IMG/VR virus record: IMGVR_UViG_3300045988_151591 | Coordinates: 34,841-98,840 of that record | From: a virus | Reading direction: 5' to 3' (one strand) | Length of the DNA: 64,000 nucleotides | The notes under the pieces: generated by a model | Seen by the model: the letters and a program-made list of their open reading frames with translations, nothing else | Told to the model about the DNA's origin: nothing | Database searches by the model: none | Shown here: in pieces, positions 1 to 64,000 of the stretch | Numbering within the stretch: the first letter of the stretch is position 1 | Layout of the letters: each line of letters starts with the position of its first letter | Made by a program: the position numbers and the translations under genes

Positions 1-23
1 GGAACAAGAATATAGAGTTTCGT

Positions 24-497
24 ATGGGGAGTGCTGCCCCTGGAGACCGTGACCTTTATGATGCTGCTAACGGCATATATTACAAGTTTTTAGATTCCGA
101 ACATCCTGGGACGTATATTATTGCCATTTTGAAAAGTCCATGTGAGAAAGGAAAGATGGTCATGTGTTACGCTTTTTTGATACACGAGTCGAACAACGTT
201 GAGACCCTCTATGTGGCAGACGATACTTTGCCGATGCCATATAGCGACTATTCGATGGGTTTCTGTAATCTTATCGGCAGGTATGCGTCTTTGCATCTAC
301 GAGGGACATACAAAATGGCGACCCTCACGATGGAGGATGTGAAGCACATCAACGGTTATATAAGAAAGGTAGGCTATATGGTGGATTTTAGGACAGAGAT
401 ATGCAATATTCCGTCTTATTACTCAGTCTCTGCAAGACTTACTCGTCCTCTTTTTAAGAGGCACAAACATCGTCATGGTAAACAAGGAAATAAGTAA
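24..497 (+). CDS. hypothetical protein (157 aa)
   Basis: Intact ORF ahead of the packaging block. No motif recognised. Confidence 0.35.
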   Translation: MGSAAPGDRDLYDAANGIYYKFLDSEHPGTYIIAILKSPCEKGKMVMCYAFLIHESNNVETLYVADDTLPMPYSDYSMGFCNLIGRYASLHLRGTYKMATLTMEDVKHINGYIRKVGYMVDFRTEICNIPSYYSVSARLTRPLFKRHKHRHGKQGNK

Positions 498-605
498 TCT
501 TTAATCATATTACATCAAAATATCCTGAATTGTTTATTCAAAAAGAAGGGCAGCCGTTGTGATAACGTCTGCCCTTCGCCTTTCTTATGCAAAGCTCAAA
601 ACTCC

Positions 606-2600
606 CTATCTGCCACTCGGCAGCACAAACCAACCGCCACCGACTCGGAAGAACTTGCAACCTAAGTACAGCGTATCGAAGGCATCCGTGAAGTCGGTAC
701 GTTGCTGCAGGGGCAGCGTGTCCTCGCTTTCGGGCTTCTTCTCCTGACTCTTGTCTTTGTGAAATCCCTTGTACGAAATCTGCACCTCACAGAGCTGCAT
801 GGCGATGATAAGGTCGGGATTGTTTACCTGGTTGATGCGGATGGCGGGGTAGGAGAGGTGAGCCAAGCCGTCGTTGATGATCTTGTGCTTTACCTCGTGC
901 TTTTCGGGAGCACCCATATCTATGGCCGTCACGTTCCAACCGTGCTTCTCCAATTCTTCAATCACGGTCATGTAGAATCGCTCGTCCGACGAAGCATACG
1001 ACGCTCCCTGCTTTGCCGTAGCATCATAGAAATATGTCACGTCGCGGTTGATGGCTCGCTTCGGTGCGTAATAGTCGGAGAAATCGGCTATCACATCACG
1101 CAGCTTGCGCTCGTTCTTCACATAGAAACTCTTGATGACGTTCAGACATTCCATGCCGTCACGCTCATACATCTGCCCGACCACCAACGTATTGATATTG
1201 GCATTGTAATCCAAGGCTATATACAAAGGTAGGGAGTTGATGCAGTCGGAGTCCTGGCGGCAGTCGTTTCGCTCTCCCAACTCCTTGAAGTCGGGTTGAT
1301 AACTCTCGCTCGTGACTTTCTTTCCACCGATGATGCCCGATACCTTTTGCGTAGTGAATTTTGCAGACGATAAAGGGTCTATCTCGTCGGGGATATATCC
1401 GTGGACATGATCGATGTCGAGGTTGGAGTAAAAGCCGTCATTACTTTTTTGAATCTTTACATTCAGAATTGAAACGGCGAAAGTGTAGGGTGGAAGGTCT
1501 CGCTTCATCTGACGGATATAGTCTTCACCCAGAATATCCACATTGTCGAGCGATGACGCACGGCGCACACAGAAAGCCACACGGCGCAGTTCACGCAGAT
1601 AGTTTTCGGAGAATTTCTTTGAGCGCTGGAACATCTGCATCTCAAAATCCTCTTCCGGCGTGATGAGGTATTCGTAATCGTAAATCAGTTCGGCATCGTC
1701 CTGCGAAATGAGCTTATAGTTTACCGCCATCTCCACCATACCCTTTGTGACGTGTTGCCCATGGTTGGGCATAATGCGGAACTGCCCTTCATGCTTCATC
1801 ATCTTCAGAGCCACGGCACGGATCATCGTGCGCAACTCCTTCGGTACCACACGCACCGAGTGACTGGTCTTCTTGGCGTTATACAGTAGGTCGTTGTAGC
1901 GTATCACCTTGTTGGCGTAATCTTCCAACTGCTCCTGCACCCATCGGTAGGTATGGCCCTTGTATGGTCCCGTCTCCACCGTCAAGTCCAACTTTTCCTC
2001 CTCTTTCTCCAGCCACGACCCTTTGGCTGTGAGCGAGGCATCGGATAGGAAGCGTGTACTTTTATACATCGGGTTGTGGTCGGAGAAGTTGATGTCGCCC
2101 AAGGGATGCGTCTGTCCTGAAAGAGCCGGCATCAACTCGTCGGTCACTTTCTTATAGGGAAAGAACCTCGCCTCGTCGCCTACCATGGCCGAGAACGTGT
2201 AAGAGTTGGCAGAGGCAGTCTGCGAGAGCGAGATGAGCACCCAACCGGAACCATTGGCAAACCAGATGTAGTTGTCGTAGTTCTTAGGTTTGAAGATACT
2301 CTCGCGAGCATGTTTCGGTGGGCGACCCCAACCGAAGTGTATGCCCTGCGTAAAGCCGAACATACGCTCCATGGCCGCCATCGTACTTGGTATGGTCTTG
2401 CCGAAGCCTTGCTGACGGCTCACAGCCACCCATGCGCCAAGCATACCAGGCATGGAGTTTGATGCCGTCCAGACATAGGGAGCCACCAGTCCGTCGGTCT
2501 TACCCACACGACGGGCAGCAATCACTCGCTCGTCCTTGGCTCCCATGTATAGCGACTGCTGCTGGAATTTGGTTAAGTAAATGTTATGTGCTTGCTGCAT
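606..2600 (-). CDS. terminase large subunit (TerL)-like
   Basis: 664 aa. N-terminal P-loop-like 'RRVGKTDG' ATPase segment. Acidic C-terminal nuclease-like region. Sits downstream of DNA-modification genes in a phage context. Confidence 0.6.
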   Translation of the reverse strand: MQQAHNIYLTKFQQQSLYMGAKDERVIAARRVGKTDGLVAPYVWTASNSMPGMLGAWVAVSRQQGFGKTIPSTMAAMERMFGFTQGIHFGWGRPPKHARESIFKPKNYDNYIWFANGSGWVLISLSQTASANSYTFSAMVGDEARFFPYKKVTDELMPALSGQTHPLGDINFSDHNPMYKSTRFLSDASLTAKGSWLEKEEEKLDLTVETGPYKGHTYRWVQEQLEDYANKVIRYNDLLYNAKKTSHSVRVVPKELRTMIRAVALKMMKHEGQFRIMPNHGQHVTKGMVEMAVNYKLISQDDAELIYDYEYLITPEEDFEMQMFQRSKKFSENYLRELRRVAFCVRRASSLDNVDILGEDYIRQMKRDLPPYTFAVSILNVKIQKSNDGFYSNLDIDHVHGYIPDEIDPLSSAKFTTQKVSGIIGGKKVTSESYQPDFKELGERNDCRQDSDCINSLPLYIALDYNANINTLVVGQMYERDGMECLNVIKSFYVKNERKLRDVIADFSDYYAPKRAINRDVTYFYDATAKQGASYASSDERFYMTVIEELEKHGWNVTAIDMGAPEKHEVKHKIINDGLAHLSYPAIRINQVNNPDLIIAMQLCEVQISYKGFHKDKSQEKKPESEDTLPLQQRTDFTDAFDTLYLGCKFFRVGGGWFVLPSGR

Positions 2601-2630
2601 TGTTGTTATCCTGATTTTGTGTTGTGTTTC

Positions 2631-2861
2631 TTATTCGCTACGCGTCTTATGCCCCACATGCCATTTGCTGCACGTCCTGCACCGGTACACCGTCATGCCC
2701 TGCGCCCTTAGCTTCGGGTTCTGATTGAGATATTCCCAAGCATCATCCTCCGTCTCGTAGGCCTCCTTCGCCTTCCACGAGCGCTGCTTGCGAGTGTAGT
2801 GTTCGGGGTCCGGCTTGAACGGTGGTACCTTGTTGAAGTATTTGTGTCGGTTGTTACTCAT
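2631..2861 (-). CDS. small zinc-ribbon protein
   Basis: 76 aa, basic, with a C-terminal CRTCSKWH...H Cys/His cluster. Confidence 0.4.
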   Translation of the reverse strand: MSNNRHKYFNKVPPFKPDPEHYTRKQRSWKAKEAYETEDDAWEYLNQNPKLRAQGMTVYRCRTCSKWHVGHKTRSE

Positions 2862-2894
2862 GTGTTGTTTTTGTGTTAATTGTTAGTTATGTTG

Positions 2895-3797
2895 TTAGAA
2901 GAGGGTCGGCTGCGCCATCTCCAATTTAATGCGCTTGCAAGCCTTGTTGTAATACTCCTTATTGAGCTCGAAGCCGATGAAGTTGCGCTTGGTCTGTATG
3001 CAGCCTATCTGCGTCGTTCCCACTCCCGAAAACGGGTCTAAGACAATATCGCCTTCGTTACTGCTGGCTTTTATCAGCCTACGGATTAGTTTTAACGGCT
3101 TTTGAGTGGGATGGATATGTTTTTCTTCATAGAAGTTAATATCAGACCACACGTCAGTAACCCCTATTTGCGGATTGAATGTCTGAGCGACTTTTTCATA
3201 CGGACAATCAAAGGAGAGTACATGGGAAAGTTTGTCCCAGAGCTCCTTCGTAGGAAATTGCTCACATACGTTATTGCCGGTGTAAATACTCCACATGCCA
3301 CCGCCATTAGACTTAACACCCAACGCTTCATTGATTTGCTTGGCAGTCAGTCCTAATGCTTCTTGGCGTTCTTTGAGGAATGGCTTTACAAACTTCTTAT
3401 TGTCTTTGATTATAAAGAGTACGCTTTCCGTTACGTTAGGAAACATCTTGTATCTTCGTGTAGCCCGTCCGCTTACGACACGCATACCCTTATCAATAAC
3501 AATTTGCTGTCTTAATTCAAGTCCAAGTGATTCAAGGTAAGGAATGAGCAAGACTAAGATTCTGAAATAACCAAAGCAGTAGAATGTTCCACCTATACGC
3601 AAAACTCGCGCAACCTCCTTCAACCATTTAATGCACCATTCCACATAGTCGCTCTCAGTTCTCCATTGATAATCCCATTGCTCGTCAATTACCTTCCAGT
3701 AAGGAGGGTCTGCAACTGCAAGGTCTATGGAATTATCTTGAATGGCTTTCATCCCTTCCAGGCAGTCTTCGTTATATATCTTATTCAGTTCTATCAT
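2895..3797 (-). CDS. DNA methyltransferase (N6-adenine/N4-cytosine, beta class)
   Basis: DPPY motif IV near the N-terminus ('AVADPPYW'). FxGxG motif I near the C-terminus ('VLDPFSGVGTT'). This order indicates the beta class. Confidence 0.85.
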   Translation of the reverse strand: MIELNKIYNEDCLEGMKAIQDNSIDLAVADPPYWKVIDEQWDYQWRTESDYVEWCIKWLKEVARVLRIGGTFYCFGYFRILVLLIPYLESLGLELRQQIVIDKGMRVVSGRATRRYKMFPNVTESVLFIIKDNKKFVKPFLKERQEALGLTAKQINEALGVKSNGGGMWSIYTGNNVCEQFPTKELWDKLSHVLSFDCPYEKVAQTFNPQIGVTDVWSDINFYEEKHIHPTQKPLKLIRRLIKASSNEGDIVLDPFSGVGTTQIGCIQTKRNFIGFELNKEYYNKACKRIKLEMAQPTLF

Positions 3798-3819
3798 GCT
3801 TTGTTGTTTTGTAAAATTA

Positions 3820-4428
3820 TCAGTTAAACCATTTCACAGTTGTCTCGCCTTTATATCCTTTCTCCCACACGAACCAGGCGTAAGCCGCAGCGCTGCTGCC
3901 GTACTTGTCGAAGTCGCCATTCATAGCGCATTTCAGTCTTGACGAGCTTACCCAAACACGAATGGGTGGGGTAGAACGGAAGAGAGCGCGTCGACCCTTG
4001 CCTTCGAGGAAAGTCAGCTTCAGGAACATCGCCACCTTCTTTCCTTCGGGGATGATGCTCAGAGCCTTCTCCACAAACTGCTGCGCATATTTGTATGGAG
4101 GATTGGTAACGATGTTGCCGTCCCATTCCATATTGTCAATAGAGAGAAAGTCGGCAACCTCACCGTACCCTCTATCCACAAGATCGCGGCTCACCACCTC
4201 ATACCCTGCTGCCTCCAATACTCTACTCATGTGACCCTCGCCACACGAAGGCTCAAGAATCCTGCCCTCAAACCTCTCCAGCTTGCACAGCCATTCCGTC
4301 GCCTTTGGCTCAGTGGCATAGTAATCCTCCCGCTGTCTATCCGCATTCGTATGGTTGCTTGCGCCCAACGTCTTGAATACAGCATCCGAGCCGCCTACCC
4401 AGTCCTTTCTTTTTATGTTGTTATTCAT
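3820..4428 (-). CDS. DNA N6-adenine methyltransferase (NPPY type)
   Basis: 'EPSCGEGH' AdoMet motif I is followed by 'NPPY' motif IV ('IVTNPPYKYAQQF'). Confidence 0.8.
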   Translation of the reverse strand: MNNNIKRKDWVGGSDAVFKTLGASNHTNADRQREDYYATEPKATEWLCKLERFEGRILEPSCGEGHMSRVLEAAGYEVVSRDLVDRGYGEVADFLSIDNMEWDGNIVTNPPYKYAQQFVEKALSIIPEGKKVAMFLKLTFLEGKGRRALFRSTPPIRVWVSSSRLKCAMNGDFDKYGSSAAAYAWFVWEKGYKGETTVKWFN

Positions 4429-4469
4429 GTTGTGTAGAGTTTTTGTTGCTTATAATGAAAGTTCCAGTC

Positions 4470-4751
4470 TTAGAAGAATTTTGCGGGCTGACATTCATCG
4501 ATTAACTTGCGTGTTTCTTCAGCACAAGCAGCCACGCATTTTTCTACTGCTTCTGTGATGTCTTTGATTTGATCCTCACGCATATTGTTGTATTTATCAC
4601 AAGTGTCCTCTATTATTTGGTAGAGAGTCTGTTTTTGTAAAGCCTCCATATAGTCCACATACTCCTTGCACGTCTTGCGCCCTGGCTCCTTTACCCAATC
4701 GATGAAGTCCTTCTTCCAGTCCTTCCATGTCTTGATATTTATTGTTATCAT
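4470..4751 (-). CDS. hypothetical protein (93 aa)
   Basis: ORF in operon orientation between the methyltransferase and PAPS-reductase genes. Confidence 0.4.
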   Translation of the reverse strand: MITINIKTWKDWKKDFIDWVKEPGRKTCKEYVDYMEALQKQTLYQIIEDTCDKYNNMREDQIKDITEAVEKCVAACAEETRKLIDECQPAKFF

Positions 4752-4757
4752 TGTCGC

Positions 4758-5087
4758 TTACATTTTGAATTGTTTTTTCAAGAAAGTGTTGCTTTTAATA
4801 AGCTCTATCATTTCCTCCTCGGAGTGTATTCCTTCCCAAAATACTTCAGTATGCGACCCACCCCTTTCATCATCTACGGAGAACGGCACGGCATAGTTGG
4901 TATATACAACACCGTGATGTTTTATCAAGTGACGACCGGGATTCTTGTAGATGTTATTGATCCACGTCTCGTTGTCACATTCAGTCCATATTTTGCATTC
5001 TTCGAGGGTAAGGTATTTGTCGATACCCATAGGGTAGTGTCCTGCCCGCCCGTTGCCTTCTGTCCCGAAATAAATAATCTTTGCCAT
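4758..5087 (-). CDS. hypothetical protein (109 aa)
   Basis: ORF in operon orientation. 6-bp gap to the next gene. Confidence 0.45.
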   Translation of the reverse strand: MAKIIYFGTEGNGRAGHYPMGIDKYLTLEECKIWTECDNETWINNIYKNPGRHLIKHHGVVYTNYAVPFSVDDERGGSHTEVFWEGIHSEEEMIELIKSNTFLKKQFKM

Positions 5088-5108
5088 ATCGTTATTGTTT
5101 TGTGTTGT

Positions 5109-5957
5109 TTATAATGTCAAGTCAATACCGAACTTGTCCTCCAAGAACTTCTTGAAGTCCGGCTTACCGAACAGCCCTGTGCTTACCTTGTTCCAATCTG
5201 CATTGGAGCTGTAAAACACGTTGCTGGTGAACCATTCGTAAACGTTGTCGTACCGCTGGCACGCCTTGCTGTCAGGATGCGTTTCCCTAAATCGTTGCCC
5301 CGCACGGAGATACGCCTTTGCTATCTTGGGATATTTCTGAAACTCGATAATGCGCTTGCGCCTTGATACGAGAGGGCAGCACATGCAGCCGAGACGTTTC
5401 GACACGTCGATTTGCCCCGAATTGTAATAAATGGGTGCGAGTTTCAACTTTCTGTCTATGATGAAGTCGCGCACGTCCTCATCGGTCCATTCCAGAATAG
5501 GATAAATCTGTTCTACGTGATTTTCCTCTTTCTTCGCTCCGTAGTATCGGCACACTGTTGGCTCGTCGTATCTTTCGCCTCTTTTTCTGCTCTCAGCTTT
5601 GCGCACGCCGATAATACTTTTGTTGAGCACCTTATATTCCTTCAGTTTTTCACAACAGAAACGAGTAAAGCGAGATGGAAATCCTTTCTGCGCCACGAGA
5701 TGAAAAAAGGAGGTCTTGGCCCGCAGTATCTCCACTCCCATCTCCCTGACGTGCCCCAACGTGCCTGGCGGGTCGATGGTCGTATTCTTGTATATGGCCC
5801 GATACTTGATGCCGGCCTCTTTCGCCAGTTGAAGGATCACGTCGGAGTCCTTACCGCCCGAGTAGGCTATCTCTATCTCGCTGTCGTATCGCTTCTGCAC
5901 ACTCTGCAGGAGTTTTATCGACTGTTTTACCTTTTTCTGCAGTTGTTCGTTTAACAT
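5109..5957 (-). CDS. PAPS reductase / PP-loop ATP pyrophosphatase family protein (DndC/CysH-like)
   Basis: Canonical PP-loop 'SGGKDS' at residues ~33-38. C-terminal Cys cluster 'CMCCP'. Confidence 0.85.
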   Translation of the reverse strand: MLNEQLQKKVKQSIKLLQSVQKRYDSEIEIAYSGGKDSDVILQLAKEAGIKYRAIYKNTTIDPPGTLGHVREMGVEILRAKTSFFHLVAQKGFPSRFTRFCCEKLKEYKVLNKSIIGVRKAESRKRGERYDEPTVCRYYGAKKEENHVEQIYPILEWTDEDVRDFIIDRKLKLAPIYYNSGQIDVSKRLGCMCCPLVSRRKRIIEFQKYPKIAKAYLRAGQRFRETHPDSKACQRYDNVYEWFTSNVFYSSNADWNKVSTGLFGKPDFKKFLEDKFGIDLTL

Positions 5958-5960
5958 ATT

Positions 5961-5995
5961 TTTTATAGTCTTTTTATAGTGTTTTTATAGCGCAT
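5961..5995. repeat. 3x tandem TTTTTATAG(N)(N)
   Basis: Sequence reads 'ttttttatagtctttttatagtgtttttatagcg'. Lies directly upstream of the PAPS reductase gene on the minus strand. Confidence 0.5.
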
Positions 5996-6086
5996 TTATG
6001 CACTATATATTTGCTGAGGTTCGATTCTTTTGGAGAAATCAGCCGACTCTTTTGATGAAATCAACCGGCCGCCGTTTTTCCCATGT

Positions 6087-6212
6087 GCTAACACTTTTGA
6101 TGCAAAGGGCTAACACATTCGATGCAAAGGGCTAACACTTTCGTTTTAATGTGTCGGCACATTCGCTGTTCAAACGATGCCCATTGTTTATATCAAACGA
6201 TGCCCATCACCT
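6087..6212. promoter_or_regulatory. repeat array: 3x GATGCAAAGGGCTAACAC plus 2x AACGATGCCCATTGTT half-palindromes
   Basis: Direct repeats read in the intergenic region. The second motif recurs at 30971-31061. Confidence 0.55.
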
Positions 6213-6226
6213 TCATAAGGTCATGC

Positions 6227-7033
6227 CTATTCTTCATTATCCGTCTTTTCGGAATCCGTCAATTCGCTTTCTTTCATGTACCCGTGTCTAATCACATCCT
6301 CCTCGTCCTTCTGCTCCATGTACTCGAAGTAGTCCGGCTCAGTATCTTTGCCTACAGCCTGCAGGGATTCCTCTTCGGCTATATCCCGCATATCCTTTGC
6401 CGTAAGACCATACTTGCGGGCCAGACGTAGCTTCTCCTCCTCAGTATAGTTGATGCGGTCGCGTTTCACGATGCTCACGTCCTGCGTGATGGCAATGCGA
6501 CTCATGTCCGGCATCTCGTCCGTAGCGTCCTTCTCCTCGATGAAGTTGCCGTATATGTTGGTCAAGGCCTGCATACCCTTATCCACGGCACGGTCGTTGT
6601 TCTGCTGTTTGCCCGTGCGTATCAACCATTCTGCCGAATTGAGGTACATGGCCTTGTGGCGCGGACTCTCGTCGGTGGTGAAGAAGCGGATGATATGATT
6701 GCACACCGCCACGTCGTTGTTGAGCTCCGTGATGGTGCGATTTTTCACATTACCCTCGTCGTCCACCGTGATGCCCAGAGCCTGAATCATCGCCACAGCC
6801 TCCTTGTTGCCCTGTGCGGCTTGGTTGATGAACAACTCGTAGTCACGTCGGGCAATGTTGCGACAGGTGGTACGAGGGTCGATGTCCTTGTTCTGCACCC
6901 ACCTTTTGTAATATTCCGCACATATCTGCATACGATAGCGCTGCTCCAGGTTCGGGAACATCGTCTCGATGCTGATGCCTTGCGCCAACCATTTGTCGAT
7001 GCGTGCCAATGTGCCTTGTGTTATCTGACTCAT
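6227..7033 (-). CDS. hypothetical protein. Possible DNA-binding or small-terminase candidate, with an acidic C-terminal tail.
   Basis: 268 aa. First gene of the minus-strand operon that ends in TerL. No family motif recognised. Confidence 0.4.
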   Translation of the reverse strand: MSQITQGTLARIDKWLAQGISIETMFPNLEQRYRMQICAEYYKRWVQNKDIDPRTTCRNIARRDYELFINQAAQGNKEAVAMIQALGITVDDEGNVKNRTITELNNDVAVCNHIIRFFTTDESPRHKAMYLNSAEWLIRTGKQQNNDRAVDKGMQALTNIYGNFIEEKDATDEMPDMSRIAITQDVSIVKRDRINYTEEEKLRLARKYGLTAKDMRDIAEEESLQAVGKDTEPDYFEYMEQKDEEDVIRHGYMKESELTDSEKTDNEE

Positions 7034-7155
7034 CTTGTTTATGTTGTTTGTTACGTCGGCAAAGTTACGAAATCATCCAAAAACGATTGGGACATACCTC
7101 TCTGCCTGTCCGTATGCGAAAAAAAATATGTCCCACCCGTTTTTTCTCCTTTCAT

Positions 7156-7163
7156 TACCTTTG
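7156..7163 (+). promoter_or_regulatory. Bacteroidetes -7 promoter motif TAccTTTG
   Basis: 'tacctttg' lies ~70 bp upstream of the 7232 start. Confidence 0.45.
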
Positions 7164-7231
7164 CATCGTATCTTAATCAAAACAGGATAACACTTCACAT
7201 TTACATCACACATTAAAAATCAAACACAACA

Positions 7232-7762
7232 ATGCAAACGATCTTACCCAACATTACCCGATTCATAGCAGCCGCAATAGGTCTGCTGTGGTGTTACATC
7301 GAACCCTCACTCAACTACATCGGTGTATGCTTCTTCGCCCTTCTACTGGATTGCTACACGGCATGGCGGCTCAACCGCCGTATCTACAGCCGGTATCGTG
7401 AGGCTATCAAGAAGAACCCCAAATGCCAGATGGACGGCAAGCTGAAATCCAAGAAGATGACCAAGATGGTGCAGGACTTCTCCGTCCTCATCCTCGCCAT
7501 CTTCCTCGCCACCGCCATCGACACCATCGTACTCGACTACATGAATCCGCTCCATCTCGCCAATTATCTCGCCGCCCTTTACTGCGGAGTCCAGTTTGTC
7601 AGCATCCTTGAGAACGAAAGCACCTGCAACGGAGCAGGGTGGGCGCGAGTGATGCAGAAGATAGTAGCCGACAAGACCGAGCGCCACTTCAATATCAAGT
7701 TGAAGGAACTCATGCGGGATGAGGAAGATATGAGTAAAGAAAAATCCCCCGACCCCGAATAG
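7232..7762 (+). CDS. membrane protein, phage holin-like
   Basis: 176 aa. 3-4 predicted hydrophobic helices. Charged C-terminal tail. Confidence 0.4.
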   Translation: MQTILPNITRFIAAAIGLLWCYIEPSLNYIGVCFFALLLDCYTAWRLNRRIYSRYREAIKKNPKCQMDGKLKSKKMTKMVQDFSVLILAIFLATAIDTIVLDYMNPLHLANYLAALYCGVQFVSILENESTCNGAGWARVMQKIVADKTERHFNIKLKELMRDEEDMSKEKSPDPE

Positions 7763-7807
7763 TAGCATGGGCATCGCCGCCCATAACCCTAATAAAGAGA
7801 AAAGAGA

Positions 7808-8392
7808 ATGGCAACAATAAGCAATATCCTTGAGCATTGGGCTTCCATTTACAAGCCTTTTTCTCACAACCCCGAGAGCAAGCGCCTCGAAGACCAGAGT
7901 TTCTTCCGCATCCGCTACATCGACCTTGAGAACATCTTTTCCCGAAACGCCAACGTAGTTCACTCGCCGTGTATGCTATACAGCGTACTGACCACCGGCG
8001 AACTCGTTGACGCAAAGAAGGCATCTGTCTCTCACCAGGTGTGGTTTCTCGCCAAAGTGAAGGACACGCCGCAGACTCTTGGCCGTTACGACGGCAACAA
8101 GATAGAGCGCACGGCCAACGACCTCACCGACTACTGCAAGGACCTCATAGCCTGGCTTATCGAAGTGAAGCGCACAGGCCGCTGTCCCGTCACAAAGCGC
8201 AGTTTTGCCGACGATGCCATGGTGATGGCGGAGCTGCAAAGCATCGACACCAGCAGCATCTCCTTCGGCATGGTGGGTGACATCTACGCCGGACAATGGC
8301 TCGTGGTGGGCATGGACTGGAAGAGCCTGCAGCCGCTCTACAACTTCGCGTGTGGCAGCAACGGCAAGTATATCGTGCCGGAAGAACCCTAA
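7808..8392 (+). CDS. hypothetical protein (194 aa)
   Basis: ORF upstream of the tape-measure gene. Could be a tail chaperone or tail tube, but nothing in the sequence establishes this. Confidence 0.45.
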   Translation: MATISNILEHWASIYKPFSHNPESKRLEDQSFFRIRYIDLENIFSRNANVVHSPCMLYSVLTTGELVDAKKASVSHQVWFLAKVKDTPQTLGRYDGNKIERTANDLTDYCKDLIAWLIEVKRTGRCPVTKRSFADDAMVMAELQSIDTSSISFGMVGDIYAGQWLVVGMDWKSLQPLYNFACGSNGKYIVPEEP

Positions 8393-8413
8393 CCTTTTAA
8401 TAATATATGCGAT

Positions 8414-8941
8414 ATGGGCAAACCAATCAAAAATCCGATGTTCCCCTTCAATAGGGTAGCGGCTCTCTTCTTTCAGCAGGCCATCAATCAGCTTGAGGTG
8501 AACACCATGACACAGTGCATCTACCCCAAGGAGGTGTATAACGGATATGCTGTCGTCAATCAGAAACGCAAGGAGATGGGACAGTGGTACTCAACTGGCG
8601 AGGGCGCAAAATCGTTTGCCGGAAGAATCATCGAAGCCGGAGAAGGAGGCAAGGTGACGATGGCTTTCCAGTTCAACGACTATATGCGCTTTGTGGATAT
8701 GGGTGTCGGTCAAGGAACGACATACGAGGACGTAGAGTCGGGCAAGAAGGCTCGCTTCCAGACGCGATACGTCAGCAAGTGGGACCGAAAATCGGGCAAG
8801 TCGCAACGTCCTGCCATCATGATGGAGCTTCGCCACCTTCAGCAGCGCATCGCCAACTATCTGGTTGACTTCTACGGCTACGAGGGCGAGGTGAAACTGA
8901 TAAACACCTTCGAGGAAGCAAGTCCGATAAAGATAATGTAA
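8414..8941 (+). CDS. hypothetical protein (175 aa)
   Basis: ORF immediately upstream of the tape-measure gene. Confidence 0.45.
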   Translation: MGKPIKNPMFPFNRVAALFFQQAINQLEVNTMTQCIYPKEVYNGYAVVNQKRKEMGQWYSTGEGAKSFAGRIIEAGEGGKVTMAFQFNDYMRFVDMGVGQGTTYEDVESGKKARFQTRYVSKWDRKSGKSQRPAIMMELRHLQQRIANYLVDFYGYEGEVKLINTFEEASPIKIM

Positions 8942-8965
8942 CAACACAACACAAACACGCTAAAT

Positions 8966-11900
8966 ATGGCTACAGCAAAGAAAACTCAAATCGTCATTAC
9001 TGCCAATGCCGCCGTCGCCAAAAAGGTGATGGAGGAGCTTCAGCAGCGCATTGACGGTATAAAACAGAAGATGGCTGCGCTCGACGTGACAACCAAGCAG
9101 GGCCAGCGCGAGTTTAACAAACTGAAGAAAGAATTGGTTTCGTATAACTCGGCCGTAACGCAGAATATCACAAACGAGGAACGGGTAAAACATGCCATTG
9201 ACAATCTAAACACAACTTCTCTCAAGGAGTTGCGCCGTGCGCTCGTCTCAGCAAAAAGCGTACTCGGAAAAACGTTTGCTGACGATCCGGGTTTGAAGAA
9301 AAAACAGCAGGATGTGCGAACCCTGCAAAATCAAATCGATAAACTCACTGGCTCGGTACACAAGCAGGGTGGAGCATGGCAGACAGCGATGAAGAACCTC
9401 ACGGCATACGTCGGATTGTTTGCAGTGTTCAATAAGGCGAAAGAACTTGTGACGGGTGTTATTCAAAAGAATCTCGATATGTCAGACTCTTTGGCGAATA
9501 TTCGCAAGGTCTCAGGCTTACTTCATCAGGATATTGACAAGATGGCGGTATCTTTGTCAAAAATTGATACCAGAACTTCTGTGCAGGAGCTGCAAAACAT
9601 CGCCTATGCTGGAGCTAAATTGGGTATTGGAGAGTATGGACCAGAAGGCTTGGAGTCTTTCGTGAAAGCGGCTAACCAAGTAAACGTGGCATTAAAAGAG
9701 GATTTGGGCGACGAAGCCCTCACTGCGCTGTCTAAGATTACCGAGGTTATGGGTCTTATCCCTAAGATGGGCGTAGAGCAGTCTATGCTTAAAACAGGTA
9801 GTGCCATCTTCAAATTGGCGTCCACTTCTACGGCCACGTCAAATAAGATAATCGATTTCAGTAATCGTCTCCTTGCTATGGGTAAGGTGGGTGCGCTTTC
9901 CACATCTGATATTCTCGCCCTTGGTGCAGCCGTTGACAGTATGGCTATCGAACCAGAAGTGGCAAGTACTGCTTTTACAAAGCTGATTACCGAGATACGT
10001 AAGGGCACATCATCTATCGAGAAGGATTTAGGCCTTGCAAAAGGTTCTTTAAAGTCTTTCCTTGAAGAGGGTAGGGGTATTGAGGCTATACAGACAATCT
10101 TCCATAAGATGCACGAGTCTGGGAATGTCTTTGCCCTGGATAGTCTTTTTAAGGATCTTGGTTCCGACGGCTCCAGACTTATAAAGGTAATGGTGACTAT
10201 GGCCGAGAAAGCTGATATGCTTGATAAAGCCGTATCAACCTCTCGCCAGGCTTTCGATGAAGGTATGGCTGTAACTCAGGAGTATAATATCCAGCAAGAC
10301 ACAGCGAAGGGTATCCTTGAGCGTGCCAACAATATGTGGAATAAATCGTTTGTAAATCCTGATGGTATTAATTCTGTTAAGCAGTTGTCGATGGCCTGGT
10401 ACGATTTGTCCCGCGCCCTGACAACATCCTCCGCTTCACAAAAAGCAGTTTTAGGTACGATAGATTTAATAGTCCTCTCCTTTAAAACGTTGATAGCATT
10501 ACTGCCTACTCTTGTCGGCTTTTTCATTGGAAAAGGTATTGCGATGGCTGCCATTCAACTTGTCAATATCAGCAAGGCTGTGTGGGCTTGGGTGGTTGCG
10601 CAAAAGGCTTTGAATTTGGCAATGTCGGCTAACGTATTCGGATTGGCTATTGGTGTTTTATCTACGCTTTACTCTTATTTTCAAAAGAATGCCAATGCGG
10701 CCCAGGATGCTGCCGATGCTGCCGATCATTTTTCAAAATCGTTAGCTGGAGCTAAATTTGAAGTCGGTCGTGCTACTGTTGAATTGGACGGTTACAAGCG
10801 GGCTATCGATGGTGCTAAAAAAGGAACAAAGGAAAGACAAGCCGCAATCGACCAGTTTAACAACAAATTTGGTTCTTATCTTTCTAAATTGATAACAGAG
10901 AAGTCTACTGCGAAGGATCTTGCAAAAGCTTATAACGAAGCTGCTTCAGCTATAGAACGAAAGGTTATGGCTCAAGCGTTAGAAAAGGATGAGCAACAAC
11001 ATATCGCACCAAAAGCAGGTAGAGAGACTCAACTGAAATACAATTACGACCAGTATGCAAAGAAGATTCGTTTAGGGGAGTATGGTGGCACATGGTTGAA
11101 AGCCATTGCTGATGATAATCTCAAAAAACATGGTTTAAATTATACTATAAGGGAGCTTATTAAGCGAAGTGGCGTTGGCAGTAATTATTCGGCCCAGCGT
11201 AGGAATGCTTTGATTGCTGCTATCATGAACACGAATGGTAGTCCGTCACGTATTTATGATTGGTTGACTACATCTAAAGGTGTATATGGTGAAAAGCACA
11301 TAGACAGAAACAACGCCGAGTTTACGGAACAAGAAAGACTGGTCGCCATGGGTGCCGCTTATCTCCGTCAACGTGCAGCGCGCGAAAAGTCTACGCGTGA
11401 AGTAGTCGAGAAATATGAGGATTATCCATATTTACTCGTTACGGAGAATCCTAACGGTGTTAATACCGGTGATGGTAACGGTAATGGCGGCAACGGTGGT
11501 GGTGGCAAAGGGGGCAGAAATACCGGTTCTGGTGGAAATCCTAACCATGAGGAAAAGAATGTCGCAAAAGACCGCGCCAATGCGCTTATCGCCAACATCA
11601 AGGCTTTCTATGAGGAACAGATGCGCAAATACCTGGAATGGGTGACTCAGATGAACGCCGATGGCGAAAAGATAAGCGAAGGCCAGCAGAAGGAGCAGAT
11701 GGACTATCTGCAATCGCAGATGGAACGTGCTCTTGGTACGGCTCGCCAGTCTATCGCCACTCTTGACAATGGCTGGAAAGAGTTCTATTCCCACATGGAT
11801 GAGAACGTAATGGTTTTCGACGATGAGACTTCTAAGCAACTGCTTGAGTCTATTGGAAAGGCGAATGTTGGTGAACTTCACAAGTTGTTCACAAAACTGT

Positions 11901-13816
11901 CCGGCGACCTCTCTCGCGAAAACAATAAGTCTCTCGCAGAAAACCTCGGCGCATTGCTCGACCAGATATTTGCCAACGGTTCAAAGGAATTGCGTGAGGC
12001 AGCAGAGAAGTTGCTTGCCCGTCAGCGTGAGATACAGAAGATTTTGAATGAGCACGACTATACGGGTGCAGTTGATCGTAATACCCGTAGTGAATTTGAC
12101 CGCTTAGGCTTTCTGCATCCAGCCAAGGATATTCGTGCAGACTCTCCCGAAGGTCTTGAAAAGATGAATACTGCTTTCGATAAGCTGACCACCAAGGCAC
12201 GCGAGTCTATCACCATATTATATAGCCTCAATCCTGAAAGCGAGAAATTTCAGAATCAGTTTCTTCAGTTCCTGTCTGTAGCTAATGATGGCTTCGATTT
12301 TTCAAAACTCACGGCGCAAAATCTCAAGGCTCTCTATCTCGAACTGATAAAGTATAACGACGAATACGAGTCGGCAAGCAAGAAGAGAGATGACGAGCGT
12401 AAGAAGCTGAATGATTACGGGTGGTCTAAAACTGATTATTATAAAGATTACCAAAGTAAGCTGCCTGGAATGGAACAGGAGGCGTCCATTAAGGGTAGCT
12501 ATCGCAATGCCGGTCAGCGTATGGGTATGGAGTCGGTGTCGGCTTCCGATCCAGAACTTGAACTGATGAAGGCTCGCATGGAGTTTGCACAGCAGTATTA
12601 CGCATTCCTCGAAGAGCACAACGCCACCGAGCAGCACCTTGCTGATGCCAGAAAGAGTATTATGTCAGCACAGGCCAACTATGCTCAAAAGCTCACGGGA
12701 GATATGTTCGAGCAGTACAATTCACTCCTTGCCTTCATGGGACCGTTGCAAACCTTTGGCGAGTCGGTGGGCGAAGCTTTCGCTACTATGACCCAAAGCG
12801 CTTCCGAAGGACGCAAGGCATTGAAAACAGCCTTTAAGCAGATGATAAAATCGTTTGCCACCAACTCCCTTCAGATGATCAGTCAACAGCAGATAGACCG
12901 TGCGCAGACCACGGCACACTATACGCAGTTGCTCCTCATGCAGCAGGCATTTGGTACAGCAAAGGTGCAGGGAGAGGTCGCCACTGGTACGGCAATGATT
13001 GGTGCGCAGCAAGCAACTAATTTGACCCAGGAACAGCTCGAAGGTGTTCACCAGCAAGTGATGGCAGCCCTTCGCTCGGCAGGCATCTTTGGATGGTGCG
13101 TCAGCACTCTTGGTCCTATTGCCGGTCCTATTGCTTATGGTGCAATGATGTCAATCCTCATGGGCTTGCTCAGTTTTGCTATCAGCAAGATAGGAGGCGA
13201 CAGTTCTAAAAATGCGACTGTCAAGGGTCAGAATACAAAGCTCGTTACAGGTATGCTCACCTACGACAGTGGTAACGTGCAAGACCTGAAACCTTTCGTC
13301 GGCAATGACGGTAGTCTCTATTGGGCAACCGAGGACGACAAACCGCACAACGGTGTGTCGCTCCTCACTCAGCCTACCGCCACTACCATCAACGGGCAAC
13401 CGTCCTTAGTAGCCGAGAATGGTCCTGAGTTAGTAATCGGTCGTGAAACCACGCAAGCCATGATGATGAACAATCCGGCACTCCTCAAGGCTCTCGTCAA
13501 CTACGACAGCAACTATTCAGGCAGACGTGCAGCAAGACGCGCATTTGACAATGGTAATGTCGGCGAGCTTGCGAGCGCAATGGGGGACGCAGCAGCGGGC
13601 TTTACAGCAGAAAATGGTAATCTTCTGTTGGGCGCACCAGCGGCCAACAATGTAATCGCTAACAACACAGCCAGCCAAGCCGCTCTCATGCAAGCCGTCA
13701 AGACCCTCCTCGACAGACTGAATGAGCCTATCTACGCAAAGATAGACATGTATGGCCGTGGCAATCTTTACGACAGTATGACGAAGGCCAATCAGTTTAT
13801 GAAAGGCAAGGGCTAA
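8966..13816 (+). CDS. tail tape-measure protein-like (1616 aa)
   Basis: Very long, coiled-coil-rich protein. Internal hydrophobic segments. Gly-rich 'GNGNGGNGGGGKGG' stretch. Confidence 0.6.
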   Translation: MATAKKTQIVITANAAVAKKVMEELQQRIDGIKQKMAALDVTTKQGQREFNKLKKELVSYNSAVTQNITNEERVKHAIDNLNTTSLKELRRALVSAKSVLGKTFADDPGLKKKQQDVRTLQNQIDKLTGSVHKQGGAWQTAMKNLTAYVGLFAVFNKAKELVTGVIQKNLDMSDSLANIRKVSGLLHQDIDKMAVSLSKIDTRTSVQELQNIAYAGAKLGIGEYGPEGLESFVKAANQVNVALKEDLGDEALTALSKITEVMGLIPKMGVEQSMLKTGSAIFKLASTSTATSNKIIDFSNRLLAMGKVGALSTSDILALGAAVDSMAIEPEVASTAFTKLITEIRKGTSSIEKDLGLAKGSLKSFLEEGRGIEAIQTIFHKMHESGNVFALDSLFKDLGSDGSRLIKVMVTMAEKADMLDKAVSTSRQAFDEGMAVTQEYNIQQDTAKGILERANNMWNKSFVNPDGINSVKQLSMAWYDLSRALTTSSASQKAVLGTIDLIVLSFKTLIALLPTLVGFFIGKGIAMAAIQLVNISKAVWAWVVAQKALNLAMSANVFGLAIGVLSTLYSYFQKNANAAQDAADAADHFSKSLAGAKFEVGRATVELDGYKRAIDGAKKGTKERQAAIDQFNNKFGSYLSKLITEKSTAKDLAKAYNEAASAIERKVMAQALEKDEQQHIAPKAGRETQLKYNYDQYAKKIRLGEYGGTWLKAIADDNLKKHGLNYTIRELIKRSGVGSNYSAQRRNALIAAIMNTNGSPSRIYDWLTTSKGVYGEKHIDRNNAEFTEQERLVAMGAAYLRQRAAREKSTREVVEKYEDYPYLLVTENPNGVNTGDGNGNGGNGGGGKGGRNTGSGGNPNHEEKNVAKDRANALIANIKAFYEEQMRKYLEWVTQMNADGEKISEGQQKEQMDYLQSQMERALGTARQSIATLDNGWKEFYSHMDENVMVFDDETSKQLLESIGKANVGELHKLFTKLSGDLSRENNKSLAENLGALLDQIFANGSKELREAAEKLLARQREIQKILNEHDYTGAVDRNTRSEFDRLGFLHPAKDIRADSPEGLEKMNTAFDKLTTKARESITILYSLNPESEKFQNQFLQFLSVANDGFDFSKLTAQNLKALYLELIKYNDEYESASKKRDDERKKLNDYGWSKTDYYKDYQSKLPGMEQEASIKGSYRNAGQRMGMESVSASDPELELMKARMEFAQQYYAFLEEHNATEQHLADARKSIMSAQANYAQKLTGDMFEQYNSLLAFMGPLQTFGESVGEAFATMTQSASEGRKALKTAFKQMIKSFATNSLQMISQQQIDRAQTTAHYTQLLLMQQAFGTAKVQGEVATGTAMIGAQQATNLTQEQLEGVHQQVMAALRSAGIFGWCVSTLGPIAGPIAYGAMMSILMGLLSFAISKIGGDSSKNATVKGQNTKLVTGMLTYDSGNVQDLKPFVGNDGSLYWATEDDKPHNGVSLLTQPTATTINGQPSLVAENGPELVIGRETTQAMMMNNPALLKALVNYDSNYSGRRAARRAFDNGNVGELASAMGDAAAGFTAENGNLLLGAPAANNVIANNTASQAALMQAVKTLLDRLNEPIYAKIDMYGRGNLYDSMTKANQFMKGKG

Positions 13817-13867
13817 ATTTACGAATTTTATTTTCTTTATCTTATTTATTAGTTAGTATTTTCTGAT

Positions 13868-13905
13868 GAGACCGCTCCGTTGTGAAACGTGGCGGTCTTT
13901 TTCTT
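13868..13905 (+). terminator. intrinsic terminator
   Basis: 'gagaccgc...gcggtcttttt' hairpin plus T-run, 50 bp after the TMP stop. Confidence 0.6.
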
Positions 13906-13960
13906 TCGTTGTGAGGTATGAACGACCATCAAAAGATACTCTGTACGAAATCCGAATAAT

Positions 13961-14075
13961 CTGGTCGCATTTCGTAAAAATGAATGTGACAGGGTAGGGT
14001 AGTGGTATAACTGACTCATTTATTGGGACTTTATTCGTATTTTTGGTCGCATTTCGGGGTCTTGGTCGCATTTTT
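13961..14075. repeat. iteron-like repeats TGGTCGCATTT (3 copies)
   Basis: Copies at ~13961, ~14043 and ~14061, inside an ~900-bp AT-rich non-coding region upstream of the primase gene. Confidence 0.55.
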
Positions 14076-14710
14076 CATGAATCCTAAGCATACTATATCA
14101 GAATTTTGGGTAATTTTTTTATTCTCCTAAAATCAAAAGCCCCTAACCCCAATTTAGAAGTTAGTAGCATTAACGGCTTTGCCGTAAACATCAGACAATA
14201 AGTTACTTACAAGATTGAGATGGGGCAAAGCATAAGACGGAATTGAGCCAATTTTGCTGTATTTTATATCTTTTAGATAAATATTTTATTTCTTATGCGC
14301 ATATTAGTTTATAAAAATAATAATCATTTTGAGACCAAAATAATATAAAAAGCTAATTATTAAGCAAGTAACAGCAAGAAAAAAGTGGGCAACAGGGTGA
14401 TAATCGTGGGACAATCATGGGACTAAAATGGAGAAAAATATGATGAGTGGACTTTTGCTTTTTGGCTCATTTTTGAAAAATGGGACTTTTTGATACAGAA
14501 ATGAGACCAGAGTCTTCATTTTGGTCTCATTTTATTTTATTCTCCTTCTCGTAACTCAAAAATACCTGTTATTACGTGAAACAACTGAGATGTTTCGATT
14601 AAATTTCTTTTAATATATCTTAAATATTCAGGAAAACATCCCAGGTATTTTGTTGTCTTGATTTTATTTCTTAATTTTGCAACGAAAGTACTAAGTATAA
14701 TAACTAAGAT

Positions 14711-15796
14711 ATGTTTGACGAAGTTTGCTCTATTTATGAGTCTGCCCAAGATGCTTATGGTCGTTTCGTAGACCGCGAGACGGGTGAGTGCATTCAGCAG
14801 ATGACTATCCGCGAGTTCTGTCTTACGGACAGATGGAAGCCGTATGTTCAGCGCCTTCGTGCTATGCGTCAGGAATTTGGCAGCAAGGCAAAGAAGATGC
14901 CCGAGTACATCGATACCAAGAAGCATTTGCCTGGAGCAACTCTTAGCGGCTTGTTCGCCCTCTATGAGGATGACAGTCTGACCCATCCAGGGCAGCGTGT
15001 CATGGTTAGCCGACGAGAGAGCCACCTGAAACAGCACACGGGCTGGCTCGCCATCGACATTGATCTGCAGGACAATCTTCAGATAACTGATTTTGAAAGT
15101 ATATTTAAGCTTGCCCGTTTTCGTCCTGAGATAGGATTAATGATGCGGTCTTGCTCTGGTACTGGTTATTTCGGTCTGGTTCGTCTGGCCTATCCCGAAA
15201 GACACAAAGACCAGTTCAAAGCTCTGCTCAAAGAATATGCCGCTATTGGCATCATGCTCGACAAGGCTTGCAGCAACATCGGACGTGTGCGCTTCGCCTC
15301 ATGGGATGATCCCGAACATATATATATCAATGAAAATGTGGTGCCGTATAAGGGACTGGAAGATATGGCTGTGTTGCCATCGCTAATTCCTGTAACTAAA
15401 GTCGCTACGCATTACGAAAATACGTCGTCAGGTCAGAGGTCGGGTTATACTGGTGATTGGGAGAATGATACACCCGACATCATCTTGCGCAAAGCTCGTG
15501 TTCTTGTATGCAAGGTAGAGCAGAATGCTGTTGACATTATGGAAAACTATGATGACTGGGTTAAATGCGGAATGTCTTTATACAGTATCGATCCGCATGA
15601 AGGCTATGATATGTGGAAGCGAGTTTCTCGTTTCCGTCCCTTTGATGCCAACCACGGACACCGTGAATCAGACTTTGTGGCTCCTTGGAAATCATTCGGA
15701 AAATACGACAGAGTAAGAGCAAATACTTTTTTCATGTTTTGCAAAAGAGCCAAGGTAACACTTTCGAGGGAGGATATGCAGGAAATCTATGGCTAA
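14711..15796 (+). CDS. primase-polymerase (AEP-type) with PriCT-1-like C-terminal domain
   Basis: AEP motif I 'GWLAIDIDLQD'. 'SCSGTGYFGLV' and 'RVRFASWDD' motifs. C-terminal 'DWVKCGMSLYSI' PriCT-like segment. Confidence 0.6.
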   Translation: MFDEVCSIYESAQDAYGRFVDRETGECIQQMTIREFCLTDRWKPYVQRLRAMRQEFGSKAKKMPEYIDTKKHLPGATLSGLFALYEDDSLTHPGQRVMVSRRESHLKQHTGWLAIDIDLQDNLQITDFESIFKLARFRPEIGLMMRSCSGTGYFGLVRLAYPERHKDQFKALLKEYAAIGIMLDKACSNIGRVRFASWDDPEHIYINENVVPYKGLEDMAVLPSLIPVTKVATHYENTSSGQRSGYTGDWENDTPDIILRKARVLVCKVEQNAVDIMENYDDWVKCGMSLYSIDPHEGYDMWKRVSRFRPFDANHGHRESDFVAPWKSFGKYDRVRANTFFMFCKRAKVTLSREDMQEIYG

Positions 15797-15911
15797 AGGG
15801 TCGTAATCACAAAAAACATTTTTTTCACAAGTGTTAAATCGAAAACTCAAAAAATGGCAAAAAAGCCCTGATTTTCGCAAAAAGTGAAGCCTATGCGTAT
15901 TTACTTCATGT

Positions 15912-15945
15912 CTACTGATTGTTTACTGATTGTTTACTGATTGCT
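15912..15945. repeat. 3x tandem TACTGATTGTT
   Basis: 'ctactgattgtttactgattgtttactgattgctc' directly upstream of 15974. Confidence 0.5.
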
Positions 15946-15973
15946 CAAATGTTAAAATTCAAACAAAAAATAT

Positions 15974-16480
15974 ATGAAACTGATAACAATTACTGGTCCG
16001 AGTGGCGCAGGAAAGGACACTGTGGCTCAGATGCTGTCCGACTTGGGCGGCTATAAAGTGATATGTTCTTATACCACACGTCCGAAGCGCGAAGGCGAGA
16101 TTGACGGTTGGCAGCATTATTTTGTAGAGAAGTGCGACGTACCGCACGATAAGATGTTGGCATACACCCAGTATGGCGGCTATGAGTATTGGACCACCAT
16201 CGACCAGGTGACGGACAAGGCTATTTACGTGATTGACGAGGACGGACTGAAAGCCTTGTGTGAGAAATTCCCCGACATCGAGCTATTCAAGATTTGTGTG
16301 ACGGCATGGGAAGCAACTCGACTGCGCCGAGGGGTGTCGCAGGAACGCTTAGACCGCGATCAACAGCGCAATCTTCTGTCCTTGTTCTTCTACGATGCAG
16401 TAATCTTTAATAACGGCTCGCTCGAAAGTTTGTGCGACAAGGTGAAGCGACGAGTTTTGTGTAAACTTCGGGAAATATGA
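15974..16480 (+). CDS. guanylate kinase-like nucleoside monophosphate kinase
   Basis: P-loop 'GPSGAGKDT'. 'YTTRPKREGEIDGWQHYFV' matches the guanylate-kinase TTRxPRxGExDGxDYxFV signature. Confidence 0.75.
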   Translation: MKLITITGPSGAGKDTVAQMLSDLGGYKVICSYTTRPKREGEIDGWQHYFVEKCDVPHDKMLAYTQYGGYEYWTTIDQVTDKAIYVIDEDGLKALCEKFPDIELFKICVTAWEATRLRRGVSQERLDRDQQRNLLSLFFYDAVIFNNGSLESLCDKVKRRVLCKLREI

Positions 16481-16522
16481 GAATGCACTATTTTTTAAAT
16501 AACAAATTAAAATTCATCCATA

Positions 16523-17419
16523 ATGAAATTCATCGAACCACAAGTAGAATGGTGGCAGCAGACTACTCTTGCACAACATATAGCAAGAGTGGGCAGAATA
16601 TGCTACAAGGCAAAGGGCAAGCAGCCCGAAGAAGGAATGACCGAAGAGGAAGTGAAAACTTTCATCCAGAAGCGCGACGAGGAACGTTGCAGAGGCTTCT
16701 GGAAAAGCGGACATCGCTCGATGCTTCGCCACGGCACAGTCTATTTCTTTATGCCCAACGAAAGGGGTCTTCCTAACCACATCTGGGCATATCTGGAGGC
16801 ATCGCCTTACATCAACTATGCCACCAAGAATCATAAGGTATGGTTCAGTACCAATACTCAGTTTGCGCTTGAGCACGAGGACATGATGAATGCGCTTAGT
16901 CAGTATGGTGTCAGCGAAGACGAGTTTATCGAGAAGGCACTGAAGTACGAGTGTGAGGAGGCATTCTCTATTATCCGCATGACGATGGTAGTAACCACGC
17001 AGATAAGTACATCGCGTGAGCTCAACCGCACGTCGCCCAACAGCATCGCCGAGCAGAGCACACGCTATTGCAATTTAGAAAAAAAAGGAGGCGTACAGAT
17101 AGCACGTCCGCATTGGCACGAAGAAGGCAGTCGATGGCAGCGCTTTGTGTATGGCCTTGTATGTCGAGTGTGTGAGTGGGGCTACAACCGACTTCTGAAG
17201 TCCGGCTTGAAGCCGCAGGACGCACGAGGTGTTCTGCCTCTCGACACCTATACCGTTGTGGCATATACATACACGCTTTCCGACTGGAGCCATATTCTTG
17301 ACCTTCGCTTCCATGGCAAGACGGGCACGCCGCATCCCAATGCAAAGATGATTGGCGAGAAAATACGCAACATCATCATCGAGCGTATGCGCCAGTATTG
17401 TGATGAGTTTGACATTTAA
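16523..17419 (+). CDS. ThyX-family (flavin-dependent thymidylate synthase-like) protein, divergent
   Basis: C-terminal 'ARGVLPLDTYTVVAYTYTLSDWSHILDLR...' matches the ThyX ARxVLPL...R block. The canonical RHRxxSxxExSxRY motif is degraded to 'SRELNRTSPNSIAEQSTRY'. Confidence 0.65.
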   Translation: MKFIEPQVEWWQQTTLAQHIARVGRICYKAKGKQPEEGMTEEEVKTFIQKRDEERCRGFWKSGHRSMLRHGTVYFFMPNERGLPNHIWAYLEASPYINYATKNHKVWFSTNTQFALEHEDMMNALSQYGVSEDEFIEKALKYECEEAFSIIRMTMVVTTQISTSRELNRTSPNSIAEQSTRYCNLEKKGGVQIARPHWHEEGSRWQRFVYGLVCRVCEWGYNRLLKSGLKPQDARGVLPLDTYTVVAYTYTLSDWSHILDLRFHGKTGTPHPNAKMIGEKIRNIIIERMRQYCDEFDI

Positions 17420-17509
17420 TCATCAATATAAACATATATATATATCATGGCTAAAGATGCGTCTTCGTTTGGGCGTTAATGGACGTTATGATAAATAGTA
17501 GATTTTAAT

Positions 17510-18487
17510 ATGGGCAAAAGCAAAAAGCAACAAGAGGCAAAGCGCATAGATGCCATCTATGCGCAGCCTACCATTTATTACATTAACTTCAAAGATGTAC
17601 CTTTGGAGAAATATACCGAGTCGCTTGACCTACTCTTTCGTGATCCTGACTTTAATGAGTTGATGACGAAACGCAATAACCTCGCGAAGGTGGCAAGTAG
17701 GTTGAAGCAAGGTTCTTCAGAGATTCAAAATTTGGTGAAGCAGATACAGAAGCGCGATTTAGAGCTGGCTTATACGATGTATTCCTCCGTTGTGTTGGCG
17801 AATGTTCGTTCTAACGTTACCTTCGACTTTTTCTCCTTTGGTACTCTACTGAGATATTTTGTAGATTATTCTCAGGATGGTATGCAAGAGAAGGTAGATA
17901 CATTGTCACTCAACCTTGATAAGGTAGCGTTTCTTTCCGACATGCTGGAATGCGTCGTGAAGGATGTCAGGTCGAATATGTATGCAGTCTTCGGCAATAC
18001 TACTGAGTTCCATCAGTTCGACGGTGTTATCAAAATGATACAGCAACTTCGTGGCTTTTATCAGTCTGTTATTGGTAAGGATGACAACACTCCTAAAGCA
18101 CAGCTGTATTTTGAATATTCTGACAGTATCGACGATTACCTCAGCAAACGTTTGACTACCTACAGCAAGAAGCTTCGTAAACTGACACCCATGTTGCCAG
18201 TTTATACTGCAGAGCAGATGGTAGAAGCCATTAACCTGTTTTTTTACAATGAAACCCATTTTGATAAGGAATTTATCAAGCATACGGAAAGTGGAGGAAC
18301 GTATATAGATGCTTTATCGCTCGTCAAAGTTTTATCGCCCAGTCAGACAGAAAGGCTCGACAAGGTGATGAAAGAGGCGGGATGTACTGTCACAGCGGAT
18401 AAAGATCCAGCCAACTATTGCTTTAGAGTAACAGATATTATCCTGTTGTACTACCATAGAAGTAAAGGTAAAAAAGTAAAAAGGTAA
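17510..18487 (+). CDS. hypothetical protein (325 aa)
   Basis: ORF with a Lys-rich C-terminus. Confidence 0.5.
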   Translation: MGKSKKQQEAKRIDAIYAQPTIYYINFKDVPLEKYTESLDLLFRDPDFNELMTKRNNLAKVASRLKQGSSEIQNLVKQIQKRDLELAYTMYSSVVLANVRSNVTFDFFSFGTLLRYFVDYSQDGMQEKVDTLSLNLDKVAFLSDMLECVVKDVRSNMYAVFGNTTEFHQFDGVIKMIQQLRGFYQSVIGKDDNTPKAQLYFEYSDSIDDYLSKRLTTYSKKLRKLTPMLPVYTAEQMVEAINLFFYNETHFDKEFIKHTESGGTYIDALSLVKVLSPSQTERLDKVMKEAGCTVTADKDPANYCFRVTDIILLYYHRSKGKKVKR

Positions 18488-18536
18488 AAAAAGACCCTCT
18501 TGCCAATCTGAATGTAAAAAGTAAACATTTTTTAAG

Positions 18537-19268
18537 ATGCCAAATATCTATCTTCGGCTTCCGTTGAGTCGGTGCCAGTTTATCAGGAATCGAGACCCTA
18601 ACCACGTATTGTCCAAGTGTGATCCTCTGGTCTTTAACAGTTATATGCCGGAGCATTTCATTCTGCGCAATTCACTGACCCCGGCTGTGGCTAATTGTAA
18701 GCAAATCAATATGACTTGTTTTTCGCAACAGCAGTGGCGAAACATGATGCAAGGCAGACATCCTTTAGGTGGAAGTATTGTCATCAAGAGAGATGTTCAC
18801 CAATATCTTTCTTATGGCGAAGTTCAATACTTGAACGGTAAACTTGATTACGCTAAAACCAACAATGAAGATTATCTTTGCATTAAACTTCCGAATGAGG
18901 TGGAGATGGTAGATGTAGTCAAGTCGGTTACTCCTTCCTGGACGATTGATACCCATGGTGTGCGTCGCCTGCTTACATCCATAAACAATGACTTCAAGCG
19001 AAGCATTGTGGAGTGGTCGCTTTCTACTTTCGATTATTGCACGTCAAAAGGCCGTCTGATAGCTCGTTCCAGGGCTGCTGCGCTGGAGCGATACTTAATG
19101 AGATATGGCATAGAACCGACAACCGAAGAAAAGGATAATCTTCGCCGCATCGTCAACCGCTGGTTGAGTACCGAACACGCCAATTATAAGTCGTTTTCGT
19201 GTTTCGATATGCAGTATGGCGACGCAAAAGAAAGCTGTATGCACATTGACGAGATACAATGGCTATAA
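18537..19268 (+). CDS. hypothetical protein (243 aa)
   Basis: ORF preceded by a copy of the GTAAAAAGGTAAAAA element. Confidence 0.45.
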   Translation: MPNIYLRLPLSRCQFIRNRDPNHVLSKCDPLVFNSYMPEHFILRNSLTPAVANCKQINMTCFSQQQWRNMMQGRHPLGGSIVIKRDVHQYLSYGEVQYLNGKLDYAKTNNEDYLCIKLPNEVEMVDVVKSVTPSWTIDTHGVRRLLTSINNDFKRSIVEWSLSTFDYCTSKGRLIARSRAAALERYLMRYGIEPTTEEKDNLRRIVNRWLSTEHANYKSFSCFDMQYGDAKESCMHIDEIQWL

Positions 19269-19340
19269 ATACCGCCTTTAAAAATGTGTTAATAAGAAAA
19301 GTAAAATAAGTTAAAAGTTTAATTATAATATTCGATATAT

Positions 19341-19829
19341 ATGTTTGTACCAGATAATTGTAGGGAGACGTTTCTCGATGGCGTAACCGACGTTTACTTT
19401 CATGATGTGGAACATTCCTCTATCCCTGTTCCGCCATTTGTCGCTCAGATTATGCAGATAAACAACTGCAATTTTTCCGAGCCAGCGCTGCATATCGCCA
19501 TGTCTGAAGGAGAACATACGGTATTGGCAAGCAGCATTACAGCAAAAGAAACTCCATCGCAAGGTGGAAACGGAACTGTTTATACCTTTGAGGTGAGTGT
19601 AAATGTGTTGACTGGTGGTAATCTTGTATGCGAAGCGTCTAAACTAATGAAGGGTAAGGACTATTATATAGTACTTCGTAGGCGAGACGAATCGTTTTGG
19701 CTCTGTTATACGCTTGCTCATACTTTCCGACTTGCCACATCTTCGACTGCTACAAACAGTTCGGAGTCGAGAACCATAACAGCCACTTGTAAAGCAATGT
19801 CCGATTTTATTCCTATTCAGTTGGAATAA
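19341..19829 (+). CDS. hypothetical protein (162 aa)
   Basis: ORF. Confidence 0.4.
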   Translation: MFVPDNCRETFLDGVTDVYFHDVEHSSIPVPPFVAQIMQINNCNFSEPALHIAMSEGEHTVLASSITAKETPSQGGNGTVYTFEVSVNVLTGGNLVCEASKLMKGKDYYIVLRRRDESFWLCYTLAHTFRLATSSTATNSSESRTITATCKAMSDFIPIQLE

Positions 19830-19936
19830 ATTTTATAATATATTCGTTAAATATCAGAAATAGTATTTAGTTGTCAACGTCGTTGTCCGTGAGGATAGCG
19901 GCGTTTTTTTGTCCTTTTTGCCTACCTTCAATCTAT

Positions 19937-19944
19937 TACCTTTG
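19937..19944 (+). promoter_or_regulatory. Bacteroidetes -7 promoter motif TAccTTTG
   Basis: 'tacctttg' ~90 bp upstream of the protease-scaffold gene. Confidence 0.45.
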
Positions 19945-20034
19945 CAAACAGAAACATTTGACATAGTACATTCTTTGGTAAAAAGAATTGTTTACAGGAT
20001 AACATACATTCACAATCTTAATTTTTAAACCCGT

Positions 20035-21723
20035 ATGAAAGGTCTTTTTGAAATTATGACCAACAAGGAGTGGATGATCAACCCCGAGTTCGTACACGGA
20101 ATACGTAAGGCCTTAGAGCAGAACCTGAACACTCATGCTGCTTTCGAGAAGCCTCAGAAGACTTGCGGTTTTGTCACTGCTATAGACGAGAACGGATGCG
20201 TCTACTATCCCGAGGAATATCAGATCTCAGAGGATGGTAATCAGGTGAGAAGTCAGTGGGCTCTCAAAGATGATGATGCACAAAATTTTCCTTTTGTCTC
20301 TGTCCTTACAGTTGATGGTCCTATCACCCGCAATGGCGGCGGTTGCTCGTATGGTTCCGTCGATCATCGTAACATGATGATTAATGCAGCCAATCATCCT
20401 TTGTGTCGTGGTCATATCTTTATTATTGACACACCTGGCGGTACAGCATGGGCTAAGAATGATTATGAACAGGCCATCAATTACGCACGTTCACTTGGCC
20501 AGCCAGTTCTGTGTTTTATCGATGGCGACTGCTATTCTGCCGGTATGTATCTCGCCTCTCTCTGCGATGAGCGATATTACATGCACCCGAAGGACGGTGT
20601 AGGCTGCATCGGTGTGATGGGTGCTTTTTATACTGAGGCCGACGGCAGTACCAACAAGTTCACCAACGAGACTTATCACGAGATTTACGATCCGGAGTCT
20701 TATGACAAGAATCGCGAGTTCCGTGATATTGCCAACGACGGCAATACGAAGAAGTTCGTGGCAGAGTTGGCTGAACTGGGCGTCGAGTTCCGCAGAGATG
20801 TAAAGAAGGCTTGCCCGAAAGCTAAAAAGGAGCATCTCCATGGAAAGATATTCACAGCCGAAGAGGCAAAGGGCATTTTGGTGGATGGTCAATCTACTTT
20901 CCTTGACTGCATCCACCGCTGCTTCGATCTCTACAATGGTACAGCAAATCCTATCGAGAGAGAAATCACCACTGATGACCAAGGTACTGATACCGAAGGC
21001 ACAGAAAAAGAGCCTAAGAACGTCTCTACCCCAGCTACAGTAGCCAGTTCAGCACAAGAGCCAACGACCGCTCCATCTTCAAAAAAGGATAACAACAACA
21101 ATTTTAACCAAACTCATATTGATATGAAAAATTACCCATTGATTAGCGCTGCTTGTGGAATCAAGGAAGGCGAGATTGAAGTCAATGCAGAGGGCGCATT
21201 CATGAATATGCCATTGCTCGACTCTCTCGAAGCCAAGTTTTACACCAACGAGCAGGCTGTGGCCGATGCCAAGCAGAAAGCCACTACAGCAGAGCAAAAA
21301 CTCGCTGACCTTCAGGCTAAGTTTGATGCTCTTCAGGCAGAACACGACGCAGCTAAGACTCGTTCTGATGAAACGGCTGCAACTCTCGCCAAGAAGGACG
21401 AGGAGATAGCTGCCCTTACAACAAAGAAGAATGAGGAGATAGCTACTCTTACAACCGACAAAGCCAAGGTCGAAGAGGAACTGAAAGGCGCAAAGGAATC
21501 GCTCGCTACAGCCGAGCAGACCATTGCCGACAAGGACGCCCAGATAGCCGCCCTTACCGAAGAGGCTGGCAAGGAACCTGCGGCAGGAACTGCACCAGGT
21601 AACAACGGAGAAGGCGCACAGGTAACCGAACCTCATACAGCCTACCCCACTTGGAACCCTTCAGATCCTGTTGGCTCAAAGAAGGCTATCGAGAAGTATA
21701 AACGTGATAATGGTCTTCTCTAA
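20035..21723 (+). CDS. prohead serine protease (S49/ClpP family) fused to a coiled-coil scaffolding domain
   Basis: 'IIDTPGGTAW' and 'CYSAGMYLASLCD' are ClpP/SppA-like motifs. The C-terminal ~200 aa are coiled-coil heptad repeats ('EEIAALTTKKNEEIATLTTDKAKVEEELK'). Confidence 0.75.
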   Translation: MKGLFEIMTNKEWMINPEFVHGIRKALEQNLNTHAAFEKPQKTCGFVTAIDENGCVYYPEEYQISEDGNQVRSQWALKDDDAQNFPFVSVLTVDGPITRNGGGCSYGSVDHRNMMINAANHPLCRGHIFIIDTPGGTAWAKNDYEQAINYARSLGQPVLCFIDGDCYSAGMYLASLCDERYYMHPKDGVGCIGVMGAFYTEADGSTNKFTNETYHEIYDPESYDKNREFRDIANDGNTKKFVAELAELGVEFRRDVKKACPKAKKEHLHGKIFTAEEAKGILVDGQSTFLDCIHRCFDLYNGTANPIEREITTDDQGTDTEGTEKEPKNVSTPATVASSAQEPTTAPSSKKDNNNNFNQTHIDMKNYPLISAACGIKEGEIEVNAEGAFMNMPLLDSLEAKFYTNEQAVADAKQKATTAEQKLADLQAKFDALQAEHDAAKTRSDETAATLAKKDEEIAALTTKKNEEIATLTTDKAKVEEELKGAKESLATAEQTIADKDAQIAALTEEAGKEPAAGTAPGNNGEGAQVTEPHTAYPTWNPSDPVGSKKAIEKYKRDNGLL

Positions 21724-21776
21724 CATCATTTCTATTTTTTCAAACTTTCATTCACATTTTTAAAAAGTAAAGTATT

Positions 21777-23063
21777 ATGAATACACCTAAAAACTTTATT
21801 GGTATTGATGCCCTTCAGCAGGTAGCTAACCAAGTTTTTAAAAGCGTCGTGATGGGACCACAGTATGCAGCTCCTGAAGATATGCAGCGTCTTGGAGTAA
21901 AAGTTATCAGTGGCATCCAGTATCAGCGTACAACTAACATCTTCTTGCGTAAAGGTGGCACCACTCGCCGAAAGGATGTCAATCCTAAGATGAACAGCGA
22001 GGTGGGCTTCCTGAAAGAGCGCGTACTTACTGCCAAGCTCGCTTGGTTCCATGGTTCTGATAATATCGACAGATATTGCGAGACAATCCATGGTACAGAC
22101 GCGCAGGGTGCTTATCCTCTTTCTACTGTTGCTGTAGAGGCCGTAATAAAAACCCATGCTGATGACATCTACAATAACGCCTGGTGGGGTGACATCGACA
22201 ACGATCACGAGGGCGCTACCGAAGAGGAGAAGGCTATGGGCCTGGCTGATGGTTGGATCACCTGCATCAACCATGACATCGAGGACGGCTTGATTAGTGA
22301 GGCTAACCATAACCTCATTCATTGTGAAGCCATCTCAGCTCCTACGTCTTCCACAGATAGTTCTGCTTACAAGAACTTCCGTGATGCTTACATGAAGCTT
22401 GATCCACGTCTTCGTCGTCAGCCGATTTTCGCTTATATGACTACAGAGACCGCTATCAATATCTCTGATGCTTATGCTCTCCAGTCATACGGTACTCACA
22501 AGCTCGACGTAGTAGCAGACGGTAACTACAAGATTCCTGAGTTGCCAAAGGTAACTATCGCTCCTGTAGACGGTATGGGTGAAGGCGACCGCATCATCTT
22601 CTCTGTTGCCAACAACCTCGTGTTCGCTGTTGATTCAGAGGGTAATCAGACTTTCGTCGATGTACGCCTCGGCTCTGACAACGATACACGTGACCTGCAG
22701 TTCCAGTGTCAGAGTATTCAGGGCTACGGTATCGAAAATCCATTCTCATGGGCTTTGGCTGTTACGGATGGTGAGCTGCGCTGCACTGACTTTGTATCTG
22801 GCGACTATACCAACTCTAACCTTGTAGTGACTATCGCAGAAACTGAAGGCAAGGAGATTACCGACGCTTCAGTAACCGTCAACGGTACTAAGTACGACAA
22901 GGCCGTAGAAACCACTCCTAACCAGATCCTGACTCTTGAGGCAAAGGATGGTACAAAGGATAAGTTCTCGCATTGGAGTAATGGTAGCAAGGAGAAGTCC
23001 ATCACTATCACCGCTACTGGTATGAGTATGGGTCTTACTGCCTTCTTCAAGGCAAGTGAGTAA
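21777..23063 (+). CDS. major capsid protein candidate (HK97-like position)
   Basis: 428 aa. Lies immediately after the protease-scaffold gene. A strong terminator follows it. Confidence 0.5.
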   Translation: MNTPKNFIGIDALQQVANQVFKSVVMGPQYAAPEDMQRLGVKVISGIQYQRTTNIFLRKGGTTRRKDVNPKMNSEVGFLKERVLTAKLAWFHGSDNIDRYCETIHGTDAQGAYPLSTVAVEAVIKTHADDIYNNAWWGDIDNDHEGATEEEKAMGLADGWITCINHDIEDGLISEANHNLIHCEAISAPTSSTDSSAYKNFRDAYMKLDPRLRRQPIFAYMTTETAINISDAYALQSYGTHKLDVVADGNYKIPELPKVTIAPVDGMGEGDRIIFSVANNLVFAVDSEGNQTFVDVRLGSDNDTRDLQFQCQSIQGYGIENPFSWALAVTDGELRCTDFVSGDYTNSNLVVTIAETEGKEITDASVTVNGTKYDKAVETTPNQILTLEAKDGTKDKFSHWSNGSKEKSITITATGMSMGLTAFFKASE

Positions 23064-23097
23064 TCATCGGCACGACTGCTCATAATAATAAAATCAC

Positions 23098-23147
23098 GGG
23101 CGGCGGTCGGCTGACCTGACGGAAAATGTCGGTCGTCGCCTTTTTTA
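23098..23147 (+). terminator. intrinsic terminator after capsid gene
   Basis: 13-bp stem 'ggcggcggtcggc...gtcggtcgtcgcc' with G-U wobbles, followed by TTTTTT. Confidence 0.6.
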
Positions 23148-23173
23148 TTAAACCATTAAAACAAGATACAACT

Positions 23174-23740
23174 ATGGCAGAAAAAGCAACATGTCCTGAG
23201 CTCTTGGATGTACTGAACGAAAACGAGTGCTTGGAGAATATCGCAGGTATGGGCAATAATGTGTATATCGGTCTGAAGAGTGATTTGGCTGCGCCACTGA
23301 CTCTCACAGGCAGCACTTATTCTACTCCTACCTTCAAGAGCGGTAAGGGACTTTACAAGGTTGAAGCCAGCGATGACACACAGCAGATCCAGGGTTCTTC
23401 GGCTGGTTACAGAGGTGGCTTCGATCTTACAACTAACTTTGCTCTCGACTCTGTGAGTGAGACAGGCGGCAAGTTGGCCCGCGCTATCAACAACCAGGAT
23501 GTTTTCATCATCGTAACAGGTAAGGGTGGCGACAGAACGCAGATCATGTACGATCCTAACATCAAGGTGAAGTTCGACAATGGCGGCATCAAAACCGACA
23601 CTGGTGCCAAGAGTGGCGACGAGCGTAAAACCACCTTTGAGGCAAAACTGAACGGTGTACTTTATCCTAACCTCTACGTGACCGATCCTGCAACGGAAGG
23701 ATGGGATTCACTCCTTGCTTCCAAGGCAGTGGGGGGATAA
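23174..23740 (+). CDS. virion structural protein candidate (tail-tube or decoration-like)
   Basis: Start chosen at 'MAEKATCPELL', after the terminator. Gly/Thr-rich beta-like sequence. Ends at a G6 tract. Confidence 0.45.
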   Translation: MAEKATCPELLDVLNENECLENIAGMGNNVYIGLKSDLAAPLTLTGSTYSTPTFKSGKGLYKVEASDDTQQIQGSSAGYRGGFDLTTNFALDSVSETGGKLARAINNQDVFIIVTGKGGDRTQIMYDPNIKVKFDNGGIKTDTGAKSGDERKTTFEAKLNGVLYPNLYVTDPATEGWDSLLASKAVGG

Positions 23741-24113
23741 CGGGCGGAACTGATAAGGGCGAGACTGATTCCGCCGACCCAGGAACATCAGCAGCAAAGA
23801 AAGCGGCTGCGAGAGCGACTGCGGCAAGGACGAGCACTGCAAGTGTGAAGCCGACAGACGCAAGTACAACTCCGACAAGCGCCGCCAGTACATTGATTGA
23901 TGATGATTGATCGCTCTAAATTGTAAGGCATAACATTTACGATTTTAAAATTTATACTTTCAAAGACTCGGTATCTTGGCTAATAAGTCTATGATACCGA
24001 GTTTTTTGTTATTATAATATTAGCATTTTTAATGCGAGGTTTCTGTTATCTTTAAATATTTTGTGTAAATTTGCGGCATGAATTTATTATTGGTCTATTA
24101 ACATTTAACTATT

Positions 24114-25022
24114 ATGGAACTTCGTCATTTGCGCTCATTTGTATATGTAGCCGAAACTTTATCGTTCAGTATTGCAGCCACGCGCTGTTGTGTCGCTCAG
24201 TCCGCCATCAGTCAACACATCAAGGCTCTTGAGGATGAACTGAGGTGCAAGTTGCTTATCCGCACCTCGCACAGCATTATGCTCACCGAGAGTGGCGAGG
24301 CGCTTTTGCCTCGCGCCAAGGAGATACTGAAGCAGACGGATGACTGCAAGGAGCAAATCAATGCGCTCAACAACTGCCTTGTGGGCGAGCTGAGGATAGG
24401 TGTAGGCTCTTTTATCGCACCTTACATTCGGATGGCGGCACTTATCTTCATGGAGCGATACCCGAATGTGAGAATCAACGCCGAGTTTGCCAAGGCAGCG
24501 AACTTGAACCACCTGTTGAGAAGCCACTCCATCGACCTCGCCTTCACTCTGAACTCTGCCTACAAGAATGAGGGTATCAAGTCAGAACCCTGTATTCCTT
24601 TCCGTATCTATGCGATGATGCGGGACACCCATCCCCTGGCCCGACTGGAAAAGGTGTCATACGAGGATTTGTTAAGGCACAACGTGATTATGCCCGATGT
24701 AGGCGAAAGGGTGTTCAATACCTTCCAGCAATATCTGAGATATGACTTGATGAAACTGAATGTAAAATGTATTGTGAGCGACCCCAACGAAGACCTTGCC
24801 ATCGTGGAAGAAACCCATTGTGTTACTTTCATGCCTAAACTTTATCTGAAGAGTCACCCCACCCTTACCGTCCGTCCCATCGTGGGGCTTGAGCACGACC
24901 TGATGAGCAATGCCCACTGGATGAAGGACGTGCCGATGAAGCGGTCAGCACAACTTTTTCTCGACATTGTGCGCAACGAAGCCATACCTTATATTAAAAC
25001 TCTTGAGGAAGCCATGCGATAA
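24114..25022 (+). CDS. LysR-family transcriptional regulator
   Basis: N-terminal HTH 'LRHLRSFVYVAETLSFSIAATRCCVAQSAISQHIKALEDELRCKLLIRTS'. The length and C-terminal domain fit the LysR family. Confidence 0.85.
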   Translation: MELRHLRSFVYVAETLSFSIAATRCCVAQSAISQHIKALEDELRCKLLIRTSHSIMLTESGEALLPRAKEILKQTDDCKEQINALNNCLVGELRIGVGSFIAPYIRMAALIFMERYPNVRINAEFAKAANLNHLLRSHSIDLAFTLNSAYKNEGIKSEPCIPFRIYAMMRDTHPLARLEKVSYEDLLRHNVIMPDVGERVFNTFQQYLRYDLMKLNVKCIVSDPNEDLAIVEETHCVTFMPKLYLKSHPTLTVRPIVGLEHDLMSNAHWMKDVPMKRSAQLFLDIVRNEAIPYIKTLEEAMR

Positions 25023-25197
25023 AAAGATATTGTTATTATACCTTTATATATTGTGCCTGTTTATGTTTTCATAAGCATTTCTGTTTCGTGGTTTTCCTGT
25101 AAGAATACTTCATAGACTTCCCTTTTCTTTTTGTCTGTTTCCCTTTACTTTTGCAGATGATTCCGATATTGGAAGAATTTTGTAAATATCAATCATT

Positions 25198-25716
25198 ATG
25201 CAAGTAAAAACTAATGACGGCAACTATGATGTTGCCAGCAAAGGCTTAGGCAACACTGCCCTTGGCCTTGGTATTGCGGGATTGGCTACCAGCCTTTTGG
25301 GCGGTGGCGCTTCGCTGTTGGGCATGACGAGAAACGGCGGTCCGGCTACTGCCAACCCTTCCGACCCCGATGCGCGTTTCGTGACCAAGAGTGAGACCAA
25401 CCTCATTCAGGAGAACTCTACACTCAAGACTGAGCTCGCCATCCAGAAGAGCGAGAACTACACCGACAAGAAGTTGGTAGAGGTAACCCAGTATCTTGAC
25501 ACGAAGTTGCGCCGTGTGGAAGACAAGGTGGATGCCAACAAGGACGCACAGCAGGCGATCAACGCACAGCAGATGGCATACAATGCTGCTGCCAATGCCA
25601 ACATCGACGTGCTGAAGTCGCAGGTGGCATCTCTTGCGAGTGTCACCAAGGTGTTTATCCCTTCCAGCAACGTATGCCAGACCGGCTGCGGTTGTGGTTG
25701 TGGCTGTAACCAGTAA
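25198..25716 (+). CDS. membrane-anchored coiled-coil protein (i-spanin-like) with C-terminal GCGCGCGC tail
   Basis: TM segment 'LGLGIAGLATSLLGGGASLLG'. Long coiled-coil. Ends 'QTGCGCGCGCNQ'. Confidence 0.45.
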   Translation: MQVKTNDGNYDVASKGLGNTALGLGIAGLATSLLGGGASLLGMTRNGGPATANPSDPDARFVTKSETNLIQENSTLKTELAIQKSENYTDKKLVEVTQYLDTKLRRVEDKVDANKDAQQAINAQQMAYNAAANANIDVLKSQVASLASVTKVFIPSSNVCQTGCGCGCGCNQ

Positions 25717-25728
25717 TCGGCGTGAGAT

Positions 25729-26151
25729 ATGGATTACACCAATTCTCAGATTTTGGCGGCGGTCGTGTCCGAGTGGGCACGGCCAGCCATTTCGCAGATT
25801 GCTGCCAGCAACCTGATGCGTCTGCCCATGCTCCAGTCGTTGCAAGCCACCATCGGCAGCATGGGACTGGTGAGCGGCAACTACTCGCTGCAGGCCGACA
25901 TGGAGCCGATGATACAGCCCATCGTGAATGCGCTCGTCACACCGATGCTATGCAAGTACTTCGGCAACATTCCCGACGAGAGCATTCCGCAGATGGCTCA
26001 CGACGTGGTGGACCAGTTGCGCTTCAAGGGGTCGCTCTCTATCCTTGAGGGCATGATCACCTTCGACGAGGATGACCTCGACGAGCTGGCAGACCTTCTG
26101 CAGAAGAACCTACCTGTGGAGTCTTCGACAGGCTATCAGGTAAAACATTAA
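25729..26151 (+). CDS. hypothetical protein (140 aa)
   Basis: ORF. Confidence 0.4.
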   Translation: MDYTNSQILAAVVSEWARPAISQIAASNLMRLPMLQSLQATIGSMGLVSGNYSLQADMEPMIQPIVNALVTPMLCKYFGNIPDESIPQMAHDVVDQLRFKGSLSILEGMITFDEDDLDELADLLQKNLPVESSTGYQVKH

Positions 26152-26207
26152 CGTAAGAAAAAATGCGGCGGCCAAGATGCGTCGCTTTATTAAAAAAGAA
26201 AAAGACT

Positions 26208-26639
26208 ATGAACAAAAGAACCATTCCAGCCGTCATTACGGCTACTCTGGCAGTAGGTGCGACAGCCACTGCCCCTTATTACGATGTGAACATCACGCAG
26301 CAGCTCTGCACACCTGCCTGTGTGGACGAGACACCCGTGTTCGTGCCCCAGTTTTCGGTGAAGAATATTGTCAAGGTAGGCACTTCGCAGTATCTCGTGG
26401 TGATGCACGCCGAGGGTGTCATCAACTACGTGCCCTGCAACTGCGGAACGTGCTGCACCCGCTCCCAGGTGGTGAGCCAGGACTTCACCATTCCCGTGTT
26501 CAGTGCTACAGCCATTGCGTCCGTGTCTGCTTCGGTAGGTGCGATTCAGAACGGCATAGCCCGTGTGGCTTGTTGCAGCTGCAGTAAGACCTTTGTGTGC
26601 GATGCGCCTCTCACCCTCACCATCACAGCGACCGCTTAA
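26208..26639 (+). CDS. secreted Cys-rich protein
   Basis: Start at 'MNKRTIPAVITATLAVGATATAP', a signal-peptide-like segment. Cysteine clusters include CNCGTCC and CCSCS. Confidence 0.4.
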   Translation: MNKRTIPAVITATLAVGATATAPYYDVNITQQLCTPACVDETPVFVPQFSVKNIVKVGTSQYLVVMHAEGVINYVPCNCGTCCTRSQVVSQDFTIPVFSATAIASVSASVGAIQNGIARVACCSCSKTFVCDAPLTLTITATA

Positions 26640-26648
26640 ACTCTGACG

Positions 26649-26978
26649 ATGATGACGGAGTATCTGTTAGTAACCCTCGCAGTCCTGACGGCCGCGACGC
26701 TCATTCAGCATCTGGGATTGGCTGAAGCCGTAGCCCAGGTGTTGAGCAAGGTGGCATCATGCCCTCAGTGCCTTACGTTCTGGAGTGTGCTTGCCGTACT
26801 TGTGTGTATGCGTTGTTCTCCCGTCGGGGCTGCGCTGTTGTCCATTCTTGCAGCTTATTGTTCCAACTGGCTTTTGCTGTTGCTGCTTTTGCTGCAGAGA
26901 TTATTCACAAGACTATACGATTATGAAAGAAAAGAAAGTGAAGGTCAGTCCCGAGGCTCTGACAGAACCATCGAGTGA
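26649..26978 (+). CDS. small membrane protein (holin candidate)
   Basis: 109 aa. 3 hydrophobic helices. Charged C-terminus. Lies upstream of the endolysin. Confidence 0.4.
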   Translation: MMTEYLLVTLAVLTAATLIQHLGLAEAVAQVLSKVASCPQCLTFWSVLAVLVCMRCSPVGAALLSILAAYCSNWLLLLLLLLQRLFTRLYDYERKESEGQSRGSDRTIE

Positions 26979-27133
26979 CGACCTAAGAGAAAATAAGAAA
27001 GAAAGAAAGTTAGAGCAAGTTTCTTTCTTTCTTCCCGATTCGGGACAGGCGACGGCGCTTCCCGTCATTCCACATTTCCGTGGTGCTTGCCCCAATTGTT
27101 AGACCATTAATTCTTAAAAAATAAATAAAAATC

Positions 27134-27628
27134 ATGAAGTACAATCAATTAATCAACCAGGCCCGTGTTGACGGACAGATGACAGACAAAAAACTCAATG
27201 CTGCCTTGGAGCAGTTGTCGTGCGACCTGATGAAGGTGGAGAATGAGAATCCAGAGCTTTACTGGAAGATCATCCGTCACCAGCATGCCGTGCTCTACGA
27301 CCGCCACTACAGCGAGATGTTTGCCCATCATGATGTCGACCGACTTCTCTACAGCAAGTTGGACGATGAGGGTGTGCCTATGGGCAGGGGCGCTCACTGG
27401 ACTAAATCGGAGATTGAGCAAGCCACCAAGGACTTCGACTTCCCAAGCAAGGTGAATTGTTGGGACAAGTATGTAGCCTTCAATGCCATGTATGCTGACC
27501 TCTGCGCCGAGATGAGCGAAGAGGAGATTATCAAAGCCGCATACTTGTTCTACTTCTGTGATGCCGACTGGAAGGACACAGATGTACTCGACTGTACGAA
27601 AGTATGGGAATACATGAGCCATGTTTGA
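27134..27628 (+). CDS. hypothetical protein (164 aa)
   Basis: ORF. Confidence 0.5.
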   Translation: MKYNQLINQARVDGQMTDKKLNAALEQLSCDLMKVENENPELYWKIIRHQHAVLYDRHYSEMFAHHDVDRLLYSKLDDEGVPMGRGAHWTKSEIEQATKDFDFPSKVNCWDKYVAFNAMYADLCAEMSEEEIIKAAYLFYFCDADWKDTDVLDCTKVWEYMSHV

Positions 27629-27894
27629 AAAGTAAAAAGGTAAAAAGAGCCGAATATCATTTTGCTGGCGTCAGCAAAATGGTAGTCTTGCCTTTTCAGG
27701 ATAATATTTCGTTTCAGAAGCCGCTTTGCTCCACGAAGAGTGCAGCATTGCGGCTTCCATTGTTTCCGGCTGCGTCAACCCGGTGCGCAGTCTGTCATAC
27801 AAAGTAGCTGGGATATTTTTGTCCCGCACGACGGATAGCGTTTTCGTATCTTTGCCCTACATTTATTAACAACAGAACAAGAAAACGATAAACT

Positions 27895-28449
27895 ATGGTA
27901 AAGATTGAACCTTTAGCTAAATTCATTCTCTCGTTTGAGGGAGGTTTCGTGAACGACCCGAAAGACCGTGGTGGCGCAACCAACAAGGGCGTGACCATCG
28001 GTACATGGCGGCAGCAGGGGTACGACAAGAACGGCGACGGACGGATAGACGTGCGCGACCTCCGACTTATCTCAGATGCTGACGCTACGGAAATCCTGCG
28101 CCGATGCTATTGGCGCCGATGCCGTGCCGACGAGATCAATGACCAGAGCATCGCCAACCTCCTTGTGGACTGGCTGTGGATCAGCGGTACGCCTGCCGTC
28201 ACCCTCACCCAAGCCATACTGGGTGTGAAAGCCGACGGCATCATGGGAAAGAACACCATGGCCGCCCTAAACCGACAGAACCCCGAAGCTTTCTTCTCGC
28301 GCCTCAAGGCTCGCCGCAAGTTGTACTACGAGCGGTTGGCGAAGAACAAACCGTCACAGAAGCGGTTCCTCGCCGGATGGCTTCGTCGGCTCGACGGCAT
28401 CCGATACGGCTCGCTCGTCGACAACCGGGGGAGAGAAATCACCTGGTAG
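27895..28449 (+). CDS. endolysin: GH108 lysozyme domain plus PG_binding_3-like domain
   Basis: 'FEGGFVNDPKDRGGATNKGVT' is the GH108 EGG..NDP.D.GG.T.G.T signature. 'DGIMGKNTMAALN' is the peptidoglycan-binding motif. Confidence 0.85.
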   Translation: MVKIEPLAKFILSFEGGFVNDPKDRGGATNKGVTIGTWRQQGYDKNGDGRIDVRDLRLISDADATEILRRCYWRRCRADEINDQSIANLLVDWLWISGTPAVTLTQAILGVKADGIMGKNTMAALNRQNPEAFFSRLKARRKLYYERLAKNKPSQKRFLAGWLRRLDGIRYGSLVDNRGREITW

Positions 28450-28469
28450 TTTTGATAACTTTCCCATCC

Positions 28470-28620
28470 ATTTTTGGATTTTTCTGGATAAATCTGGTCC
28501 AGCTTTTGGATTTTTCTGGATTAAAAATAGTCCAATTTTGGCGTTTTTTGGATAAAATCGTACAATTTTAGATTTTTTCTGTACTAAAATCGTCCAATTT
28601 TGGCATTTTTGGGATAAAAA
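28470..28620. repeat. 5x tandem ~30-bp repeat TTTTGGATTTTTCTGGATAAAATCGTCCAA
   Basis: Degenerate direct repeats read between the endolysin gene and 28638. Confidence 0.6.
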
Positions 28621-28637
28621 CTTAGGATTCTATAAAA

Positions 28638-29672
28638 ATGAACAATCCAAAAAAAATAGACTTACATCTTCCCCGACATTGGAATCTCTGCACTACGGAA
28701 CAACTGGAGCTGATAGCCGACGTGATACGCGAGCAGGTGGAGCGGCAGGACAGATACCACCCCTTCGACATGCGCAACGTGAAGGTGGCGATCTTCTTCG
28801 TCCTGTCGGGTTTGGAGATAGTGGCGCTGCCCGACTCTCGCCTCGACATCAGCGAGCAGTATTACCTCTGCCGTATGCAGGACGACGAGGACAACGACAC
28901 CTTTCCGCTGTATCTGTGGCAGATCAACTATTGGCTGACGCCCAAGGCGAAGACCGACGCCCGAAAGTCGGCAGAGTACATCGCTCAGGGAGCAGGCTTG
29001 CTCGACTGGCTTGACAACGAGAACGGTGCCTTTCTCACCCGCTTCCCCTACCCTGTCATCCGGCGACGCCGCGCATGGTGGCGACGCAAGAAGGTGTTCA
29101 GCGGTCCTGCCAACGACCTCGACGGATTTTCGTGGGCGCAGTATCGCTTCGCCTCCGACATGATGCAGACCTACACCCGACTGAGCAACAGCCTCTTGAA
29201 GATGCAGCAGCGCGGCACTTTCACCGACGAGCAGATGCAGCGGCAGATGAAGAACGTGAACGCTGCCCGGACGATGTTTCTCGCCACCATCTTCAACGGC
29301 ACGACCGACTATGTGGACAGCAACACGGGCATGGTGAAACACGACTTCCACTATGAGTTGAACCAGTGGGAGACGAACCAGTCCTATTTCCGCGATTTCC
29401 CCGAAACGGCATGGCAGGTGATACTCTTCTGGTGGACGGGCGTGATGCACACCCTCGCTCATCGTTACCGCCATGTGTTCAAGGTGCAGCCCATCAAGTC
29501 GCAGAAGCCCTCCACGCCCTTGGAGATATACACTGCCACCACCGCCACCATGCAGAAGTATGCCGGTCTGACGGAGGACCAGGTGAACAACCAGAGCTAT
29601 TCCCTCGTGCTGGAGCACCTGGAACGCCTGACGGTGGAGAATGAGGAAATGGAAAAGATAAGGAAAAAGTAA
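28638..29672 (+). CDS. hypothetical protein (344 aa)
   Basis: ORF with Trp/Arg-rich segments. The longer reverse ORF 28662-29765 is judged an antisense shadow. Confidence 0.55.
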   Translation: MNNPKKIDLHLPRHWNLCTTEQLELIADVIREQVERQDRYHPFDMRNVKVAIFFVLSGLEIVALPDSRLDISEQYYLCRMQDDEDNDTFPLYLWQINYWLTPKAKTDARKSAEYIAQGAGLLDWLDNENGAFLTRFPYPVIRRRRAWWRRKKVFSGPANDLDGFSWAQYRFASDMMQTYTRLSNSLLKMQQRGTFTDEQMQRQMKNVNAARTMFLATIFNGTTDYVDSNTGMVKHDFHYELNQWETNQSYFRDFPETAWQVILFWWTGVMHTLAHRYRHVFKVQPIKSQKPSTPLEIYTATTATMQKYAGLTEDQVNNQSYSLVLEHLERLTVENEEMEKIRKK

Positions 29673-29771
29673 GCTTTTAAAGGTAAAAAAGTAAAAAGGT
29701 AAAAAAGTAAAAAGAGCCTTCTTGCTGATTTCTAAGACGAAAAAAGTAATAATCAAACCAAACAAGAGAAT

Positions 29772-30912
29772 ATGAAATACGGACTACCTTACAAAGGAAG
29801 CAAAAACAAGTTGGCAGAGCGCATTGTGCGCCTCCTGCCCAAGCGCACGCACCTCGTAGATTTGTTCTGTGGTGGATGCGCCGTGAGCCATGCTGCCCTG
29901 CTTATGGGCAAGTATGAGCACATACATATCAACGACATCAACTGGATGTGTCCTACGCTATTCATTGATGCCCTTAACGGTAAGTACAATGACGAAAACC
30001 GATGGATTAGCCGTGAAGACTTCTTTCGTCTGAAGGACACTGACCCTTATGTGGCTGTAGTGTGGTCGTTTGGCAACAATCTGCGCGACTATCTTTATTC
30101 TAAAGAGATTGAGCCATTGAAGAAAGCCATACACTATGCCATATTCTTCAGCGACTATTCGCTTGGCAAAGAACTCGGTCACGACCTCTCGTTCATCGAC
30201 CCCATACAAGACCTTCAAAAGCGATACCTTGCCGTGAAGCATTACTTCAATAAGTTGGGTCACTTCCAGCAGCAATCGTTTGAGGGGGGGGCAGAATCAG
30301 CGGATGCAGCAGGAATCCTTCAGTCGCACTACCCGACTTGCCTCAATACAAATGGGGGGGTACTCAGAGGATGCAGTCAGCGGAAGCAAACGAAAGGCTC
30401 AATACATTTCGGAATATCATCCCTTGGAAAGGCTGTCAAATCCAGTCTTTCAAAAAAAAAAAAATACAAGCGACCCAGCGAGCTACAGCACAACGAAGGA
30501 CGAAACATCGTTGCATCGCTTGCAATATCGAGAACGGCAGCACAGTCTGCCCAGATATTCGGGGGGGCAGTTTCTACCTATTACGTCCTCTGTGCTTGAC
30601 TATGAAGAAGTCACGATACCCGAAGACAGCGTGATTTATTGCGACATTCCATACGAGGGTACAGACGGATATTTAGAAAAAGGCAAAGGAGGTTTCGACT
30701 ATGAACGATTCTATCAGTGGTGTGAGCGGCAAACGCAACCCGTATTCATATCCTCTTATCAAATACCCGAAGACCGCTTCGACTGCATAGAAGAGTTTAC
30801 CCATCGTTGCACCTTGGCTCAGAAAGACAACAACCTCGTGACGGAGCGCATCTTCGTTCCCAAGCATCAAGCCGAAAGAGGCAACCGCACCGTGCAGCTC
30901 ACGCTGTTCTGA
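29772..30912 (+). pseudogene. Dam-type N6-adenine methyltransferase, split across two frames by a ~300-bp homopolymer-rich insert
   Basis: N-terminal 'YKGSKNKLAERIVRLLP...LVDLFCGGCAV' is Dam motifs X/I. 'CDIPYEGT' is a DPPY-like motif IV in the 30280-30912 frame. Between them are G8, G8, A13 and G7 tracts, with no stop codons in two frames. Confidence 0.6.
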
Positions 30913-30970
30913 CAAGTATGTCCCACTCAGGAAAAAGCAAAGCAGTAACTTTGCCATAAGCATACGAAGA

Positions 30971-31061
30971 AACAAACGATGCCCATTGTTATATGCAAAC
31001 AATGCCCATTGTTTAACCACAACAATGCCCATTGTTGCATATAAACGATACCCATTGTTTT
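30971..31061. promoter_or_regulatory. array of 4 palindromic sites AACAATG-CC-CATTGTT
   Basis: Read directly at 30971, 30997, 31021 and 31044, upstream of the HU-like gene. The same motif occurs at 6172-6212. Confidence 0.55.
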
Positions 31062-31104
31062 GTTCGGGTAGATGCACAATGTATAATAACTAAATTTTAA
31101 GAAA

Positions 31105-31587
31105 ATGGCATTTTCATTAAAATTGAGCAAGTCGAAAGCCTATAACCCCTCCACCAAGGAGCAGGGCTTTCGCACCACCGTTAAGTCTAACGGCAAAGCA
31201 GACATGGACTCTTTGGTAGCGTCTGCAAGTAAGAACACCACCATGCACAAGGCCGAGCTCCGCATGGCTTTTGAGCTGATGCTTGACGCTATCGCCGAAG
31301 CGCTCACATCGGGAAAGAACGTCGAGCTCAAGGGTATCGGCAACATCGGTTTCTCATGCTCCGGCGCTTGGACCAAGACCGCCGAGGAGCAGACCAAGGT
31401 GGAGCACAAGATCGGTGTAGCCTTCTATCCAAGCAATGAGGTACACGCTGCCGTAGCCACAGCCAAGACATCGTGGACCAAGGATGGCGAGGGCGACGAG
31501 CCTACCACTCCCGGCACAGGCGACTCCGGCACCACGGGTGGCGGCGACCAGAAACCTGGTGGCAACCCTCCCGAGATTGAGTCGTAA
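31105..31587 (+). CDS. HU-like DNA-binding protein (Bacteroidetes HU-HIG type)
   Basis: 'AELRMAFELMLDAIAEALTSGKNVELKGIGNIGFSCSG' is an HU-fold-like segment. Gly/Thr-rich C-terminal tail ending '...GGGDQKPGGNPPEIES'. Confidence 0.5.
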   Translation: MAFSLKLSKSKAYNPSTKEQGFRTTVKSNGKADMDSLVASASKNTTMHKAELRMAFELMLDAIAEALTSGKNVELKGIGNIGFSCSGAWTKTAEEQTKVEHKIGVAFYPSNEVHAAVATAKTSWTKDGEGDEPTTPGTGDSGTTGGGDQKPGGNPPEIES

Positions 31588-31729
31588 AGGCAGCGGGTGT
31601 ATAGCCATTCCAGTTCTTTCCAATTTTGCAAGATTTGGAAAGAACTGGAATACCTACAGACACTCTATAGACAATGTACGATTGTCATATATAAGGATTT
31701 TAATGAATCAATATAAACAAAAAACAATT

Positions 31730-32548
31730 ATGAGAAAATTATTTTCAATTCTTTTTGCGCTTATCGCAGTAGTGATGTTATCCTCGTGCTGTTTTGTGTC
31801 GCCCGATGCCGACGAGGAAACCGTGTTGGTAAAGAAACCATGGTTCTTCGGACACGGAGGTGTTGACAACGACCCAGTTCAGAGTGGTCTGACATGGTGT
31901 GCCCTGAGTACTCATTCTGAAACATTCAAGATTGTGCCTGTACGCCACGAGGTAGTTCTTGACGACATCTTCTCCGACGATAACACGCCGCTCGACTTCC
32001 ATTCTGTCATAGTCACGCAGGTGGAGCAAGGCAAGTCGCCCATACTGTTGCAGAACTATGGACGCGACTGGTTTGATACCAACCTATACAACTACTTCTG
32101 CAATCTTATCAGAGACCATATCTCGCAGTACAGTCCGTTCGATTTGATGTCCAACCGACAGGTATTGAGCACCATCGACAAGAAGATTCTGAAGCAGATG
32201 CAGGATTACGTGGCTGCCCTCTCCAAGCACAAGCCGATGCCCGTCATCATCAAGGACGTTATCATCGGTAAGGCAACCCCAAACAAGGAACAGCTTGCCG
32301 AAATGAACCGCACGGCAAAGATGGTACAGGCCAAGCAGACACAGGAGCGTGAATATGAGGTTCAGGTGGCTCGCGAGAAGGCTGAACGCCAAAAGGCTGT
32401 GGCAGACAAGGCGTATATGAACGAGATGAATCTTAACCCGCAGCAGTTTATTCAACTTAAATGGGTGGAGACCGTGGCTCTGAAGCAGGGCGCAAACATC
32501 GACGTGCTCGTTGGTCCGGCAGAGCACATGTGGAATATCAAACGATAA
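31730..32548 (+). CDS. SPFH/band-7-like lipoprotein
   Basis: Lipoprotein signal 'MRKLFSILFALIAVVMLSSC'. C-terminal 'VIIKDVIIGKATPNKEQLAEMNRTAKMVQAKQTQEREYEVQVAREKAERQKA' resembles HflK/C-stomatin. Confidence 0.55.
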   Translation: MRKLFSILFALIAVVMLSSCCFVSPDADEETVLVKKPWFFGHGGVDNDPVQSGLTWCALSTHSETFKIVPVRHEVVLDDIFSDDNTPLDFHSVIVTQVEQGKSPILLQNYGRDWFDTNLYNYFCNLIRDHISQYSPFDLMSNRQVLSTIDKKILKQMQDYVAALSKHKPMPVIIKDVIIGKATPNKEQLAEMNRTAKMVQAKQTQEREYEVQVAREKAERQKAVADKAYMNEMNLNPQQFIQLKWVETVALKQGANIDVLVGPAEHMWNIKR

Positions 32549-32907
32549 TGTGCGACTACGATATGTAGGCGGACGCAACACGACACCCCGACAACAACAT
32601 AATATAGGCCATAATGCAAAAACGTGAAACATATTGTTAGATTAACTGCGGCTCGCACGGCTTCATTCCCGAAGACTACCAACACTCTCGAACTTTCCAA
32701 TTCTATGAAGTGGACGGGAAAGGGAAGGGAGAACCGACGGGACCGCAGTTTTTTCGCTCAGACGCGGTGCGCCGAATGAGGCAACCGCACCGTGCAGCTC
32801 TCGCAGTTCTGACTCATGTCCGTACCACTAAGACAATTCTTAGTACATTTGTAGTCGAAAAAAGCAACAACAACATACATCAACCCCTAAAAACAGGATA
32901 ACAGAAT

Positions 32908-34701
32908 ATGTCACGCAACAAGAACAGAGTTACCAACTTACAGCAGCTCCAAGATCGTAGTGAGGAGCTGAAGCGCGATGGATATGTGGCCGTGTCGCCC
33001 TCTGCTTTCATCAATCCCAACAGCGGCGCACAAGTCTTCTCATGGAACGATTACGTCCGCTCCATGCTCTTCGAGACAGCCGGCATGACAGCGCAGGGCA
33101 GCTCGTCCACCTCATCGGGAGCACGACGACAGATTTCCACCATCTTCGCCTCCAGCGGCGGCGAGAACAAGGCCAAGCCCAACGGCGTGGGAACACCCGG
33201 ACTGGGCTACATGGAATGGGGCGTGGGCAACCGACTGCCCAACCTCGTCTGGATTCTCTCACGGATGTCGCCATTCACCGCTGCCGGCGTCGACTTCATC
33301 AAGAAGATACTCGTAGGCCACGGACCCTCGCCCAAGTACCACTACACCCAGTACGTAGGCGGCAACATCACCGAGAAATACATCCCCTACGCATCGGCTG
33401 GCACACTGCTCCGCGGACAAATAGCCGACCTCAAGGCACAGGAGGCAGCAGAACGTCAGGCACAACAACAGAACGGCGTAAGCGGCGACCCCGACGATCC
33501 TCTGCATTTCGACAGTCAGCAGACCGAAGGCCAGCCCAAGGACAGCGACGAGATGAAAGCCCTGAAGGATGCGCTCGCCAAATGGGAACAAACCAACCGC
33601 GAGGTACAGAAATTCATAAAGGACAACGACCTGATGCAGACCTTCCTCAACATGGCGGGCGACATGGCGCTCATGTCGCAGTGCTTCGTCGAGCTGCAAC
33701 TCAACCAGCGGCAACTCTCCGATGAGGGCAAGCCGGTACCCACCAGCCAGTGGACCCCCAAGGTCGTGGGACTGAAACACCGCAGCATCTTCACCACCCG
33801 ACTGGAGCGACAGGACTCCAACTATCGCATCAACTATGCCTACGTGTCGAACCAGTGGCTCGACCCCACGCAAGACCGCACCGCACAGTTCGCCGACCTC
33901 GACAAGAGTATCGCCGCAGTGCCCTATCTTCCCGCCGTGTCGGCAGTGAAAGACCTCCATGCAGCCGTGCGCCGTGCCCGTCAGCAGCGAGTGAGCCGCA
34001 AGGACCGCCCCACCCGCTTCATCATGTCGCCACGCGACTATGGCGGTCCCTACTATGCCGATGCCCTCTGGCATTCCATCTTTGCCGGAAGCATCTACGA
34101 GTATGCCTTCACCATTGTCGACGACCGACTCACCCGTAAGCGCAACTCCAACATCATCGGTCGCGTCATCTACATTCACCAGGAATATCTCAAGAACCTC
34201 TACACCCAGCAGGGCGACAAGAAGACCAAGACCATGGCGCAGCTTCAGCAGGAGGTGTTCAGCGACATCAACACGTGGCTCTCCAATCCCGACAATGCGG
34301 GTCAGGCTCTTATCTCTGCCGTGTTCACCGGCGCCGACGGCAAGGAGCACAAGGCATGGGAGATTGTGGAGATAGAGAGCAAGGCCAACTCGCAAGCGCA
34401 AGCCGAGAAGACCGAGCTGCAGGAAATCACAAGCATCATCTTCTTCGCCATGGGCCTCGACTCCAAGCTCATCGGCAACACCCCAGGCGACGCAACCTCA
34501 TCGGGCGGCACCGACCTCCGTGAGCGTTTCCTCGTCAAGCAGATACAGTTTGCCCCATTGCAGCAGCTCATGCTCCGAGCCTTGGAGGTAATCGACGATT
34601 TCAATGAATGGGACACACACCTCGAATGGCAGATAGACCGTGAGGTGCTTACCACCCTCGACAACTCGAAGACAGGCGTCAAGAAGCAGGAACAGGAGTA
34701 A
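32908..34701 (+). CDS. portal-like protein candidate (597 aa)
   Basis: Size and position at the head of a structural operon. No motif certainty. Confidence 0.35.
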   Translation: MSRNKNRVTNLQQLQDRSEELKRDGYVAVSPSAFINPNSGAQVFSWNDYVRSMLFETAGMTAQGSSSTSSGARRQISTIFASSGGENKAKPNGVGTPGLGYMEWGVGNRLPNLVWILSRMSPFTAAGVDFIKKILVGHGPSPKYHYTQYVGGNITEKYIPYASAGTLLRGQIADLKAQEAAERQAQQQNGVSGDPDDPLHFDSQQTEGQPKDSDEMKALKDALAKWEQTNREVQKFIKDNDLMQTFLNMAGDMALMSQCFVELQLNQRQLSDEGKPVPTSQWTPKVVGLKHRSIFTTRLERQDSNYRINYAYVSNQWLDPTQDRTAQFADLDKSIAAVPYLPAVSAVKDLHAAVRRARQQRVSRKDRPTRFIMSPRDYGGPYYADALWHSIFAGSIYEYAFTIVDDRLTRKRNSNIIGRVIYIHQEYLKNLYTQQGDKKTKTMAQLQQEVFSDINTWLSNPDNAGQALISAVFTGADGKEHKAWEIVEIESKANSQAQAEKTELQEITSIIFFAMGLDSKLIGNTPGDATSSGGTDLRERFLVKQIQFAPLQQLMLRALEVIDDFNEWDTHLEWQIDREVLTTLDNSKTGVKKQEQE

Positions 34702-34773
34702 CCCTCCCCTCCCTGACTTCCGTCCCGACAACAACATCTTTTTTTCACCCAGCACATAACAGCACAACACATC

Positions 34774-35883
34774 ATGATACTTTCCACCAATCAAGAACTT
34801 CGGCTTATCCTGCCCAGCAATGCCGTGGACGATATAGCCAACCTGCAGGGCGTGCTCGACAACAGCGAGAAGGACTTCCTGCAGGACAAGTTGGGCAAGC
34901 CGCTCTACACACGGCTCTGCGAATACTACACCACCCTGGGCGGCGACGGCTTCTATCAGCAGAAGACCGACGGATCCTATGCCAAGAAACCATGGAGCGT
35001 CCTCCTCAACCTCGCCCAGCGCATGGTGGTCAACGACGCCATGGCGCGATACGCCTACCAGCAAATCCTTTCGGTCAACGGCGCAGGCGTCAACATCGCC
35101 TCCTCTACCGATTACGACCCCGCCACAGAGATACTCCTCGACAAGGGAGTGGCAGGATATAGGATGGAGGCCATGGTGTCGCTCAACAACCTCTTGAAAC
35201 TCCTTGAAAACTGGGCAGTCAGCATCAACACGCCAGCCGAAACAGCCGCCCCGAAAGACGGCAGCGCAAGTACAGAAGTACCAAAGGGCGAAAGTACAGA
35301 AGTACCTGACGACGGAAAATCCGACATACCACAGGACGAAAATGCCGAAGCCCATACAGCTATCGAGGAGATAGTGCTGTTGTGGCAGGAGAGCAAGTAC
35401 TACTATCTGCACCACGACCTCCTCTTTCCTACGTGCAGCGTCCTTGAGCAGTATCTTAGCGTGCACGACAACCGCGACAAGTTTATCCGTCTGTTGCCCG
35501 ACATCCGCTACGTACAGGACGAATACATAGCCGACGTGTTCGGCGACGAGCTCATCGACCGTCTTCAGCATGCCGACGACCGCGACAAACTCCTCCGTAA
35601 GGTGCGCCGACTGATGACCGCCTACCTCGTGGAGCGAACCACCGTCATCGCCTTTGACAAGGCTACCCGACTGTTGGCGCACAACGAGTCCATCTCGCTC
35701 CGCGATTCCGTCTATCGCCTCCTCAATGCCGAGAAGCAGGCTCAGGAAGCCGCCGATAGCAATGCCTCCTCCTCCACTTCCACCACGACCGCCGCTCCCT
35801 CATCATCCGCTGCAGACAAATCCGGCGGCTACGAGAATAACCAGGAGGGCGGCAAGATATTCGTCACACCACTCATGTTCTAA
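34774..35883 (+). CDS. hypothetical structural protein (369 aa)
   Basis: ORF with an acidic central region and a Ser/Thr-rich C-terminus. Confidence 0.5.
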   Translation: MILSTNQELRLILPSNAVDDIANLQGVLDNSEKDFLQDKLGKPLYTRLCEYYTTLGGDGFYQQKTDGSYAKKPWSVLLNLAQRMVVNDAMARYAYQQILSVNGAGVNIASSTDYDPATEILLDKGVAGYRMEAMVSLNNLLKLLENWAVSINTPAETAAPKDGSASTEVPKGESTEVPDDGKSDIPQDENAEAHTAIEEIVLLWQESKYYYLHHDLLFPTCSVLEQYLSVHDNRDKFIRLLPDIRYVQDEYIADVFGDELIDRLQHADDRDKLLRKVRRLMTAYLVERTTVIAFDKATRLLAHNESISLRDSVYRLLNAEKQAQEAADSNASSSTSTTTAAPSSSAADKSGGYENNQEGGKIFVTPLMF

Positions 35884-35913
35884 AACCCCGACAACAATAA
35901 AAGACACAACAAT

Positions 35914-36990
35914 ATGAACAAAGAGCAAATCATTCAGATACTCACGCCGGCACTCAACACCCGAATGCTGACTGCCGAACAGAAAGAAGCCTTCGAGCAG
36001 GGACTGACACTGCTTGAAAGCGTGCCCAGCGCACAGGCTTTCGTGCGCGACTCGCATCGTTTCCGCGACTACCACCGCCGTGTGCGCCAGTTGATCACCA
36101 GCCTGCAGATTATCCCCATCCCCGAAATTGCCGAAGCCAAGCGCCACGTGGGCCGACCCACCAAGGAGGAGCAGGCACGATACAACGAACAGCAGAAGCA
36201 GAAAGCCCTCGACGAAGCCCGCCAGTCGCTCTTCCCCGAGGTGAAGCCCAACGTGGCCGTACAGCCACTCACCTATGGCGGTATCGTGGCCAACCCCAAC
36301 GGCGAGAGCATCGCCGCCACCATGCCCAACCTCGCACAGATACGTCCTTTCCTCAGTCCTGCCCTTCAACAGCGCGTCAATACCGTGCGCGACCTCCGCA
36401 ACGAGATGGCGAGCAAGGCCGAGCAAGCCAAGACGATGGCAGAAGCCAACGAGAAGTCGCAACAGCAGAACAAGGGCATCCTCTACACTGAAGCCGAGAT
36501 AGCGTTGCTCGCCACCCGTGCGACAGAGATAGAGAGCCACATCCTGCCCGATATTTACATGGCAGTGGACCGCGAAATGGGCGAAGTCTATCTCCGATTG
36601 AATCAGCGCAACGGCGACCCCGAATATATTGCCTATGTGGAAAAGACTTTCAGTTTGTCGCCACAGGAACTGCGTACCCAGCTCAAGCCCTTCTATGAGA
36701 AAGCACAAGAGCGCGACCCTCGTTTTGCCGTCAGCATAGCAGAGAAAATCGCTGCCGACCGACCCGAGGTGAAAGCCGCACGCGACAAGGCAGCCAAGCA
36801 CAAGGCCGAAGCTGATGCCATCATCAAGTATATCATCCGCAAGGACAAGCCAAGTACCAAGGCAAGGGTGAAGGGACTGAAGGAGCGTATCGACCGTTTG
36901 CGCCAGGAGTATGCCGACATCGTAACCGAAGACGAACTCACCGGCTACGAGGCCATCCTTACCAAGACCATCGCCGAAGCGGGAGTCTAA
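35914..36990 (+). CDS. hypothetical coiled-coil protein (358 aa)
   Basis: Lys/Glu/Ala-rich, scaffold-like. Confidence 0.5.
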   Translation: MNKEQIIQILTPALNTRMLTAEQKEAFEQGLTLLESVPSAQAFVRDSHRFRDYHRRVRQLITSLQIIPIPEIAEAKRHVGRPTKEEQARYNEQQKQKALDEARQSLFPEVKPNVAVQPLTYGGIVANPNGESIAATMPNLAQIRPFLSPALQQRVNTVRDLRNEMASKAEQAKTMAEANEKSQQQNKGILYTEAEIALLATRATEIESHILPDIYMAVDREMGEVYLRLNQRNGDPEYIAYVEKTFSLSPQELRTQLKPFYEKAQERDPRFAVSIAEKIAADRPEVKAARDKAAKHKAEADAIIKYIIRKDKPSTKARVKGLKERIDRLRQEYADIVTEDELTGYEAILTKTIAEAGV

Positions 36991-37027
36991 GATGTCGTTT
37001 TGTTTTTAGTGCTTATTTTAGTCAGAA

Positions 37028-37696
37028 ATGACTGGAAATTCTATCATAGAGAAGAGTCAGGATATGGAGAAGTCCGAAAAGTTTAAGGCATTGTGTATCG
37101 CCATCCTTGCCCAGAGCGGCAACTGCCAGGAGTCGCAACTTGCCTTTCGTGGCACGGAGAGCATACAGCAGATGTGCGCTGCGTGGCACAAGTATTGGCA
37201 CGGCATGATAACCGAAGTGCCACAGCAGGTCATGGCAGCTTTTCGTGACTTCTATCCTGACTATAAGAGCGAGATAAATGCTGCCGGCATCTTCTACAAC
37301 GAGGACTCGCCTACAGGCAATGTGCTCATCGGCGACAGCACAGAGACCATCCACCTCTATCATGCCCACACGGCCTATATCCTGGGCAACGCCCGTGTCG
37401 TGCTGCACAACATCGCCTCTGCCCTGGTTATGAATCCCGACTGCCATGTAGAGTTGCGCGACTTCTCACGGGCCACCGTCAAGGAAGGTCACGCCGTGGC
37501 ACGCAACCAGTCCCGACTGACCACCAATGCCTCTGCCGAGTGTTATGACATGTCGGTGGTCAACATCACAGCAGGCACACTCACCGACCATGGCCACAGA
37601 GCTGTCTACGCTTTCGGTAATGCCGTCGTCAACTCCTTCACCCGTCAGTTTATCTCTATATACGACAACGCTCAAGTAAATATCAAGAAACAATGA
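37028..37696 (+). CDS. hypothetical protein (222 aa)
   Basis: ORF. Overlaps the next gene by 4 bp. Confidence 0.5.
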   Translation: MTGNSIIEKSQDMEKSEKFKALCIAILAQSGNCQESQLAFRGTESIQQMCAAWHKYWHGMITEVPQQVMAAFRDFYPDYKSEINAAGIFYNEDSPTGNVLIGDSTETIHLYHAHTAYILGNARVVLHNIASALVMNPDCHVELRDFSRATVKEGHAVARNQSRLTTNASAECYDMSVVNITAGTLTDHGHRAVYAFGNAVVNSFTRQFISIYDNAQVNIKKQ

Positions 37697-40506
37697 ACTC
37701 ACATCTCACCATACTTATCAACGACCGACCTGTGTCGCTGCCCGATGATTTCTCTATCGATATAGAGGACCAGAACCCTGTGTTCAATGATAACGAGATG
37801 TTCGCCTATCCGTTTTCCATTCCGCTCGACGGCAACCGATGGCTGGTAAAGAACATCGATGACGTGCGGGCATCGTTTCGTGCTGTCAACATGGAGCATT
37901 TGCCTACGCGCATTCATGCCGACGGACTGCCCTTCCGCAACGGTACGCTCGTCATGCAGGATGCTGAAGAGATAAAGGACTCGCTCTCGATGAGCATTAA
38001 TGCAGGCAGACAGAGTTTCAGCGACCTCATCGGATCGCTCAACTGTCGTGACATTCCCATCAAGGATGAATTGATTATCGGCGAGAAGATAGGCAACGTA
38101 AGGGTAGACATCGAGAGCGACCCTGTTGTAAATGTCAGCGTATTCGTGGAGGGAGGAAAACATAAGGATGACGAGACTGTCACCCGAACCATCCATGCCG
38201 AGCACGTAAGCGTGAGTAAGGTGCTCGAACCGCAGGCGCTTGGCTTCTCCTATCCTGCATCGTGCCAGGAGTACACCACCAATATCCTTTATCCTTTACA
38301 CATGAAGGCCGATGCCAAGAGAAAGTCGTCACGATCCTACCCCAACGGCAATACAGTCAACGAGCCCGCCATCGCCAAGAATGGCGACTATATCAACACG
38401 TCGGCTGCCTATGGCGAGACTGATGGCGCGGGCCGTCCCGCAGCTTATTGCAACGCCCGTATCTGCTACAAGCACCACGGACTCGCAGACGATGGCACCA
38501 CATCGAGCGACGTTATTAGTACGAAGGAATGCAAGTGGACCAACGAGGATCTTTATCCCTATTGGGTGTTGGACGCACGCCGCCCGCAGTCGGGCATCTG
38601 TTTCTATGTACTCTATTTTCTCGACTGCCTGTTTCATCACCTGGGTGTCACCTTCGACAAGTCGGCACTGATGCAGATAGAGGATATGAAGCACCTCTGT
38701 TTCTTCACCACCGTTTGCGCCTACGACACCAAAGAGCATCCACATCACGGAACATACTACAAGAAGGACGACCCCGAAGTCATCGCCAAGAAAAAGAAGG
38801 AAGGCGAGATTAAGGAAGGATATTTCAAGAAGCAAGATCATATCAACTCCTGGTTGGAGTCGCGCGGTTGTGGTGGAAAAATCAACATCGTAAAGGCAGA
38901 GGACAAGACGGTCAACGAGCTCACCCTCACCACTAACGAAGGGACTTCCGAACACATACAGGTGGGAGAGACGACAAAAGAGGGCGGCAAGGTGACTGGT
39001 ATCAGCATCGAGGCGCAAATCTCTAAGTTCAACGTGCAGGCCAACGTGCTCTATATGGTGGCCAACAGCGACAACTTCCCCGATGAGAGTGTCAGCACGA
39101 TTATCTCATCCTTGGAGAGCGCCTTCGGCATCAAGTTTTCCTACGACTATGAGCAAAAGAAAGTCACGGCCTACCTCATCCGTGACGTGCTTCGCGAGAG
39201 TGGACAGCCAGCACGCACGTTCCGCGCAGACATTCATTCTATCATTCCCGTCAGCGAGAAGATAACGGGTGTACGTATGCGATACTCCGAAGAGAGCGAT
39301 GCCAAGGATCAGCAGCAGAACGTCAAGGACAGCCGCAAGAATAAAAATATGGGCTATGCCACCGATTACGACTATATCGACTATCCCGAACCGGGAAGTG
39401 GAGACAACGAAACGGTTTACGATCGAGATTACGTTGACTTCTTTCATAATTTAAGTTCTGGAGATAAAAGATGCTACATCGACCGCAAGACGGGCAATGC
39501 CTATCGCGTGAAGGTGAATGGCGACGCCACTACTACAGCCGACCTCAAACCTGTACTTTTCGAGGTAGGCCAGTACAAGGGTGTGGAGTATGGCGATTGC
39601 AGCGAGGAGAATGAAGACTTCATCCACGACATCACCATCGACTTCACTCCTGTGCCGTTCAACGATGTCAACTATTTCAAGGAGATAGAGGCTGCTTACG
39701 GCTCTCATACGGCAAAGTACTATGATGATTCAAAGACAACAACCTATGGTGTCGTTATCAAGGAAGGACAGCCCATCCTCTGCGCCTATGTCGACGAGGA
39801 AATGGAACATGAGTTTGTCGAGCAAATCATCAACCAGACCATCTCCTCGCCTTTCTGCGACTTCTATATGCAGCAGTCATTGAAACTCGTCGAGAGTTAC
39901 GACCCGTCAAACACCGAAGACGGCAACTCGCCTCTTCAAGACGATTCACGATGGGGATTTGCCTTGGCCATGATGCGAGGCGGCGGTACGAATGCAACCA
40001 CAGAGCCCTATGACTATAACTATGACCACTTCGGTACTTCCAAGTGGCGCACGGCAGCAGGCGAGTATGCTCTTGCTTGCGACTCTCTTGACATGATGGG
40101 CAATGTATTCGACTACAATGGTGTGCAGGAAGGCAGAGGCAAAGGTGAACGCTTCTCGCTCAAGATACGCGCTTTCAAAGAGCCGTCATGGCTCAGTAAG
40201 CCGGAATACAAGGATGTTTCTCTCTGCGACCCCGACGAGGTGGATGCCAAAGGCAACGTGATAACCAAGATACGCTCACGCGGTCTTTTTGATACCTTCA
40301 TTTTGCCCTACGCCTATTTTCTGCTTAACCGCAAGAAGTACATCATCCGCTGTTCGGCTTCTGTCGCACAGATAGCCGACATACCTAACCATTGGAAGAC
40401 GTGGTGGAACATCGGAGGTGTGAAATGTCTTATCGACAAGGTGAATACAACTATCACGGCTAAGGAAGGCATTGGAGAGGTAGAACTGACCGTCTATGCC
40501 CTGTAA
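37693..40506 (+). CDS. large virion/tail-associated protein (937 aa)
   Basis: Long ORF immediately upstream of the KS-ACP pair. No enzymatic motif recognised. Confidence 0.5.
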   Translation: MNSHLTILINDRPVSLPDDFSIDIEDQNPVFNDNEMFAYPFSIPLDGNRWLVKNIDDVRASFRAVNMEHLPTRIHADGLPFRNGTLVMQDAEEIKDSLSMSINAGRQSFSDLIGSLNCRDIPIKDELIIGEKIGNVRVDIESDPVVNVSVFVEGGKHKDDETVTRTIHAEHVSVSKVLEPQALGFSYPASCQEYTTNILYPLHMKADAKRKSSRSYPNGNTVNEPAIAKNGDYINTSAAYGETDGAGRPAAYCNARICYKHHGLADDGTTSSDVISTKECKWTNEDLYPYWVLDARRPQSGICFYVLYFLDCLFHHLGVTFDKSALMQIEDMKHLCFFTTVCAYDTKEHPHHGTYYKKDDPEVIAKKKKEGEIKEGYFKKQDHINSWLESRGCGGKINIVKAEDKTVNELTLTTNEGTSEHIQVGETTKEGGKVTGISIEAQISKFNVQANVLYMVANSDNFPDESVSTIISSLESAFGIKFSYDYEQKKVTAYLIRDVLRESGQPARTFRADIHSIIPVSEKITGVRMRYSEESDAKDQQQNVKDSRKNKNMGYATDYDYIDYPEPGSGDNETVYDRDYVDFFHNLSSGDKRCYIDRKTGNAYRVKVNGDATTTADLKPVLFEVGQYKGVEYGDCSEENEDFIHDITIDFTPVPFNDVNYFKEIEAAYGSHTAKYYDDSKTTTYGVVIKEGQPILCAYVDEEMEHEFVEQIINQTISSPFCDFYMQQSLKLVESYDPSNTEDGNSPLQDDSRWGFALAMMRGGGTNATTEPYDYNYDHFGTSKWRTAAGEYALACDSLDMMGNVFDYNGVQEGRGKGERFSLKIRAFKEPSWLSKPEYKDVSLCDPDEVDAKGNVITKIRSRGLFDTFILPYAYFLLNRKKYIIRCSASVAQIADIPNHWKTWWNIGGVKCLIDKVNTTITAKEGIGEVELTVYAL

Positions 40507-40535
40507 GAGTATTCTTTAATCAAACAAACATAATC

Positions 40536-41750
40536 ATGGATAGAAAAATATTAATCACAGGCACAGGTATCGTTTCCAGTCTTGGCAACGATACCTTTTC
40601 CGTCGCACAGAAGTTGGCAAATGGAGAGTGCGGTCTGCACCACGATCCCGCACGCAGCGAGAAAGGCTATCAGTCCGACCTGTGCGGAAAGATAAAGGAC
40701 CCGAACCCTTGGAAGTTATCTGAACTCACAAGGGCTCAACGGCAATGTTTTTCCGAACCGACCCTATATTCCTTATCTGCCGTCAATGAGGCTCTGATGG
40801 AAGCCAATATTCTTCCCGAGTTCTTGCAGTCTCACAATGTGTCTGTCATCGTCAGCAATGACTCTACGGCAGGAGAAAGCTATCAGGCAATGACCACTGC
40901 CATTACACAGCGCGACACCCGACGTTTAGGGGCGGCTGCAGTGTTTCGCACACTCAATTCCACCGTCAGCATGAACCTCGCCTCTATCTACGGACTGAAA
41001 GGACTTTCGCTTACCGTCAGCGGGGCTTGTGCCGGAGGAGGTCATGCCATTACTCTCGCCAAGATGCTTCTTGATACGCGCCAAACCGAAATGGTGATTG
41101 TCGTTGGCGCACAGGAGACTGGTCCCTTCTCCATGCTGTCGTTTGATGCCATGGGCGTATTCTCGCCAGACAAGGTGCAGCCTTTCGGCAAAGGCCGCAA
41201 TGGTCTGGCTCCTTCGGGTGGTGCTGCCTGTGTCATTCTTGAGCCTTCCGACAGCTTGCGTTTTGAGGATTATGAAGTCTCGCCCGTGGCAGAACTTTCC
41301 GGCTGCGGCTTCTCCACCAACGGCACCAACATCTGTACCCCGGATGCTTATCAGGAAGAAGTGGCAATGATTAAGGCCATAGAATCGGCAGGACTCGATG
41401 CAGGAATGATAGATGTACTCCTTGCCCATGCCACAGGTACAGAGCTGGGCGATGCTGCAGAGGCAGAAGCCATCGGAAAGGTATTCCCCGAGAGCCCTTA
41501 TATCGTAGCCACCAAGGGCATGACGGGGCACGAGTGCTGGATGGCTGGTGTATCGCAGGCCGTTCAAGCATCCATGATGCTCAACACAGACACTGTCTTC
41601 GGTGCGGCTACCACAGCCGAGAATGCTTTTCCCAAACTCAATCTCGTCATGCAGTCACGCGAGTACTCAGCACACCATATCCTCTGCAATGCCTTTGGCT
41701 TCGGAGGCACCAACTCATCATTCATCATCTCTAAATATCAACCATCATGA
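40536..41750 (+). CDS. beta-ketoacyl-ACP synthase (FabF/FabB-like KS)
   Basis: 'ITGTGIVSSLGN' N-terminus. Active-site Cys in 'TVSGACAGGGHAITLA'. His motifs 'LAHATGTELGD' and 'TKGMTGHECWMAG'. C-terminal 'NAFGFGGTNSSFII'. Confidence 0.9.
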   Translation: MDRKILITGTGIVSSLGNDTFSVAQKLANGECGLHHDPARSEKGYQSDLCGKIKDPNPWKLSELTRAQRQCFSEPTLYSLSAVNEALMEANILPEFLQSHNVSVIVSNDSTAGESYQAMTTAITQRDTRRLGAAAVFRTLNSTVSMNLASIYGLKGLSLTVSGACAGGGHAITLAKMLLDTRQTEMVIVVGAQETGPFSMLSFDAMGVFSPDKVQPFGKGRNGLAPSGGAACVILEPSDSLRFEDYEVSPVAELSGCGFSTNGTNICTPDAYQEEVAMIKAIESAGLDAGMIDVLLAHATGTELGDAAEAEAIGKVFPESPYIVATKGMTGHECWMAGVSQAVQASMMLNTDTVFGAATTAENAFPKLNLVMQSREYSAHHILCNAFGFGGTNSSFIISKYQPS

Positions 41751-41995
41751 ACAAAGAAGATATACGTCAGCGGGTGTTCAATATCGTTGAAGGCCTGCGC
41801 ACACCTTGGGCATCGACAGCAGAAGTGACCGACAGCGCTAACCTGCGTGATGATCTTGCTCTTGAGTCTATTGACTTTCTCGACCTCGTTCTTCAGACCG
41901 AAACCATGTTCCATATCAAGATTTCGCCAGAAGAGGCAAAAGACTTACAGCTTGTGTCTGATGTGACAGCTATCGTAGAGAAGAAAATGTCTTAG
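41747..41995 (+). CDS. acyl carrier protein
   Basis: 82 aa. 'DDLALESIDFLDLVLQTETMF' matches the ACP DLGxDSLDxVELVMxxEE helix-II motif, with a conserved Ser. The ATG overlaps the KS stop codon. Confidence 0.8.
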   Translation: MNKEDIRQRVFNIVEGLRTPWASTAEVTDSANLRDDLALESIDFLDLVLQTETMFHIKISPEEAKDLQLVSDVTAIVEKKMS

Positions 41996-42058
41996 CGACT
42001 TTCGCAGCCAAAAGAAAAATCTCAGCACATACATTCATCTCCTGTTTTATCTATAGAT

Positions 42059-43111
42059 ATGGCAAAGAATATTTTACTTACATCTGGTTCAATCCTTGCT
42101 GGCAACCCGGTTACTTTTACAATCTCGCCGTCAGTTCCAGATAATACACCTTCTTTTCATCGTGTCGTCGTAGAGGTCATGTTCGACAATGACGGCAGCT
42201 ATGATGTCATACAACTCAATGAGCCTGTCACCAAAGAGGGCACTGATGTATCGCTTGATGTATCGTCAGCTCTCCGTGCGGCACTCGACTCCTACGAATA
42301 TACTCCCGAGCCGACAACCTATCCTTTCGTGAGCTGGTACGTCCATGCCTACGATGAATATATGGATAGCAATGGTGAGATACATACCAATGTAGGCGAG
42401 GTGTTTTATCCTCAAAACCCCGACGAAACCGGCAATACGAACCTTCGCAGCATAGCGGGTGCTTTCTCTGATATGGTGCGCCTTCTGTCTGGACTCAGCA
42501 AGGGAGTCGTTTCGTTTACCCGAAAGCCGAACACATTGCCGCAACCCGTCGTTGTGGGTGACACCTTTATTTATACTCCATCATACGAGACAGAACAACT
42601 GCTCAGTAACAGTCCGACCCTGGTTCCTCCCACGTCTGTCTCTAAGGAGATTACGCAGGAAGGACTACAGACCGTCGGTACTCACCAACTTTATGCGCTG
42701 CCTGCTACAGAGGCGAGCAACCGTTACACCATACGCTTCATCAATCTGTTTGGTGTACTTGAGAATGTCAGTCTGCCGAAAGCCTACAGCCGTAAGATGG
42801 CGCTTACAACAGAATCGTATATTGTGGCAAAGCAGGAGACGTTCAACTCCTTCTCTCGTGCGTCGGTCAAGAAACAGAATGATCAAGAAACTTGGAATCT
42901 CACTACTGACCCGCTCGACGAGAATTGGCTCGACTGGTATCTGCACGAGTTTGCCATGAGCAAACACGCATGGATTTTATTGCACGGCATTTGGATTCCA
43001 TGCACCATTCTTTTGGAAGACGAGACCACTATCCAGGATGACACTAATACCAACATGTATGCTTTGTCGTTTAAAGTAGTGATCGATATTAATGGTTCAC
43101 TTCTACTCTGA
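42059..43111 (+). CDS. hypothetical protein (350 aa), tail-associated by position
   Basis: ORF between the ACP gene and the tail fibre. Confidence 0.5.
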   Translation: MAKNILLTSGSILAGNPVTFTISPSVPDNTPSFHRVVVEVMFDNDGSYDVIQLNEPVTKEGTDVSLDVSSALRAALDSYEYTPEPTTYPFVSWYVHAYDEYMDSNGEIHTNVGEVFYPQNPDETGNTNLRSIAGAFSDMVRLLSGLSKGVVSFTRKPNTLPQPVVVGDTFIYTPSYETEQLLSNSPTLVPPTSVSKEITQEGLQTVGTHQLYALPATEASNRYTIRFINLFGVLENVSLPKAYSRKMALTTESYIVAKQETFNSFSRASVKKQNDQETWNLTTDPLDENWLDWYLHEFAMSKHAWILLHGIWIPCTILLEDETTIQDDTNTNMYALSFKVVIDINGSLLL

Positions 43112-43140
43112 TAGAATACTTTTTTCTTAGTTTATGTCTG

Positions 43141-43183
43141 GCGAAGGTCATCGACTTTAGGGCTGTGTCCTTCGTTTTTTTTG
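43141..43183 (+). terminator. intrinsic terminator
   Basis: 'cgaaggtc...gtccttcg' stem followed by T8. Confidence 0.5.
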
Positions 43184-43281
43184 TATCTATGTGTCACCCT
43201 CCCGCGCCATGCTTTGTCCCTATCAAGAAACGTGTTTTCGGTAACTTTGCTACATCTAAAAATAAATAATCAAAAATCATC

Positions 43282-45597
43282 ATGGCAACAGAAGTCAAAA
43301 TTACGAATTATTGGATTTCGAGCAGTGCGCTCTATATCCAACTCAACGCAATGGGTGAGCCTAACTACATCCAGTGTAGCGTGGCGAGTGGTGCTTCTAT
43401 TCTATGCTATATGCAGGACATTGAGGGTCTGGGCTACGATGCCGGGCACAACTATCAGCGTTGGCCGTTAGTGGCTTATCCCTCTCTCTTTCCTGATGCA
43501 AAGGCTAAGTATGTTTACGTAGCCATTCCGCGCGTCAGCAATGGCGTCAACGGTACGGCAATGGTGGTATTCCCCAGCGAGCGCATTGACATCTACGGTA
43601 AGTCTATTGCATCTCCGGACAAGCAGGTGGGCAACGAGGACTATTACTATGTGTATCTGCAAGGAGAAATCTCTGAGGTCCTGACCAAAAATGTAGGTAA
43701 GGATGAGAACGATCAGGACATCATAGAAAAGTATCGTGAGTGGACTCTCACTGTGGAATACGGTTCTCTTGCCACCGACGAAGCGATAGCTTCCGGCGGC
43801 GAGGGTCAGTGGTGGAGATATGAGTCAGTACACGACACCATCAAGTTCCTGAAGATCATCTCTGTGGCAGCATTTACTACGCTCAAGGCAGCGACAGCCA
43901 CTATCGCCACCCTTTTCTTGAACGGACATAAAATCGTTGGCGTAGCGACAGAAAACACCGATGATACGTCAGCCAACAAAGTGGTTACTCCTGAGTTCCT
44001 TGGGCAGTTTGGTGTACGCCATTTCTTATCCAAAGAGAATGATGACACGGTAAACGGCATGATTACCTTTATCAAAGGACTGGTGAGCGAGGCTTTAGTA
44101 AAGCTGAACAGAGGTGCTTACTTTGGTAAGGGAGGAGCGTTGATAGACGAGGCAGGACGTGCCATCTTGGAGTCGTTACAGTCCATCGACTACGACAACG
44201 AAGCAGAGCAGGGTTTCGCTGTTAAGAAGGATAACGGAAAATATCACGCCTTCGTTACGAACCTCACCATCTGGGGCAAGGCGATATTCCACGAATTAGA
44301 TGTACGCAAGCTGTCTTATTCGGGAGGCAACTTCTATTTATCTGGAGCTGGTAGCAAGCTTATCAAAGTTGTGCCTGTCAAGGAATCGGTATCTGCTGAC
44401 GGTGTGATCTCTTGGGTAGAAACAACTGCGGATGATGCAGAATGCGCTGGCTGGAAATGCTATCTCTTAGCTGACAACGGAACTACTGCCACGATGAACT
44501 ACTGGCAGGAGGGCGACCAAGTGCGCTGTCAGACTATTGGCGAGATTGTGGCTGGTGGAGCATATAGTGATACAAGTAATAAGAGTTACTGGCGTACTAT
44601 TCCTGATGGTGGCGTATCTACGCAAAATGAGAAGATATACGGCACTAAAACGGAGACTTATCTTGACGAAGCTGGTAAGGAGCAGACGAGAGAAGAACAG
44701 GTGGAATTGTACGATGGTCAGGCGTTTGCTTGGATTGTCGTTGGCAAGCATTCCGAAGGCTTAGACGGATATACAGAGAAGAATGCGCCTGTTGAGATAA
44801 AGGGAGACCCTGCTGAGGGCGACACAATCGTGCTGGACGGCAACAGACATCGTAATGGCAATCTTGAGTACGACAAGACGGACAGGCAGAACGTGATTAT
44901 CCTTGAGACAACTGGCGACTATGCTCCTCGTATCGCTTGCTATGCTAATATCTCTGAGTACAAGCATACTATCACAAAAAGCGTAAATGGCGAGAACAAA
45001 GAAGTATCTCTGTCGGTATTCGAGACTTCACCGAAGGGTGGAACGAAAATCAATTCCTCACACTTTGAATTGATTTCGGATGACGGCAGTACTATTAATA
45101 TCATCAATTATAGAGGTGACTGGGTAGAAGGAAATACCTATCATAAGAACGACCAAGTAAATCACAATAATGCCGTTTGGGTGTGTGTTGCCAATTCAGA
45201 GGAGGACGTAACAGGTGAGCCTTCTGACGGCTCGACACAATGGAAAAAAGTTCTATCTGGAAGCAAAGGCGAGAAGGGAGACAAGGGCGAGGACGGCGTG
45301 GCTTATCAGATAATGATAACGAGCGATACGGGCACGGTGATGATTAACGGTTCGGGCGAAATGACGCTGAAGGCAACGCTGCTACGCAATGGCGAGGACA
45401 TAAGCGACACCGTGGGCAACAGCTCATGGTCGTGGTGGCGACAATCGGCTGATGCCGAAGATGATGCTGTATGGAATAAGCTGCATGAGGGGATTGGCCG
45501 GAACTGTCTTATAACACGTGACGACGTAGACAGACAGGCACAATTCGGATGTAGTGTGTGCGTATCAGATACAAAGACTATTAATAGTAACATATAA
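43282..45597 (+). CDS. tail fibre protein with short collagen-like motif
   Basis: 771 aa. 'SGSKGEKGDKGEDG' Gly-X-Y triplets. Beta-rich repeats. Confidence 0.6.
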   Translation: MATEVKITNYWISSSALYIQLNAMGEPNYIQCSVASGASILCYMQDIEGLGYDAGHNYQRWPLVAYPSLFPDAKAKYVYVAIPRVSNGVNGTAMVVFPSERIDIYGKSIASPDKQVGNEDYYYVYLQGEISEVLTKNVGKDENDQDIIEKYREWTLTVEYGSLATDEAIASGGEGQWWRYESVHDTIKFLKIISVAAFTTLKAATATIATLFLNGHKIVGVATENTDDTSANKVVTPEFLGQFGVRHFLSKENDDTVNGMITFIKGLVSEALVKLNRGAYFGKGGALIDEAGRAILESLQSIDYDNEAEQGFAVKKDNGKYHAFVTNLTIWGKAIFHELDVRKLSYSGGNFYLSGAGSKLIKVVPVKESVSADGVISWVETTADDAECAGWKCYLLADNGTTATMNYWQEGDQVRCQTIGEIVAGGAYSDTSNKSYWRTIPDGGVSTQNEKIYGTKTETYLDEAGKEQTREEQVELYDGQAFAWIVVGKHSEGLDGYTEKNAPVEIKGDPAEGDTIVLDGNRHRNGNLEYDKTDRQNVIILETTGDYAPRIACYANISEYKHTITKSVNGENKEVSLSVFETSPKGGTKINSSHFELISDDGSTINIINYRGDWVEGNTYHKNDQVNHNNAVWVCVANSEEDVTGEPSDGSTQWKKVLSGSKGEKGDKGEDGVAYQIMITSDTGTVMINGSGEMTLKATLLRNGEDISDTVGNSSWSWWRQSADAEDDAVWNKLHEGIGRNCLITRDDVDRQAQFGCSVCVSDTKTINSNI

Positions 45598-45621
45598 TAA
45601 TATTAAAACAAACAAACGATT

Positions 45622-46665
45622 ATGGCAAAAGTATTAGCTAATGGTCAGATTACTATCGTTGACCTCAATGACGGCAAGGCCGTTCAGTGTTTTACACAAT
45701 GCTCTAAGGGCGAGACTCAGATTTACACCCCCGACACGGGTGTGTACACTCCGAACTACTCGTCGAGTGAACCAAACGTGATAACAGCCCGTGTATATGT
45801 GACGGGCAGTGCTACAGACCAGGCTCCGACCTCGGCTTGTACGGGATGGTCGTGGAAGTTGGATGGTGTGGCTGCCACTCCTGTGAGCGGCAAGTCGTAT
45901 CAGCTTAACCTCGCCAGCAACATCGACAAGAACGGCAGCGTGAAGAACATCGAGTGGTCGTGCAAATATACTGACCCCGAAACTAAGGCTACGACAACGT
46001 GTATCGGCTACAAGACCATTTCGCTGGCTAAGAGTGGCGGTGCGCTTCAGACGGTGCAGATTGAGACTCCCGACGGCAACACGTTCGACTCGACCAACAA
46101 CAGCAATAAGCTGCGTGCTATAGCCAAGTTCTTCCGTGGCAACGTGCAGGACACCACCATGACATCAATGACTTGGGAGGTGCTGAATATCAGTGCAGGA
46201 ACATGGGACGCCGTGGCTTCGGGCAACGTGAGCACTTCGGGCGGCGTGAGCACTCTGAACGTGAGCGCCAATGACGTGCTTAACTTCCAGACTTTCCGCT
46301 GTACGGTGAAGGACGGTGCTGATACGGCCAGCGCTATCATCACGTTCTTCGATGCGAGCGACCCGTACGTGGTGGAGGTGTATTCGCTGACCGGCGACAA
46401 GATAGTGAACGGTTCGCAGTCGACGGAGCTTTACGCCCGACTCTGGAAAGACGGCAAGGTAGTGGAGGATGGTGCAGCGGTGAAGGCAGACAGCAACCAT
46501 GCCTCGAACTACATCTACAAATGGACGAAGTACAATGCCAGCGGTGTAGCCACGAACTGGAACGGTACATCAAGTGCGGTGAATGCTTCGAGCAAGCCTT
46601 ACGTCACGGTGTCCAACGCTGACGTGGCAGTGAGAGGCACGTTTACTTGTGAGGTGTCTAAATAA
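45622..46665 (+). CDS. tail fibre/Ig-like protein
   Basis: 347 aa. Thr/Ser/Gly-rich beta sequence. A terminator follows. Confidence 0.5.
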   Translation: MAKVLANGQITIVDLNDGKAVQCFTQCSKGETQIYTPDTGVYTPNYSSSEPNVITARVYVTGSATDQAPTSACTGWSWKLDGVAATPVSGKSYQLNLASNIDKNGSVKNIEWSCKYTDPETKATTTCIGYKTISLAKSGGALQTVQIETPDGNTFDSTNNSNKLRAIAKFFRGNVQDTTMTSMTWEVLNISAGTWDAVASGNVSTSGGVSTLNVSANDVLNFQTFRCTVKDGADTASAIITFFDASDPYVVEVYSLTGDKIVNGSQSTELYARLWKDGKVVEDGAAVKADSNHASNYIYKWTKYNASGVATNWNGTSSAVNASSKPYVTVSNADVAVRGTFTCEVSK

Positions 46666-46690
46666 GGGCACCTCACCCTTATTTTTTATT
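46664..46690 (+). terminator. intrinsic terminator
   Basis: 'aagggcacctcaccctt' hairpin plus 'attttttatt'. Confidence 0.5.
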
Positions 46691-46710
46691 AATAAAAAAA
46701 ATGAAAGAGT

Positions 46711-49353
46711 ATGGCAGTATTATTGGCGAGGGGCCAGATAACGATAGCGGCGATAAAGGATGGTGCGCCTGGTCCGCAAGGCAAGCCTGGCAAGGATGCC
46801 GTTTCTATTATTGTCGAAGACGCTCCGCTCGTTTTTGACACAGATGATAGTGGAATTGTACCTGTTAGCATATCAAAGGCTGCGAAGGTAAAGATAATGA
46901 AGGGTAACCTGAATATCTCTAATGAATGCAGCAATATTAGCTCAAGGGATGATTTGTGCGTAAATTGCAAATGTGGTGCAATACAGAAGGATGGATATAT
47001 CGAAGTATCTGTATCAGGCAGTAATATTGCAAAGAACGACGTGGTTATTGATGGTGTAAATCAAGGACAGGTTTCTGCAACATCAGGCTATGCGGTCGCA
47101 CAATTTGCTTACGCTGGTGTAGTCTATTTTGCGCAAGTTCCATTCTCGGTAAACGTGTCGAAGTATATGGGTAGTGTAAAGGTTACGGCAAAGCAGTATC
47201 AGTCGCAATTTAAGGCATTGGAGAACGACCTCAAAAAAAGCAATCCTACCGTTCTCAACGCCTACACATCTACTATCAAGCAGACAGCGAAGGAGATTAC
47301 TCTCAGTGTGACTCAGAGCCAGCAAGGACGGCATAACCTACTGCGAGATACGGCACTGACGAGGAAGGGTGATATATATTATTGGACCGGCCTCTTCCAG
47401 CCTACGATAACACAGGGCGTGAACGGCCATAATGCCATCCGCTTCTCGGTGACGGGTGACGGAACGCCTCAGTACAAGGGACTTTTCTGGGGAAATCACG
47501 TCAACGGCATCGCTGTGAAGAAGAACACCGACTACACATTCTCGGCATGGATAAAGTGCGACACGAAGGACTTACAGGTTTGTTCAGAAGTTTTCAAGAT
47601 GGCTGCGCTGAATGGCGATAGAGGGGACAGAATTACTGCCACCTCGGGTAACATGTACTGGCTGACAAAGGAGAACGAGGTGAATCAGTGGAGGCAGGTG
47701 AACTACACCTTCAATACGGGCGACGCAGAGTTTATCGAGGTGAATATCTTTGTCTACAATGGCATAACCGTGGACGGAACCTTTGGTTATACTGTCTCGG
47801 GTAACGGATGGATATGTATGCCAATGCTTGAGGAGGGGAGCGAGTACACAGGCTGGACTCCTGCGGAAACGGACTACGACTATGTGGGAGGAAACCTTAT
47901 GGAGGACACGATGACACTGACCAAATCGTCTGACAACAGCAATCTCCAGTTTGCCAGCGGACTGATTATGTTTGAAAAATACGAAGGCTGCTACGGAATA
48001 TTGTACAACAAAAACAACTCGGCAGAGTCTCTGTTCACAGAAGCCTTGCAATATAAATTTCCAACAAGAGCTACCCTTTCTGGGCAGGCGAGAATAGTAA
48101 AGAAGCAGGACTATGTGTTTTCCTTCGTTGCCAAGGGCAGCGGGAACATCAATGTTTTTCTCTATGGAGACAGCGTTCATGCAAATGTATATACAGAAAC
48201 CTGCGAAGGAAACGAATATACGGACGGCAGGGCTGACGGATACGCACAGCTCGCACTCACATCGACCTATAAGCGGTACTGGGTGCATTGGCGAATAGAG
48301 GACTATACTGGCGAGGGAGCAGAGGTAATTCCAGACAAGATGCTGATACGTGTTCCAGGAGATACTGAGGCTTGGGTGACAAAGCCGAAACTGGAGGAAG
48401 GCGCACAACTTACTGATTATACAGAACGGAAGACCGACCTCATAGACAGAGCCACAGCCAAGGCGGCAGGACTTGAGATTACGTCGAGCGGAGTAACTCT
48501 GTATGGCGAGAAAATCAAGGTGGAGAACACACTCTCTACCGGTCAGACTACGACAGCCGCACTCTTTACAGACGGAGCCATCAATGCGGCTCTGATACTG
48601 GCGCAGATGCTTACATCGCAAGGACACAACGGGCAGATGGTAAGGATAGCCGATGGCCTTATCAATATCTACGGCAAGGCAGGAACTGCAAATATCCGCT
48701 TCGGTCTGAACAGTTCGGGACAGGCCGTGCTGTCGTACTACGACGACAACGGAAACTTTCTCTACGACCTCGGCCCTACTGGTGTCGCCTCGCTCAGCAA
48801 GACCGACGCGAAGATAACTTCTGCGCAATATATCAAAGCAGAGGACGCAGGACTGACGACTCCACTCGGAGAGAATGTAGACCTGCCGTGGGTTGACACC
48901 ACCAAGTCGTGGTACACGGCAACGAAGGACAACAACTACATTCTTTTCGTTAAGGGTGCGACGGGTAAAACGACAACCCTGTATCGTTACTCAGCACCAA
49001 GAGTGAACGGAAAAATAGTAGCCGACTCGGCAAACGGATTGGGTACATACGACCTTGCGAGTGCTGCCGACGGAAGGACGTTTACGAGCCGCACAATGGT
49101 GAAGAATGGTGCGCTGACAAATCTTGCGGATGGCGTGTTCCTTACTGCGGATGCCACGGTCTACGACAACACAAAGCTGGTGCCTTCCATCAAGAAGGGG
49201 CAGAGCGTGACAAGGCCATCCTTCTATGTACAGATAGCCACCTTCAGCGCTAAGTACATGACACTCGCAGGGCATGGAAGAATCTATTCGATACAGACAG
49301 AAACCACTTTCGGTAATCTTGACGTAGGAATAATGAGCAACAATAATTACTAA
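46711..49353 (+). CDS. tail fibre / receptor-binding protein with N-terminal collagen-like motif
   Basis: 880 aa. 'GAPGPQGKPGKDA' near the N-terminus. Confidence 0.6.
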   Translation: MAVLLARGQITIAAIKDGAPGPQGKPGKDAVSIIVEDAPLVFDTDDSGIVPVSISKAAKVKIMKGNLNISNECSNISSRDDLCVNCKCGAIQKDGYIEVSVSGSNIAKNDVVIDGVNQGQVSATSGYAVAQFAYAGVVYFAQVPFSVNVSKYMGSVKVTAKQYQSQFKALENDLKKSNPTVLNAYTSTIKQTAKEITLSVTQSQQGRHNLLRDTALTRKGDIYYWTGLFQPTITQGVNGHNAIRFSVTGDGTPQYKGLFWGNHVNGIAVKKNTDYTFSAWIKCDTKDLQVCSEVFKMAALNGDRGDRITATSGNMYWLTKENEVNQWRQVNYTFNTGDAEFIEVNIFVYNGITVDGTFGYTVSGNGWICMPMLEEGSEYTGWTPAETDYDYVGGNLMEDTMTLTKSSDNSNLQFASGLIMFEKYEGCYGILYNKNNSAESLFTEALQYKFPTRATLSGQARIVKKQDYVFSFVAKGSGNINVFLYGDSVHANVYTETCEGNEYTDGRADGYAQLALTSTYKRYWVHWRIEDYTGEGAEVIPDKMLIRVPGDTEAWVTKPKLEEGAQLTDYTERKTDLIDRATAKAAGLEITSSGVTLYGEKIKVENTLSTGQTTTAALFTDGAINAALILAQMLTSQGHNGQMVRIADGLINIYGKAGTANIRFGLNSSGQAVLSYYDDNGNFLYDLGPTGVASLSKTDAKITSAQYIKAEDAGLTTPLGENVDLPWVDTTKSWYTATKDNNYILFVKGATGKTTTLYRYSAPRVNGKIVADSANGLGTYDLASAADGRTFTSRTMVKNGALTNLADGVFLTADATVYDNTKLVPSIKKGQSVTRPSFYVQIATFSAKYMTLAGHGRIYSIQTETTFGNLDVGIMSNNNY

Positions 49354-49359
49354 ACGAAT

Positions 49360-49905
49360 ATGATAACATATAAGGAATTGTATGCTACGCCTTTGGAAAC
49401 GAAGGTTGCGACATGGAAAAATAATGAGGTGCGTCTTGCTGTGAACGAACGCAAGACAGAAGACGGTGAGTATCTGTACGACTGCGTGTTGCTCGGCATG
49501 AATACCGATGAGGTGCCCACAGAAGAACAGCTGACAGAGGCTCTGAGAATCAAGTGCATCGAGCAGATAACGGAGTACGATAAGAGCGCAGAGGTGAATA
49601 CGTTTTATCTCAACGATGAAGCTCACTGGCTCGACTTCGAGACAAGAGACAGAGTGTATCAGGGCAACGAGCGACTTATGCGAATGGGGAGAACGGAAAC
49701 GACCCTGTGGCTCGACGGCGAGTGTTATACCCTGCCTATTGACACAGCTCAAGACCTCATCAGCAAGATAGAAGTCTACGCAAAGGACTGCTACAATGTT
49801 ACGCAGACCCATCTTGATAAGGTTGCGCAGTTACAGACGATAGACGCATTGATAGCCTATGATATTACGGCAGGTTATCCCGAAAAAGTACGATTAACAA
49901 TTTAA
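49360..49905 (+). CDS. tail-fibre assembly/chaperone-like protein (paralog A)
   Basis: C-terminal 'CYNVTQTHLDKVAQLQTIDALIAYDITAGYPEKVRLTI' is paralogous to the C-terminus of 50364-50999. Confidence 0.45.
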   Translation: MITYKELYATPLETKVATWKNNEVRLAVNERKTEDGEYLYDCVLLGMNTDEVPTEEQLTEALRIKCIEQITEYDKSAEVNTFYLNDEAHWLDFETRDRVYQGNERLMRMGRTETTLWLDGECYTLPIDTAQDLISKIEVYAKDCYNVTQTHLDKVAQLQTIDALIAYDITAGYPEKVRLTI

Positions 49906-49917
49906 TTTTATAGCTAT

Positions 49918-50301
49918 ATGAAGAAAATCGTTAAAGGCAATGACTTCACGCTGAAGATACCAGTGATGAAGATGGTGGAGGGGCAAGCACAGGCTTTCCC
50001 TCTGCCAGCCTTTGACTACGCATATAACACAATTCTTACGTTAGGTGGTGAAGAACAGCGTGGTTTCATTATGTCGATAGGACAGGAATTAGTACATGTA
50101 GCTAACCTTGAGACTATCAAGGAAATTCTGACGGAATTGTTTGATGCAAGCACTGCCACAGCCTATGAAACTTTCGTTAAGAAAACCATTAGATGGACTT
50201 CAACGCAGGGTAGTGCCACGTTTGCTGTTTACTGCGCGTATCAGATTGGCACCAACAGAAAGCCCGTCGCCTACTCGGTTCTGCCTGTCTACGCTTGCTG
50301 A
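49918..50301 (+). CDS. hypothetical protein (127 aa)
   Basis: ORF. Confidence 0.45.
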   Translation: MKKIVKGNDFTLKIPVMKMVEGQAQAFPLPAFDYAYNTILTLGGEEQRGFIMSIGQELVHVANLETIKEILTELFDASTATAYETFVKKTIRWTSTQGSATFAVYCAYQIGTNRKPVAYSVLPVYAC

Positions 50302-50363
50302 CCTATTTGCCTCTTTGAGAGAGAGAGTAGAATAAAAAGTAACTTTAAAAGAAAGGTAAAATT

Positions 50364-50999
50364 ATGAAAAAAACAATTTCGTTTGTCAGTACGATTATTC
50401 CTGCTGACCAGTTTAAAAAAAAATATGAAATCGGTAGTTCAGACAAGAGTGAAACAATCACCATCTACCATCTTGGCGAGGTGTTGGATAGCGAGATAGG
50501 AGCTTATCGGTGTTATGAATGTAGCATCCCGACATCGCTATTCGATGAGGACGAGGTGAAGGCTGCTTACGCTAAATTCGATGAAAGAGTAAAGGCGGCA
50601 GAATTGGCTTATGCCATCTCAAAGAAGGAGGAAGAGATAACAGCCTACGACACCTCAGACAAGGTAAACGGCTTTATTTTAAACGGTATGCTTATTTCAT
50701 GGAACAAGGATGACCCTAATTCTCCTAACGTCGAAAAGCGCATGGGCTTACGACAGAATATTGCTGACAAGGTTGCGCTTGGCGAGGAAAATATCGCTAT
50801 ATGGCTAAAAGGTGTATCTTTTACTATGCCATGTGCGCAAGCCGAAGTACTCATGCGAAGCATCGAAAACTATGCTTACGAGTGTTTTAACGTTACGGCG
50901 AGCCATAAGCAAGCAGTCAGTCAGCTGACGACCATCGAGGAGGTGGAAGCCTACGACTACAAGGCAGGCTACCCGAAGATGCTTGAGATGCGTGTATAA
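50364..50999 (+). CDS. tail-fibre assembly/chaperone-like protein (paralog B)
   Basis: C-terminal 'CFNVTASHKQAVSQLTTIEEVEAYDYKAGYPKMLEMRV' is paralogous to 49360-49905. Confidence 0.45.
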   Translation: MKKTISFVSTIIPADQFKKKYEIGSSDKSETITIYHLGEVLDSEIGAYRCYECSIPTSLFDEDEVKAAYAKFDERVKAAELAYAISKKEEEITAYDTSDKVNGFILNGMLISWNKDDPNSPNVEKRMGLRQNIADKVALGEENIAIWLKGVSFTMPCAQAEVLMRSIENYAYECFNVTASHKQAVSQLTTIEEVEAYDYKAGYPKMLEMRV

Positions 51000-51091
51000 T
51001 ATCATTTTCCTGATGCCGGGAAAATGATAACCATATTATTGACCTCAATAAAATGGTCAGTATTCCATAAACCCATTAATATAAAAAGATT

Positions 51092-51616
51092 ATGTGTATA
51101 TTAAGTATTATTTCGTTTCTCCTCTTGGGAGGATTCCTTCTTCTGTCGTTTATGCGCTTCGGAGCACCCGACATGATAAGCGACATTTACTATCAGTTGC
51201 AGAACTGCACGGGCAGCGAGGTGATAGGCAACAAGACGAAGCACAACTATGGACTTCTCTTCACCTTTATCATGTTCTTCACAGCCATCGCCATGATGGT
51301 ATGTATGCTCGACACGGGCAAGGGCATTCAGTGCCTCGCCTTCATAGGTTGCGCAGGACTGATGTTTGTCGGTGCTGCACCCAACTATCTCGATGCCGAC
51401 GCCTACCCTATCCATAAGGGAGGAGCCATCGTAGCCGCCATAGGATGCGTAGGCTGGTGTATGAGTGTATGCTGGATGATGACACTCATCGTACTGGCAG
51501 AGTACCTTCTCTGCCTCTACATCTTCGACCGCAGGGCGTCATTCTACAAACCCTGGTATTGGGCAGAGATGGCGGGCTTCATTGACGTATATTTCACCTA
51601 TTGGCTCTGCGTATGA
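51092..51616 (+). CDS. integral membrane protein (174 aa)
   Basis: 4-5 hydrophobic helices. Confidence 0.45.
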   Translation: MCILSIISFLLLGGFLLLSFMRFGAPDMISDIYYQLQNCTGSEVIGNKTKHNYGLLFTFIMFFTAIAMMVCMLDTGKGIQCLAFIGCAGLMFVGAAPNYLDADAYPIHKGGAIVAAIGCVGWCMSVCWMMTLIVLAEYLLCLYIFDRRASFYKPWYWAEMAGFIDVYFTYWLCV

Positions 51617-51882
51617 AGACATTTCTCCGAAACCTCATCACCCTCAACAAGCGAGACTGGATCGGTCTTGCTTGTTTGCTGTTTGTCAGTATATTTGTAG
51701 GTCCGCTGGCTTTGCCTGTCATGATAGGACGCGAGATATACCAGTACCGGCGCTATCACCTCCCACGCTTCGAGTGGGAAGACATTGTGCGATACACCCT
51801 CGTCATCTTCCTGGGGAGCATCGCCCACTACTTTATCTTTGATTATGTCTTGAAGATGAATCATATTGTCTCGCTCTGTTGA
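51601..51882 (+). CDS. small membrane protein (93 aa)
   Basis: Two hydrophobic helices. Overlaps the previous gene. Confidence 0.4.
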   Translation: MALRMKTFLRNLITLNKRDWIGLACLLFVSIFVGPLALPVMIGREIYQYRRYHLPRFEWEDIVRYTLVIFLGSIAHYFIFDYVLKMNHIVSLC

Positions 51883-52148
51883 TTGCGGCAGAACTCGTTT
51901 CCATTTATTTCCTTTTATTTCTTAGGAAATAATTGGAAACGAAAAAATTTGGTCGTTTCAAGAAAAAACATATAAAACAATCCCTGCCATTCTCACGAAT
52001 AGCAGGGATCCATACTTTTAATTTTAGATTATGACTCTCTATTTGAAACTTCGAGTCACATTATAGCACTGCAAAGGTAAGCAAAGTTTGCGAAACACGC
52101 AAATTTTCTCCTTTATATCTTTAATATTCTATCATGCCGCCGCTTTTC

Positions 52149-52607
52149 TTACTCTCCAGGCACAGTAAAGTCTATCCACTTCACGTTAGGGAAGTACTTC
52201 TGGTAGTTGTCCTTGGTGATGTCCTGTTCCCAGTCGGTGCCGTCCATATACTCTATGCAGACGCTCACGGGCATGGCATGCACCTTCTCCACTCCGATGA
52301 AGGCAGCGTTTGCCAAACGCTTATACTTCTTGTTCGTGTCGAAAGGTCCCGTTGCCGACACCTTGCGCAACTGAAGGTTGGGTGTCATGCCTACCGACAC
52401 GTCGCCTACCTCGTTTACGGCACACCACTCCACCTTGACGTACTTCACCTTCTTCTCTCCGTCGCATGTAAAACTGACGTACAGCGCCTTGGTTGTGTAG
52501 AGCAGTGTAGGCTTGAGCTTGAAGCTTGAGAACACCACTTGCGCATTTGCTGTATGGGCAACGAGCATCATTGCCAACAGCAGCAGCATCTTGATTGATT
52601 TTTTCAT
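52149..52607 (-). CDS. secreted protein with signal peptide
   Basis: 'MKKSIKMLLLLAMMLVAHTANAQ' followed by a beta-rich sequence. Opposite strand to its neighbours. Confidence 0.55.
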   Translation of the reverse strand: MKKSIKMLLLLAMMLVAHTANAQVVFSSFKLKPTLLYTTKALYVSFTCDGEKKVKYVKVEWCAVNEVGDVSVGMTPNLQLRKVSATGPFDTNKKYKRLANAAFIGVEKVHAMPVSVCIEYMDGTDWEQDITKDNYQKYFPNVKWIDFTVPGE

Positions 52608-52723
52608 ACTTTGATATTTTTATTCGTTAATATGTTCATATTTTCGTAGTCTTACACTCTCCCACTCCCTTATTATGTCCGATGTTTCACGCACGTTTTT
52701 TGTACCTTTACACTATGAGCAAC

Positions 52724-52772
52724 GTCGTAGTACTTTCATAGTACTCTCGTAGTACTTTCGTAGTACTTGCTC
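52724..52772. promoter_or_regulatory. 4x tandem (T)CGTAGTACTT(T) repeats containing palindrome AGTACT
   Basis: Read in the divergent intergenic region between 52607 (minus) and 52829 (plus). Confidence 0.5.
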
Positions 52773-52828
52773 TGAGTTAATTAACGCCCCCTTTTAGGGG
52801 CAATGTTTCACGTAATTCTATTGCAACT

Positions 52829-53266
52829 ATGGCAAAAATTACACCCAGCCATTTGATTAGTTCAATCAGTGGCAAACTGTGCAAGAAGGACACTACTTAT
52901 ATTGGTGTCAACAAACGCACGGGTAAGATGTATTCGGCTGGCTATCATGGATGCTCGCAGCCGAACAGTGAGAAACAGCAGACGGCAAGGGATGCCTTCA
53001 AGAAGAAGGCGCAGTTTGCCTCGTCTTGGTGGAAGCAGAACCGCCCGTCGGCAACGTCGGCGAAGGGCACGGAGGCTTACCTCGCCGTGATGAAGGCCTA
53101 CAAGGCGCAGCACAAGATCGGCAACCCTTACAGCTTCATGCGCTCCCTCGTCACCGATGACCTCAAGGTCATCCTTGCCGGCAACGACCTCACGGGTGGC
53201 GTGAAGCCAGGCGGCTCCACCACTGAAGGCGGCGGTCAGAAGCCTGGCGGCGAGCTGGAGTCTTAA
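52829..53266 (+). CDS. basic protein with C-terminal Gly-rich tail shared with 31105
   Basis: 145 aa, Lys-rich. Ends '...GGVKPGGSTTEGGGQKPGGELES', which is similar to the 31105 C-terminus. Confidence 0.45.
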   Translation: MAKITPSHLISSISGKLCKKDTTYIGVNKRTGKMYSAGYHGCSQPNSEKQQTARDAFKKKAQFASSWWKQNRPSATSAKGTEAYLAVMKAYKAQHKIGNPYSFMRSLVTDDLKVILAGNDLTGGVKPGGSTTEGGGQKPGGELES

Positions 53267-53297
53267 AGGCCGTTAAGTGCCAGAAGGCTTAACATTT

Positions 53298-53335
53298 CCC
53301 ACGGCAGGCACACGGCTTGCCGTGGGATTTTTATT
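53298..53335. terminator. bidirectional intrinsic terminator
   Basis: 'cccacggca...tgccgtggg' 9-bp stem plus 'atttttatt'. Lies between convergent genes. Confidence 0.55.
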
Positions 53336-53624
53336 CTTCGGGCAGGAGCATCACACCGACACGAACCTTTGCACCACAATGAGGACAGAAGGCGGTGGTG
53401 TTGATAGTAGGCTGTGCATCGCTCGAATCGCCTATTGGATAGAACAAATCAGTGATGTCGCAATCCAGTTTCTCGCAAAGGTCTTCCAAACGTTTTATTG
53501 TAGGGTTGCCTTTGATGTAATTCTGAATGATGTTCTGCGTCTTTAGGTCGAACTTCTGACAGAAAGACGTAATGGTGTAACCGCGCTCTTTTATGGCGCG
53601 ACGAATGTCTATTTTCGTTCTCAT
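53331..53624 (-). CDS. XRE-family HTH regulator with C-terminal zinc ribbon (repressor candidate)
   Basis: 'YTITSFCQKFDLKTQNIIQNYIKGN' HTH. 'CPHCGAKV' zinc ribbon. Confidence 0.65.
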   Translation of the reverse strand: MRTKIDIRRAIKERGYTITSFCQKFDLKTQNIIQNYIKGNPTIKRLEDLCEKLDCDITDLFYPIGDSSDAQPTINTTAFCPHCGAKVRVGVMLLPEE

Positions 53625-53939
53625 GTTTATATTAGTATTGTTTTGGCTGCAAAGTTAATACATATATTTGTATTTTGCAAGTTTTTCTGAAAAATAATTA
53701 TTATATACGTTTATTTCTGTTCAAAAGAGTATAGTTTTATCTGTTCGCAGAGTTTTCTTTTGTATTTTTTTTGTAAAAAAAGAGAGGCATATCATCTATT
53801 TTTATTGTATCTGAATTATTATTTTACCCCTATAAATAGTTAATAATCAATGTCTTAACTAAAAATCACTCCTGTAAAAGCCATCCCAAGAGGAACACCT
53901 AAATAATTGATAATTAGAGCAATCGCATCCAGCAAACTT

Positions 53940-54250
53940 TCCTTGCAACTTCGATTCGCAAGCGAGAGCGCCGCCGCACTGGGGAGCCTTGCGTGCACCC
54001 GATTTAGCTAAAACTTATCATATATGCGGACGCACACCCCAGGCGGGCGAGGGTGCGCCATGGATGGGGAGAGGGTGCACGGCGTAGGGCGTGAGGCATA
54101 CCAGACGGGGCGAGGGTGTGCCCCTCGCTCGCCCTGAAGCGGTCGAGGGTGTGGCGGTCGTGTGTGCTGTTGCTCGTCGTGGCTGCTGTGGATGCCTGAA
54201 CGGTGGCGAGGTGGTCCGCAGAGGTGCAGCCGTGCGCCTATATAATCAAG
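53940..54250. other. GC-rich island with 4x GCGAGGGTG repeats and stem-loops
   Basis: About 300 bp of high-GC sequence inside an AT-rich intergenic. 'gggcgagggtgtgcccctcgctcgccc' forms a hairpin. Confidence 0.4.
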
Positions 54251-54325
54251 GTAAAAAGAAAAAATAATGATAAAAGCAAAAATAATTGCAAAAATATTTG
54301 GTAAAAGGTAGAAAAATTACTACCT

Positions 54326-54538
54326 TTGCAAAGTCAAACAAATAAAACATATAAAATAATGAAGTACACAGAATTTCACCGAAGAATCAAGGCCAAGGGC
54401 TGGAAGTTCGACCACGCCGAAGGCTCGCACTACTTTTACACCAAGGGCGGAAAGCTCTCGCCCCCTGTCCCCTTTCATGGGGCAAAGGAGGTGCCCGAGC
54501 CGTTACGGCGGAGCATAGCGCGAGCGATGGGAATTTAA
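54326..54538 (+). CDS. hicA: HicA-family mRNA interferase toxin
   Basis: 'KYTEFHRRIKAKGWKFDHAEGSHYFYTKGGK...VPFHGAKEV' matches the HicA/YcfA signature. The likely true start is the internal ATG 'MKYTEF' (~54359). A TAccTTTG promoter motif lies upstream. Confidence 0.75.
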   Translation: MQSQTNKTYKIMKYTEFHRRIKAKGWKFDHAEGSHYFYTKGGKLSPPVPFHGAKEVPEPLRRSIARAMGI

Positions 54539-54606
54539 CAGAAGAAAGAGGAAAGGGGCGCGCCCCTTTCCTCCATCATAATAAACGATATAATATATAT
54601 AAGGAT

Positions 54607-55014
54607 ATGGCAAACGAAATTATAATGCTTATTTCTGCAAGTGCCGACAGTTTCGGCGCATGCTCTGAGAATTGCCCCGGTATTTGGGCGGCTGGCGACA
54701 CCGTGGAAGCATGCAAGGCCGACACCGTGCAAGCTATCGAGTTAATAGAAAAGAACATGCCACGCGAGGACTGGCCCGAACCTCTGAAGGCTGGCGAATA
54801 TACAATTATATGGCGGTATGATACCGAAAGCTTTTTGTATTATTACGGTAGTTTTATATCTCTTGCAGGTATGGAGCGTATCACGGGGATAAATCAAAAA
54901 CAACTATGGGCCTATATGCACGGACGCAAGAAACCGCGACAGGCACAGAAAGAGAAAATTATAAACGCTTTACACCGTTTCGCCCGTGAGTTGGCGGCGG
55001 CCGTTATACTTTAG
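54607..55014 (+). CDS. hicB: HicB-family antitoxin
   Basis: 'FGACSENCPGIWAAGDTVEACKADTVQAIELIEK' is a HicB/UPF0150 fold motif. The C-terminal segment is DNA-binding-like. Confidence 0.7.
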   Translation: MANEIIMLISASADSFGACSENCPGIWAAGDTVEACKADTVQAIELIEKNMPREDWPEPLKAGEYTIIWRYDTESFLYYYGSFISLAGMERITGINQKQLWAYMHGRKKPRQAQKEKIINALHRFARELAAAVIL

Positions 55015-55098
55015 GTTAGTTTTATTTGTTTGACAGCTTTTGGAATTAGCCGAAGTTATCCCGACAAGGTTTGCACCCTGTCGGGATTTTTTTTGTTT

Positions 55099-55446
55099 TT
55101 ACCTCTTTGCTCCTCCCCCCTGCTCCAGACGCTCGACGATGGCGCGGAGCTGCTGCACGGTGTCGGCTGTGTAGGTCTCACCGCCGACACGCACGACACC
55201 AACCAGGGCACCACCACCACCGCCTGCGCGCTGCGCCCTGGCTTGCTTCACCTCCTCCACAACTGCAGGAGGGGCGAGAAGCTGCCACGGCTCCACATCC
55301 AAGGCGGCGGCGATGCGCTCCAAGGTTGGGAACGATGGCCGCGAGATCGTGGCGGATACACTGGGACGCGATACGCCCAGAAGGTCGGCTAAATCCTGTT
55401 GGGTCATGCCCTTTTGTGTTAGTATGTCTTTAATGTATGATTTCAT
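55099..55446 (-). CDS. XRE-family HTH transcriptional regulator
   Basis: 'MKSYIKDILTQKGMTQQDLADLLGVSRPSVSA' HTH. Pro/Gly-rich C-terminus. Confidence 0.65.
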   Translation of the reverse strand: MKSYIKDILTQKGMTQQDLADLLGVSRPSVSATISRPSFPTLERIAAALDVEPWQLLAPPAVVEEVKQARAQRAGGGGGALVGVVRVGGETYTADTVQQLRAIVERLEQGGGAKR

Positions 55447-55612
55447 CTTTTTTAATTTGGGTACAAAGATATACATATTTATATAATGTAAAGAAGTCTT
55501 TACGTTAAATAGTGTTTAAAGTAAAAAAATAGTTACTTAAATATTTGTTTGGTAAATATATATTTACTATCTTTGCACTCGAAAACAAAGTAACAACAAA
55601 AATACAAAGATT

Positions 55613-56461
55613 ATGAAAAAGTCAACAAACATTGCAGCATTGAAAGAGTTAGTTAATTACAACGTATTAGACCGCGTTAAGTTACGCGTTAATGGCGTAC
55701 AGGCTTACAACATTGCCGAGGGCGAGGAGTACACCGTAATAGTAAAATATGAAAAGCAGCGCGGCCGCTATTACTTCGTAGATCGCGACGGCCGCCGCTT
55801 CCTTGCTTCTCACTACGACCGCGCCGAGTTCATAGCTGGTGAGATGCTCGCAGTAATCGCAGAAGAGCGCAGCGCAGCACAGCGCGCAGCCGAACAGGTG
55901 AAGGCGTCCGGCTCTGTCGCCGTATGCTCTTCGCTTTGTGATCTCTTTTTCGAGGAGTGCGATATACTCGGTATCAGAGTCAAGAGCACCGCCGTAGGTG
56001 TTGACAACCTCGGCCGTATGCTTACATGCTACGACCTGGTAAAGGATGACGAACCAGCACAGCAGGAAGACAGCGACAACAACGACGCACAGAGCAACGA
56101 GAGCGACCAGACAACCGCCGAGCCTTCACGCCTCGCCAAGGCAGCCGCAAAGGTAAAAGCATACGCCCGCCGCGCGGCCTTTGATGTGAGCCTTTTAGCC
56201 GTGGTTGTTCTCTGCTTCGTCGTCTTCTTCGCCTGCATCCCTGCCTTTAACATGATGTTAAAGGCCGCAGGCATCGAGGGGACAGCCTGTACCGTCTTTA
56301 CATGGTGCGCCCTTTTCCCTGCTCTTGATATTACTTCGTGGCTTGAGTGTAACGCCTTGGCGGTCTTGGCTCGCTTGTTCCCTGATATGTTCAGAGGCCC
56401 GCGCCCTGAGTTCCTCCGCCCCTGCTCTATCTTAGCAAAGGCCGTCCGCAACTCTTTATAA
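55613..56461 (+). CDS. hypothetical protein with C-terminal membrane segments (282 aa)
   Basis: ORF. Preceded by a 28-bp sequence identical to the one upstream of 57038. Confidence 0.5.
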   Translation: MKKSTNIAALKELVNYNVLDRVKLRVNGVQAYNIAEGEEYTVIVKYEKQRGRYYFVDRDGRRFLASHYDRAEFIAGEMLAVIAEERSAAQRAAEQVKASGSVAVCSSLCDLFFEECDILGIRVKSTAVGVDNLGRMLTCYDLVKDDEPAQQEDSDNNDAQSNESDQTTAEPSRLAKAAAKVKAYARRAAFDVSLLAVVVLCFVVFFACIPAFNMMLKAAGIEGTACTVFTWCALFPALDITSWLECNALAVLARLFPDMFRGPRPEFLRPCSILAKAVRNSL

Positions 56462-56483
56462 CCATTTTAAAATCCTCGAAGAT

Positions 56484-56762
56484 ATGAAGACAATCACCGC
56501 AACCCCTCAGACCATCACAGCCGCCGCAGTACGTCGCGCCCTGGCTCAGTGTCTCACCCTCGCCGCCACATACGGCGCACAGCGCACCGCCGCAGCTCTG
56601 AGAGCTGCACGCCGTTTCGCCATCCTCTCCGCTGCTTGGCTCCGTGCCTCGCATGAGTTTTTCGCCCAGGATGGCGACCCTATCCGCTGCACAGGCTGGC
56701 AGCTCGTCGGCTTCAACCTCGCCGCCGCTGCCGTTGTCGTATTACTCAGCATTAAGTATTAA
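56484..56762 (+). CDS. hypothetical protein (92 aa)
   Basis: Ala-rich ORF. Confidence 0.35.
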   Translation: MKTITATPQTITAAAVRRALAQCLTLAATYGAQRTAAALRAARRFAILSAAWLRASHEFFAQDGDPIRCTGWQLVGFNLAAAAVVVLLSIKY

Positions 56763-56773
56763 CCATTTAAGAT

Positions 56774-56974
56774 ATGTATATTATGACACGTTACAACAAT
56801 TATATAAAGGCTACAGTGCTAACTCCTGGTACCGCTGAAATCATGTATCGAATTATTAATAATACGCCAGAACTTGACAAACTCACGGGCGCACAGTGTG
56901 CCGTTGTCGCCGAATTGATGTACCAGCAAAAAGAGTATGGTTTCGACGAGTGCCTGAAGCAAAATGGCCTATAA
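56774..56974 (+). CDS. hypothetical protein (66 aa)
   Basis: Small ORF. Confidence 0.35.
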   Translation: MYIMTRYNNYIKATVLTPGTAEIMYRIINNTPELDKLTGAQCAVVAELMYQQKEYGFDECLKQNGL

Positions 56975-57037
56975 CGTAATATATTATAGCACCCCTTTAT
57001 AAATCACGGAACAAATAACAACAAAAATACAAAGATT

Positions 57038-59434
57038 ATGAAAGCAACATTAAATGAGATTATCGAGAACTTAGTTAAAGTATTAACCGACAAGGCAGAG
57101 ACCGCACAGTATTACAGCGATAACGAACAATACACCGGCCTTTGTGGCTGGTGCGGTATCATGTCGCCAGAATCTCGCCCGGCATATATAAAGACCTTCG
57201 GCAAGGATACGACCGAGCAAGCCGAGGCCAAGGCCCGCGAGATCATCGCCGAAAAGGAAGCAGCACGCCAGCGCACGAAGTACGCACAGCACGCCAAGGA
57301 AGCCGACCGCCTCGAAGGTGTGCCCGCCGTTGGTGGTTTCTTTTGGGCAGACAATAGCGGCCTAAAGTGTGACGGAGGCCGCGGCCTATTCGAGGAGCTG
57401 CACGCCCTCAACTACTACACACACGCCGACGAAAAGCCCGCCCGCCTCTGTTGTGTCGAGCAAATTATAAAAGTATCGGAGGCCGATTTTTCCCGCCCAG
57501 AACTCGCCGACGAACTCGTAACACGTCACAACCTGCAGGGCTTCTGTCGTTCTGAGGACGTGGACGAGGAACACAACAAATATAACTACAACAACGAGGA
57601 ATGGGCGACCTTTTACACCGTCGGCGCTCTTGTGGTTGCGCCTTCGGGCAAATACTATCTTATAGACTCCGAGGGCTACGACTACGCGCGTTATATCTAC
57701 GTGCCGATTGAATGGCCCGTAATGTTCGCCGATGAGGTGGCGAGCATCAAGGCAGCCGAGGAAGCACGCAAGGCAGAGGAGGCGCGACAGGCAGCCGAGG
57801 AGAAGGCGCAGCGCCTCGCCGAATATCGCACGCGCTGCGCTAAGTGGCTGCCCCTCATGCGCAACGTGGAGGAGATGGAGCAGGACGGAAAAGCAACCGC
57901 CCGAAAGATTGACAACGCCCGAAAGGCGAATATATTGGCCATGTGCTCCGCCGCCTTCCCTGGCGTGAAGTTCTCCGTATCTGTTCGCCGTGGCTGGGGT
58001 GCCGATTTCGATTTAACATGGACCGACGGCCCCACGGTCGAGGAGTTCGAGGCTAAAACCGATCTCGATTTATTTTGCCGCAGTCGCGACACCTTCAACG
58101 GCTGGGACGATTCAACCGACATTATTTTCTCCGAGTTCTGCGAGTTCGCAGATCTGACCATGGGACGCAACGGCGGCGACATCAAGGCACGCCGCGAAAT
58201 GTCAGACGAGGCACGCGCCGCCCTATTGGCTGACATCTTCGCCACCGTTCCCGCCACCGACAGCCGCGACAAATACGGCTATACTAAGCCGTACACCTAC
58301 ACCGACAAGGAGGCCGAGGCAGTAGCCGCAGCCCTTGGCGTGGACGTGTTCGATATACTCATACAGGGATACGCCGAGACCGCCGACACCATCGCCCGCC
58401 GTGCCTGGGACAAACGCAGCTACACCAATACCACAACGCCAGAGCCTACCGACCCGAAGCCGGGCAAGGCTCAAGCAAAGGCGACAGAGCACACCGAAGC
58501 CGCACCCGCTCAGGATGCAGCACAGACCGCCGAAGCACCCGCCGAAGGCTTGCAGCTCGTAGCAACAGCCGAGGGCGTGGCAGTGATAGGCGACAGCCGC
58601 ACAACATACCGCAACCGAAAAGCCATCAAGGCGCACGGCGCGACCTGGAACAAGACCGCCCAACAGTGGCAGGCAAGCGAGCCCGAGGCCGTGGCACGCC
58701 TTCGCGAGTGGTTCGGGGTATCTGTTACCCCGACCGCCCCAGAGGCCGACACAGCCAACGAGAGCGACAGAAAAAAGGCTTTTTTCGTAATCTTTGCAGC
58801 GTGCGAAATTGGTGCGCAGGAATGGAACAAAAGCGGATATTATACAGGAGGAACCACTCAAGACTGCGAACCCTTCGAAGCTGTCGCACCGGAAGCCGTG
58901 ACAGCGTGGAAAGAAGCGGGGCAGCCTCTCAACCGCAACGAGTGCGCCCGCCTCTATGGCGAAGAATTAACCAAGGAGGCCAAGGACGCGCACACAGTTG
59001 CCAGACATCGCGCGAAATATTGCGAAGACTGGCGCGACGAACTCCGCGAGATATGGGGTATATATAAAGATCTGACAGCAACAGACCACACAACCGCAAA
59101 GACTTCCGCAGATGCTACGTTATACGAGCCCGCCGAAATCACGGCAACCGCACCGACCGACACCGCCGAGGACTTCGGCAGACTGACGCAAGCGGGGGAG
59201 CAGCCGGAAGGCTGCGGCAAGGTGTGGCAGTTTGAACGATGCACGGACGCCAACGGCCACGAATTGCACGAAATTCGCCGCGTGCCTTCTGGTTTCATGG
59301 TGTTTTTCAATGTGTGCGAAGCAACGGGCGGCGGTTGCTCTACGATGGTCGTATATCCCACATATTGCGAAGCCCTGGAGGTGCTGACCCACTGCCGACC
59401 TGGTGCACAACTGATTGCCCAGCCTGCGGCATAG
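57038..59434 (+). CDS. large polyvalent-like protein (798 aa) with KxxGAxWxxxxxxW motif
   Basis: 'TYRNRKAIKAHGATWNKTAQQWQ' resembles a plasmid primase-associated C-terminal motif. Modular, acidic. Confidence 0.45.
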   Translation: MKATLNEIIENLVKVLTDKAETAQYYSDNEQYTGLCGWCGIMSPESRPAYIKTFGKDTTEQAEAKAREIIAEKEAARQRTKYAQHAKEADRLEGVPAVGGFFWADNSGLKCDGGRGLFEELHALNYYTHADEKPARLCCVEQIIKVSEADFSRPELADELVTRHNLQGFCRSEDVDEEHNKYNYNNEEWATFYTVGALVVAPSGKYYLIDSEGYDYARYIYVPIEWPVMFADEVASIKAAEEARKAEEARQAAEEKAQRLAEYRTRCAKWLPLMRNVEEMEQDGKATARKIDNARKANILAMCSAAFPGVKFSVSVRRGWGADFDLTWTDGPTVEEFEAKTDLDLFCRSRDTFNGWDDSTDIIFSEFCEFADLTMGRNGGDIKARREMSDEARAALLADIFATVPATDSRDKYGYTKPYTYTDKEAEAVAAALGVDVFDILIQGYAETADTIARRAWDKRSYTNTTTPEPTDPKPGKAQAKATEHTEAAPAQDAAQTAEAPAEGLQLVATAEGVAVIGDSRTTYRNRKAIKAHGATWNKTAQQWQASEPEAVARLREWFGVSVTPTAPEADTANESDRKKAFFVIFAACEIGAQEWNKSGYYTGGTTQDCEPFEAVAPEAVTAWKEAGQPLNRNECARLYGEELTKEAKDAHTVARHRAKYCEDWRDELREIWGIYKDLTATDHTTAKTSADATLYEPAEITATAPTDTAEDFGRLTQAGEQPEGCGKVWQFERCTDANGHELHEIRRVPSGFMVFFNVCEATGGGCSTMVVYPTYCEALEVLTHCRPGAQLIAQPAA

Positions 59435-59528
59435 ACTCCTTATTATAGCGTGTGCGAAAAATTGAGGACTTCGCACACGCTCAGAAAACAAACTCTATAT
59501 TATAGACCCTTAAAAATTGTACTGAATT

Positions 59529-59798
59529 ATGGACAATAGAAAAGAATACGCCTACCTGCTTTGTGTCGGTGGCAAGATCTTAAAGATTATAGCTAAATGG
59601 TGGAGCACGCCGCAGGAAATGACGGCAACGAAATGCGGCATGGCGACCGTGGCACGCACATTCAGAAAGTCGGCGGGCGTGTTGGTCTATGAGCGACAGG
59701 GCGGCGGTCTCTGGAAGTTCGCAGAACGTTGCGAGGTTCGCCCCGACTCTTACCCACGAGAGATCATCCTTACAGCGGACAACGAGATATTATATTAA
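59529..59798 (+). CDS. hypothetical small protein (89 aa)
   Basis: Preceded by a TATATTATAGACCC motif. Confidence 0.4.
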   Translation: MDNRKEYAYLLCVGGKILKIIAKWWSTPQEMTATKCGMATVARTFRKSAGVLVYERQGGGLWKFAERCEVRPDSYPREIILTADNEILY

Positions 59799-59835
59799 AT
59801 CCTATATTATAGACCCTATAAAATTATACTGAATT

Positions 59836-60105
59836 ATGGCAAGAGTAGATTTATACAAGTTTGACGTGTATGAGCCGTATAAGCTATGCGGCGAATGTCA
59901 TAGAACATTAAGAGAGGCAAAGCAGGCCTATGTAAAGCACTTACAGCAAGCCCATCGCGTTGGTTGTCAAATACTTGGCTGCACCCTAAAGGATGATAGC
60001 AGTTTTTTGACCTTCACCCCGTGGTATAGCGACGTACTGGCCTTCGGGCGCACAAAGCTGACCAACATCGGTTACGCCGTGAAAGTTGGCAAGTATAAAA
60101 TATAA
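59836..60105 (+). CDS. hypothetical small protein (89 aa), Cys/His-containing
   Basis: Preceded by a TATATTATAGACCC motif. Contains 'CGECH'. Confidence 0.4.
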   Translation: MARVDLYKFDVYEPYKLCGECHRTLREAKQAYVKHLQQAHRVGCQILGCTLKDDSSFLTFTPWYSDVLAFGRTKLTNIGYAVKVGKYKI

Positions 60106-60146
60106 TAAAATTCTATATTATAGGCCATTCAAAAAACGACTAAATT

Positions 60147-60362
60147 ATGAAATTCGTAAGAACGACTCACTTATCCATTCACTACACCGAGAAGCAGCTA
60201 ATGGATATATATTTAGCGGATGAAAACAGTTTCACCTCTCAAATGATGGTGCAGGAATTACTGGAAGATCAGACTCAACGTTTTTTGCAACTAATAGAGA
60301 GCCAGGCGCTCGGGATGTCACTCGGATGGATGGCACCAAATGCACCAACGAAAAGTCGATAA
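60147..60362 (+). CDS. hypothetical small protein (71 aa)
   Basis: Preceded by a TATATTATAGGCC motif. Confidence 0.35.
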   Translation: MKFVRTTHLSIHYTEKQLMDIYLADENSFTSQMMVQELLEDQTQRFLQLIESQALGMSLGWMAPNAPTKSR

Positions 60363-60406
60363 TAAAAGGGCATGAGAGTCATAGTGGTGGTCTTTGGGCA
60401 GTTTGC

Positions 60407-61009
60407 AGGGACATGGGCAACGATGTTGCTGAGATACGCGCTGCCGTGGATCGTGAGATAGCCGAGGAGACGGCACAGCGAGAGCGCGAGGAGCTTCGCC
60501 TGAAAGCGGAAGCCGAAGCTAAGGTGAAGGCTTTACAGGAGGCTCAGGAGATTAGGGCTGCGCTTGCCGGCATGAAGGACAGTGTATGTATCAAGCCTAT
60601 TGAGGTGTTGCAGCGGTACGACTTGCTGGAGGAGCATCTGGAACAACTGAAGCCTGGTGAGTATGCCGTTTGCATCAACTATAGGAAAAAGGGCACGGTG
60701 GAGTTGCGCACGAAAGCACGAACGACCGACCATCTGAAGGTGTTGGCAAAGGTGACGAAGGAGGAGAAGAATAGTAAAGCCGCTTTACATCGTTTTGCCG
60801 TGAAGGTGCGCGAGGCGTATCAGTCGGGCATTGTCATCATCGGAAAGACTCACGCCCTTCATAGTTTCGGAAAGCGTATTGTGGACGCTGCTCTTTGTAT
60901 CAAAGAGAGTAAAAACACCTACTTTTCCTCGGCTGCGCCTCGAAGATATTATGACAAGAACACTTTGGTGTATATGAAACTTGAACAGATAGAACAGAAC
61001 GGCAATTAA
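60407..61009 (+). CDS. hypothetical coiled-coil protein
   Basis: Internal start at 'MGNDVAEIR'. The 5' end of the ORF overlaps the previous gene. Confidence 0.4.
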   Translation, partial: RDMGNDVAEIRAAVDREIAEETAQREREELRLKAEAEAKVKALQEAQEIRAALAGMKDSVCIKPIEVLQRYDLLEEHLEQLKPGEYAVCINYRKKGTVELRTKARTTDHLKVLAKVTKEEKNSKAALHRFAVKVREAYQSGIVIIGKTHALHSFGKRIVDAALCIKESKNTYFSSAAPRRYYDKNTLVYMKLEQIEQNGN

Positions 61010-61029
61010 TTTAATTTATTATAGACAAT

Positions 61030-61254
61030 ATGGAAAAAGACCAAATCATTTACGACAAACGTAAGGCCATGGGCGAGAGCATCCGCGCAATGCGTACCGC
61101 ACAGGGCTGGGAGCAAGATCAGCTCGCCAAGATTGCGGGCATCTCTATCTCAAACATTCGCAGCGTGGAAGCCGGCAAGTATGCCGTTAATATCGACGTA
61201 CTCAACAAGATTGCAGGAGCACTTGGTGCGGAGCTGAGAATGGTGGAAAGGTAA
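61030..61254 (+). CDS. XRE-family HTH regulator (Cro/CI-like)
   Basis: 'IRAMRTAQGWEQDQLAKIAGISISNIRSVEAGK' HTH. Confidence 0.7.
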   Translation: MEKDQIIYDKRKAMGESIRAMRTAQGWEQDQLAKIAGISISNIRSVEAGKYAVNIDVLNKIAGALGAELRMVER

Positions 61255-61331
61255 TTTTAAAGGTAAAAAAGTAAAAAGGTAAAAAGAGCCTTCTTGCTGA
61301 TTTCAAAACAAAAAGTAAAAAACGAAAGATT

Positions 61332-61631
61332 ATGGCAACAAAGAAAGTTTATCCGTTTATCCATGTTGGCAGCTTTGTCAACGGCGAGGAAGTAATGATT
61401 GACGCTCGCGAAGTATGTTTCTATTATCCCGCACCATCCGTAAAGAAGGCCGATGGAACACCGATTGCCTATGTGGTCGGCTTGCGGTCGGGCAAGGAGT
61501 TGACGCTATGTGTGGACGTTGATCAGGAAGTATATCCTGGAGAGGATCTTGTTACCCTGATTGACAGAGTGCTGTATAGCCACTTCTGGCATGACAACGA
61601 GGACTCTATGCCGGACGAGGATGAGGAATAA
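61332..61631 (+). CDS. hypothetical protein (99 aa)
   Basis: Preceded by a GTAAAAAGGTAAAAAGAGCC element. Confidence 0.45.
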   Translation: MATKKVYPFIHVGSFVNGEEVMIDAREVCFYYPAPSVKKADGTPIAYVVGLRSGKELTLCVDVDQEVYPGEDLVTLIDRVLYSHFWHDNEDSMPDEDEE

Positions 61632-61659
61632 CATAACATTTTAATTTTTACGAAAGAAT

Positions 61660-62277
61660 ATGGCAAAAGAAAGATTTACGTTGACATCGGGCAAGGATCT
61701 GATGTGGACAGTGACAGACAATGAGAACGGAATTGCGATTGAGTTTCGCGAAGGTTTGTTTAATGAGAGTCAGGAGGTGAAGCTGATTGCTGAGTTCACT
61801 TATGGTGACGCACCGAGAATGGCACGTATCATGCGCGAGATAGGCGACTGGATGGCGGAGAAACACGTGGAGGTGGCTCTTAGCGACTGGCGCTCTCGTC
61901 GCTCTGCTATCTGGAAGTTGAGCAACGAAAAATTCTGGCTGGCGATGGCAGCAGCTACCAACAGCCTTCTGCTGTCGGACAAGGACGCAGAACACGCGGC
62001 TTTTATGTTGTACGCCGAGGTGTGCGATTGGGCAGAGTTCGAGAAGAGTGTGGACCTGACGGAAGCCGAGGAGGAAAACCTGAAAGGCGTGTTGTCGGAA
62101 CTGACGGACGCAGAAGCTTGGGAGGTGTTCAAAATCCTGCACGTCTTTTGGAACTATCGCACGGAAGACACAGACATGTTCCAATGGGCTTTGGATGTGA
62201 CCTGGTGGCCTGCATGGTTGCCAACGGATCTGAAAGAGTCTGAGACCGCAGATGATGATATTATAGACGAGAAATAA
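61660..62277 (+). CDS. hypothetical protein (205 aa)
   Basis: ORF. Confidence 0.5.
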   Translation: MAKERFTLTSGKDLMWTVTDNENGIAIEFREGLFNESQEVKLIAEFTYGDAPRMARIMREIGDWMAEKHVEVALSDWRSRRSAIWKLSNEKFWLAMAAATNSLLLSDKDAEHAAFMLYAEVCDWAEFEKSVDLTEAEEENLKGVLSELTDAEAWEVFKILHVFWNYRTEDTDMFQWALDVTWWPAWLPTDLKESETADDDIIDEK

Positions 62278-62289
62278 AACGAGGGAAAT

Positions 62290-62463
62290 ATGGAAATAAT
62301 AAAGACTGAAAATTCAAGATCAGGTCGCCCTGCCATGGAGGGCAGGACACGAAAATATATCGTAGCCGATGATGTGCACGAGTGGATTCTCCAGCACGGA
62401 GGCGGCCAGTATATCACAGACACCATGCGCACGATTATGGCAGTGCAGCAGGGAAACGAATAA
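62290..62463 (+). CDS. hypothetical small protein (57 aa)
   Basis: Read manually. Below the ORF-track length cutoff. Confidence 0.3.
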   Translation: MEIIKTENSRSGRPAMEGRTRKYIVADDVHEWILQHGGGQYITDTMRTIMAVQQGNE

Positions 62464-62509
62464 AAAATAGCAACAACATACTTTTAATTTAGAAACATAT
62501 TATAGCATG

Positions 62510-64000
62510 ATGAAAACAATAGAGAACTTTGACGATTATCGTGCGCTGGTGGACGAGGTGAAGATGCACGACTATAGATATTTCGGGCTGAACCGCCCGA
62601 CCATCAGCGACGAGGAATACGACGCGATGTACTTTGCCTTGCAGGAGTACGAAGAGCAGCACGCGGACGAGATATTGCCCGACTCACCTACTCAGCAGTG
62701 CTACAGCGAGAACGGCAACGGAAAGCGCACGGTGGCACGTCGCACGGCTTGCCTGTCGATGAAGAAGTTGCACGATGCCAAGGCGGTGGTGAAATACCTG
62801 AGAGCGCAGCAGAGAGCTGCCAATATCGGCAGCAAGGGCACGGAGGTGGCTGTAGAGTGGAAGTTTGACGGCGAGACCGTGAGCTTAGTATATCGTCAGG
62901 GAGTGTTGGCAGAAGCCACATACGGACACGGCAAGGAGTTGTTTGGCAACGACTGCCTGGACCATATCAAGCATGTGCAGGGCGTACCCGACAAGGTGGA
63001 CGTATGGAGTCAGTACGACCGAGTGGAGGTGAGAGGCGAGGTGATCATTTCGCTTGAGGAGTTTGCCCGTTATTGCAAGGCTGGCAAATCACCCCGTTCT
63101 ACGAGCAACGGCATCATGGCGAAGAAGGTGGCTGTGGCTGACGAGTGCAAGCGCCTGGAGTTTCATCCTTTCCGCCTCATTATGGATGGCGTGACAAGAC
63201 ACATGCCGGCGATGCAAGCCTTAGAGCGCAACAGCTTTAAGACTTCTGGTTTCGTGTCGGCTCTCAATCTTGAGAAGACGGATACCGAGCTGGAGCAGGA
63301 CATCGAGAACATCGTGTGCGCTGCCGAGGTAAAGCGCGAGAAGCTACCCTACCCTACCGACGGACTTGTCTTTAAGTTCGACAACTACGAGTATTACGAC
63401 TGCATCGGACAGACCGACCATGACGCAAAGTATAACTGCGCGTTTAAGTTCCGTCCCGTATTCAAGGCCGTAACCACCTATCGCGGACATCATACCACGG
63501 TAGGCGAGAAGACTGGCAAGATAACATTCGTAGCCGACTTTGACGAGGTGGAAATGAACGGACACCTTTTTGCTCATGCCAACTGCGGCAGCGAGCGCAC
63601 GTTCCTTCAGAAGGATCTTACACCTGGATGCAAGATTGAGGTTAGCTTGCACGGCGATGTGATTGTTTGCGTTGATGGAAAGGTGGAGGAAGAATCTATC
63701 ATTGAGGAAGAACCTCTTGTTATAGACGAGGAGCCTCTTGTTATAGACGAGTCGGGGATGGTTCATCATCCAGAGCCTCACGTTATAGGGCAGGATATTA
63801 ATCAGAGCCAGGAGTCTGAAGCAGAGCCAGAACCTATTCTTCAGCCGGAGCCTGACCCTCAGCCGAAGCCGAAGCGCAAGCGTAACTATCCGCAGGTAGG
63901 CGAGCCGACACTGCGAGGAAATGAAGAATCGGTATCTGCACAGCAGGAGATGTCTTCTTGTGGCATAAAAAAGGCGTTGACCTATATGTTCGCGGCCTTG
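62510..64000 (+). CDS. NAD-dependent DNA ligase (LigA-like), 3' partial
   Basis: Read manually. No stop codon before the window end. KxDG adenylation motif 'VEWKFDGETVSL'. N-terminal 'YRYFGLNRPTISDEEYDAMYFAL' is LigA-like. Confidence 0.7.
   Translation, partial: MKTIENFDDYRALVDEVKMHDYRYFGLNRPTISDEEYDAMYFALQEYEEQHADEILPDSPTQQCYSENGNGKRTVARRTACLSMKKLHDAKAVVKYLRAQQRAANIGSKGTEVAVEWKFDGETVSLVYRQGVLAEATYGHGKELFGNDCLDHIKHVQGVPDKVDVWSQYDRVEVRGEVIISLEEFARYCKAGKSPRSTSNGIMAKKVAVADECKRLEFHPFRLIMDGVTRHMPAMQALERNSFKTSGFVSALNLEKTDTELEQDIENIVCAAEVKREKLPYPTDGLVFKFDNYEYYDCIGQTDHDAKYNCAFKFRPVFKAVTTYRGHHTTVGEKTGKITFVADFDEVEMNGHLFAHANCGSERTFLQKDLTPGCKIEVSLHGDVIVCVDGKVEEESIIEEEPLVIDEEPLVIDESGMVHHPEPHVIGQDINQSQESEAEPEPILQPEPDPQPKPKRKRNYPQVGEPTLRGNEESVSAQQEMSSCGIKKALTYMFAAL

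Follow-up and report, generated by a model that had tools for sequence, protein, structure and literature searches.

A phased dyad-repeat array upstream of a phage HU-HIG gene, a probable operator that co-varies with the N-terminal hairpin of the protein

In a phage genome from a group of human-gut phages of about 100 kb with probable Prevotella hosts, a gene for a small HU-like protein is preceded by four phased, dyad-symmetric repeats. To judge from comparison with related loci, this array is probably the cognate operator cluster of the HU-HIG protein encoded 45 bp downstream. The HU-HIG protein is the most likely owner of the operator because the repeat sequence changes together with the tip of its N-terminal hairpin across 33 loci, from which we infer that the protein binds the array and that the hairpin is its reading head.

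The window, that is the whole 64-kb stretch of DNA that was analysed, contains the following repeats between 30975 and 31059:

30975-30990, plus strand: repeat copy 1, AACGATGCCCATTGTT
30998-31013, plus strand: repeat copy 2, AACAATGCCCATTGTT, identical to the consensus
31021-31036, plus strand: repeat copy 3, AACAATGCCCATTGTT, identical to the consensus
31044-31059, plus strand: repeat copy 4, AACGATACCCATTGTT, two mismatches

The motif, AAC[A/G]AT[G/A]CCCATTGTT, is a 16-base near-palindrome in which 7-bp arms (AACAATG and CATTGTT) surround a non-symmetric CC centre. Its copies start at 30975, 30998, 31021 and 31044, are separated by 7-bp spacers, and are returned by Tandem Repeats Finder as 30972-31060 (period 23, 3.9 copies). 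A sequence-only reading of this DNA had described four evenly spaced copies lying between a Dam remnant and an HU-like gene. Copies and neighbours are as described (a split D12 methyltransferase gene upstream, the HU-HIG gene downstream), but the start-to-start spacing, given as ~24-26 bp or ~2.5 helical turns, is exactly 23 bp, equivalent to 2.19 turns at 10.5 bp per turn. The repetition is real and well above chance. With up to three mismatches allowed, the motif has nine strand-matches in the window against 0.77 expected, a count reached by none of 100 shuffles, and the 9-mer CCCATTGTT occurs five times against 0.62 expected, confined to the array and a second locus at 6173. A 92%-identical relative has three copies, one 23-bp unit (copy 3) being absent.

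The gene that follows the array has two features of concern here:

31105-31587, plus strand: HU-HIG family gene, 160 aa, start codon 45 bp past the array
31132-31170, plus strand: hairpin-tip codons 10-22, the variable patch that co-varies with the array core

The protein matches the Pfam family HU-HIG (PF18291) with E=1e-11 and 45.4 bits, the cut-off being 26.2; further matches are HU-DNA_bdg and Bac_DNA_binding, and a sequence search of the PDB gave classical HU only (E about 0.01). A shallow alignment yielded an AlphaFold model with a pLDDT of only 38, and an alignment of diverse representatives was used instead, giving a mean pLDDT of 80.3. In this model an N-terminal beta-hairpin, formed by strands 4-14 and 19-27, precedes the HU core, and residues 121-124 form another strand. 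Members of the HU-HIG clade add an extra beta-hairpin at the N-terminus and a strand at the C-terminus to the HU core (Burroughs et al., 2017; PMC5499826), and both of these family-specific additions are present in the model. Residues 132-160 (PTTPGTGDSGTTGGGDQKPGGNPPEIES) are Gly-rich and predicted to be disordered, with an acidic tip at the end that is conserved in relatives; such a glycine-rich tail is, next to a C-terminal wHTH or Ig domain, one of the extensions by which HU-HIG proteins are recognized. The best match among solved structures is 4FMR (BVU_2165, E=1.3e-6), and HU, IHF and Hbb structures are also among the fold matches. From 4FMR, the N-terminal hairpin was concluded to give few residues to the DNA clasp, and a role as sequence-specific transcription factors was judged unlikely for HU-HIG proteins (Burroughs et al., 2017; PMC5499826). 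Nothing on repeat arrays was found in the literature on HU-HIG or PF18291. No second HU-like gene was found in the 64-kb window or in 238 related loci. The gene itself is dispensable, since only a 36-codon remnant is left in at least eight related contigs, and its carriers among 185,579 species genomes are two short MAG contigs.

The case for this protein as the binder comes from 33 non-identical related loci on human-gut phage contigs. In relatives of both HU subfamilies, the segment between promoter motif and gene contains 2-7 copies of a dyad motif with a period of 21-23 bp, and the motif differs between them. The 33 loci, which are not phylogenetically independent, display 10 array cores and about 18 signatures at the protein N-terminus, none of which is paired with more than one core. 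Each core is paired with particular residues of the hairpin tip (about 9-22), including the following combinations:

hairpin KSKA[Y/F]..TKEQ: array core ATGCCCAT
hairpin KSKAI..TKKM: array core ATACCTAT
hairpin KTKAY..TKKQ: array core AGATACTTCT
hairpin KTKTV..QTKEV: array core TCGCGCGA
hairpin KTKTI..TKKM: array core TCGCCCGA

Examples of the specificity types are type A (KSKAYNPSTKEQGF) and type G (KTKTVNPQTKEVGF). Within the tip, positions 10, 12, 13, 16, 19, 20 and 22 are variable, whereas K11, N14, K18 and G21 are invariant and P15 nearly so. The exchange of Ile13 for Leu13 tracks that of ATACCTAT for ATGCCCAT, a change at two dyad-related positions. In the near-isogenic pair L084/L088, the upstream DNA is identical and the remainder of the protein almost so, yet one phage has GTGTCGGCAC in each of its three repeats where the other has GTGTTAGCAC, and the proteins differ by N13H, F14L, K16Q and V19L. 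The hairpin tip cannot be the sole determinant, since the outer arms of the motif vary between phages that share the signature KSKAI..KKM (AAGGTT.., AACA.., AGGA..).

The array also moves with its gene. One and the same array type is found behind a D12 methyltransferase, a C5 methyltransferase or a DUF4406 gene, which indicates that it travels with the HU gene and not with its neighbours. Conservation of the array wherever the flanks are conserved, the comparison with relatives that had been proposed as a check, is not observed: in L004 and L006 the flanks are 94-98% identical, but both array and HU N-terminus differ, and the swapped segment (window 29672-31508) comprises the methyltransferase, the array and the N-terminus. 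Joint exchange of array and N-terminus is the signature of a specificity cassette and not of a dispensable repeat.

As only about 60-130 bp separate the array from the hairpin codons, part of the association could be due to co-inheritance. Three observations suggest more than simple linkage. The synonymous divergence is uniform (pS of 0.53 in the hairpin against 0.54 in the rest of the gene), variable residues of the hairpin alternate with invariant ones, and variants of helix alpha-2, separated by about 100 bp from the codons of the hairpin, combine freely with the hairpin types, whereas the array core, at a similar distance, never does. Diversifying selection on the hairpin was set aside as an argument, its support being weak: pN/pS, although higher there than in the rest of the gene (0.36 against 0.20), stays under 1, and pS is close to saturation.

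It is quite unlikely that the array is bound by another, unlinked regulator and that its link to the HU N-terminus reflects hitch-hiking in a recombination cassette. This reading would fit the joint transfer of methyltransferase, array and N-terminus in L004/L006, the divergence between types of the leader between array and ATG, and the presence in the window of three small HTH proteins and a LysR regulator. A distant partner would need to be exchanged at every cassette exchange, however, and the three HTH proteins do not track array type. The 74-aa HTH, 125-aa XRE and 97-aa HTH/Zn-ribbon proteins are each present as one allele across phages with different array types (identity of 93-98%, or HTH regions that are identical); conversely, the XRE and HTH/Zn-ribbon proteins are 65% and 25% identical between phages sharing array type C, and the XRE protein also differs strongly between phages sharing type D. 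The concentration of amino-acid variation on alternating hairpin positions against a uniform synonymous divergence, and the reassortment of alpha-2 but not of the array, equally speak for the HU-HIG protein. Lastly, distant HU-HIG homologues (31-38% identity) on unrelated phage contigs have two to three dyad repeats upstream, again with a period of about 22 bp.

How the array might act depends on its surroundings, in which these elements were recognized:

29772-30912, plus strand: Dam-like (D12) methyltransferase gene, frameshifted, in two frames (29772-30599 and 30280-30912)
30919-30953, plus strand: promoter-like motif TGTCC-N22-TAACTTTG, upstream of the array
30960-30972, plus strand: left frame box GCATACGAAGAAA, directly before the array, unique in the window
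31063-31075, plus strand: right frame box TTCGGGTAGATGC, conserved, unique in the window
31068-31083, plus strand: possible in-phase degenerate fifth copy GTAGATGCACAATGTA, 10 of 16 matches, overlapped by the right frame box

In L005, the relative with 92% identity, the methyltransferase is intact (378 aa). Most genes of the neighbourhood received no name from PHROGs or Pfam, and a megablast search of 28000-36000 against 50,697 GenBank phages gave no match; a 597-aa gene nearby is followed by other large genes without known function, which may be head genes. The promoter-like motif, with a -7 box of the Bacteroidota form TAnnTTTG, occurs seven times in the window against 0.03 expected (300 block shuffles), in all cases intergenic and facing a gene, and it can be read at the same position at the HU loci of relatives from both protein subfamilies. 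A scan for sigma-70 promoters and terminators gave nothing useful, as expected with a Bacteroidota-type host. Because the motif lies upstream of the array, the latter would be inside the leader, at roughly +15 to +100 of a putative transcription start placed from the motif only. The predicted leader measures 151 nt, compared with 26-90 nt behind the other six promoter motifs, and the excess corresponds to the 92-bp array. The left frame box is kept as a GCATACGAAGAAC-like sequence in relatives, whichever array type comes next, and in most relatives of the huA family a sequence like GGGTA[G/T]ATGC comes after the array, again irrespective of array type. The frame boxes GCATACGAAGAAC and TTCGGGTAGATGC were also considered as a general promoter signal, which was rejected since each is unique to the HU locus.

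Dyad-symmetric sites, phased by about two turns, are thus found between a promoter (placed by its motif) and the gene, and they co-vary with the presumed DNA-reading part of the adjacent protein (33 loci; L084/L088). Of the two functions that the sequence-only reading had offered, the cooperative operator array is therefore supported, whereas the partition or centromere-like site is not. The HU-HIG protein would act as a homodimer, like HU-fold proteins, with each subunit reading one half of the 16-bp dyad AACAATG-CC-CATTGTT by means of, or depending on, its hairpin tip (residues about 9-22). Four sites with 7-bp spacers would place successive dimers roughly on one helix face, so that cooperative binding is possible. 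Since the array lies between promoter motif and start codon, within the predicted leader, its occupancy should impede transcription of the HU gene, and the outcome would be negative autoregulation through promoter-proximal blocking or a roadblock. We put repression at slightly below an even chance, and the box at 31063-31075, as a second, activator-dependent promoter, could reverse the sign of regulation.

Such a reversal is the core of an alternative that we consider unlikely though worth weighing, in which the array is an upstream activating site: by bending the DNA, HU-HIG dimers would activate a weak promoter located within the 45 bp before the start codon, with the same effect on genes downstream of other array clusters. 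HU and IHF proteins often serve as architectural activators, arrays end about 45-100 bp before a same-strand start codon in three contexts (the HU locus, 5958-6226 and L067/L073), and the array is followed by the conserved box TTCGGGTAGATGC and then TATAAT. Between array and ATG, however, there is neither a TAnnTTTG -7 box nor a TGTCC-type promoter motif, and the sigma-70 scan is empty on the plus strand; a very good copy of the TGTCC-type motif lies upstream of the array instead. Location in a leader could further mean that the repeats act in the transcript, as tandem hairpins, and not as DNA. The array is predicted to be transcribed and the leader folds better than its shuffles (z = -4.5), but this fold amounts to the trivial pairing that repeated palindromes give, several types are perfectly palindromic and leave no space for a loop (TTTCGCGCGAAA, GGTTCGAACC), strict phasing at 21-23 bp is a property of double-stranded DNA, and the motif at the second locus is transcribed in the opposite sense. 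An RNA function is therefore highly improbable.

If the HU-HIG protein is the binder, it would also bind the motif at a second locus, within a leftward operon between a 268-aa gene (6227-7033, minus strand) and a PAPS-reductase-like gene (5109-5957, minus strand). The earlier placement of the motif at 6172-6212 holds, one of the two copies being a half copy, and several other array types are found next to it:

6018-6067: AGAGTCGGCTG-type array, a type also upstream of the HU gene in L089
6087-6143: GTGTTAGC-type array, 2.6 copies, type as in L088
6148-6163: AATGTGTCGGCACATT, one copy, type as in L004
6173-6211, plus strand: second locus of the array motif, with a full copy at 6173-6188 (one mismatch) and a half copy at 6196-6211 (AACGATGCCCATCACC), 23 bp apart
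6217-6231: AAGGTCATGCCTATT, type as in L096 and L001

By its sequence, 5958-6226 is a mosaic of several specificity types, mostly non-self, and this mosaic recurs in relatives with a conserved order of types. Similar mosaics are present in phages in which the HU gene was not found or is a remnant only, and in L067 and L073 arrays lie between a 607-aa gene and a DUF6712 gene. Arrays at genome ends, suspected from L001 and L003, where they are near the locus start, were rejected because the L003 contig puts the cluster about 13-15 kb in.

A cluster at the binder gene and another elsewhere are also characteristic of replication iterons, as in P1 RepA (incC/incA) and F (ori2/incC), where the repeats are phased. 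The arrays might accordingly belong to an origin of replication or a locus for copy control; the HU-like protein would then be an initiator or origin remodeller that also autoregulates. The geometry is compatible with this (direct repeats of 16-20 bp, period 22-23 bp, 3-7 copies; the four copies with a 23-bp period are phased direct repeats like the 17-22 bp ones of iterons), the second locus adjoins a 75% A+T stretch with three 11-mers at 5960-5990, and the cumulative GC skew has its minimum near 6-8 kb. The combination of AT-rich element, DnaA boxes and Rep-type initiator is missing from these loci: no DnaA-box-like sequence occurs within a few hundred bp of either of them, the flanks of the array are 60% and 73% A+T so that only the second locus adjoins a 75% stretch, and the protein has an HU fold and not the winged-helix fold of Rep. 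The skew minimum coincides with a switch in gene orientation, the 11-mers immediately adjoin a start codon, and the HU gene is dispensable, truncated as it is to 36 codons in at least eight related contigs. An origin function is thus very unlikely.

A centromere bound by the HU-like protein or a ParB-like factor, the other half of the earlier suggestion, has even less probability. In the parC/ParR systems of R1 and pSK41, tandem repeats upstream of the binder gene are coated cooperatively and mediate autoregulation, and both the position of the repeats and their diversification into types are reminiscent of these systems. However, no ParA, ParM, TubZ or ParB was recognized in the 64 kb of the window (a Pfam search that covered nearly all greedy-called ORFs with an ATG start and a length of at least 59 aa; about 36 kb of the roughly 100-kb genome lie outside), no integrase or plasmid-prophage hallmark was seen, the gene is present in only two short MAG contigs among the 185,579 species genomes, and it decays in relatives (at least eight contigs). 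Equally improbable is a packaging site of the lambda cosB or pac-like kind, where the HU-like protein would confer specificity as a TerS-like subunit, docking on terminase or portal through its conserved C-terminal tail. Lambda Nu1/cosB and its counterpart in phage 21 combine a variable N-terminal reader, a co-varying site and a conserved C-terminus, an arrangement mirrored here, and the HU gene is located just before an SPFH gene and the large conserved 597-aa gene. Against this, no terminase was recognized in the window, the HU gene is about 40 kb from the 597-aa gene in other relatives and dispensable, and the arrays at both loci are not at contig ends, the L003 cluster being 13-15 kb in.

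The operator reading leaves room for a wider role, which we regard as possible but tentative: HU-HIG proteins and arrays, including the catalogue locus 5958-6226, may form a hypervariable recognition system between related phages. At least 10 distinct protein/site specificities would be encoded by the hairpin tip on an HU fold and swapped as cassettes, and each genome would keep short arrays of many non-self types in a conserved order (5958-6226). A phage could in this manner detect the HU-HIG protein of a relative that co-infects or is resident, or come under the control of that protein, which would be a form of immunity, incompatibility or cross-talk.

HU-HIG is a large, fast-evolving, Bacteroidota-specific branch of HU proteins without known function, and the only analysis found argued against sequence-specific binding (PMC5499826). 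Phage members of the clade now have a candidate DNA target and a candidate specificity element. If true, the recognition-system reading would give the HU superfamily a new mode of DNA reading and assign a function to the HU-HIG clade. Confirmation of the operator would establish a new reading head on a classic 'non-specific' fold and point to a layer of regulation or recognition, diversified by type, in phages that are abundant in the human gut, and the loci offer a candidate set of naturally orthogonal protein/operator pairs for Bacteroidota. The array alone looks like an ordinary operator; its interest lies in the apparent binder and in the multi-type second locus.

Among known systems, lambda has three 17-bp operators with 6-7 bp spacers, and the CI/Cro sites (OR1-3, OL1-3) share with the present array dyads of 16-17 bp, gaps of 6-7 bp and a period of about 23-24 bp. 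As in lambda immunity cassettes, the sites are adjacent to the gene of the (inferred) binder, and many specificity types are swapped between near-identical genomes. In contrast to lambda, an HU fold bearing an N-terminal beta-hairpin takes the place of the helix-turn-helix in the inferred binder, there are 2-7 direct-repeat sites and no divergent partner gene, the gene is lost in some relatives, and a second locus also retains operator types that are non-self. Iteron/Rep loci (P1 RepA, F RepE, lambda O/ori) likewise have phased direct repeats of ~22-23 bp, two clusters and type diversity, but the protein fold is different here, there is no evidence of origin function and relatives dispense with the gene. 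Compared with parC/ParR of R1 and pSK41, no partner NTPase and no sign of plasmid-like maintenance were found. Selectivity within the HU fold itself has precedents. The Bacillus phage SPO1 encodes TF1, a protein of the HU fold with a preference for certain sites and an effect on transcription, and IHF and Hbb illustrate that the fold can be sequence-selective. TF1 differs by its dependence on hydroxymethyluracil DNA and its classical arms, IHF sites are asymmetric and single, unlike the dyad array, and TF1, IHF and Hbb all lack the phased arrays, the N-terminal hairpin and the population of specificity types of the HU-HIG phage loci. With the HU-HIG clade (PF18291, 4FMR), the phage protein shares the hairpin, HU core and Gly-rich tail as well as the Bacteroidota host group; what sets the phage members apart is a conserved non-coding neighbour, the co-varying repeat array.

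The plus strand at 30975-31059 reads AACGATGCCCATTGTT-atatgca-AACAATGCCCATTGTT-taaccac-AACAATGCCCATTGTT-gcatata-AACGATACCCATTGTT; the four 16-mers start at exact 23-bp steps (period 23, 3.9 copies by Tandem Repeats Finder), and the repeat is an imperfect palindrome with 7-bp arms flanking a CC centre. With up to three mismatches allowed, nine strand-matches to the motif occur in the window versus 0.77 expected, a count reached by 0 of 100 shuffles, and the five occurrences of CCCATTGTT are confined to the array and to 6180. The four-copy palindrome array of the sequence-only reading is present on these counts, and the repeat is real and non-random; the spacing proposed there, 24-26 bp or 2.5 turns, has to be revised to 23 bp, about 2.2 turns. 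A Dam-like D12 methyltransferase gene precedes the array; it is frameshifted in the window (29772-30912, two frames) and intact (378 aa, 2700-4040) in L005, a related contig of 92% identity, so that the split gene is either a recent pseudogene or an assembly frameshift. The HU-HIG gene (160 aa, Pfam HU-HIG above threshold) starts 45 bp past the last repeat; next come an SPFH gene and a conserved gene of 597 aa.

The phage genome is about 100 kb, and related contigs, 50-106 kb long, come from IMG/VR and from human-gut metagenomes; no close annotated relative was found in GenBank phages, and a search of 185,579 species genomes met the HU gene on just two short MAG contigs, of which one bears the label Prevotella sp. 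Within the 64-kb window, neither a terminase nor an integrase nor a DNA polymerase was recognised. A primase-like gene (BT4734_N and PriCT_2), a guanylate kinase and a ThyX-like gene occupy 14711-17419(+), and a beta-ketoacyl synthase (40536-41750) is overlapped by a small acyl-carrier-protein-like gene (PP-binding, 41747-41995), amid large unassigned genes and 5' of tail-fibre-like genes.

The window holds a single HU-HIG gene, and no second one was found in the related loci examined. The subfamily is a small one, forming 114 clusters at 50% identity in a set of 1.84 billion representatives. A confident model from a diverse alignment (pLDDT 80.3) predicts an HU core preceded by a long N-terminal beta-hairpin (strands 4-14 and 19-27) and followed by a C-terminal strand and then a Gly-rich, disordered tail; its top solved-structure match is 4FMR, the Bacteroides HU-HIG representative, with classical HU, IHF and Hbb ranking lower.

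Conservation in related phages, a comparison suggested by the sequence-only reading, proved partial. L005 retains the motif in three copies versus four, whereas in L004 and L006, with flanks 94-98% identical to the window, another cassette replaces 29672-31508. It comprises an intact methyltransferase, (A)ATGTGTCGGCACATT in three copies with a 22-bp period, and an HU-like gene whose product shares the Gly-rich tail and only ~35% identity over the first ~150 residues. At 28467-28620, a 32-bp repeat (4.9 copies, with TCCAATTTTGGA palindromes; 4.9-6.9 copies in L004-L006) precedes a 344-aa gene (28638-29672) without Pfam or PHROG match, and may form another protein/array pair.

Two HU subfamilies, only ~35% identical, occupy one locus of near-identical phages: huA, that of the window, and huC. 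Both were never seen in one contig among the related contigs examined. In huC, the array varies together with the N-terminus.

huC arrays and N-terminal residues
GTGTCGGCAC: ..RVNNFTKEKVASAQ (L004, L084)
GTGTTAGCAC: ..RVNHLTQEKLASAQ (L088)
GGTTCGAACC: ..RSNSITKEKVASAN (L087, L090)
AGAGTCGGCTG type: ..SNSITKEKLASAT (L089)

L084 and L088 are nearly isogenic, with identical upstream DNA and almost identical remaining protein, and their arrays differ by one two-base change repeated in all three repeats. The 557 huA homologues at >78% identity vary mainly at residues about 2-22 and in the tail. In huA loci collected by exact-protein look-up and metagenome/virome scans, hairpin signatures and arrays are paired as follows.

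huA hairpins and arrays
KSKA[Y/F]NPSTKEQG[F/Y]: AAC[A/G]ATGCCCATTGTT (window, L093, L094, L098, L122)
KSKAYNPSNKEQGF: AACTATGCCCAT[T/A]GTT
KSKALNPSTKKMGY: AAGTGATGCCCATAACTT
KSKAINPSTKKMG[Y/F]: core ATACCTAT, outer arms of several different kinds
KTKAYNPSTKKQG[Y/F]: AA[T/C]AGATACTTCT[A/G]TT
RTKAYNPSTKEQGF: AGGATATACTTnTCCT
K[T/A]KTVNPQTKEVGF: TTTCGCGCGAAA
KTKTINPSTKKMGY: TTTCGCCCGAAA

Across 33 non-identical loci, ~18 hairpin signatures map to 10 array cores with zero conflicts. HU-HIG homologues of 31-38% identity on unrelated contigs are likewise preceded by 2-3 dyad repeats ~22 bp apart. The C-terminal tail PGTGDSGTTGGGDQKPGGNPPEIES is identical in both subfamilies (L084 compared with the window, 3' end of the HU gene at about 31508-31587), and the recombination breakpoint lies inside the gene, which suggests that the tail serves a phage-specific partner.

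Because the array and the hairpin codons lie close together, selection has to be separated from co-inheritance. Synonymous divergence is equal in codons 2-22 and 23-128 (0.53 and 0.54), and pN/pS is 0.36 in the hairpin versus 0.20 in the rest. Non-synonymous hairpin changes fall at positions 3, 4, 10, 13, 16, 19, 20 and 22, between the invariant K11, N14, P15, K18, G21 and R23. The distinct variants of helix alpha-2 (HKAELRMAFELMLD, HKGEMQLAFTLVLD, HPAEIRMAFELVLD) are paired with several hairpin types, and vice versa; recombination therefore breaks associations over ~100 bp. About as far away on the other side of the hairpin codons lies the array core, and it is never mismatched with the hairpin. 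Different upstream genes also precede one and the same array type. In the KKM background, I13 pairs with ATACCTAT and L13 with ATGCCCAT; these cores differ at positions 3 and 6, which are related by the dyad, the pattern expected of a symmetric dimer whose subunits read one half-site each.

Three other DNA-binding phage proteins, from relatives of known array type (types are lettered), served as controls, and none tracked it. The recognition region of the 74-aa HTH protein is identical between phages of type A and type C. For the 125-aa XRE protein, identity is 93-96% across phages of types C, D and E but drops to 65% between the two type C phages, and likewise between the two of type D; the 97-aa HTH/Zn-ribbon protein is 97-98% identical among types C, D and E, whereas in one pair of type C phages identity is just 25%. 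Beyond these three controls, the phage encodes a full-length LysR-family regulator (24114-25022; HTH_1 and LysR substrate-binding domains).

The window's XRE-type repressor gene, 55099-55476(-), adjoins, in a divergent region, a repeat of 33 bp in 2.3 copies (55475-55550), the HTH/Zn-ribbon gene, 53331-53624(-), has two alleles among relatives, only 25% identical, and 16-bp (x3) and 11-bp (x4) repeats lie nearby (52595-52768); this looks like a classical, allelically diverse immunity-type region. A HicA toxin gene (E=1.5e-10, 54359-54538) and the UPF0150/HicB-like gene that follows it (54607-55014) make an apparent toxin-antitoxin pair.

A role as a protein-binding array is well supported, in line with the operator reading proposed from sequence alone. 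The adjacent HU-HIG protein is the most likely binder, and it probably does bind the array. The partition or centromere-like site also proposed is unlikely, neither a partition NTPase nor ParB having been found within the 64-kb window. The four dyad sites would be bound by HU-HIG homodimers, neighbouring dimers being brought near one helical face by the 7-bp spacers, with cooperative occupancy possible. The conserved Gly-rich tail ends in an acidic tip and may serve to recruit a partner, a suggestion also made by Burroughs et al. (PMC5499826).

The promoter-like motif TGTCC-N22-TAnnTTTG occurs seven times in the window, always intergenic and aimed at a gene, versus 0.03 expected from block shuffles.

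Matches to TGTCC-N22-TAnnTTTG(C)
7129-7163, plus, promoter-like motif
7094-7060, minus, promoter-like motif
19910-19944, plus, promoter-like motif
27820-27854, plus, promoter-like motif
30919-30953, plus, promoter-like motif at the HU locus, 5' of the array
32817-32851, plus, promoter-like motif
43215-43249, plus, promoter-like motif

TAnnTTTG is the Bacteroidota -7 consensus; the -33 region, TGTCC, is unlike the Bacteroidota TTTG, suggesting a factor specific to the phage or a temporal class of promoters. The motif precedes the array in relatives of both HU subfamilies. From -7 box to start codon there are 151 nt at the HU locus, whereas the remaining six sites have 26-90 nt; the surplus matches the length of the array, 92 bp, which places the array in the predicted leader of the HU transcript. 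Since the array lies between promoter motif and start codon, its occupancy would most likely lower HU transcription, that is, autorepression; we put repression as the outcome at slightly below even. In the main alternative HU-HIG is still the binder, but the array, acting from upstream, would activate a weak promoter within the 45-bp gap, where however no -7 box is recognisable.

A second locus, 5958-6226, lies inside a leftward operon between a 268-aa gene and the PAPS-reductase-like gene (2895-5957(-) together with the two DNA methyltransferases that follow it). The same motif had been noted here; one copy is good and the other only half. Most motifs are non-self, matching HU-locus arrays of other phages.

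Features of the second locus
5960-5990: three 11-mers TTTTTATAG, abutting the start codon of the next gene
6018-6067: AGAGTCGGCTG-type array
6087-6143: GTGTTAGC-type array x2.6
6148-6163: AATGTGTCGGCACATT x1
6173-6188: good type A copy
6196-6211: in-phase half copy of type A
6217-6231: AAGGTCATGCCTATT

Relatives have a similar mosaic just 3' of the 268-aa gene (L157-L236), in conserved order, huA-family types and then huC-family types, with 1-3 copies each. The self type is among those represented, in slight excess: two A copies to one C in the window (type A), and two C copies to one A in L160 (type C). Type G phages and that of L067 carry a comparable mixed cluster, self core included, between 607-aa and DUF6712 genes. 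Several readings could account for the non-self arrays: remnants left by earlier cassette exchange, landing pads by which the locus stays compatible with whatever cassette comes in, or sensors or decoys aimed at the proteins of co-infecting relatives.

Two further rivals were considered. Repeats acting as RNA hairpins fit poorly with the opposite sense of transcription at the second locus and with the several array types that are perfect palindromes without a loop. Origin iterons would be compatible with the phasing and two-cluster layout, and the second locus is close to the GC-skew minimum and adjoins a 75% A+T stretch carrying the 11-mers; against them, DnaA boxes are absent from the few hundred bp around either locus, the candidate binder is of the HU fold, the 11-mers directly abut a start codon, and a gene-orientation switch coincides with the skew turn. 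Moreover, some lineages show decay of the HU-HIG cassette: in at least eight relatives only a 36-codon remnant, MAMSLELSKTKAYNPSTKKQGYRATVKSNGKADMDSS*, is left, with a single AATAGATACTTCCATT copy (at about 4100-4217 or 1501-1608; contigs L025, L030, L036, L037, L039, L044, L123-L127 and L146-L153). The protein is hence not essential, which also weakens the origin idea and that of a packaging site.

As an operator array, the element is of an ordinary kind. Its closest functional analogy is the lambdoid immunity cassette, in which a type-specific regulator and its phased dyad operators are exchanged between mosaic genomes. The closest relatives of the protein are HU-HIG proteins, which were judged unlikely to be sequence-specific transcription factors and whose N-terminal hairpin was seen as a minor contributor to the DNA clasp (Burroughs et al. 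2017, PMC5499826). On comparative grounds, the present data argue otherwise for the phage members with a Gly-rich tail. Among HU-fold proteins, TF1 of SPO1, IHF and Hbb are capable of site selectivity; none of them is known to have phased arrays or type diversification. A literature search on HU-HIG / PF18291 found no paper on such arrays. What is new is the putative HU-fold binder with a hypervariable hairpin, the population of specificity types and the multi-type second locus.

Follow-up and report, generated by a model that had tools for sequence, protein, structure and literature searches.

A 404-aa FabB-like elongating beta-ketoacyl-ACP synthase (KS) and an 82-aa acyl carrier protein (ACP) form an accessory insertion in a phage genome and are not a fixed part of its structural module. 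The phage belongs to a widespread human-gut lineage with genomes of ~100 kb that probably infects Prevotella/Segatella. We hold with about even confidence that the pair is accessory cargo, an active but host-dependent condensing module that would act on host envelope-lipid synthesis and is not a virion part. Judged by sequence similarity, its closest relatives for which the cellular context is known are the KS1 and ACP1 proteins of Bacteroidota aryl-polyene/flexirubin-type clusters (~42% KS identity). The window is the whole stretch of DNA that was analysed, 64 kb in length.

The ketosynthase-ACP locus

The features of the locus, all on the + strand, are as follows.

32844..32851, +: Bacteroidota-type -7 motif TACATTTG, 64 nt 5' of p597 (consensus match only)
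37028..37696, +: p222, a small protein overlapping the start of p937
37693..40506, +: p937, a conserved phage protein of unknown function, 5' of the KS
40507..40535, +: spacer of 29 nt from the p937 stop to the KS start, left insertion junction
40536..41750, +: KS, 404-aa FabB-like elongating beta-ketoacyl-ACP synthase (ORF, Pfam, FabB-structure alignment)
41747..41995, +: ACP, 82-aa acyl carrier protein (ORF, PF00550, phrog_5934, solved-ACP alignment)
41996..42058, +: spacer of 63 nt from the ACP stop to the p350 start, right insertion junction
42059..43111, +: p350, a conserved phage protein 3' of the ACP
43159..43171, +: terminator-like hairpin and T-run 3' of p350, candidate unit end (consensus match only)
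43242..43249, +: next + strand TAnnTTTG, 40 nt 5' of the first tail-fibre gene
43282..49353, +: tail-fibre/tail genes p771, p347 and p880 (PHROG, CBM domains)

The KS was found to contain both ketoacyl-synthase domains of the thiolase-fold KAS I/II enzymes. PF00109 and PF02801 matched with E-values of 9.9e-27 and 5.4e-20, and the N- and C-terminal domains scored 94.6 and 72.0 bits against a Pfam gathering score of 20.8. Alignment to V. cholerae FabB (4XOX) placed the catalytic cysteine at Cys165 in SGACAGG, the first histidine at His298 in HATGT, Lys327 and the second histidine, His332, within ATKGMTGH, and the gating-Phe loop at NAFGFGG (Phe387/389). Cys165, His298, Lys327, His332, Phe387 and Phe389 showed no variation across 55 distinct phage KS sequences, confirming the intact Cys-His-His triad first read from the letters. 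The phage KS clade spans divergence down to 59% identity, with a median dN/dS of 0.118. The KS is an intact-looking condensing enzyme for which condensation with malonyl-ACP is predicted, and like FabB and ApeR it presumably forms a homodimer. No second, Cys-less KS-like partner, the chain-length factor (CLF) of type II PKS KS-alpha/CLF pairs, was found, the KS being the sole ketoacyl-synthase match among window ORFs of at least 55 aa.

The enzyme had been described as FabF/FabB-type. Its sequence type is indeed FabB-like, FabB being its top NCBIfam model, but it is an equivalog of neither enzyme. It scored 188.3 bits on the FabB equivalog NF005935, far under the curated cutoff of 630, and 181.3 bits on the FabF equivalog TIGR03150 (cutoff 493.75). 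The score on the FabB model indicates that the phage KS is no FabB orthologue.

The ACP exceeded the gathering score of PF00550 (22.8 against 20.8 bits; 1.1e-4), a search proposed together with those for the KS, and matched phrog_5934 'acyl carrier protein' at 5.5e-8. It fell under every NCBIfam ACP cutoff (48 vs 66) and is therefore called divergent; its score against E. coli AcpP was 23 bits. The attachment motif originally seen in it withstood alignment, with Ser41 (LALESIDF) lining up with the serine of the DSL motif in solved ACPs and Glu40-Ser41-x-Asp43 unvaried in 42 distinct phage ACP sequences, whose median dN/dS was 0.128. Ser41 is the predicted phosphopantetheine attachment site, and conversion to the holo form would need a host PPTase. 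Both ORFs were recovered on the + strand at unchanged coordinates, and the ACP start overlaps the KS stop as ATGA, the coupling already read in the sequence.

The local gene order is p937-KS-ACP-p350, with the pair between 937-aa and 350-aa phage proteins. The two spacers agree with the gaps of 30-60 bp first reported, and the GC contents of KS (0.53) and ACP (0.46) are both inside the range of the adjoining genes. The 937-aa protein had been called virion-like and the genes on the other side tail-fibre genes. The latter assignment stands, since the downstream genes match tail-fibre PHROGs (phrog_2929, phrog_35697, phrog_5073) and a tail-protein PHROG (phrog_3267, 2e-59) and contain CBM domains. 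The former is a presumption, p937 having no detectable family. No Pfam or PHROG match was found for p937, p350, p222, p358 or p597, a PDB profile search of the flanking proteins including p937 matched nothing, and the AF2 model of p937 failed (pLDDT 27). p350 is a member of a widespread uncharacterised Caudovirales family, with mainly beta structure and no acyltransferase-like fold seen.

Promoters were sought with the Bacteroidota TAnnTTTG motif, a sigma-70 scan being uninformative for Bacteroidota. The motif at 32844..32851 is a candidate promoter of a p597..p350 unit because it is the sole + strand TAnnTTTG before 43242. In these consensus scans the KS-ACP pair has neither a terminator-like hairpin nor a -7 motif of its own: the left spacer holds neither a terminator nor a + strand TAnnTTTG, and the right spacer lacks a terminator-like hairpin. 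The pair appears, from these motifs, to be co-transcribed within the ~10-kb p597..p350 unit. It had been thought to be embedded in a tail-gene operon, but the motif scans put the end of the unit before the tail-fibre genes. An Rfam scan of the 64-kb window returned no RNA families.

Distribution among related phages

The synteny looked for from the outset was found. Among the IMG/VR loci examined, about 58 show the order p937-KS-ACP-p350, which also recurs on ENA/Logan contigs of many different samples. Exact copies of the KS sequence were present on 15 contigs, those of the ACP on 151. A KS search gave 5,370 matches, and the 120 listed were all of the same 59-95%-identity type. In NCBI, MAG bins of the lineage name Prevotella sp. 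and Ca. Segatella violae; the host assignment rests on these binning labels only.

Twenty sister phages, here called KS-minus, have p937 joined straight to p350 with neither KS nor ACP. They retain p597 (72-75% identity), p358 (70-75%), p937 (45-53% identical to that of the window) and p350. Likewise, none of 80 loci spanning the tape-measure protein (TMP) and primase genes, six KS-minus contigs among them, carried the pair. In a second related phage group the order is reversed to ACP-KS, and in one of its members (L236) the pair lies directly 3' of the tape-measure gene, with all KS and ACP motifs retained. No KS or ACP remnants were detected at the equivalent site of the window, an ORF-poor gap 3' of its TMP gene. 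The absence of the pair from sisters with the same flanks and its different site in the second group establish its accessory status and correct the original view of the pair as part of the phage structural operon. A core virion gene is present wherever the structural module is, and KS-ACP is missing from the KS-minus phages. Its patchy presence among syntenic relatives is that of auxiliary or moron cargo; the promoter and terminator of its own that mark a classical moron were not seen, although consensus scans are a weak test of this.

The presence of the pair co-varies with a particular p222-p937-p350 cassette type, p222 being ~58% identical in phages with the pair and ~25% in KS-minus phages. 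The KS has diverged in step with p350 (rho 0.84) and p597 (rho 0.76). Because it follows these neighbours and the composition of the pair is unremarkable, KS-ACP is best read as an old insertion that has been vertically kept.

A KS with an ACP had been judged not to be a standard phage module, and 50,697 reference phage records indeed held no genuine counterpart. Megablast of the 10-kb region against these records gave nothing, and tblastn of the KS gave only matches at <=40% identity. The best of these, MT837464, was rejected as a phage precedent, being a bacterial NusG-KR-KS1 fragment, as was NC_049343, which is E. coli fabB with chromosomal flanks. In the literature we found neither a published phage KS with its own ACP nor an isolated phage of this lineage, and work on candidate gut phage families held nothing on point.

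Cellular relatives and missing partners

In a whole-library HMMER search, the nearest stand-alone relatives of the phage KS clade were 36-45% identical. The 79 best chromosomal Bacteroidota loci have a KS 38-43% identical to that of the phage. In these loci a KR lies immediately 5' of KS1 in 65 of the 79, with ACP1 and an LPLAT 3' in 62-63. The Pfam cluster order is KR, KS1, O-MT, ACP1, Lip_A_acyltrans, DH, 4HBT, KS2, ACP2, KS3. The phage KS shares 42% identity with KS1 and only 24-31% with KS2/KS3, and scores 278-294 bits against cluster KS1 compared with at most 166 bits against any solved housekeeping KS. The best cluster match of the phage ACP is ACP1 (34%, 5e-10). The FabB model scores best for KS1 and both phage KS groups, whilst PRK09185 scores best for KS2/KS3. 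This split parallels that between FabB-like ApeR and ApeO/ApeC, and the phage KS falls on the FabB-like side of it.

The closest systems to the phage pair are the KS1-ACP1 genes of type II PKS clusters such as those of Segatella albensis DSM 11370 (L130) and Galbibacter sp. (L072), with the KS 42% identical over its full length, the ACP 34%, and the same KS-then-ACP order. KS1 and ACP1 are adjacent, like the phage genes, in Galbibacter, Terrimonas and many Bacteroidales, and KS1 and the phage KS are both FabB-like by NCBIfam and have common motifs such as TKGMTGHECWMAG. The phage differs in having no KR, LPLAT, DH, TE, KS2/KS3 or second ACP, divergence to about 40% identity, a shorter loop after FDAMG in its KS, and Glu-Ser in place of Asp-Ser at the attachment site of its ACP. 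No cluster context, whether an adjoining KR or any other cluster gene, was found for the phage KS in the window or its flanks.

An NJ tree of the KS brought the KS1 clade close but did not separate the donor lineage. The nearest neighbours of the phage KS were another phage-borne group, the KS1 clade was slightly further away, and the phage clade could be placed within or beside the Bacteroidota KS1 clade. The best reading is that the phage pair and the adjacent KS1-ACP1 genes go back to common protein families, and the phage seems to have acquired the pair from a bacterial gene cluster for outer-membrane lipids. Since the phage KS is only 42% identical to KS1, its function may have changed.

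ApeR of the proteobacterial aryl-polyene clusters (7F27, 4EWG) is likewise a FabB-like stand-alone elongating KS. It is described as a dispensable enzyme that increases pathway throughput (PMC8358021, PMC8253772), the kind of step that a phage might supplement. Its Bacteroidota counterpart KS1 adjoins the pathway KR, whereas the phage KS has no KR (ApeQ) neighbour. ApeR also gives only 100-112 bits to the phage KS, under FabB (7F27, 112; 4EWG, 101; FabB 4XOX, 166). The pocket of A. baumannii ApeR has a tyrosine, Tyr135, on which the aryl group stacks (PMC8358021). When sequences were compared by eye, the phage KS had Leu at this position (FRTLNSTVS) and Segatella KS1 had Met; FabB also has Met there, and the phage Leu is likewise aliphatic. 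An aryl-polyene substrate is thus not indicated.

Gamma-proteobacterial FabB (KAS I; 4XOX, 1FJ4) is the best solved-structure and NCBIfam match of the phage KS. Its Cys-His-His triad, Lys328 and Phe392 loop align with the phage enzyme, and the length is ~404 aa. Unlike FabB, the phage KS brings its own ACP and sits outside any fab operon.

Partner enzymes were sought at Pfam level in the window and in the adjoining 10 kb on either side, ~84 kb of a genome of ~100 kb. Neither a PPTase, FabD/G/Z/I or an acyltransferase nor a thioesterase or ligase able to transfer the product was found there, which bears out the earlier remark that no acyltransferase, ketoreductase, dehydratase or PPTase is nearby. 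Host components would therefore be needed. The KR-KS1-ACP1-LPLAT cluster is present in Prevotella/Segatella genomes, human-gut MAGs included.

Possible roles of the pair during infection

At the level of sequence, the case for a host-dependent condensing module is that the active site and the attachment serine are both intact, that both genes are under purifying selection and that no partner genes were found. In the scheme that we consider about evenly probable, whose substrate, product and timing are predicted, host AcpS or another PPTase would phosphopantetheinylate the phage apo-ACP and host FabD would load malonate on it. The phage KS would then condense an acyl (or acyl-like) primer with the malonyl-ACP, and the chain would be completed and delivered by host KR/DH and possibly a host LPLAT-type acyltransferase. 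The net effect would be that a specialised envelope lipid, or acyl chains generally, are sustained or redirected in the infected cell. Expression would be tied to the ~10-kb p597..p350 unit, with no promoter of the pair's own. Among the three roles originally suggested, host-lipid reprogramming is favoured, and virion lipidation is less likely than a role in host envelope lipids. Both insertion sites adjoin very large, presumably virion proteins (p937; TMP), an observation that runs against this explanation, and the choice of site and the cassette co-variation are patterns that a purely metabolic gene need not show.

Condensation is a controlling step of type II fatty acid synthesis, and the pair could be a spare FabB/FabF-AcpP that sustains membrane phospholipid synthesis in general, with no aryl-polyene-type link. 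We regard this as unlikely. By name, the best NCBIfam and PDB matches of the KS are FabB/KAS I, and its pocket Leu is aliphatic as is the FabB Met, where ApeR has its aryl-stacking Tyr. Against this, the KS lies far under both equivalog cutoffs (188/630, 181/494 bits) and is much closer to cluster KS1 than to any solved housekeeping KS, and a dedicated ACP so divergent from AcpP suggests a channel apart from the housekeeping one. A different product site is envisaged if an acyl or polyketide group is placed on p937, p350, the fibres or TMP, or if KS/ACP is itself packaged, aiding penetration through the outer membrane of Bacteroidota. This fits the position of both insertion sites directly 3' of very large, presumably virion proteins (p937; TMP in L236), the apparent co-transcription with p937 and p350 of a pair that lacks both a terminator and a -7 motif to itself, and its co-variation with the p222/p937/p350 sequence type. 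We nevertheless think it quite improbable, given that sister phages with orthologous p597-p358-p937-p350 lack the pair entirely, that no acyltransferase, thioesterase or ligase for the transfer was found in ~84 kb, that the p350 fold is not acyltransferase-like, and that strict conservation of catalytic residues suits an enzyme and not a capsid or tail building block. In a specific form of this idea, which we find decidedly doubtful, an acyl chain or short polyketide made late by KS-ACP would be passed on to a protein that is ejected or sits at the tail tip (p937, TMP, p350), and the lipidated component would help to breach the Bacteroidota outer membrane. Such a lipidated virion would account for the location of both sites directly 3' of the largest proteins presumed to belong to the virion, and for the co-variation of p222-p937-p350 with the pair. 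The accessory distribution and the lack of an acyltransferase argue against an obligatory role of this kind.

Between tail genes, cargo that changes the cell surface is a classical finding, as with lambda lom/bor. The pair might similarly change a surface lipid to oppose superinfection or adsorption to debris, give a host carrying the phage in a plasmid-like state an advantage in oxidative stress or biofilm, or counter a host response by sequestering malonyl-ACP or PPTase of the host. Aryl-polyene lipids are described as outer-membrane lipids that shield cells from oxidative stress and favour biofilm formation (PMC8253772, PMC13532178), and this would suit such a role, as would ParA-like, HicA/HicB-like and Xre-type genes, which are compatible with a carrier state. 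No promoter motif or terminator of its own flanks the pair, unlike typical morons of a repressed prophage, and this role seems to us a poor prospect. We also know of no defence system that targets KS-ACP chemistry, which counts against interference. That the pair is an artefact, either a chimeric phage-host assembly or a decaying, non-functional hitchhiker, is very improbable and effectively refuted already. Mislabelled bacterial KS genes do occur in phage collections (MT837464, NC_049343). Here, the same junctions were found on dozens of independent ~100-kb contigs from many samples, the spacers are tight (29 and 63 nt) and GC is inside the local range, so the chimeric join to host DNA raised as a possible objection falls away. 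A dN/dS of ~0.12 with invariant catalytic residues across a clade diverged to 59% identity argues equally against decay.

The pair draws attention to an envelope-lipid pathway of Prevotella/Segatella that has received little study, namely the KR-KS1-ACP1-LPLAT core found in aryl-polyene/flexirubin-type clusters. Modulation of that pathway by the phage would link infection to the outer-membrane lipids, oxidative-stress tolerance and biofilm of a major gut genus. The pair would also be a natural minimal KS/ACP for probing the role of KS1/ACP1. A product that ended on the virion would mean a type of phage particle modification that is new. Because sister phages with and without the KS occur naturally, and because there are two insertion sites, the question can be tested directly.

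Few phage auxiliary genes for lipid metabolism are on record, and a published complete condensing unit (a KS with its own ACP) was not found among them; this one occurs in an abundant human-gut phage lineage. 'Flandersviridae' phages of gut Bacteroidota carry isoprenoid-pathway enzymes, also host-derived lipid biosynthesis (PMC8008677), with a different pathway and different enzymes; KS or ACP is mentioned nowhere in that paper. The phage genome studied here has ParA-like, HicA/HicB-like and several Xre-type genes. The ACPs of phrog_5934, for example in Erythrobacter, Alteromonas and Rhodobacteraceae phages, are listed as small ACPs of the auxiliary or moron class, as here. Lone ACP auxiliary genes in marine phages are a precedent, as are the isoprenoid genes. 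Unlike the ACPs listed for those phages, the window ACP has a translationally coupled KS, and the two genes are inherited together.

Identity and conservation of the gene pair

Both genes of the original prediction, a beta-ketoacyl synthase (KS) and an acyl carrier protein (ACP), lay at exactly the predicted coordinates, and sequence inspection confirmed the ATGA overlap of the KS stop with the ACP start.

40536..41750, + strand: KS, 404-aa ORF
41747..41995, + strand: ACP, 82-aa ORF

The pair is separated from its flanking genes by 29 and 63 nt, matching the predicted gaps of 30-60 bp. Domain searches agreed with the proposed identities, as Pfam matched both ketoacyl-synthase domains of KS (9.9e-27 and 5.4e-20) and the PP-binding domain of ACP (22.8 bits, cutoff 20.8), all above cutoff. 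PHROGs assigned ACP to phrog_5934, 'acyl carrier protein'. Against NCBIfam, KS scored 188 bits for FabB (cutoff 630) and 181 bits for FabF (cutoff 494), and ACP fell under all ACP cutoffs. At the level of sequence, both proteins are divergent.

Alignment to solved FabB structures placed Cys165, His298, Lys327, His332 and the FGFGG gating loop at the catalytic positions, supporting the predicted intact Cys-His-His triad. Ser41 of ACP, within the predicted attachment motif, aligned with the phosphopantetheine serine. Cys165, His298, Thr300, Lys327, His332, Phe387 and Phe389 were invariant in 55 distinct phage KS sequences, amongst which divergence reached 59% identity, and Glu40-Ser41-x-Asp43 was invariant in 42 distinct phage ACPs. 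Median dN/dS (NG86; pairs with dS 0.1-1.2 only) was 0.118 for KS and 0.128 for ACP. Judged by these patterns, KS and ACP are maintained, enzyme-like proteins.

Accessory distribution and insertion sites

The window comes from the genome of a tailed phage. It encodes a 1616-aa tape-measure protein, head-maturation protease, primase-like protein, GH108 endolysin, ThyX, guanylate kinase and DNA methylases. Megablast of a 10-kb region against 50,697 phage records found no DNA-level similarity to any reference phage. A metagenome search with KS gave 5,370 matches; among the 120 matches listed, identity was 59-95% and many relatives lay on 90-140 kb contigs. IMG/VR contained 58 loci. Public bin labels for KS-bearing contigs were Prevotella sp. 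or Candidatus Segatella violae. Across many independent samples, contigs shared the gene order ~600 aa / DUF6712 / ~360 aa / ~220 aa / ~935 aa / KS / ACP / ~350 aa / tail fibres. This rules out the chimeric assembly join that had been considered possible, and an artefact is effectively excluded.

We used p937 (conserved neighbours are named by length in aa) as a probe and retrieved 80 loci. Every phage amongst them with p937 at least 69% identical carried p937-KS-ACP-p350 (group 1). In 20 sister phages (p937 45-53% identical), p350 followed p937 after 15-70 nt, with neither KS nor ACP. In the upstream proteins p597 (72-75% identical) and p358 (70-75%), KS-minus phages match the window phage as closely as do phages with a 65% identical KS. 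By contrast, identity in KS-minus versus 65%-KS phages was 25% versus 58% for p222, 46% versus 79% for p937 and 45% versus 56% for p350, indicating that the pair travels with a particular p222-p937-p350 cassette. Comparison of window 37028-43111 with L202, L209, L213-L219 and L225-L233 showed cassette-like mosaicism: p597 and p358 stayed at about 70-75% in all relatives, whilst p222, p937 and p350 fell exactly where KS-ACP was missing.

An exhaustive HMMER search and tree revealed a second group of phage KS, which share about 40% (38-45%) identity with the window KS and keep every catalytic motif (L236, L242). Phages of the same broad lineage carry this pair too, on contigs of ~100 kb; L220 and L223, distant relatives by p937, are two of these contigs. 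Its order is reversed, ACP then KS, and it occupies another site.

L236:7744-9236 (IMG/VR contig 3300028887_000090): ACP-KS, directly after the tape-measure gene, upstream of a primase-like gene
L242:7717-9308 (IMG/VR contig 3300011989_000009): ACP-KS, after small ORFs

On both contigs, ~1 kb without ORFs comes after the pair, and then the genes for a 130-136-aa membrane protein and the primase-like protein. We examined 80 loci that surround the primase-like gene, six KS-minus contigs included, and found neither KS nor ACP at this site in any. Two different sites in related genomes, together with absence from many relatives, indicate by comparative evidence that KS-ACP is accessory cargo and not part of the virion module. 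Group 1 KS sequences have diverged in step with p350 (rho 0.84) and p597 (rho 0.76), and the GC content of KS is inside the local range. This parallel divergence and local GC fit an old insertion inherited together with its surroundings.

In the window, an ORF-poor, AT-rich (32% GC) 0.9-kb gap (13817-14710) separates the tape-measure and primase-like genes. All through the lineage a ~120-nt core of this gap (about 14091-14214) has been conserved, and the gap gave no Rfam match or KS/ACP remnants. It may serve as an origin, or as a regulatory region, where two modules meet.

Cellular relatives of the phage KS

When one genome was scanned for each bacterial species, full-length relatives of KS appeared at 38-43% identity, nearly all in Bacteroidota. 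In Segatella albensis the cluster reads ketoreductase (KR) / KS1 / O-methyltransferase / ACP1 / LPLAT (a lipid-A-type acyltransferase) / FabZ-like dehydratase (DH) / 4HBT thioesterase / KS2 / ACP2 / KS3. Such an architecture characterises aryl-polyene/flexirubin-type clusters. Terrimonas and Galbibacter clusters carry an additional putative ammonia-lyase and halogenase-like flavoprotein, read from translations only. KR lies directly upstream of KS1 in 65 of 79 chromosomal loci, and ACP1 and LPLAT lie downstream in 62-63. Some Chitinophagaceae loci have KS1-ACP1-LPLAT only. The arrangement was seen in L073, L078, L082, L087, L094, L104, L110 and L123 (Chitinophagaceae and related Bacteroidota MAGs), where tblastn probes found no KR, DH, thioesterase or ACP2; KS1-ACP1-LPLAT may be a functional sub-module in its own right.

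The phage KS shares 42% identity with KS1 and only 24-31% with KS2/KS3, and the best cluster match of the phage ACP is ACP1. FabB was the best model for KS1 and both phage KS groups, whilst PRK09185 was best for KS2/KS3. This split mirrors the published FabB-like, homodimeric ApeR versus the ApeO-ApeC heterodimer. ApeR is reportedly dispensable yet throughput-enhancing, and an E. coli apeR mutant reportedly accumulates late intermediates (PMC8358021, PMC8253772). Proteobacterial ApeR (7F27, 4EWG) scored below FabB against the phage KS, and the aryl-stacking Tyr135 of ApeR is replaced by Leu. The tree allows the phage clade to sit within the KS1 clade or beside it. We therefore dropped ApeR orthology and filed the phage KS as FabB-like and KS1-related.

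Expression, possible role and other cargo

The original prediction set the pair in a tail-gene operon. PHROGs placed tail-fibre/tail genes 3' of KS-ACP and these share its strand, but the predicted transcription unit ends before the fibre genes. No terminator-like hairpin flanks KS-ACP, the first on the + strand being after p350, at 43159. Matches to the Bacteroidota -7 motif TAnnTTTG exceed expectation in the window (53 versus 35).

32844, + strand: TAnnTTTG consensus match, 64 nt before p597
43242, + strand: next consensus match, 40 nt before the first tail-fibre gene

From these consensus matches only, p597 to p937-KS-ACP-p350 looks like one ~10-kb transcription unit. We joined every remaining window ORF end to end, kept a map of positions and scanned the result against Pfam, and found no PPTase, FabD/G/Z/I, thioesterase or acyltransferase. 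Precomputed Pfam annotation likewise showed none in the 10 kb past each window end, in agreement with the predicted absence of nearby partners. Neither of the flanking proteins, p937 and p350, matched a Pfam or PHROGs family. The p350 protein is mostly beta and belongs to a widespread Caudovirales family without characterised members; no acyltransferase-like fold was found in it.

What sequence can establish is that the condensing active site and the carrier serine are intact, that both genes are under purifying selection, that their distribution is accessory and their relatives are of KS1/ACP1 type, and that no partner genes were detected. There is perhaps an even chance that KS-ACP supplements or redirects a specialised envelope-lipid pathway, or general acyl elongation, in infected Prevotella/Segatella. 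Host AcpS would activate the phage ACP and host FabD would malonylate it; a primer and malonyl-ACP would be condensed by the phage KS, after which reductive enzymes of the host, perhaps aided by its LPLAT, would complete and deliver the product. That the pair is a plain FAS booster seems unlikely. Lipidation of the virion has a low probability and would be of high interest if true; in its favour, the neighbours of the pair at either insertion site are the largest presumed virion proteins, and presence of KS-ACP follows the type of p222-p937-p350 cassette. To a surface-conversion or interference role we give a slim chance.

Lone ACPs have been recognised as auxiliary genes of phages (phrog_5934). 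Both proteins of the present pair already carry the automated annotations '3-oxoacyl-ACP synthase' and 'acyl carrier protein', so the gene calls themselves are not new. No published description of a phage KS+ACP unit was found in the literature searched. As far as we found, the accessory distribution, dual insertion sites, KS1/ACP1 ancestry and conservation pattern are apparently first described here. KS-ACP is a real, well-conserved and unusual cargo module of the phage auxiliary/moron gene type. Isoprenoid-pathway enzymes have been reported in gut Bacteroidota phages (PMC8008677). KS genes in reference 'phage' records were rejected as precedents, being bacterial DNA. L244 (MT837464.1), from a phage collection, is a fragment (NusG-KR-KS1) from an aryl-polyene cluster like that of Prevotella, and the 'Escherichia phage 500465-2' record (L331; NC_049343.1:22406-33041) ends in chromosomal mnmC, fabB and flk.

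The phage genome has GC-rich blocks at window 32000-38000 and 56000-60000 (0.55-0.58 versus a genome average of 0.49), with GC3 up to 0.76 in p597/DUF6712/p358. The best-conserved protein of the module is p597 (median pairwise identity 96% among KS-bearing phages). A complete LysR-type regulator (24114-25022, +; HTH_1 and LysR_substrate domains) is unusual phage cargo. At 54359-55014 (+), a HicA toxin (59 aa) precedes a 135-aa protein that Pfam relates only faintly to UPF0150/HicB (E 0.0076, under the cutoff), and several Xre-type HTH regulators lie close by. Past the right end of the window are a ParA-like ATPase (AAA_31/CbiA; L328:14461-15333) and an NAD-dependent DNA ligase (L328:10848-12368). 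Taken with the toxin-antitoxin pair and the absence so far of any integrase, these hint at a plasmid-like carrier state. An N6/N4 DNA methylase (2895-3797, -), a D12-class adenine methylase (29772-30599, +), a Dcm-type methylase just beyond the window (L325/L326) and a PAPS-reductase-like protein (5109-5957, -) represent heavy investment in DNA modification. In one KS-bearing relative, a bAvd (DGR accessory variability determinant) gene 3' of the tail-fibre genes (L007:21014-21224) suggests that some phages of this lineage carry a diversity-generating retroelement.

What the first reader, a model, noticed from the sequence alone, without database searches (positions are those of the whole stretch)
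54326..55476. HicAB toxin-antitoxin pair bracketed by two outward-facing XRE regulators
hicA (HicA/YcfA mRNA-interferase signature) and hicB (UPF0150 motif) lie between a minus-strand XRE/Zn-ribbon regulator (53331) and another minus-strand XRE regulator (55099). A host-type TAccTTTG promoter precedes hicA.

This may serve as a plasmid-like addiction or abortive-infection/anti-defence module. It could be part of a lysogeny or pseudolysogeny switch, although no integrase is present.
Basis: partly seen in the sequence, partly recalled or inferred. Interest (0 to 1): 0.5.

Follow-up and report, generated by a model that had tools for sequence, protein, structure and literature searches.

The report
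Phage-borne HicAB toxin-antitoxin cassette
This is a real but ordinary HicA/HicB toxin-antitoxin gene pair carried as an optional cassette by a large Prevotella-type phage; its one unusual feature is that the two ends of its messenger RNA are complementary, which may keep toxin synthesis in check.

Summary
hicA (54359-54538, 59 aa) and hicB (54607-55014, 135 aa) are real. They form a canonical class-3 HicAB type II toxin-antitoxin pair: HicA above the Pfam threshold with an invariant EGSH catalytic motif and the HicA fold, and HicB with an N-terminal HicB fold plus a C-terminal XRE helix-turn-helix. The Bacteroidetes promoter is present, and a palindrome overlaps its -7 box.

The flanking XRE genes are real HTH regulators, but they are not part of the module. 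Relatives without hicAB keep them. The right-hand XRE converges on hicB rather than facing outward. The zinc ribbon is unsupported.

In a family of about 95-kb phages, hicAB is an exchangeable cassette (about 54283-55098). Of 16 relatives, 5 carry it, 3 carry a 25%-identical hicAB in the same slot, and 8 carry none. The same cassette also sits in integrated prophages and in Prevotella/Bacteroidales chromosomes.

The closest relative encodes ParA about 2.5 kb past the window end. No integrase was found, so a plasmid-prophage addiction role is plausible but unproven.

New here: a perfect 16-nt complementarity links the predicted hicA mRNA 5' end (54333-54348) to the sequence just after the hicB stop (55019-55034). 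It covaries across 27 distinct cassette variants. It probably occludes the hicA translation start.

The parts
53331..53624 (-). XRE1: a 97-aa XRE-family HTH regulator with a C-terminal CPHCG knuckle. It belongs to the phage backbone, is divergent from hicA, and is not part of the cassette.
   Evidence: Pfam HTH_26 5.7e-7 and HTH_3 6.6e-6; Zn-ribbon hits are all below threshold. An XRE in the same position is present in relatives without hicAB.
53625..54282 (.). Conserved non-coding backbone region between XRE1 and the cassette. It holds four GC-rich direct repeats, GG(G/T)CGAGGGTG, at 54045-54160. Its function is unknown.
   Evidence: 77-78% identity to L020 and L034, which lack this hicAB. 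Repeats. No excess RNA structure (z -0.6 and -0.5). No Rfam match.
54297..54328 (+). hicAB promoter of Bacteroidetes type: -33 TTTG (54297-54300), a 20-nt spacer, and -7 TACCTTTG (54321-54328).
   Evidence: Pattern scan gives 6 hits against 1.5 expected. The promoter is conserved with the cassette in 10 different genomic contexts.
54304..54327 (.). Palindrome AAAGGTAG-N8-CTACCTTT overlapping the -7 box. It is the putative HicB operator for autorepression.
   Evidence: Read directly from the sequence. It is conserved in all 10 contexts. Equivalent palindromes on the -7 box occur in diverged cassettes. Binding is inferred by analogy with E. coli hicO (PMC10865869).
54333..54348 (+). 5' arm GTCAAACAAATAAAAC. 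It starts 4 nt after the -7 box (the predicted mRNA 5' end) and covers positions -26 to -11 of the hicA translation initiation region.
   Evidence: Perfect 16-nt inverted repeat with 55019-55034. These are the only two copies in the window. Covariation is shown.
54359..54538 (+). hicA: a 59-aa HicA mRNA-interferase toxin with catalytic His24 in the EGSH motif.
   Evidence: Pfam PF07927 at 41.4 bits, above the gathering threshold of 27. PDB phmmer hit to 6hpb_A. AF2 pLDDT 96 with Foldseek TM 0.85 to 6g26 HicA. Invariant residues. PHROG 353 'toxin'.
54548..54573 (.). Perfect 13+13-nt GC-rich palindrome in the hicA-hicB spacer. Its role is unknown; it could be an RNA stabiliser, a processing barrier, or a terminator for antisense transcripts.
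   Evidence: The hairpin is present with compensatory differences in L004, in the unrelated allele of L020 and in several other lineages, but it is not universal. It is terminator-like on the minus strand.
54607..55014 (+). hicB: a 135-aa antitoxin with an N-terminal HicB (partial RNase H-like) domain and a C-terminal XRE-type HTH.
   Evidence: AF2 pLDDT 92 with topology b-b-b-a-b followed by a helical HTH. Foldseek top hits are E. coli HicB 6u0i/6hpb_B, TTHA1013 and B. pseudomallei HicB; the C-terminal domain matches HipB, P2 C and C.Kpn2I. Best profile hit is Y. pestis HicB3. Homologues are named HicB by NCBI and JGI. hicA lies directly upstream in 88 of 101 loci.
55019..55034 (+). 3' arm GTTTTATTTGTTTGAC ('anti-leader'). 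It begins 5 nt after the hicB stop codon and is complementary to the hicA leader.
   Evidence: The MFE and centroid folds of the whole predicted mRNA are both closed by this helix.
55058..55098 (+). Intrinsic terminator of hicAB (hairpin 55058-55087 followed by a T-run). It marks the right border of the cassette and abuts the XRE2 stop codon.
   Evidence: Inverted repeat I5. Hairpin plus U-run in the mRNA fold. It is conserved with the cassette in an integrated prophage, L012.
55099..55446 (-). XRE2: a 115-aa XRE-family HTH regulator that belongs to the phage backbone. It is convergent with hicB and divergent from the early operon starting at 55613. It is a probable repressor.
   Evidence: Pfam HTH_3 3.2e-10. 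PHROGs transcriptional repressor/regulator families. Present at 66-94% identity in 17 of 19 relatives with or without hicAB.
55544..55575 (+). Bacteroidetes-type promoter of the rightward operon (282-aa gene at 55613, then the LPD29 protein at 57038-59434). It lies back to back with the XRE2 promoter.
   Evidence: Pattern scan. LPD29 Pfam 29 bits.

Best explanation
The locus is a self-contained class-3 hicAB type II toxin-antitoxin cassette of about 815 bp (about 54283-55098). It carries its own Bacteroidetes promoter, a palindromic operator on the -7 box, hicA, hicB and its own terminator.

The cassette sits in a variable slot of a family of about 95-kb, ParA-encoding, Prevotella-type tailed phages. 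HicA is a ribosome-independent mRNA-cleaving toxin. HicB neutralises it with its N-terminal domain and represses the operon through its C-terminal HTH; both steps are inferred from the family.

The two XRE genes are backbone regulators of the phage and not components of the module.

The predicted 5' end of the cassette's mRNA (positions -26 to -11 of hicA) base-pairs with the 16 nt that follow the hicB stop codon. This most likely hides the SD-less, structure-sensitive hicA initiation region in the finished transcript. The toxin would then be made only co-transcriptionally, or while ribosomes terminating at the hicB stop melt the helix. That would keep HicB in excess despite the toxin-first gene order. 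This mechanism is inferred and not shown.

For the phage, the most likely benefit is post-segregational stabilisation of a plasmid-like (ParA-partitioned, integrase-less) prophage. Abortive infection or superinfection exclusion is the near-equal alternative.
For: Identity:
- HicA by Pfam, PDB sequence match and fold, with the catalytic motif invariant.
- HicB by fold and architecture.
- Class 3 (HicB with a C-terminal HTH) as defined in PMC10865869.

Cassette nature:
- The conserved block runs from the promoter to the terminator and is shared by 10 contexts, with divergence outside it.
- Presence and absence among relatives were established.
- A 25%/24%-identical second hicAB (Pfam HicA 38 bits) occupies the same slot in L020-L022.
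- The same cassette lies next to an integrase at a prophage end (L012) and in SusC/D-bearing chromosomes (L007-L010).
- At least 361 viral contigs and at least 503 species genomes encode this HicB subfamily, with Prevotella closest.

ParA and plasmid-like module:
- ParA is found in more than 100 related viral contigs, including the closest relative.
- No integrase was found in the window.

5'-3' helix:
- It is a perfect 16-nt repeat, and the two arms are its only copies in the window.
- It closes both the MFE and the centroid fold.
- In the phage set, 11 of 33 non-redundant loci have a perfect complement of at least 12 nt; the 99th percentile of cross-locus controls is 11.
- In the genome set, 11 of 46 do so against 1.7% of controls, Mann-Whitney p = 0.006.
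- There are 27 distinct helix sequences. They share the same register: the 5' arm starts 0-5 nt after the -7 box, and the 3' arm starts between -3 and +4 of the hicB stop in most.
- All 9 outer pairs covary, with 0 of 500 shuffles reaching the observed values, and slid controls are much lower.
- The unrelated allele in L020-L022 has an 18-bp helix that covers the hicA' AUG itself.

Literature:
- Bacteroidetes initiation depends on an unstructured region from -20 to +20 with A at -3, -6, -12 and -13, all of which are present here (PMC6847099).
- The modal 5' UTR in Bacteroides is 23 nt, against 26 nt predicted here (PMC7366714).
Against: - No experiment: toxicity, neutralisation, operator binding, the transcription start site and the RNA helix are all inferred.
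- The HicB Pfam match is below threshold.
- Only about 35-45% of non-redundant cassettes of the subfamily show the helix.
- Internal mismatches (G-U 6, C-A 4, other 4) do not discriminate RNA pairing from a DNA-level repeat.
- The 5' arm is a generic Bacteroidales leader (26 of 33 metagenome hits belong to unrelated genes), so part of the apparent conservation is leader conservation.
- ParA lies outside the window and is seen only in relatives.
- The integrase search is incomplete for the unseen third of the genome.
- The cassette also lives in chromosomes and integrated prophages, where plasmid addiction is irrelevant.
- PADLOC has no HicAB model hit.
Confidence: 0.65

Rival explanations
1. 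The cassette's main role is anti-phage defence. HicA would be released when a superinfecting phage shuts off host or prophage expression and would abort the infection. The prophage carries the cassette as a defence moron rather than as an addiction module.
For: - The cassette sits in a hot-swappable slot with alternative alleles.
- In integrated prophages it sits at the moron position next to the integrase or the prophage end.
- It is common in chromosomes.
- HicA falls in the PHROG 'moron' category.
- The literature proposes anti-phage roles for HicA contexts (PMC10865869).
Against: - There is no hit to any PADLOC defence model.
- No sensor or trigger is recognisable.
- The host phage family has ParA and no integrase was found, which fits addiction at least equally well.
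- The two roles are not mutually exclusive.
Confidence: 0.35
2. One reading: XRE1, hicA, hicB and XRE2 form one regulatory unit. The XRE proteins would control hicAB, or hicAB would be wired into the lysis-lysogeny switch.
For: The genes are physically adjacent. Both intergenic regions carry Bacteroidetes-type promoters. XRE2 is convergent with hicB, so antisense read-through is conceivable.
Against: - XRE2 is present in 17 of 19 relatives irrespective of hicAB, and an XRE occupies the XRE1 position without hicAB.
- The cassette, with identical promoter, operator and terminator, occurs with no XRE neighbour in L012 and L007-L010.
- HicB has its own HTH and its own palindrome on the promoter.
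- A terminator separates hicB from XRE2.
Confidence: 0.08
3. The 16-nt inverted repeat acts at the DNA level. It would be either an inverton that flips the hicAB coding block away from its promoter (phase variation) or the recombination site of a mobile cassette.
For: - The arms lie just inside the promoter and just before the terminator, as in a gene-flipping inverton.
- One metagenome contig (L300) has the promoter and both arms, but only 8 nt between them where the hicAB coding region lies elsewhere.
- Mismatch types do not favour G-U over C-A.
- Invertons are common in Bacteroidales (own knowledge).
Against: - Of 58 assembled loci with a flanking repeat of at least 12 nt, 55 are in the promoter-on orientation and 0 are inverted.
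- The arm sequences differ widely among cassettes (27 variants). That is unexpected for a site recognised by a recombinase and expected for RNA pairing.
- The conserved, mobile unit extends beyond both arms to the promoter and the terminator, so the arms are not terminal repeats.
- The 3' arm hugs the hicB stop codon, and in the second allele the 5' arm covers the AUG. These positions make sense for translation control.
Confidence: 0.15
4. The pair is a decaying, non-functional remnant.
For: A chromosomal relative (L007) appears to have an N-terminally shortened hicA, which shows that decay does occur in this family.
Against: - Both ORFs are intact and full length.
- The catalytic motif is invariant.
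- The promoter, operator, helix and terminator are all intact and identical to those of many independent copies.
- Close homologues form large clusters.
Confidence: 0.03

Closest known systems
E. coli K-12 HicAB (class 3 hicAB, PDB 6hpb; Gerdes 2024 classification, PMC10865869)
   Same: Toxin-first bicistronic order. A roughly 59-aa HicA with the dsRBD-like fold and a catalytic His. HicB with an N-terminal partial RNase H-like domain plus a C-terminal XRE-type HTH. A palindromic operator at the promoter. A need for a device that favours HicB over HicA synthesis.
   Different: Sequence identity is low (phmmer E 7e-4 for HicA; HicB is detectable only by profile or fold). E. coli solves the ratio problem with a second promoter whose transcript does not translate hicA. 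It has no hicA-leader/3'-UTR complementarity. The present cassette has one Bacteroidetes-type promoter and a covarying 5'-3' helix.
HicA-like/HicB-like pairs annotated in Porphyromonas gingivalis phages (BK068104-BK068112)
   Same: Bacteroidota phage-borne hicAB. HicB is 32% identical over more than 80% of its length. The pairs sit at accessory positions, between structural genes or next to the integrase.
   Different: Those phages are about 45-kb integrative prophages. No flanking 5'-3' repeat of the same kind was seen in L001.
Addiction modules of plasmid prophages (P1 phd-doc). The hicA homologue in the linear plasmid-prophage PY54 is a related case.
   Same: A type II TA carried by a phage that is maintained extrachromosomally with a partition system. 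PY54 encodes a HicA 41% identical to this one.
   Different: Plasmid maintenance of the present phage is only inferred, from ParA and a weak Rep_3 match in relatives. The cassette is optional within the family. The P1 and PY54 lifestyles are from my own knowledge and were not tested here.
hok/sok mRNA fold-back (tac/fbi) and 5'-3' UTR pairing of S. aureus icaR mRNA
   Same: A long-range helix between the 5' end or translation initiation region and the 3' end of the same mRNA, which keeps a coding region translationally silent.
   Different: hok is a type I system, where the helix is relieved by 3' processing. Here the system is type II and bicistronic, and the 3' arm abuts the antitoxin stop codon, which suggests relief by terminating ribosomes. 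The comparison rests on my own knowledge; no paper describing such pairing in hicAB was found.

Membership tests
HicA toxin (PF07927) | Sequence match above the curated threshold | tested here: met
   41.4 bits against a gathering threshold of 27, covering residues 5-59 of 59.
HicA toxin (PF07927) | dsRBD-like alpha-beta-beta-beta-alpha fold | tested here: met
   AF2 pLDDT 96. Foldseek TM 0.85, rmsd 1.5-1.6 A to B. pseudomallei HicA. Also matches 1whz, 6hpb_A, 5yrz_B and 4p78_C.
HicA toxin (PF07927) | Catalytic histidine in the G-S-H loop | tested here: met
   His24 in EGSH is invariant in 26 homologues. It aligns with the His of TTHA1913 and lies one residue from E. coli His23.
HicA toxin (PF07927) | RNase activity and growth arrest on expression | not testable with these tools
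   Needs expression and cleavage assays.
HicB antitoxin, class 3 | N-terminal partial RNase H-like (UPF0150/HicB) domain | tested here: met
   The Pfam UPF0150 match is only 20.4 bits, below the gathering threshold of 27.3. However, AF2 (pLDDT 92) gives b-b-b-a-b, and the top Foldseek hits are HicB 6u0i/6hpb_B, TTHA1013 and 6g26. The top profile hit is HicB3 4p78 at E 0.07. The feature is met at fold level and not at Pfam sequence level.
HicB antitoxin, class 3 | C-terminal HTH DNA-binding domain | tested here: met
   Helices 86-131 match HipB, P2 C, C.Kpn2I and P22 c2 with TM 0.5-0.66 to the target. Relatives carry PF01381. The motif TGINQKQL is invariant.
HicB antitoxin, class 3 | Encoded immediately downstream of hicA in one operon | tested here: met
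   A 68-nt spacer, one promoter and one terminator. hicA lies upstream in 88 of 101 family loci.
HicB antitoxin, class 3 | Palindromic operator in the promoter, bound by HicB | tested here: inconclusive
   The palindrome AAAGGTAG-N8-CTACCTTT overlaps the -7 box and is conserved. Binding was not testable.
HicB antitoxin, class 3 | Neutralises the cognate HicA | not testable with these tools
   Needs co-expression or complex analysis.
XRE-family regulators (both flanking genes) | Cro/C1-type HTH above the Pfam threshold | tested here: met
   XRE1: HTH_26 at 30.1 bits (gathering threshold 22). XRE2: HTH_3 at 40.3 bits (gathering threshold 23).
Zinc-ribbon domain (claimed for XRE1) | Two CxxC knuckles, or a match above threshold | tested here: not met
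   There is a single CPHC at residues 80-83. The best Zn-ribbon hit is 16.2 bits against a gathering threshold of 25.
Phage-plasmid (extrachromosomal prophage) | Partition ATPase and a plasmid-type replication initiator on the phage genome | tested here: inconclusive
   Neither is inside the window. In the closest relative, ParA (AAA_31, 120 bits), a 98-aa gene and a 519-aa gene with a sub-threshold Rep3_N match (17 bits against a gathering threshold of 22) lie about 2.5 kb past the window end.
Phage-plasmid (extrachromosomal prophage) | No integrase and no chromosomal junctions | tested here: inconclusive
   No integrase was found among the window ORFs scanned or by tblastn with a Bacteroidales phage integrase. 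About one third of the roughly 95-kb genome is unseen. No relative of the LPD29 marker was found in 185,579 species genomes.

The most novel reading that the evidence does not exclude
The covarying helix between the hicA leader and the sequence abutting the hicB stop codon is a translational interlock. In the finished mRNA the toxin's initiation region is sequestered. Only ribosomes terminating on the antitoxin cistron, or co-transcriptional pioneer rounds, open it. An mRNA that is not making HicB therefore cannot make HicA. This would be a previously undescribed, RNA-based solution to the toxin-first gene-order problem in type II TA systems. It would be widespread in Bacteroidales phages and chromosomes, and conceptually parallel to hok fold-back inhibition.
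Probability: 0.3. Interest if true: 0.7.

Novelty: new variant of a known kind. Interest (0 to 1): 0.45.

Why it matters
As a HicAB pair in a phage, this is routine, and it should be annotated as a class-3 hicAB moron. Three points add value.

1. It shows that the flanking XRE regulators are backbone genes. They should not be read as part of a tripartite module.

2. It places an optional TA slot, with two unrelated hicAB alleles, in a large family of about 95-kb ParA-encoding gut phages of Prevotella type. That is useful for thinking about plasmid-like persistence of gut phages.

3. It uncovers a covarying 5'-3' mRNA helix in many Bacteroidales hicAB cassettes. The helix offers a directly testable mechanism for how toxin-first TA operons keep the antitoxin in excess in a phylum that lacks Shine-Dalgarno-based initiation.

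Tried and rejected
- Megablast of 52-58 kb against 50,697 phage records gave no match. There are no tRNAs in the window.
- Rfam found nothing at gathering thresholds over the whole window. At permissive thresholds it gave only two chance-level hits around the locus.
- PADLOC gave no hit for HicA or HicB. NCBIfam gave no hit for either. PHROGs gave no hit for HicB.
- The LPD29 phage marker has no relative in the species-genome collection, so host assignment relies on cassette relatives, with Prevotella closest.
- The G-U versus C-A mismatch test for RNA- versus DNA-level pairing was inconclusive (6 against 4).
- Two viral-contig scans were wasted. An arm-plus-inner-flank pattern is its own reverse complement across the repeat and cannot tell orientation. 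They were replaced by an outer-flank-plus-arm scan and an explicit ON/OFF count.
- The GC-rich repeat region 53950-54250 does not fold better than shuffles on either strand. A structured ncRNA is therefore not supported.
- E. coli K-12 hicAB was checked for the same helix and has none.
- The sigma-70 promoter scan is irrelevant for Bacteroidetes. Its terminator scan missed the hicAB terminator because of an internal mismatch in the stem.
- The idea that the arms are terminal repeats of the mobile unit was rejected, because conservation extends beyond both arms.
Full report
**What is in the sequence**

The window is a tailed-phage genome segment. It holds a tape-measure protein (8966-13816) and a head maturation protease (20035-21723). 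It also holds a holin, a primase-like gene, ThyX, DNA methylases and a truncated NAD-dependent ligase at the right end.

In the region of the finding, the genes run in this order:
- XRE1, 53331-53624, minus strand
- a 735-bp intergenic region
- hicA, 54359-54538, plus strand
- hicB, 54607-55014, plus strand
- a hairpin with a T-run
- XRE2, 55099-55446, minus strand
- a divergent promoter region
- a rightward operon starting at 55613

**Checking the observation**

HicA passes every sequence and fold test.
- Pfam HicA_toxin scores 41.4 bits against a threshold of 27.
- It aligns over its full length with E. coli HicA.
- The AlphaFold model has pLDDT 96 and superposes on five solved HicA toxins at TM 0.7-0.85.
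- The E-G-S-H24 motif is invariant among 26 homologues.

The conserved start is ATG 54359, and family members are 59-60 aa.

HicB misses the Pfam UPF0150 threshold (20.4 against 27.3 bits). A confident model (pLDDT 92) nevertheless shows the HicB-type beta-beta-beta-alpha-beta domain followed by an XRE-type helix-turn-helix. The best structural and profile matches are E. coli HicB, TTHA1013, and B. pseudomallei and Y. pestis HicB. The C-terminal half matches HipB, P2 C and C.Kpn2I. In Gerdes' 2024 scheme this is a class-3 hicAB, the class of the E. coli K-12 system.

Both flanking ORFs are XRE-type HTH proteins. The zinc ribbon claimed for the left one is a single CxxC knuckle with sub-threshold hits only.

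The geometry 'two outward-facing regulators' is half wrong. Both genes are on the minus strand, so XRE1 diverges from hicA but XRE2 converges on hicB.

The promoter claim holds. TTTG-N20-TACCTTTG lies at 54297-54328, and the full Bacteroidetes pattern is four-fold enriched in the window.

**What the surroundings say**

Twenty related viral contigs (56-106 kb) were recovered with the LPD29 protein encoded just downstream. Two more came from HicB look-ups.

Mapping the local genes onto them gave these results.
- XRE2 is present in 17 of 19 loci that cover the position.
- An XRE occupies the XRE1 position in most.
- hicAB comes and goes. Among 16 loci retrieved without reference to hicAB, 5 carry this cassette and 8 carry none.
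- The other 3 carry a different pair in the very same slot. It is 25%/24% identical, and its toxin is again a Pfam HicA at 38 bits.

The same cassette (87% HicB identity) lies between a lysozyme gene and an integrase at the end of an integrated prophage (L012). A 74% relative lies among SusC/SusD and peptidase genes in a bacterial chromosome. A 56% relative sits at another prophage end.

The subfamily is encoded in at least 361 IMG/VR contigs and at least 503 species genomes. Almost all are Bacteroidales, and Prevotella is closest at 93% and 74%. P. gingivalis phages carry annotated HicA/HicB-like pairs at 32% identity.

Ten copies in different contexts were aligned. The conserved unit runs from about 54283 (just upstream of the -33 box) to the end of the terminator T-run (about 55098), and the flanks are unrelated. 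The unit is therefore an autonomous, horizontally exchanged cassette. The XRE genes belong to the phage backbone.

**Lifestyle of the carrier**

No integrase was found in the window.

A ParA-type ATPase is encoded in more than 100 related viral contigs. The closest relative of the window is 87-99% identical in nucleotide sequence over 48.9-64 kb. In that relative, ParA (AAA_31, 120 bits) lies about 2.5 kb beyond the point where the window ends. A 98-aa gene and a 519-aa gene follow it, and the latter has a sub-threshold Rep_3 WH1 match.

One 95.4-kb relative has hicAB at one contig end and XRE2/LPD29 at the other. This indicates a circular or permuted genome of that size.

A plasmid-like prophage is thus plausible for the family but is not shown for this window.

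**An unexpected feature of the cassette**

A perfect 16-nt inverted repeat joins 54333-54348 and 55019-55034. These two arms are its only copies in the window.
- The left arm begins 4 nt after the -7 box, at the predicted transcription start. It spans -26 to -11 of the hicA initiation region, including the A-12/A-13 positions that matter in Bacteroidetes.
- The right arm begins 5 nt after the hicB stop codon and precedes the terminator.
- Both the minimum-energy and the centroid folds of the predicted 766-nt mRNA are closed by this helix.

The helix is not an accident of this copy.
- Among 33 non-redundant phage cassettes, 11 have a perfect complement of at least 12 nt in the same register. 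The 99th percentile of cross-locus controls is 11.
- Among 46 non-redundant genomic cassettes, 11 do so against 1.7% of controls (Mann-Whitney p = 0.006).
- In all, 27 different helix sequences were found. Examples are GTCAAATAACAAA, TGTCAAATTAAAACA, GTGTTAAAATAAAATAATC, TGTTCTGATAAAACC and GGTTTTTAATCT. The 5' arm always starts 0-5 nt after the -7 box, and the 3' arm usually overlaps or abuts the hicB stop.
- A MAFFT alignment was made independently of the structure and included five cassettes without the helix. On it, all nine outer pairs show double-sided changes. 74% of cells pair, against 60 +/- 2.4% in shuffles (0 of 500 reach the observed value), and at most 56% pair when the partner is slid.
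- The unrelated hicAB allele of L020-L022 has its own 18-bp helix. This one covers the hicA' AUG and first five codons, and pairs with a site 10-11 nt after the hicB' stop.
- E. coli K-12 hicAB has nothing comparable.

**RNA or DNA?**

Mismatch types do not decide the question (G-U 6, C-A 4).

Several observations argue against an inverton or a recombination site.
- None of 58 assembled loci with such a repeat is in the flipped configuration, and 55 are promoter-on.
- The arm sequences are too diverse for a recombinase site.
- The mobile unit extends beyond both arms.
- The arm positions track translation signals: the leader or the AUG on one side and the antitoxin stop codon on the other.

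One contig (L300) keeps the promoter, both arms and the terminator but has only 8 nt where the hicAB coding region lies in its relatives. It also lacks most of XRE2. This shows that DNA-level events at the arms can occur, and it remains unexplained.

The 5' arm itself is a common Bacteroidales leader, found upstream of many unrelated genes. The special element is therefore the 3' 'anti-leader'.

**Most likely mechanism**

Shown: a canonical HicA/HicB pair with its own promoter, a palindrome on the -7 box, a terminator and a covarying end-to-end complementarity. The cassette is optional and occupies a swappable slot in a ParA-phage family.

Inferred from the family: HicA cleaves mRNAs independently of ribosomes. 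HicB blocks it and represses the promoter through the palindrome.

Inferred here: the closing helix hides the structure-sensitive, SD-less hicA initiation region once transcription has passed the hicB stop. hicB keeps its own open, A/U-rich initiation region. Ribosomes terminating at the hicB stop would transiently melt the 3' arm, so HicA is made only from messages that are making HicB. This plays the role that a second promoter plays in E. coli.

For the phage, stabilising a plasmid-like prophage is slightly favoured over abortive infection. Sequence alone cannot separate the two.

**Comparison and novelty**

As a HicAB pair in a Bacteroidota phage, the locus is a new member of a known kind.

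The 5'-3' helix has, as far as the searchable literature shows, not been described for hicAB or other type II systems. It makes this clade a new variant. It resembles hok fold-back inhibition and icaR 5'-3' UTR pairing in principle, a comparison drawn from my own knowledge.

Interest is moderate. The module itself is ordinary, and the RNA feature is well supported statistically but untested functionally.

Noticed in passing
L300:2380-2560 (minus strand); corresponds to window 54283-55098: A 2.7-kb metagenome contig of the same phage backbone keeps the hicAB promoter, both 16-nt arms and the terminator. Only 8 nt (ttatgtta) lie between the arms, so the hicAB coding block is precisely absent. 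Most of XRE2 is also missing, and the 282-aa gene homologue follows directly. This is either a deletion variant or an 'empty' cassette site.
   Followed up: partly
window 54045-54160 (within 53625-54282): Four GC-rich direct repeats, GG(G/T)CGAGGGTG, at spacings of 20, 43 and 33 nt in an otherwise AT-rich intergenic region. The region is 77-78% conserved in relatives that lack this hicAB. There is no excess RNA structure and no Rfam match. It could be an iteron-, operator- or centromere-like array.
   Followed up: partly
metagenome loci L282-L314; window 54321-54348: The string TAnnTTTG-CAnn-GTCAAACAAATAAAAC is a recurrent promoter-plus-leader of many unrelated Bacteroidales genes. 26 of 33 exact hits are not hicAB, and one contig has four copies. 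The hicB 3' 'anti-leader' could in principle also pair in trans with such leaders.
   Followed up: no
window 54548-54573: A perfect 13+13-nt GC-rich palindrome in the hicA-hicB spacer. A hairpin is present, with compensatory differences, in L004, in the unrelated hicAB allele (L020 5758-5789) and in several distant lineages, but it is not universal. It scores as terminator-like on the minus strand.
   Followed up: partly
L020:5571-6221, L021:5973-6626, L022:5980-6633: Three related phages carry a second hicAB allele in the same slot upstream of XRE2. It is only 25%/24% identical, and its toxin matches Pfam HicA at 38 bits. It has the same terminator hairpin as the window.
   Followed up: yes
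L102:3001-6198 (about 2.5-5.7 kb beyond the window's right end in the closest relative): A ParA-type ATPase (AAA_31, 120 bits), a 98-aa gene and a 519-aa gene with a sub-threshold Rep_3 WH1 match. Together they look like a plasmid-like partition and replication module in this phage family.
   Followed up: partly
window 40536-41750, 24114-25022, 31484-32548, 16523-17419: The phage carries a beta-ketoacyl synthase (both KAS domains), a full-length LysR-type regulator, an SPFH/Band 7 protein and ThyX. The KAS and LysR genes are unusual cargo inside what looks like the structural region.
   Followed up: no
window 62537-64000: An ORF with an NAD-dependent DNA ligase-like KxDG motif (by eye; not scanned against Pfam) runs off the right end of the window. 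Its acidic, proline-rich C-terminal linker is the least conserved part against the closest relative (75% identity).
   Followed up: no
L007:9800-9940 and 10406-10537: In a chromosomal copy, hicA appears N-terminally shortened (a 46-aa ORF from GTG). The 3' end of the upstream peptidase M6 gene (a T9SS-type C-terminal segment) is duplicated just downstream of hicB, which hints at insertion or recombination at that site.
   Followed up: no
window 55099-55446: XRE2 matches the PADLOC CapH model (the CBASS-associated HTH regulator) over nearly its full length (7e-7), but no CapP-like protease is adjacent.
   Followed up: no
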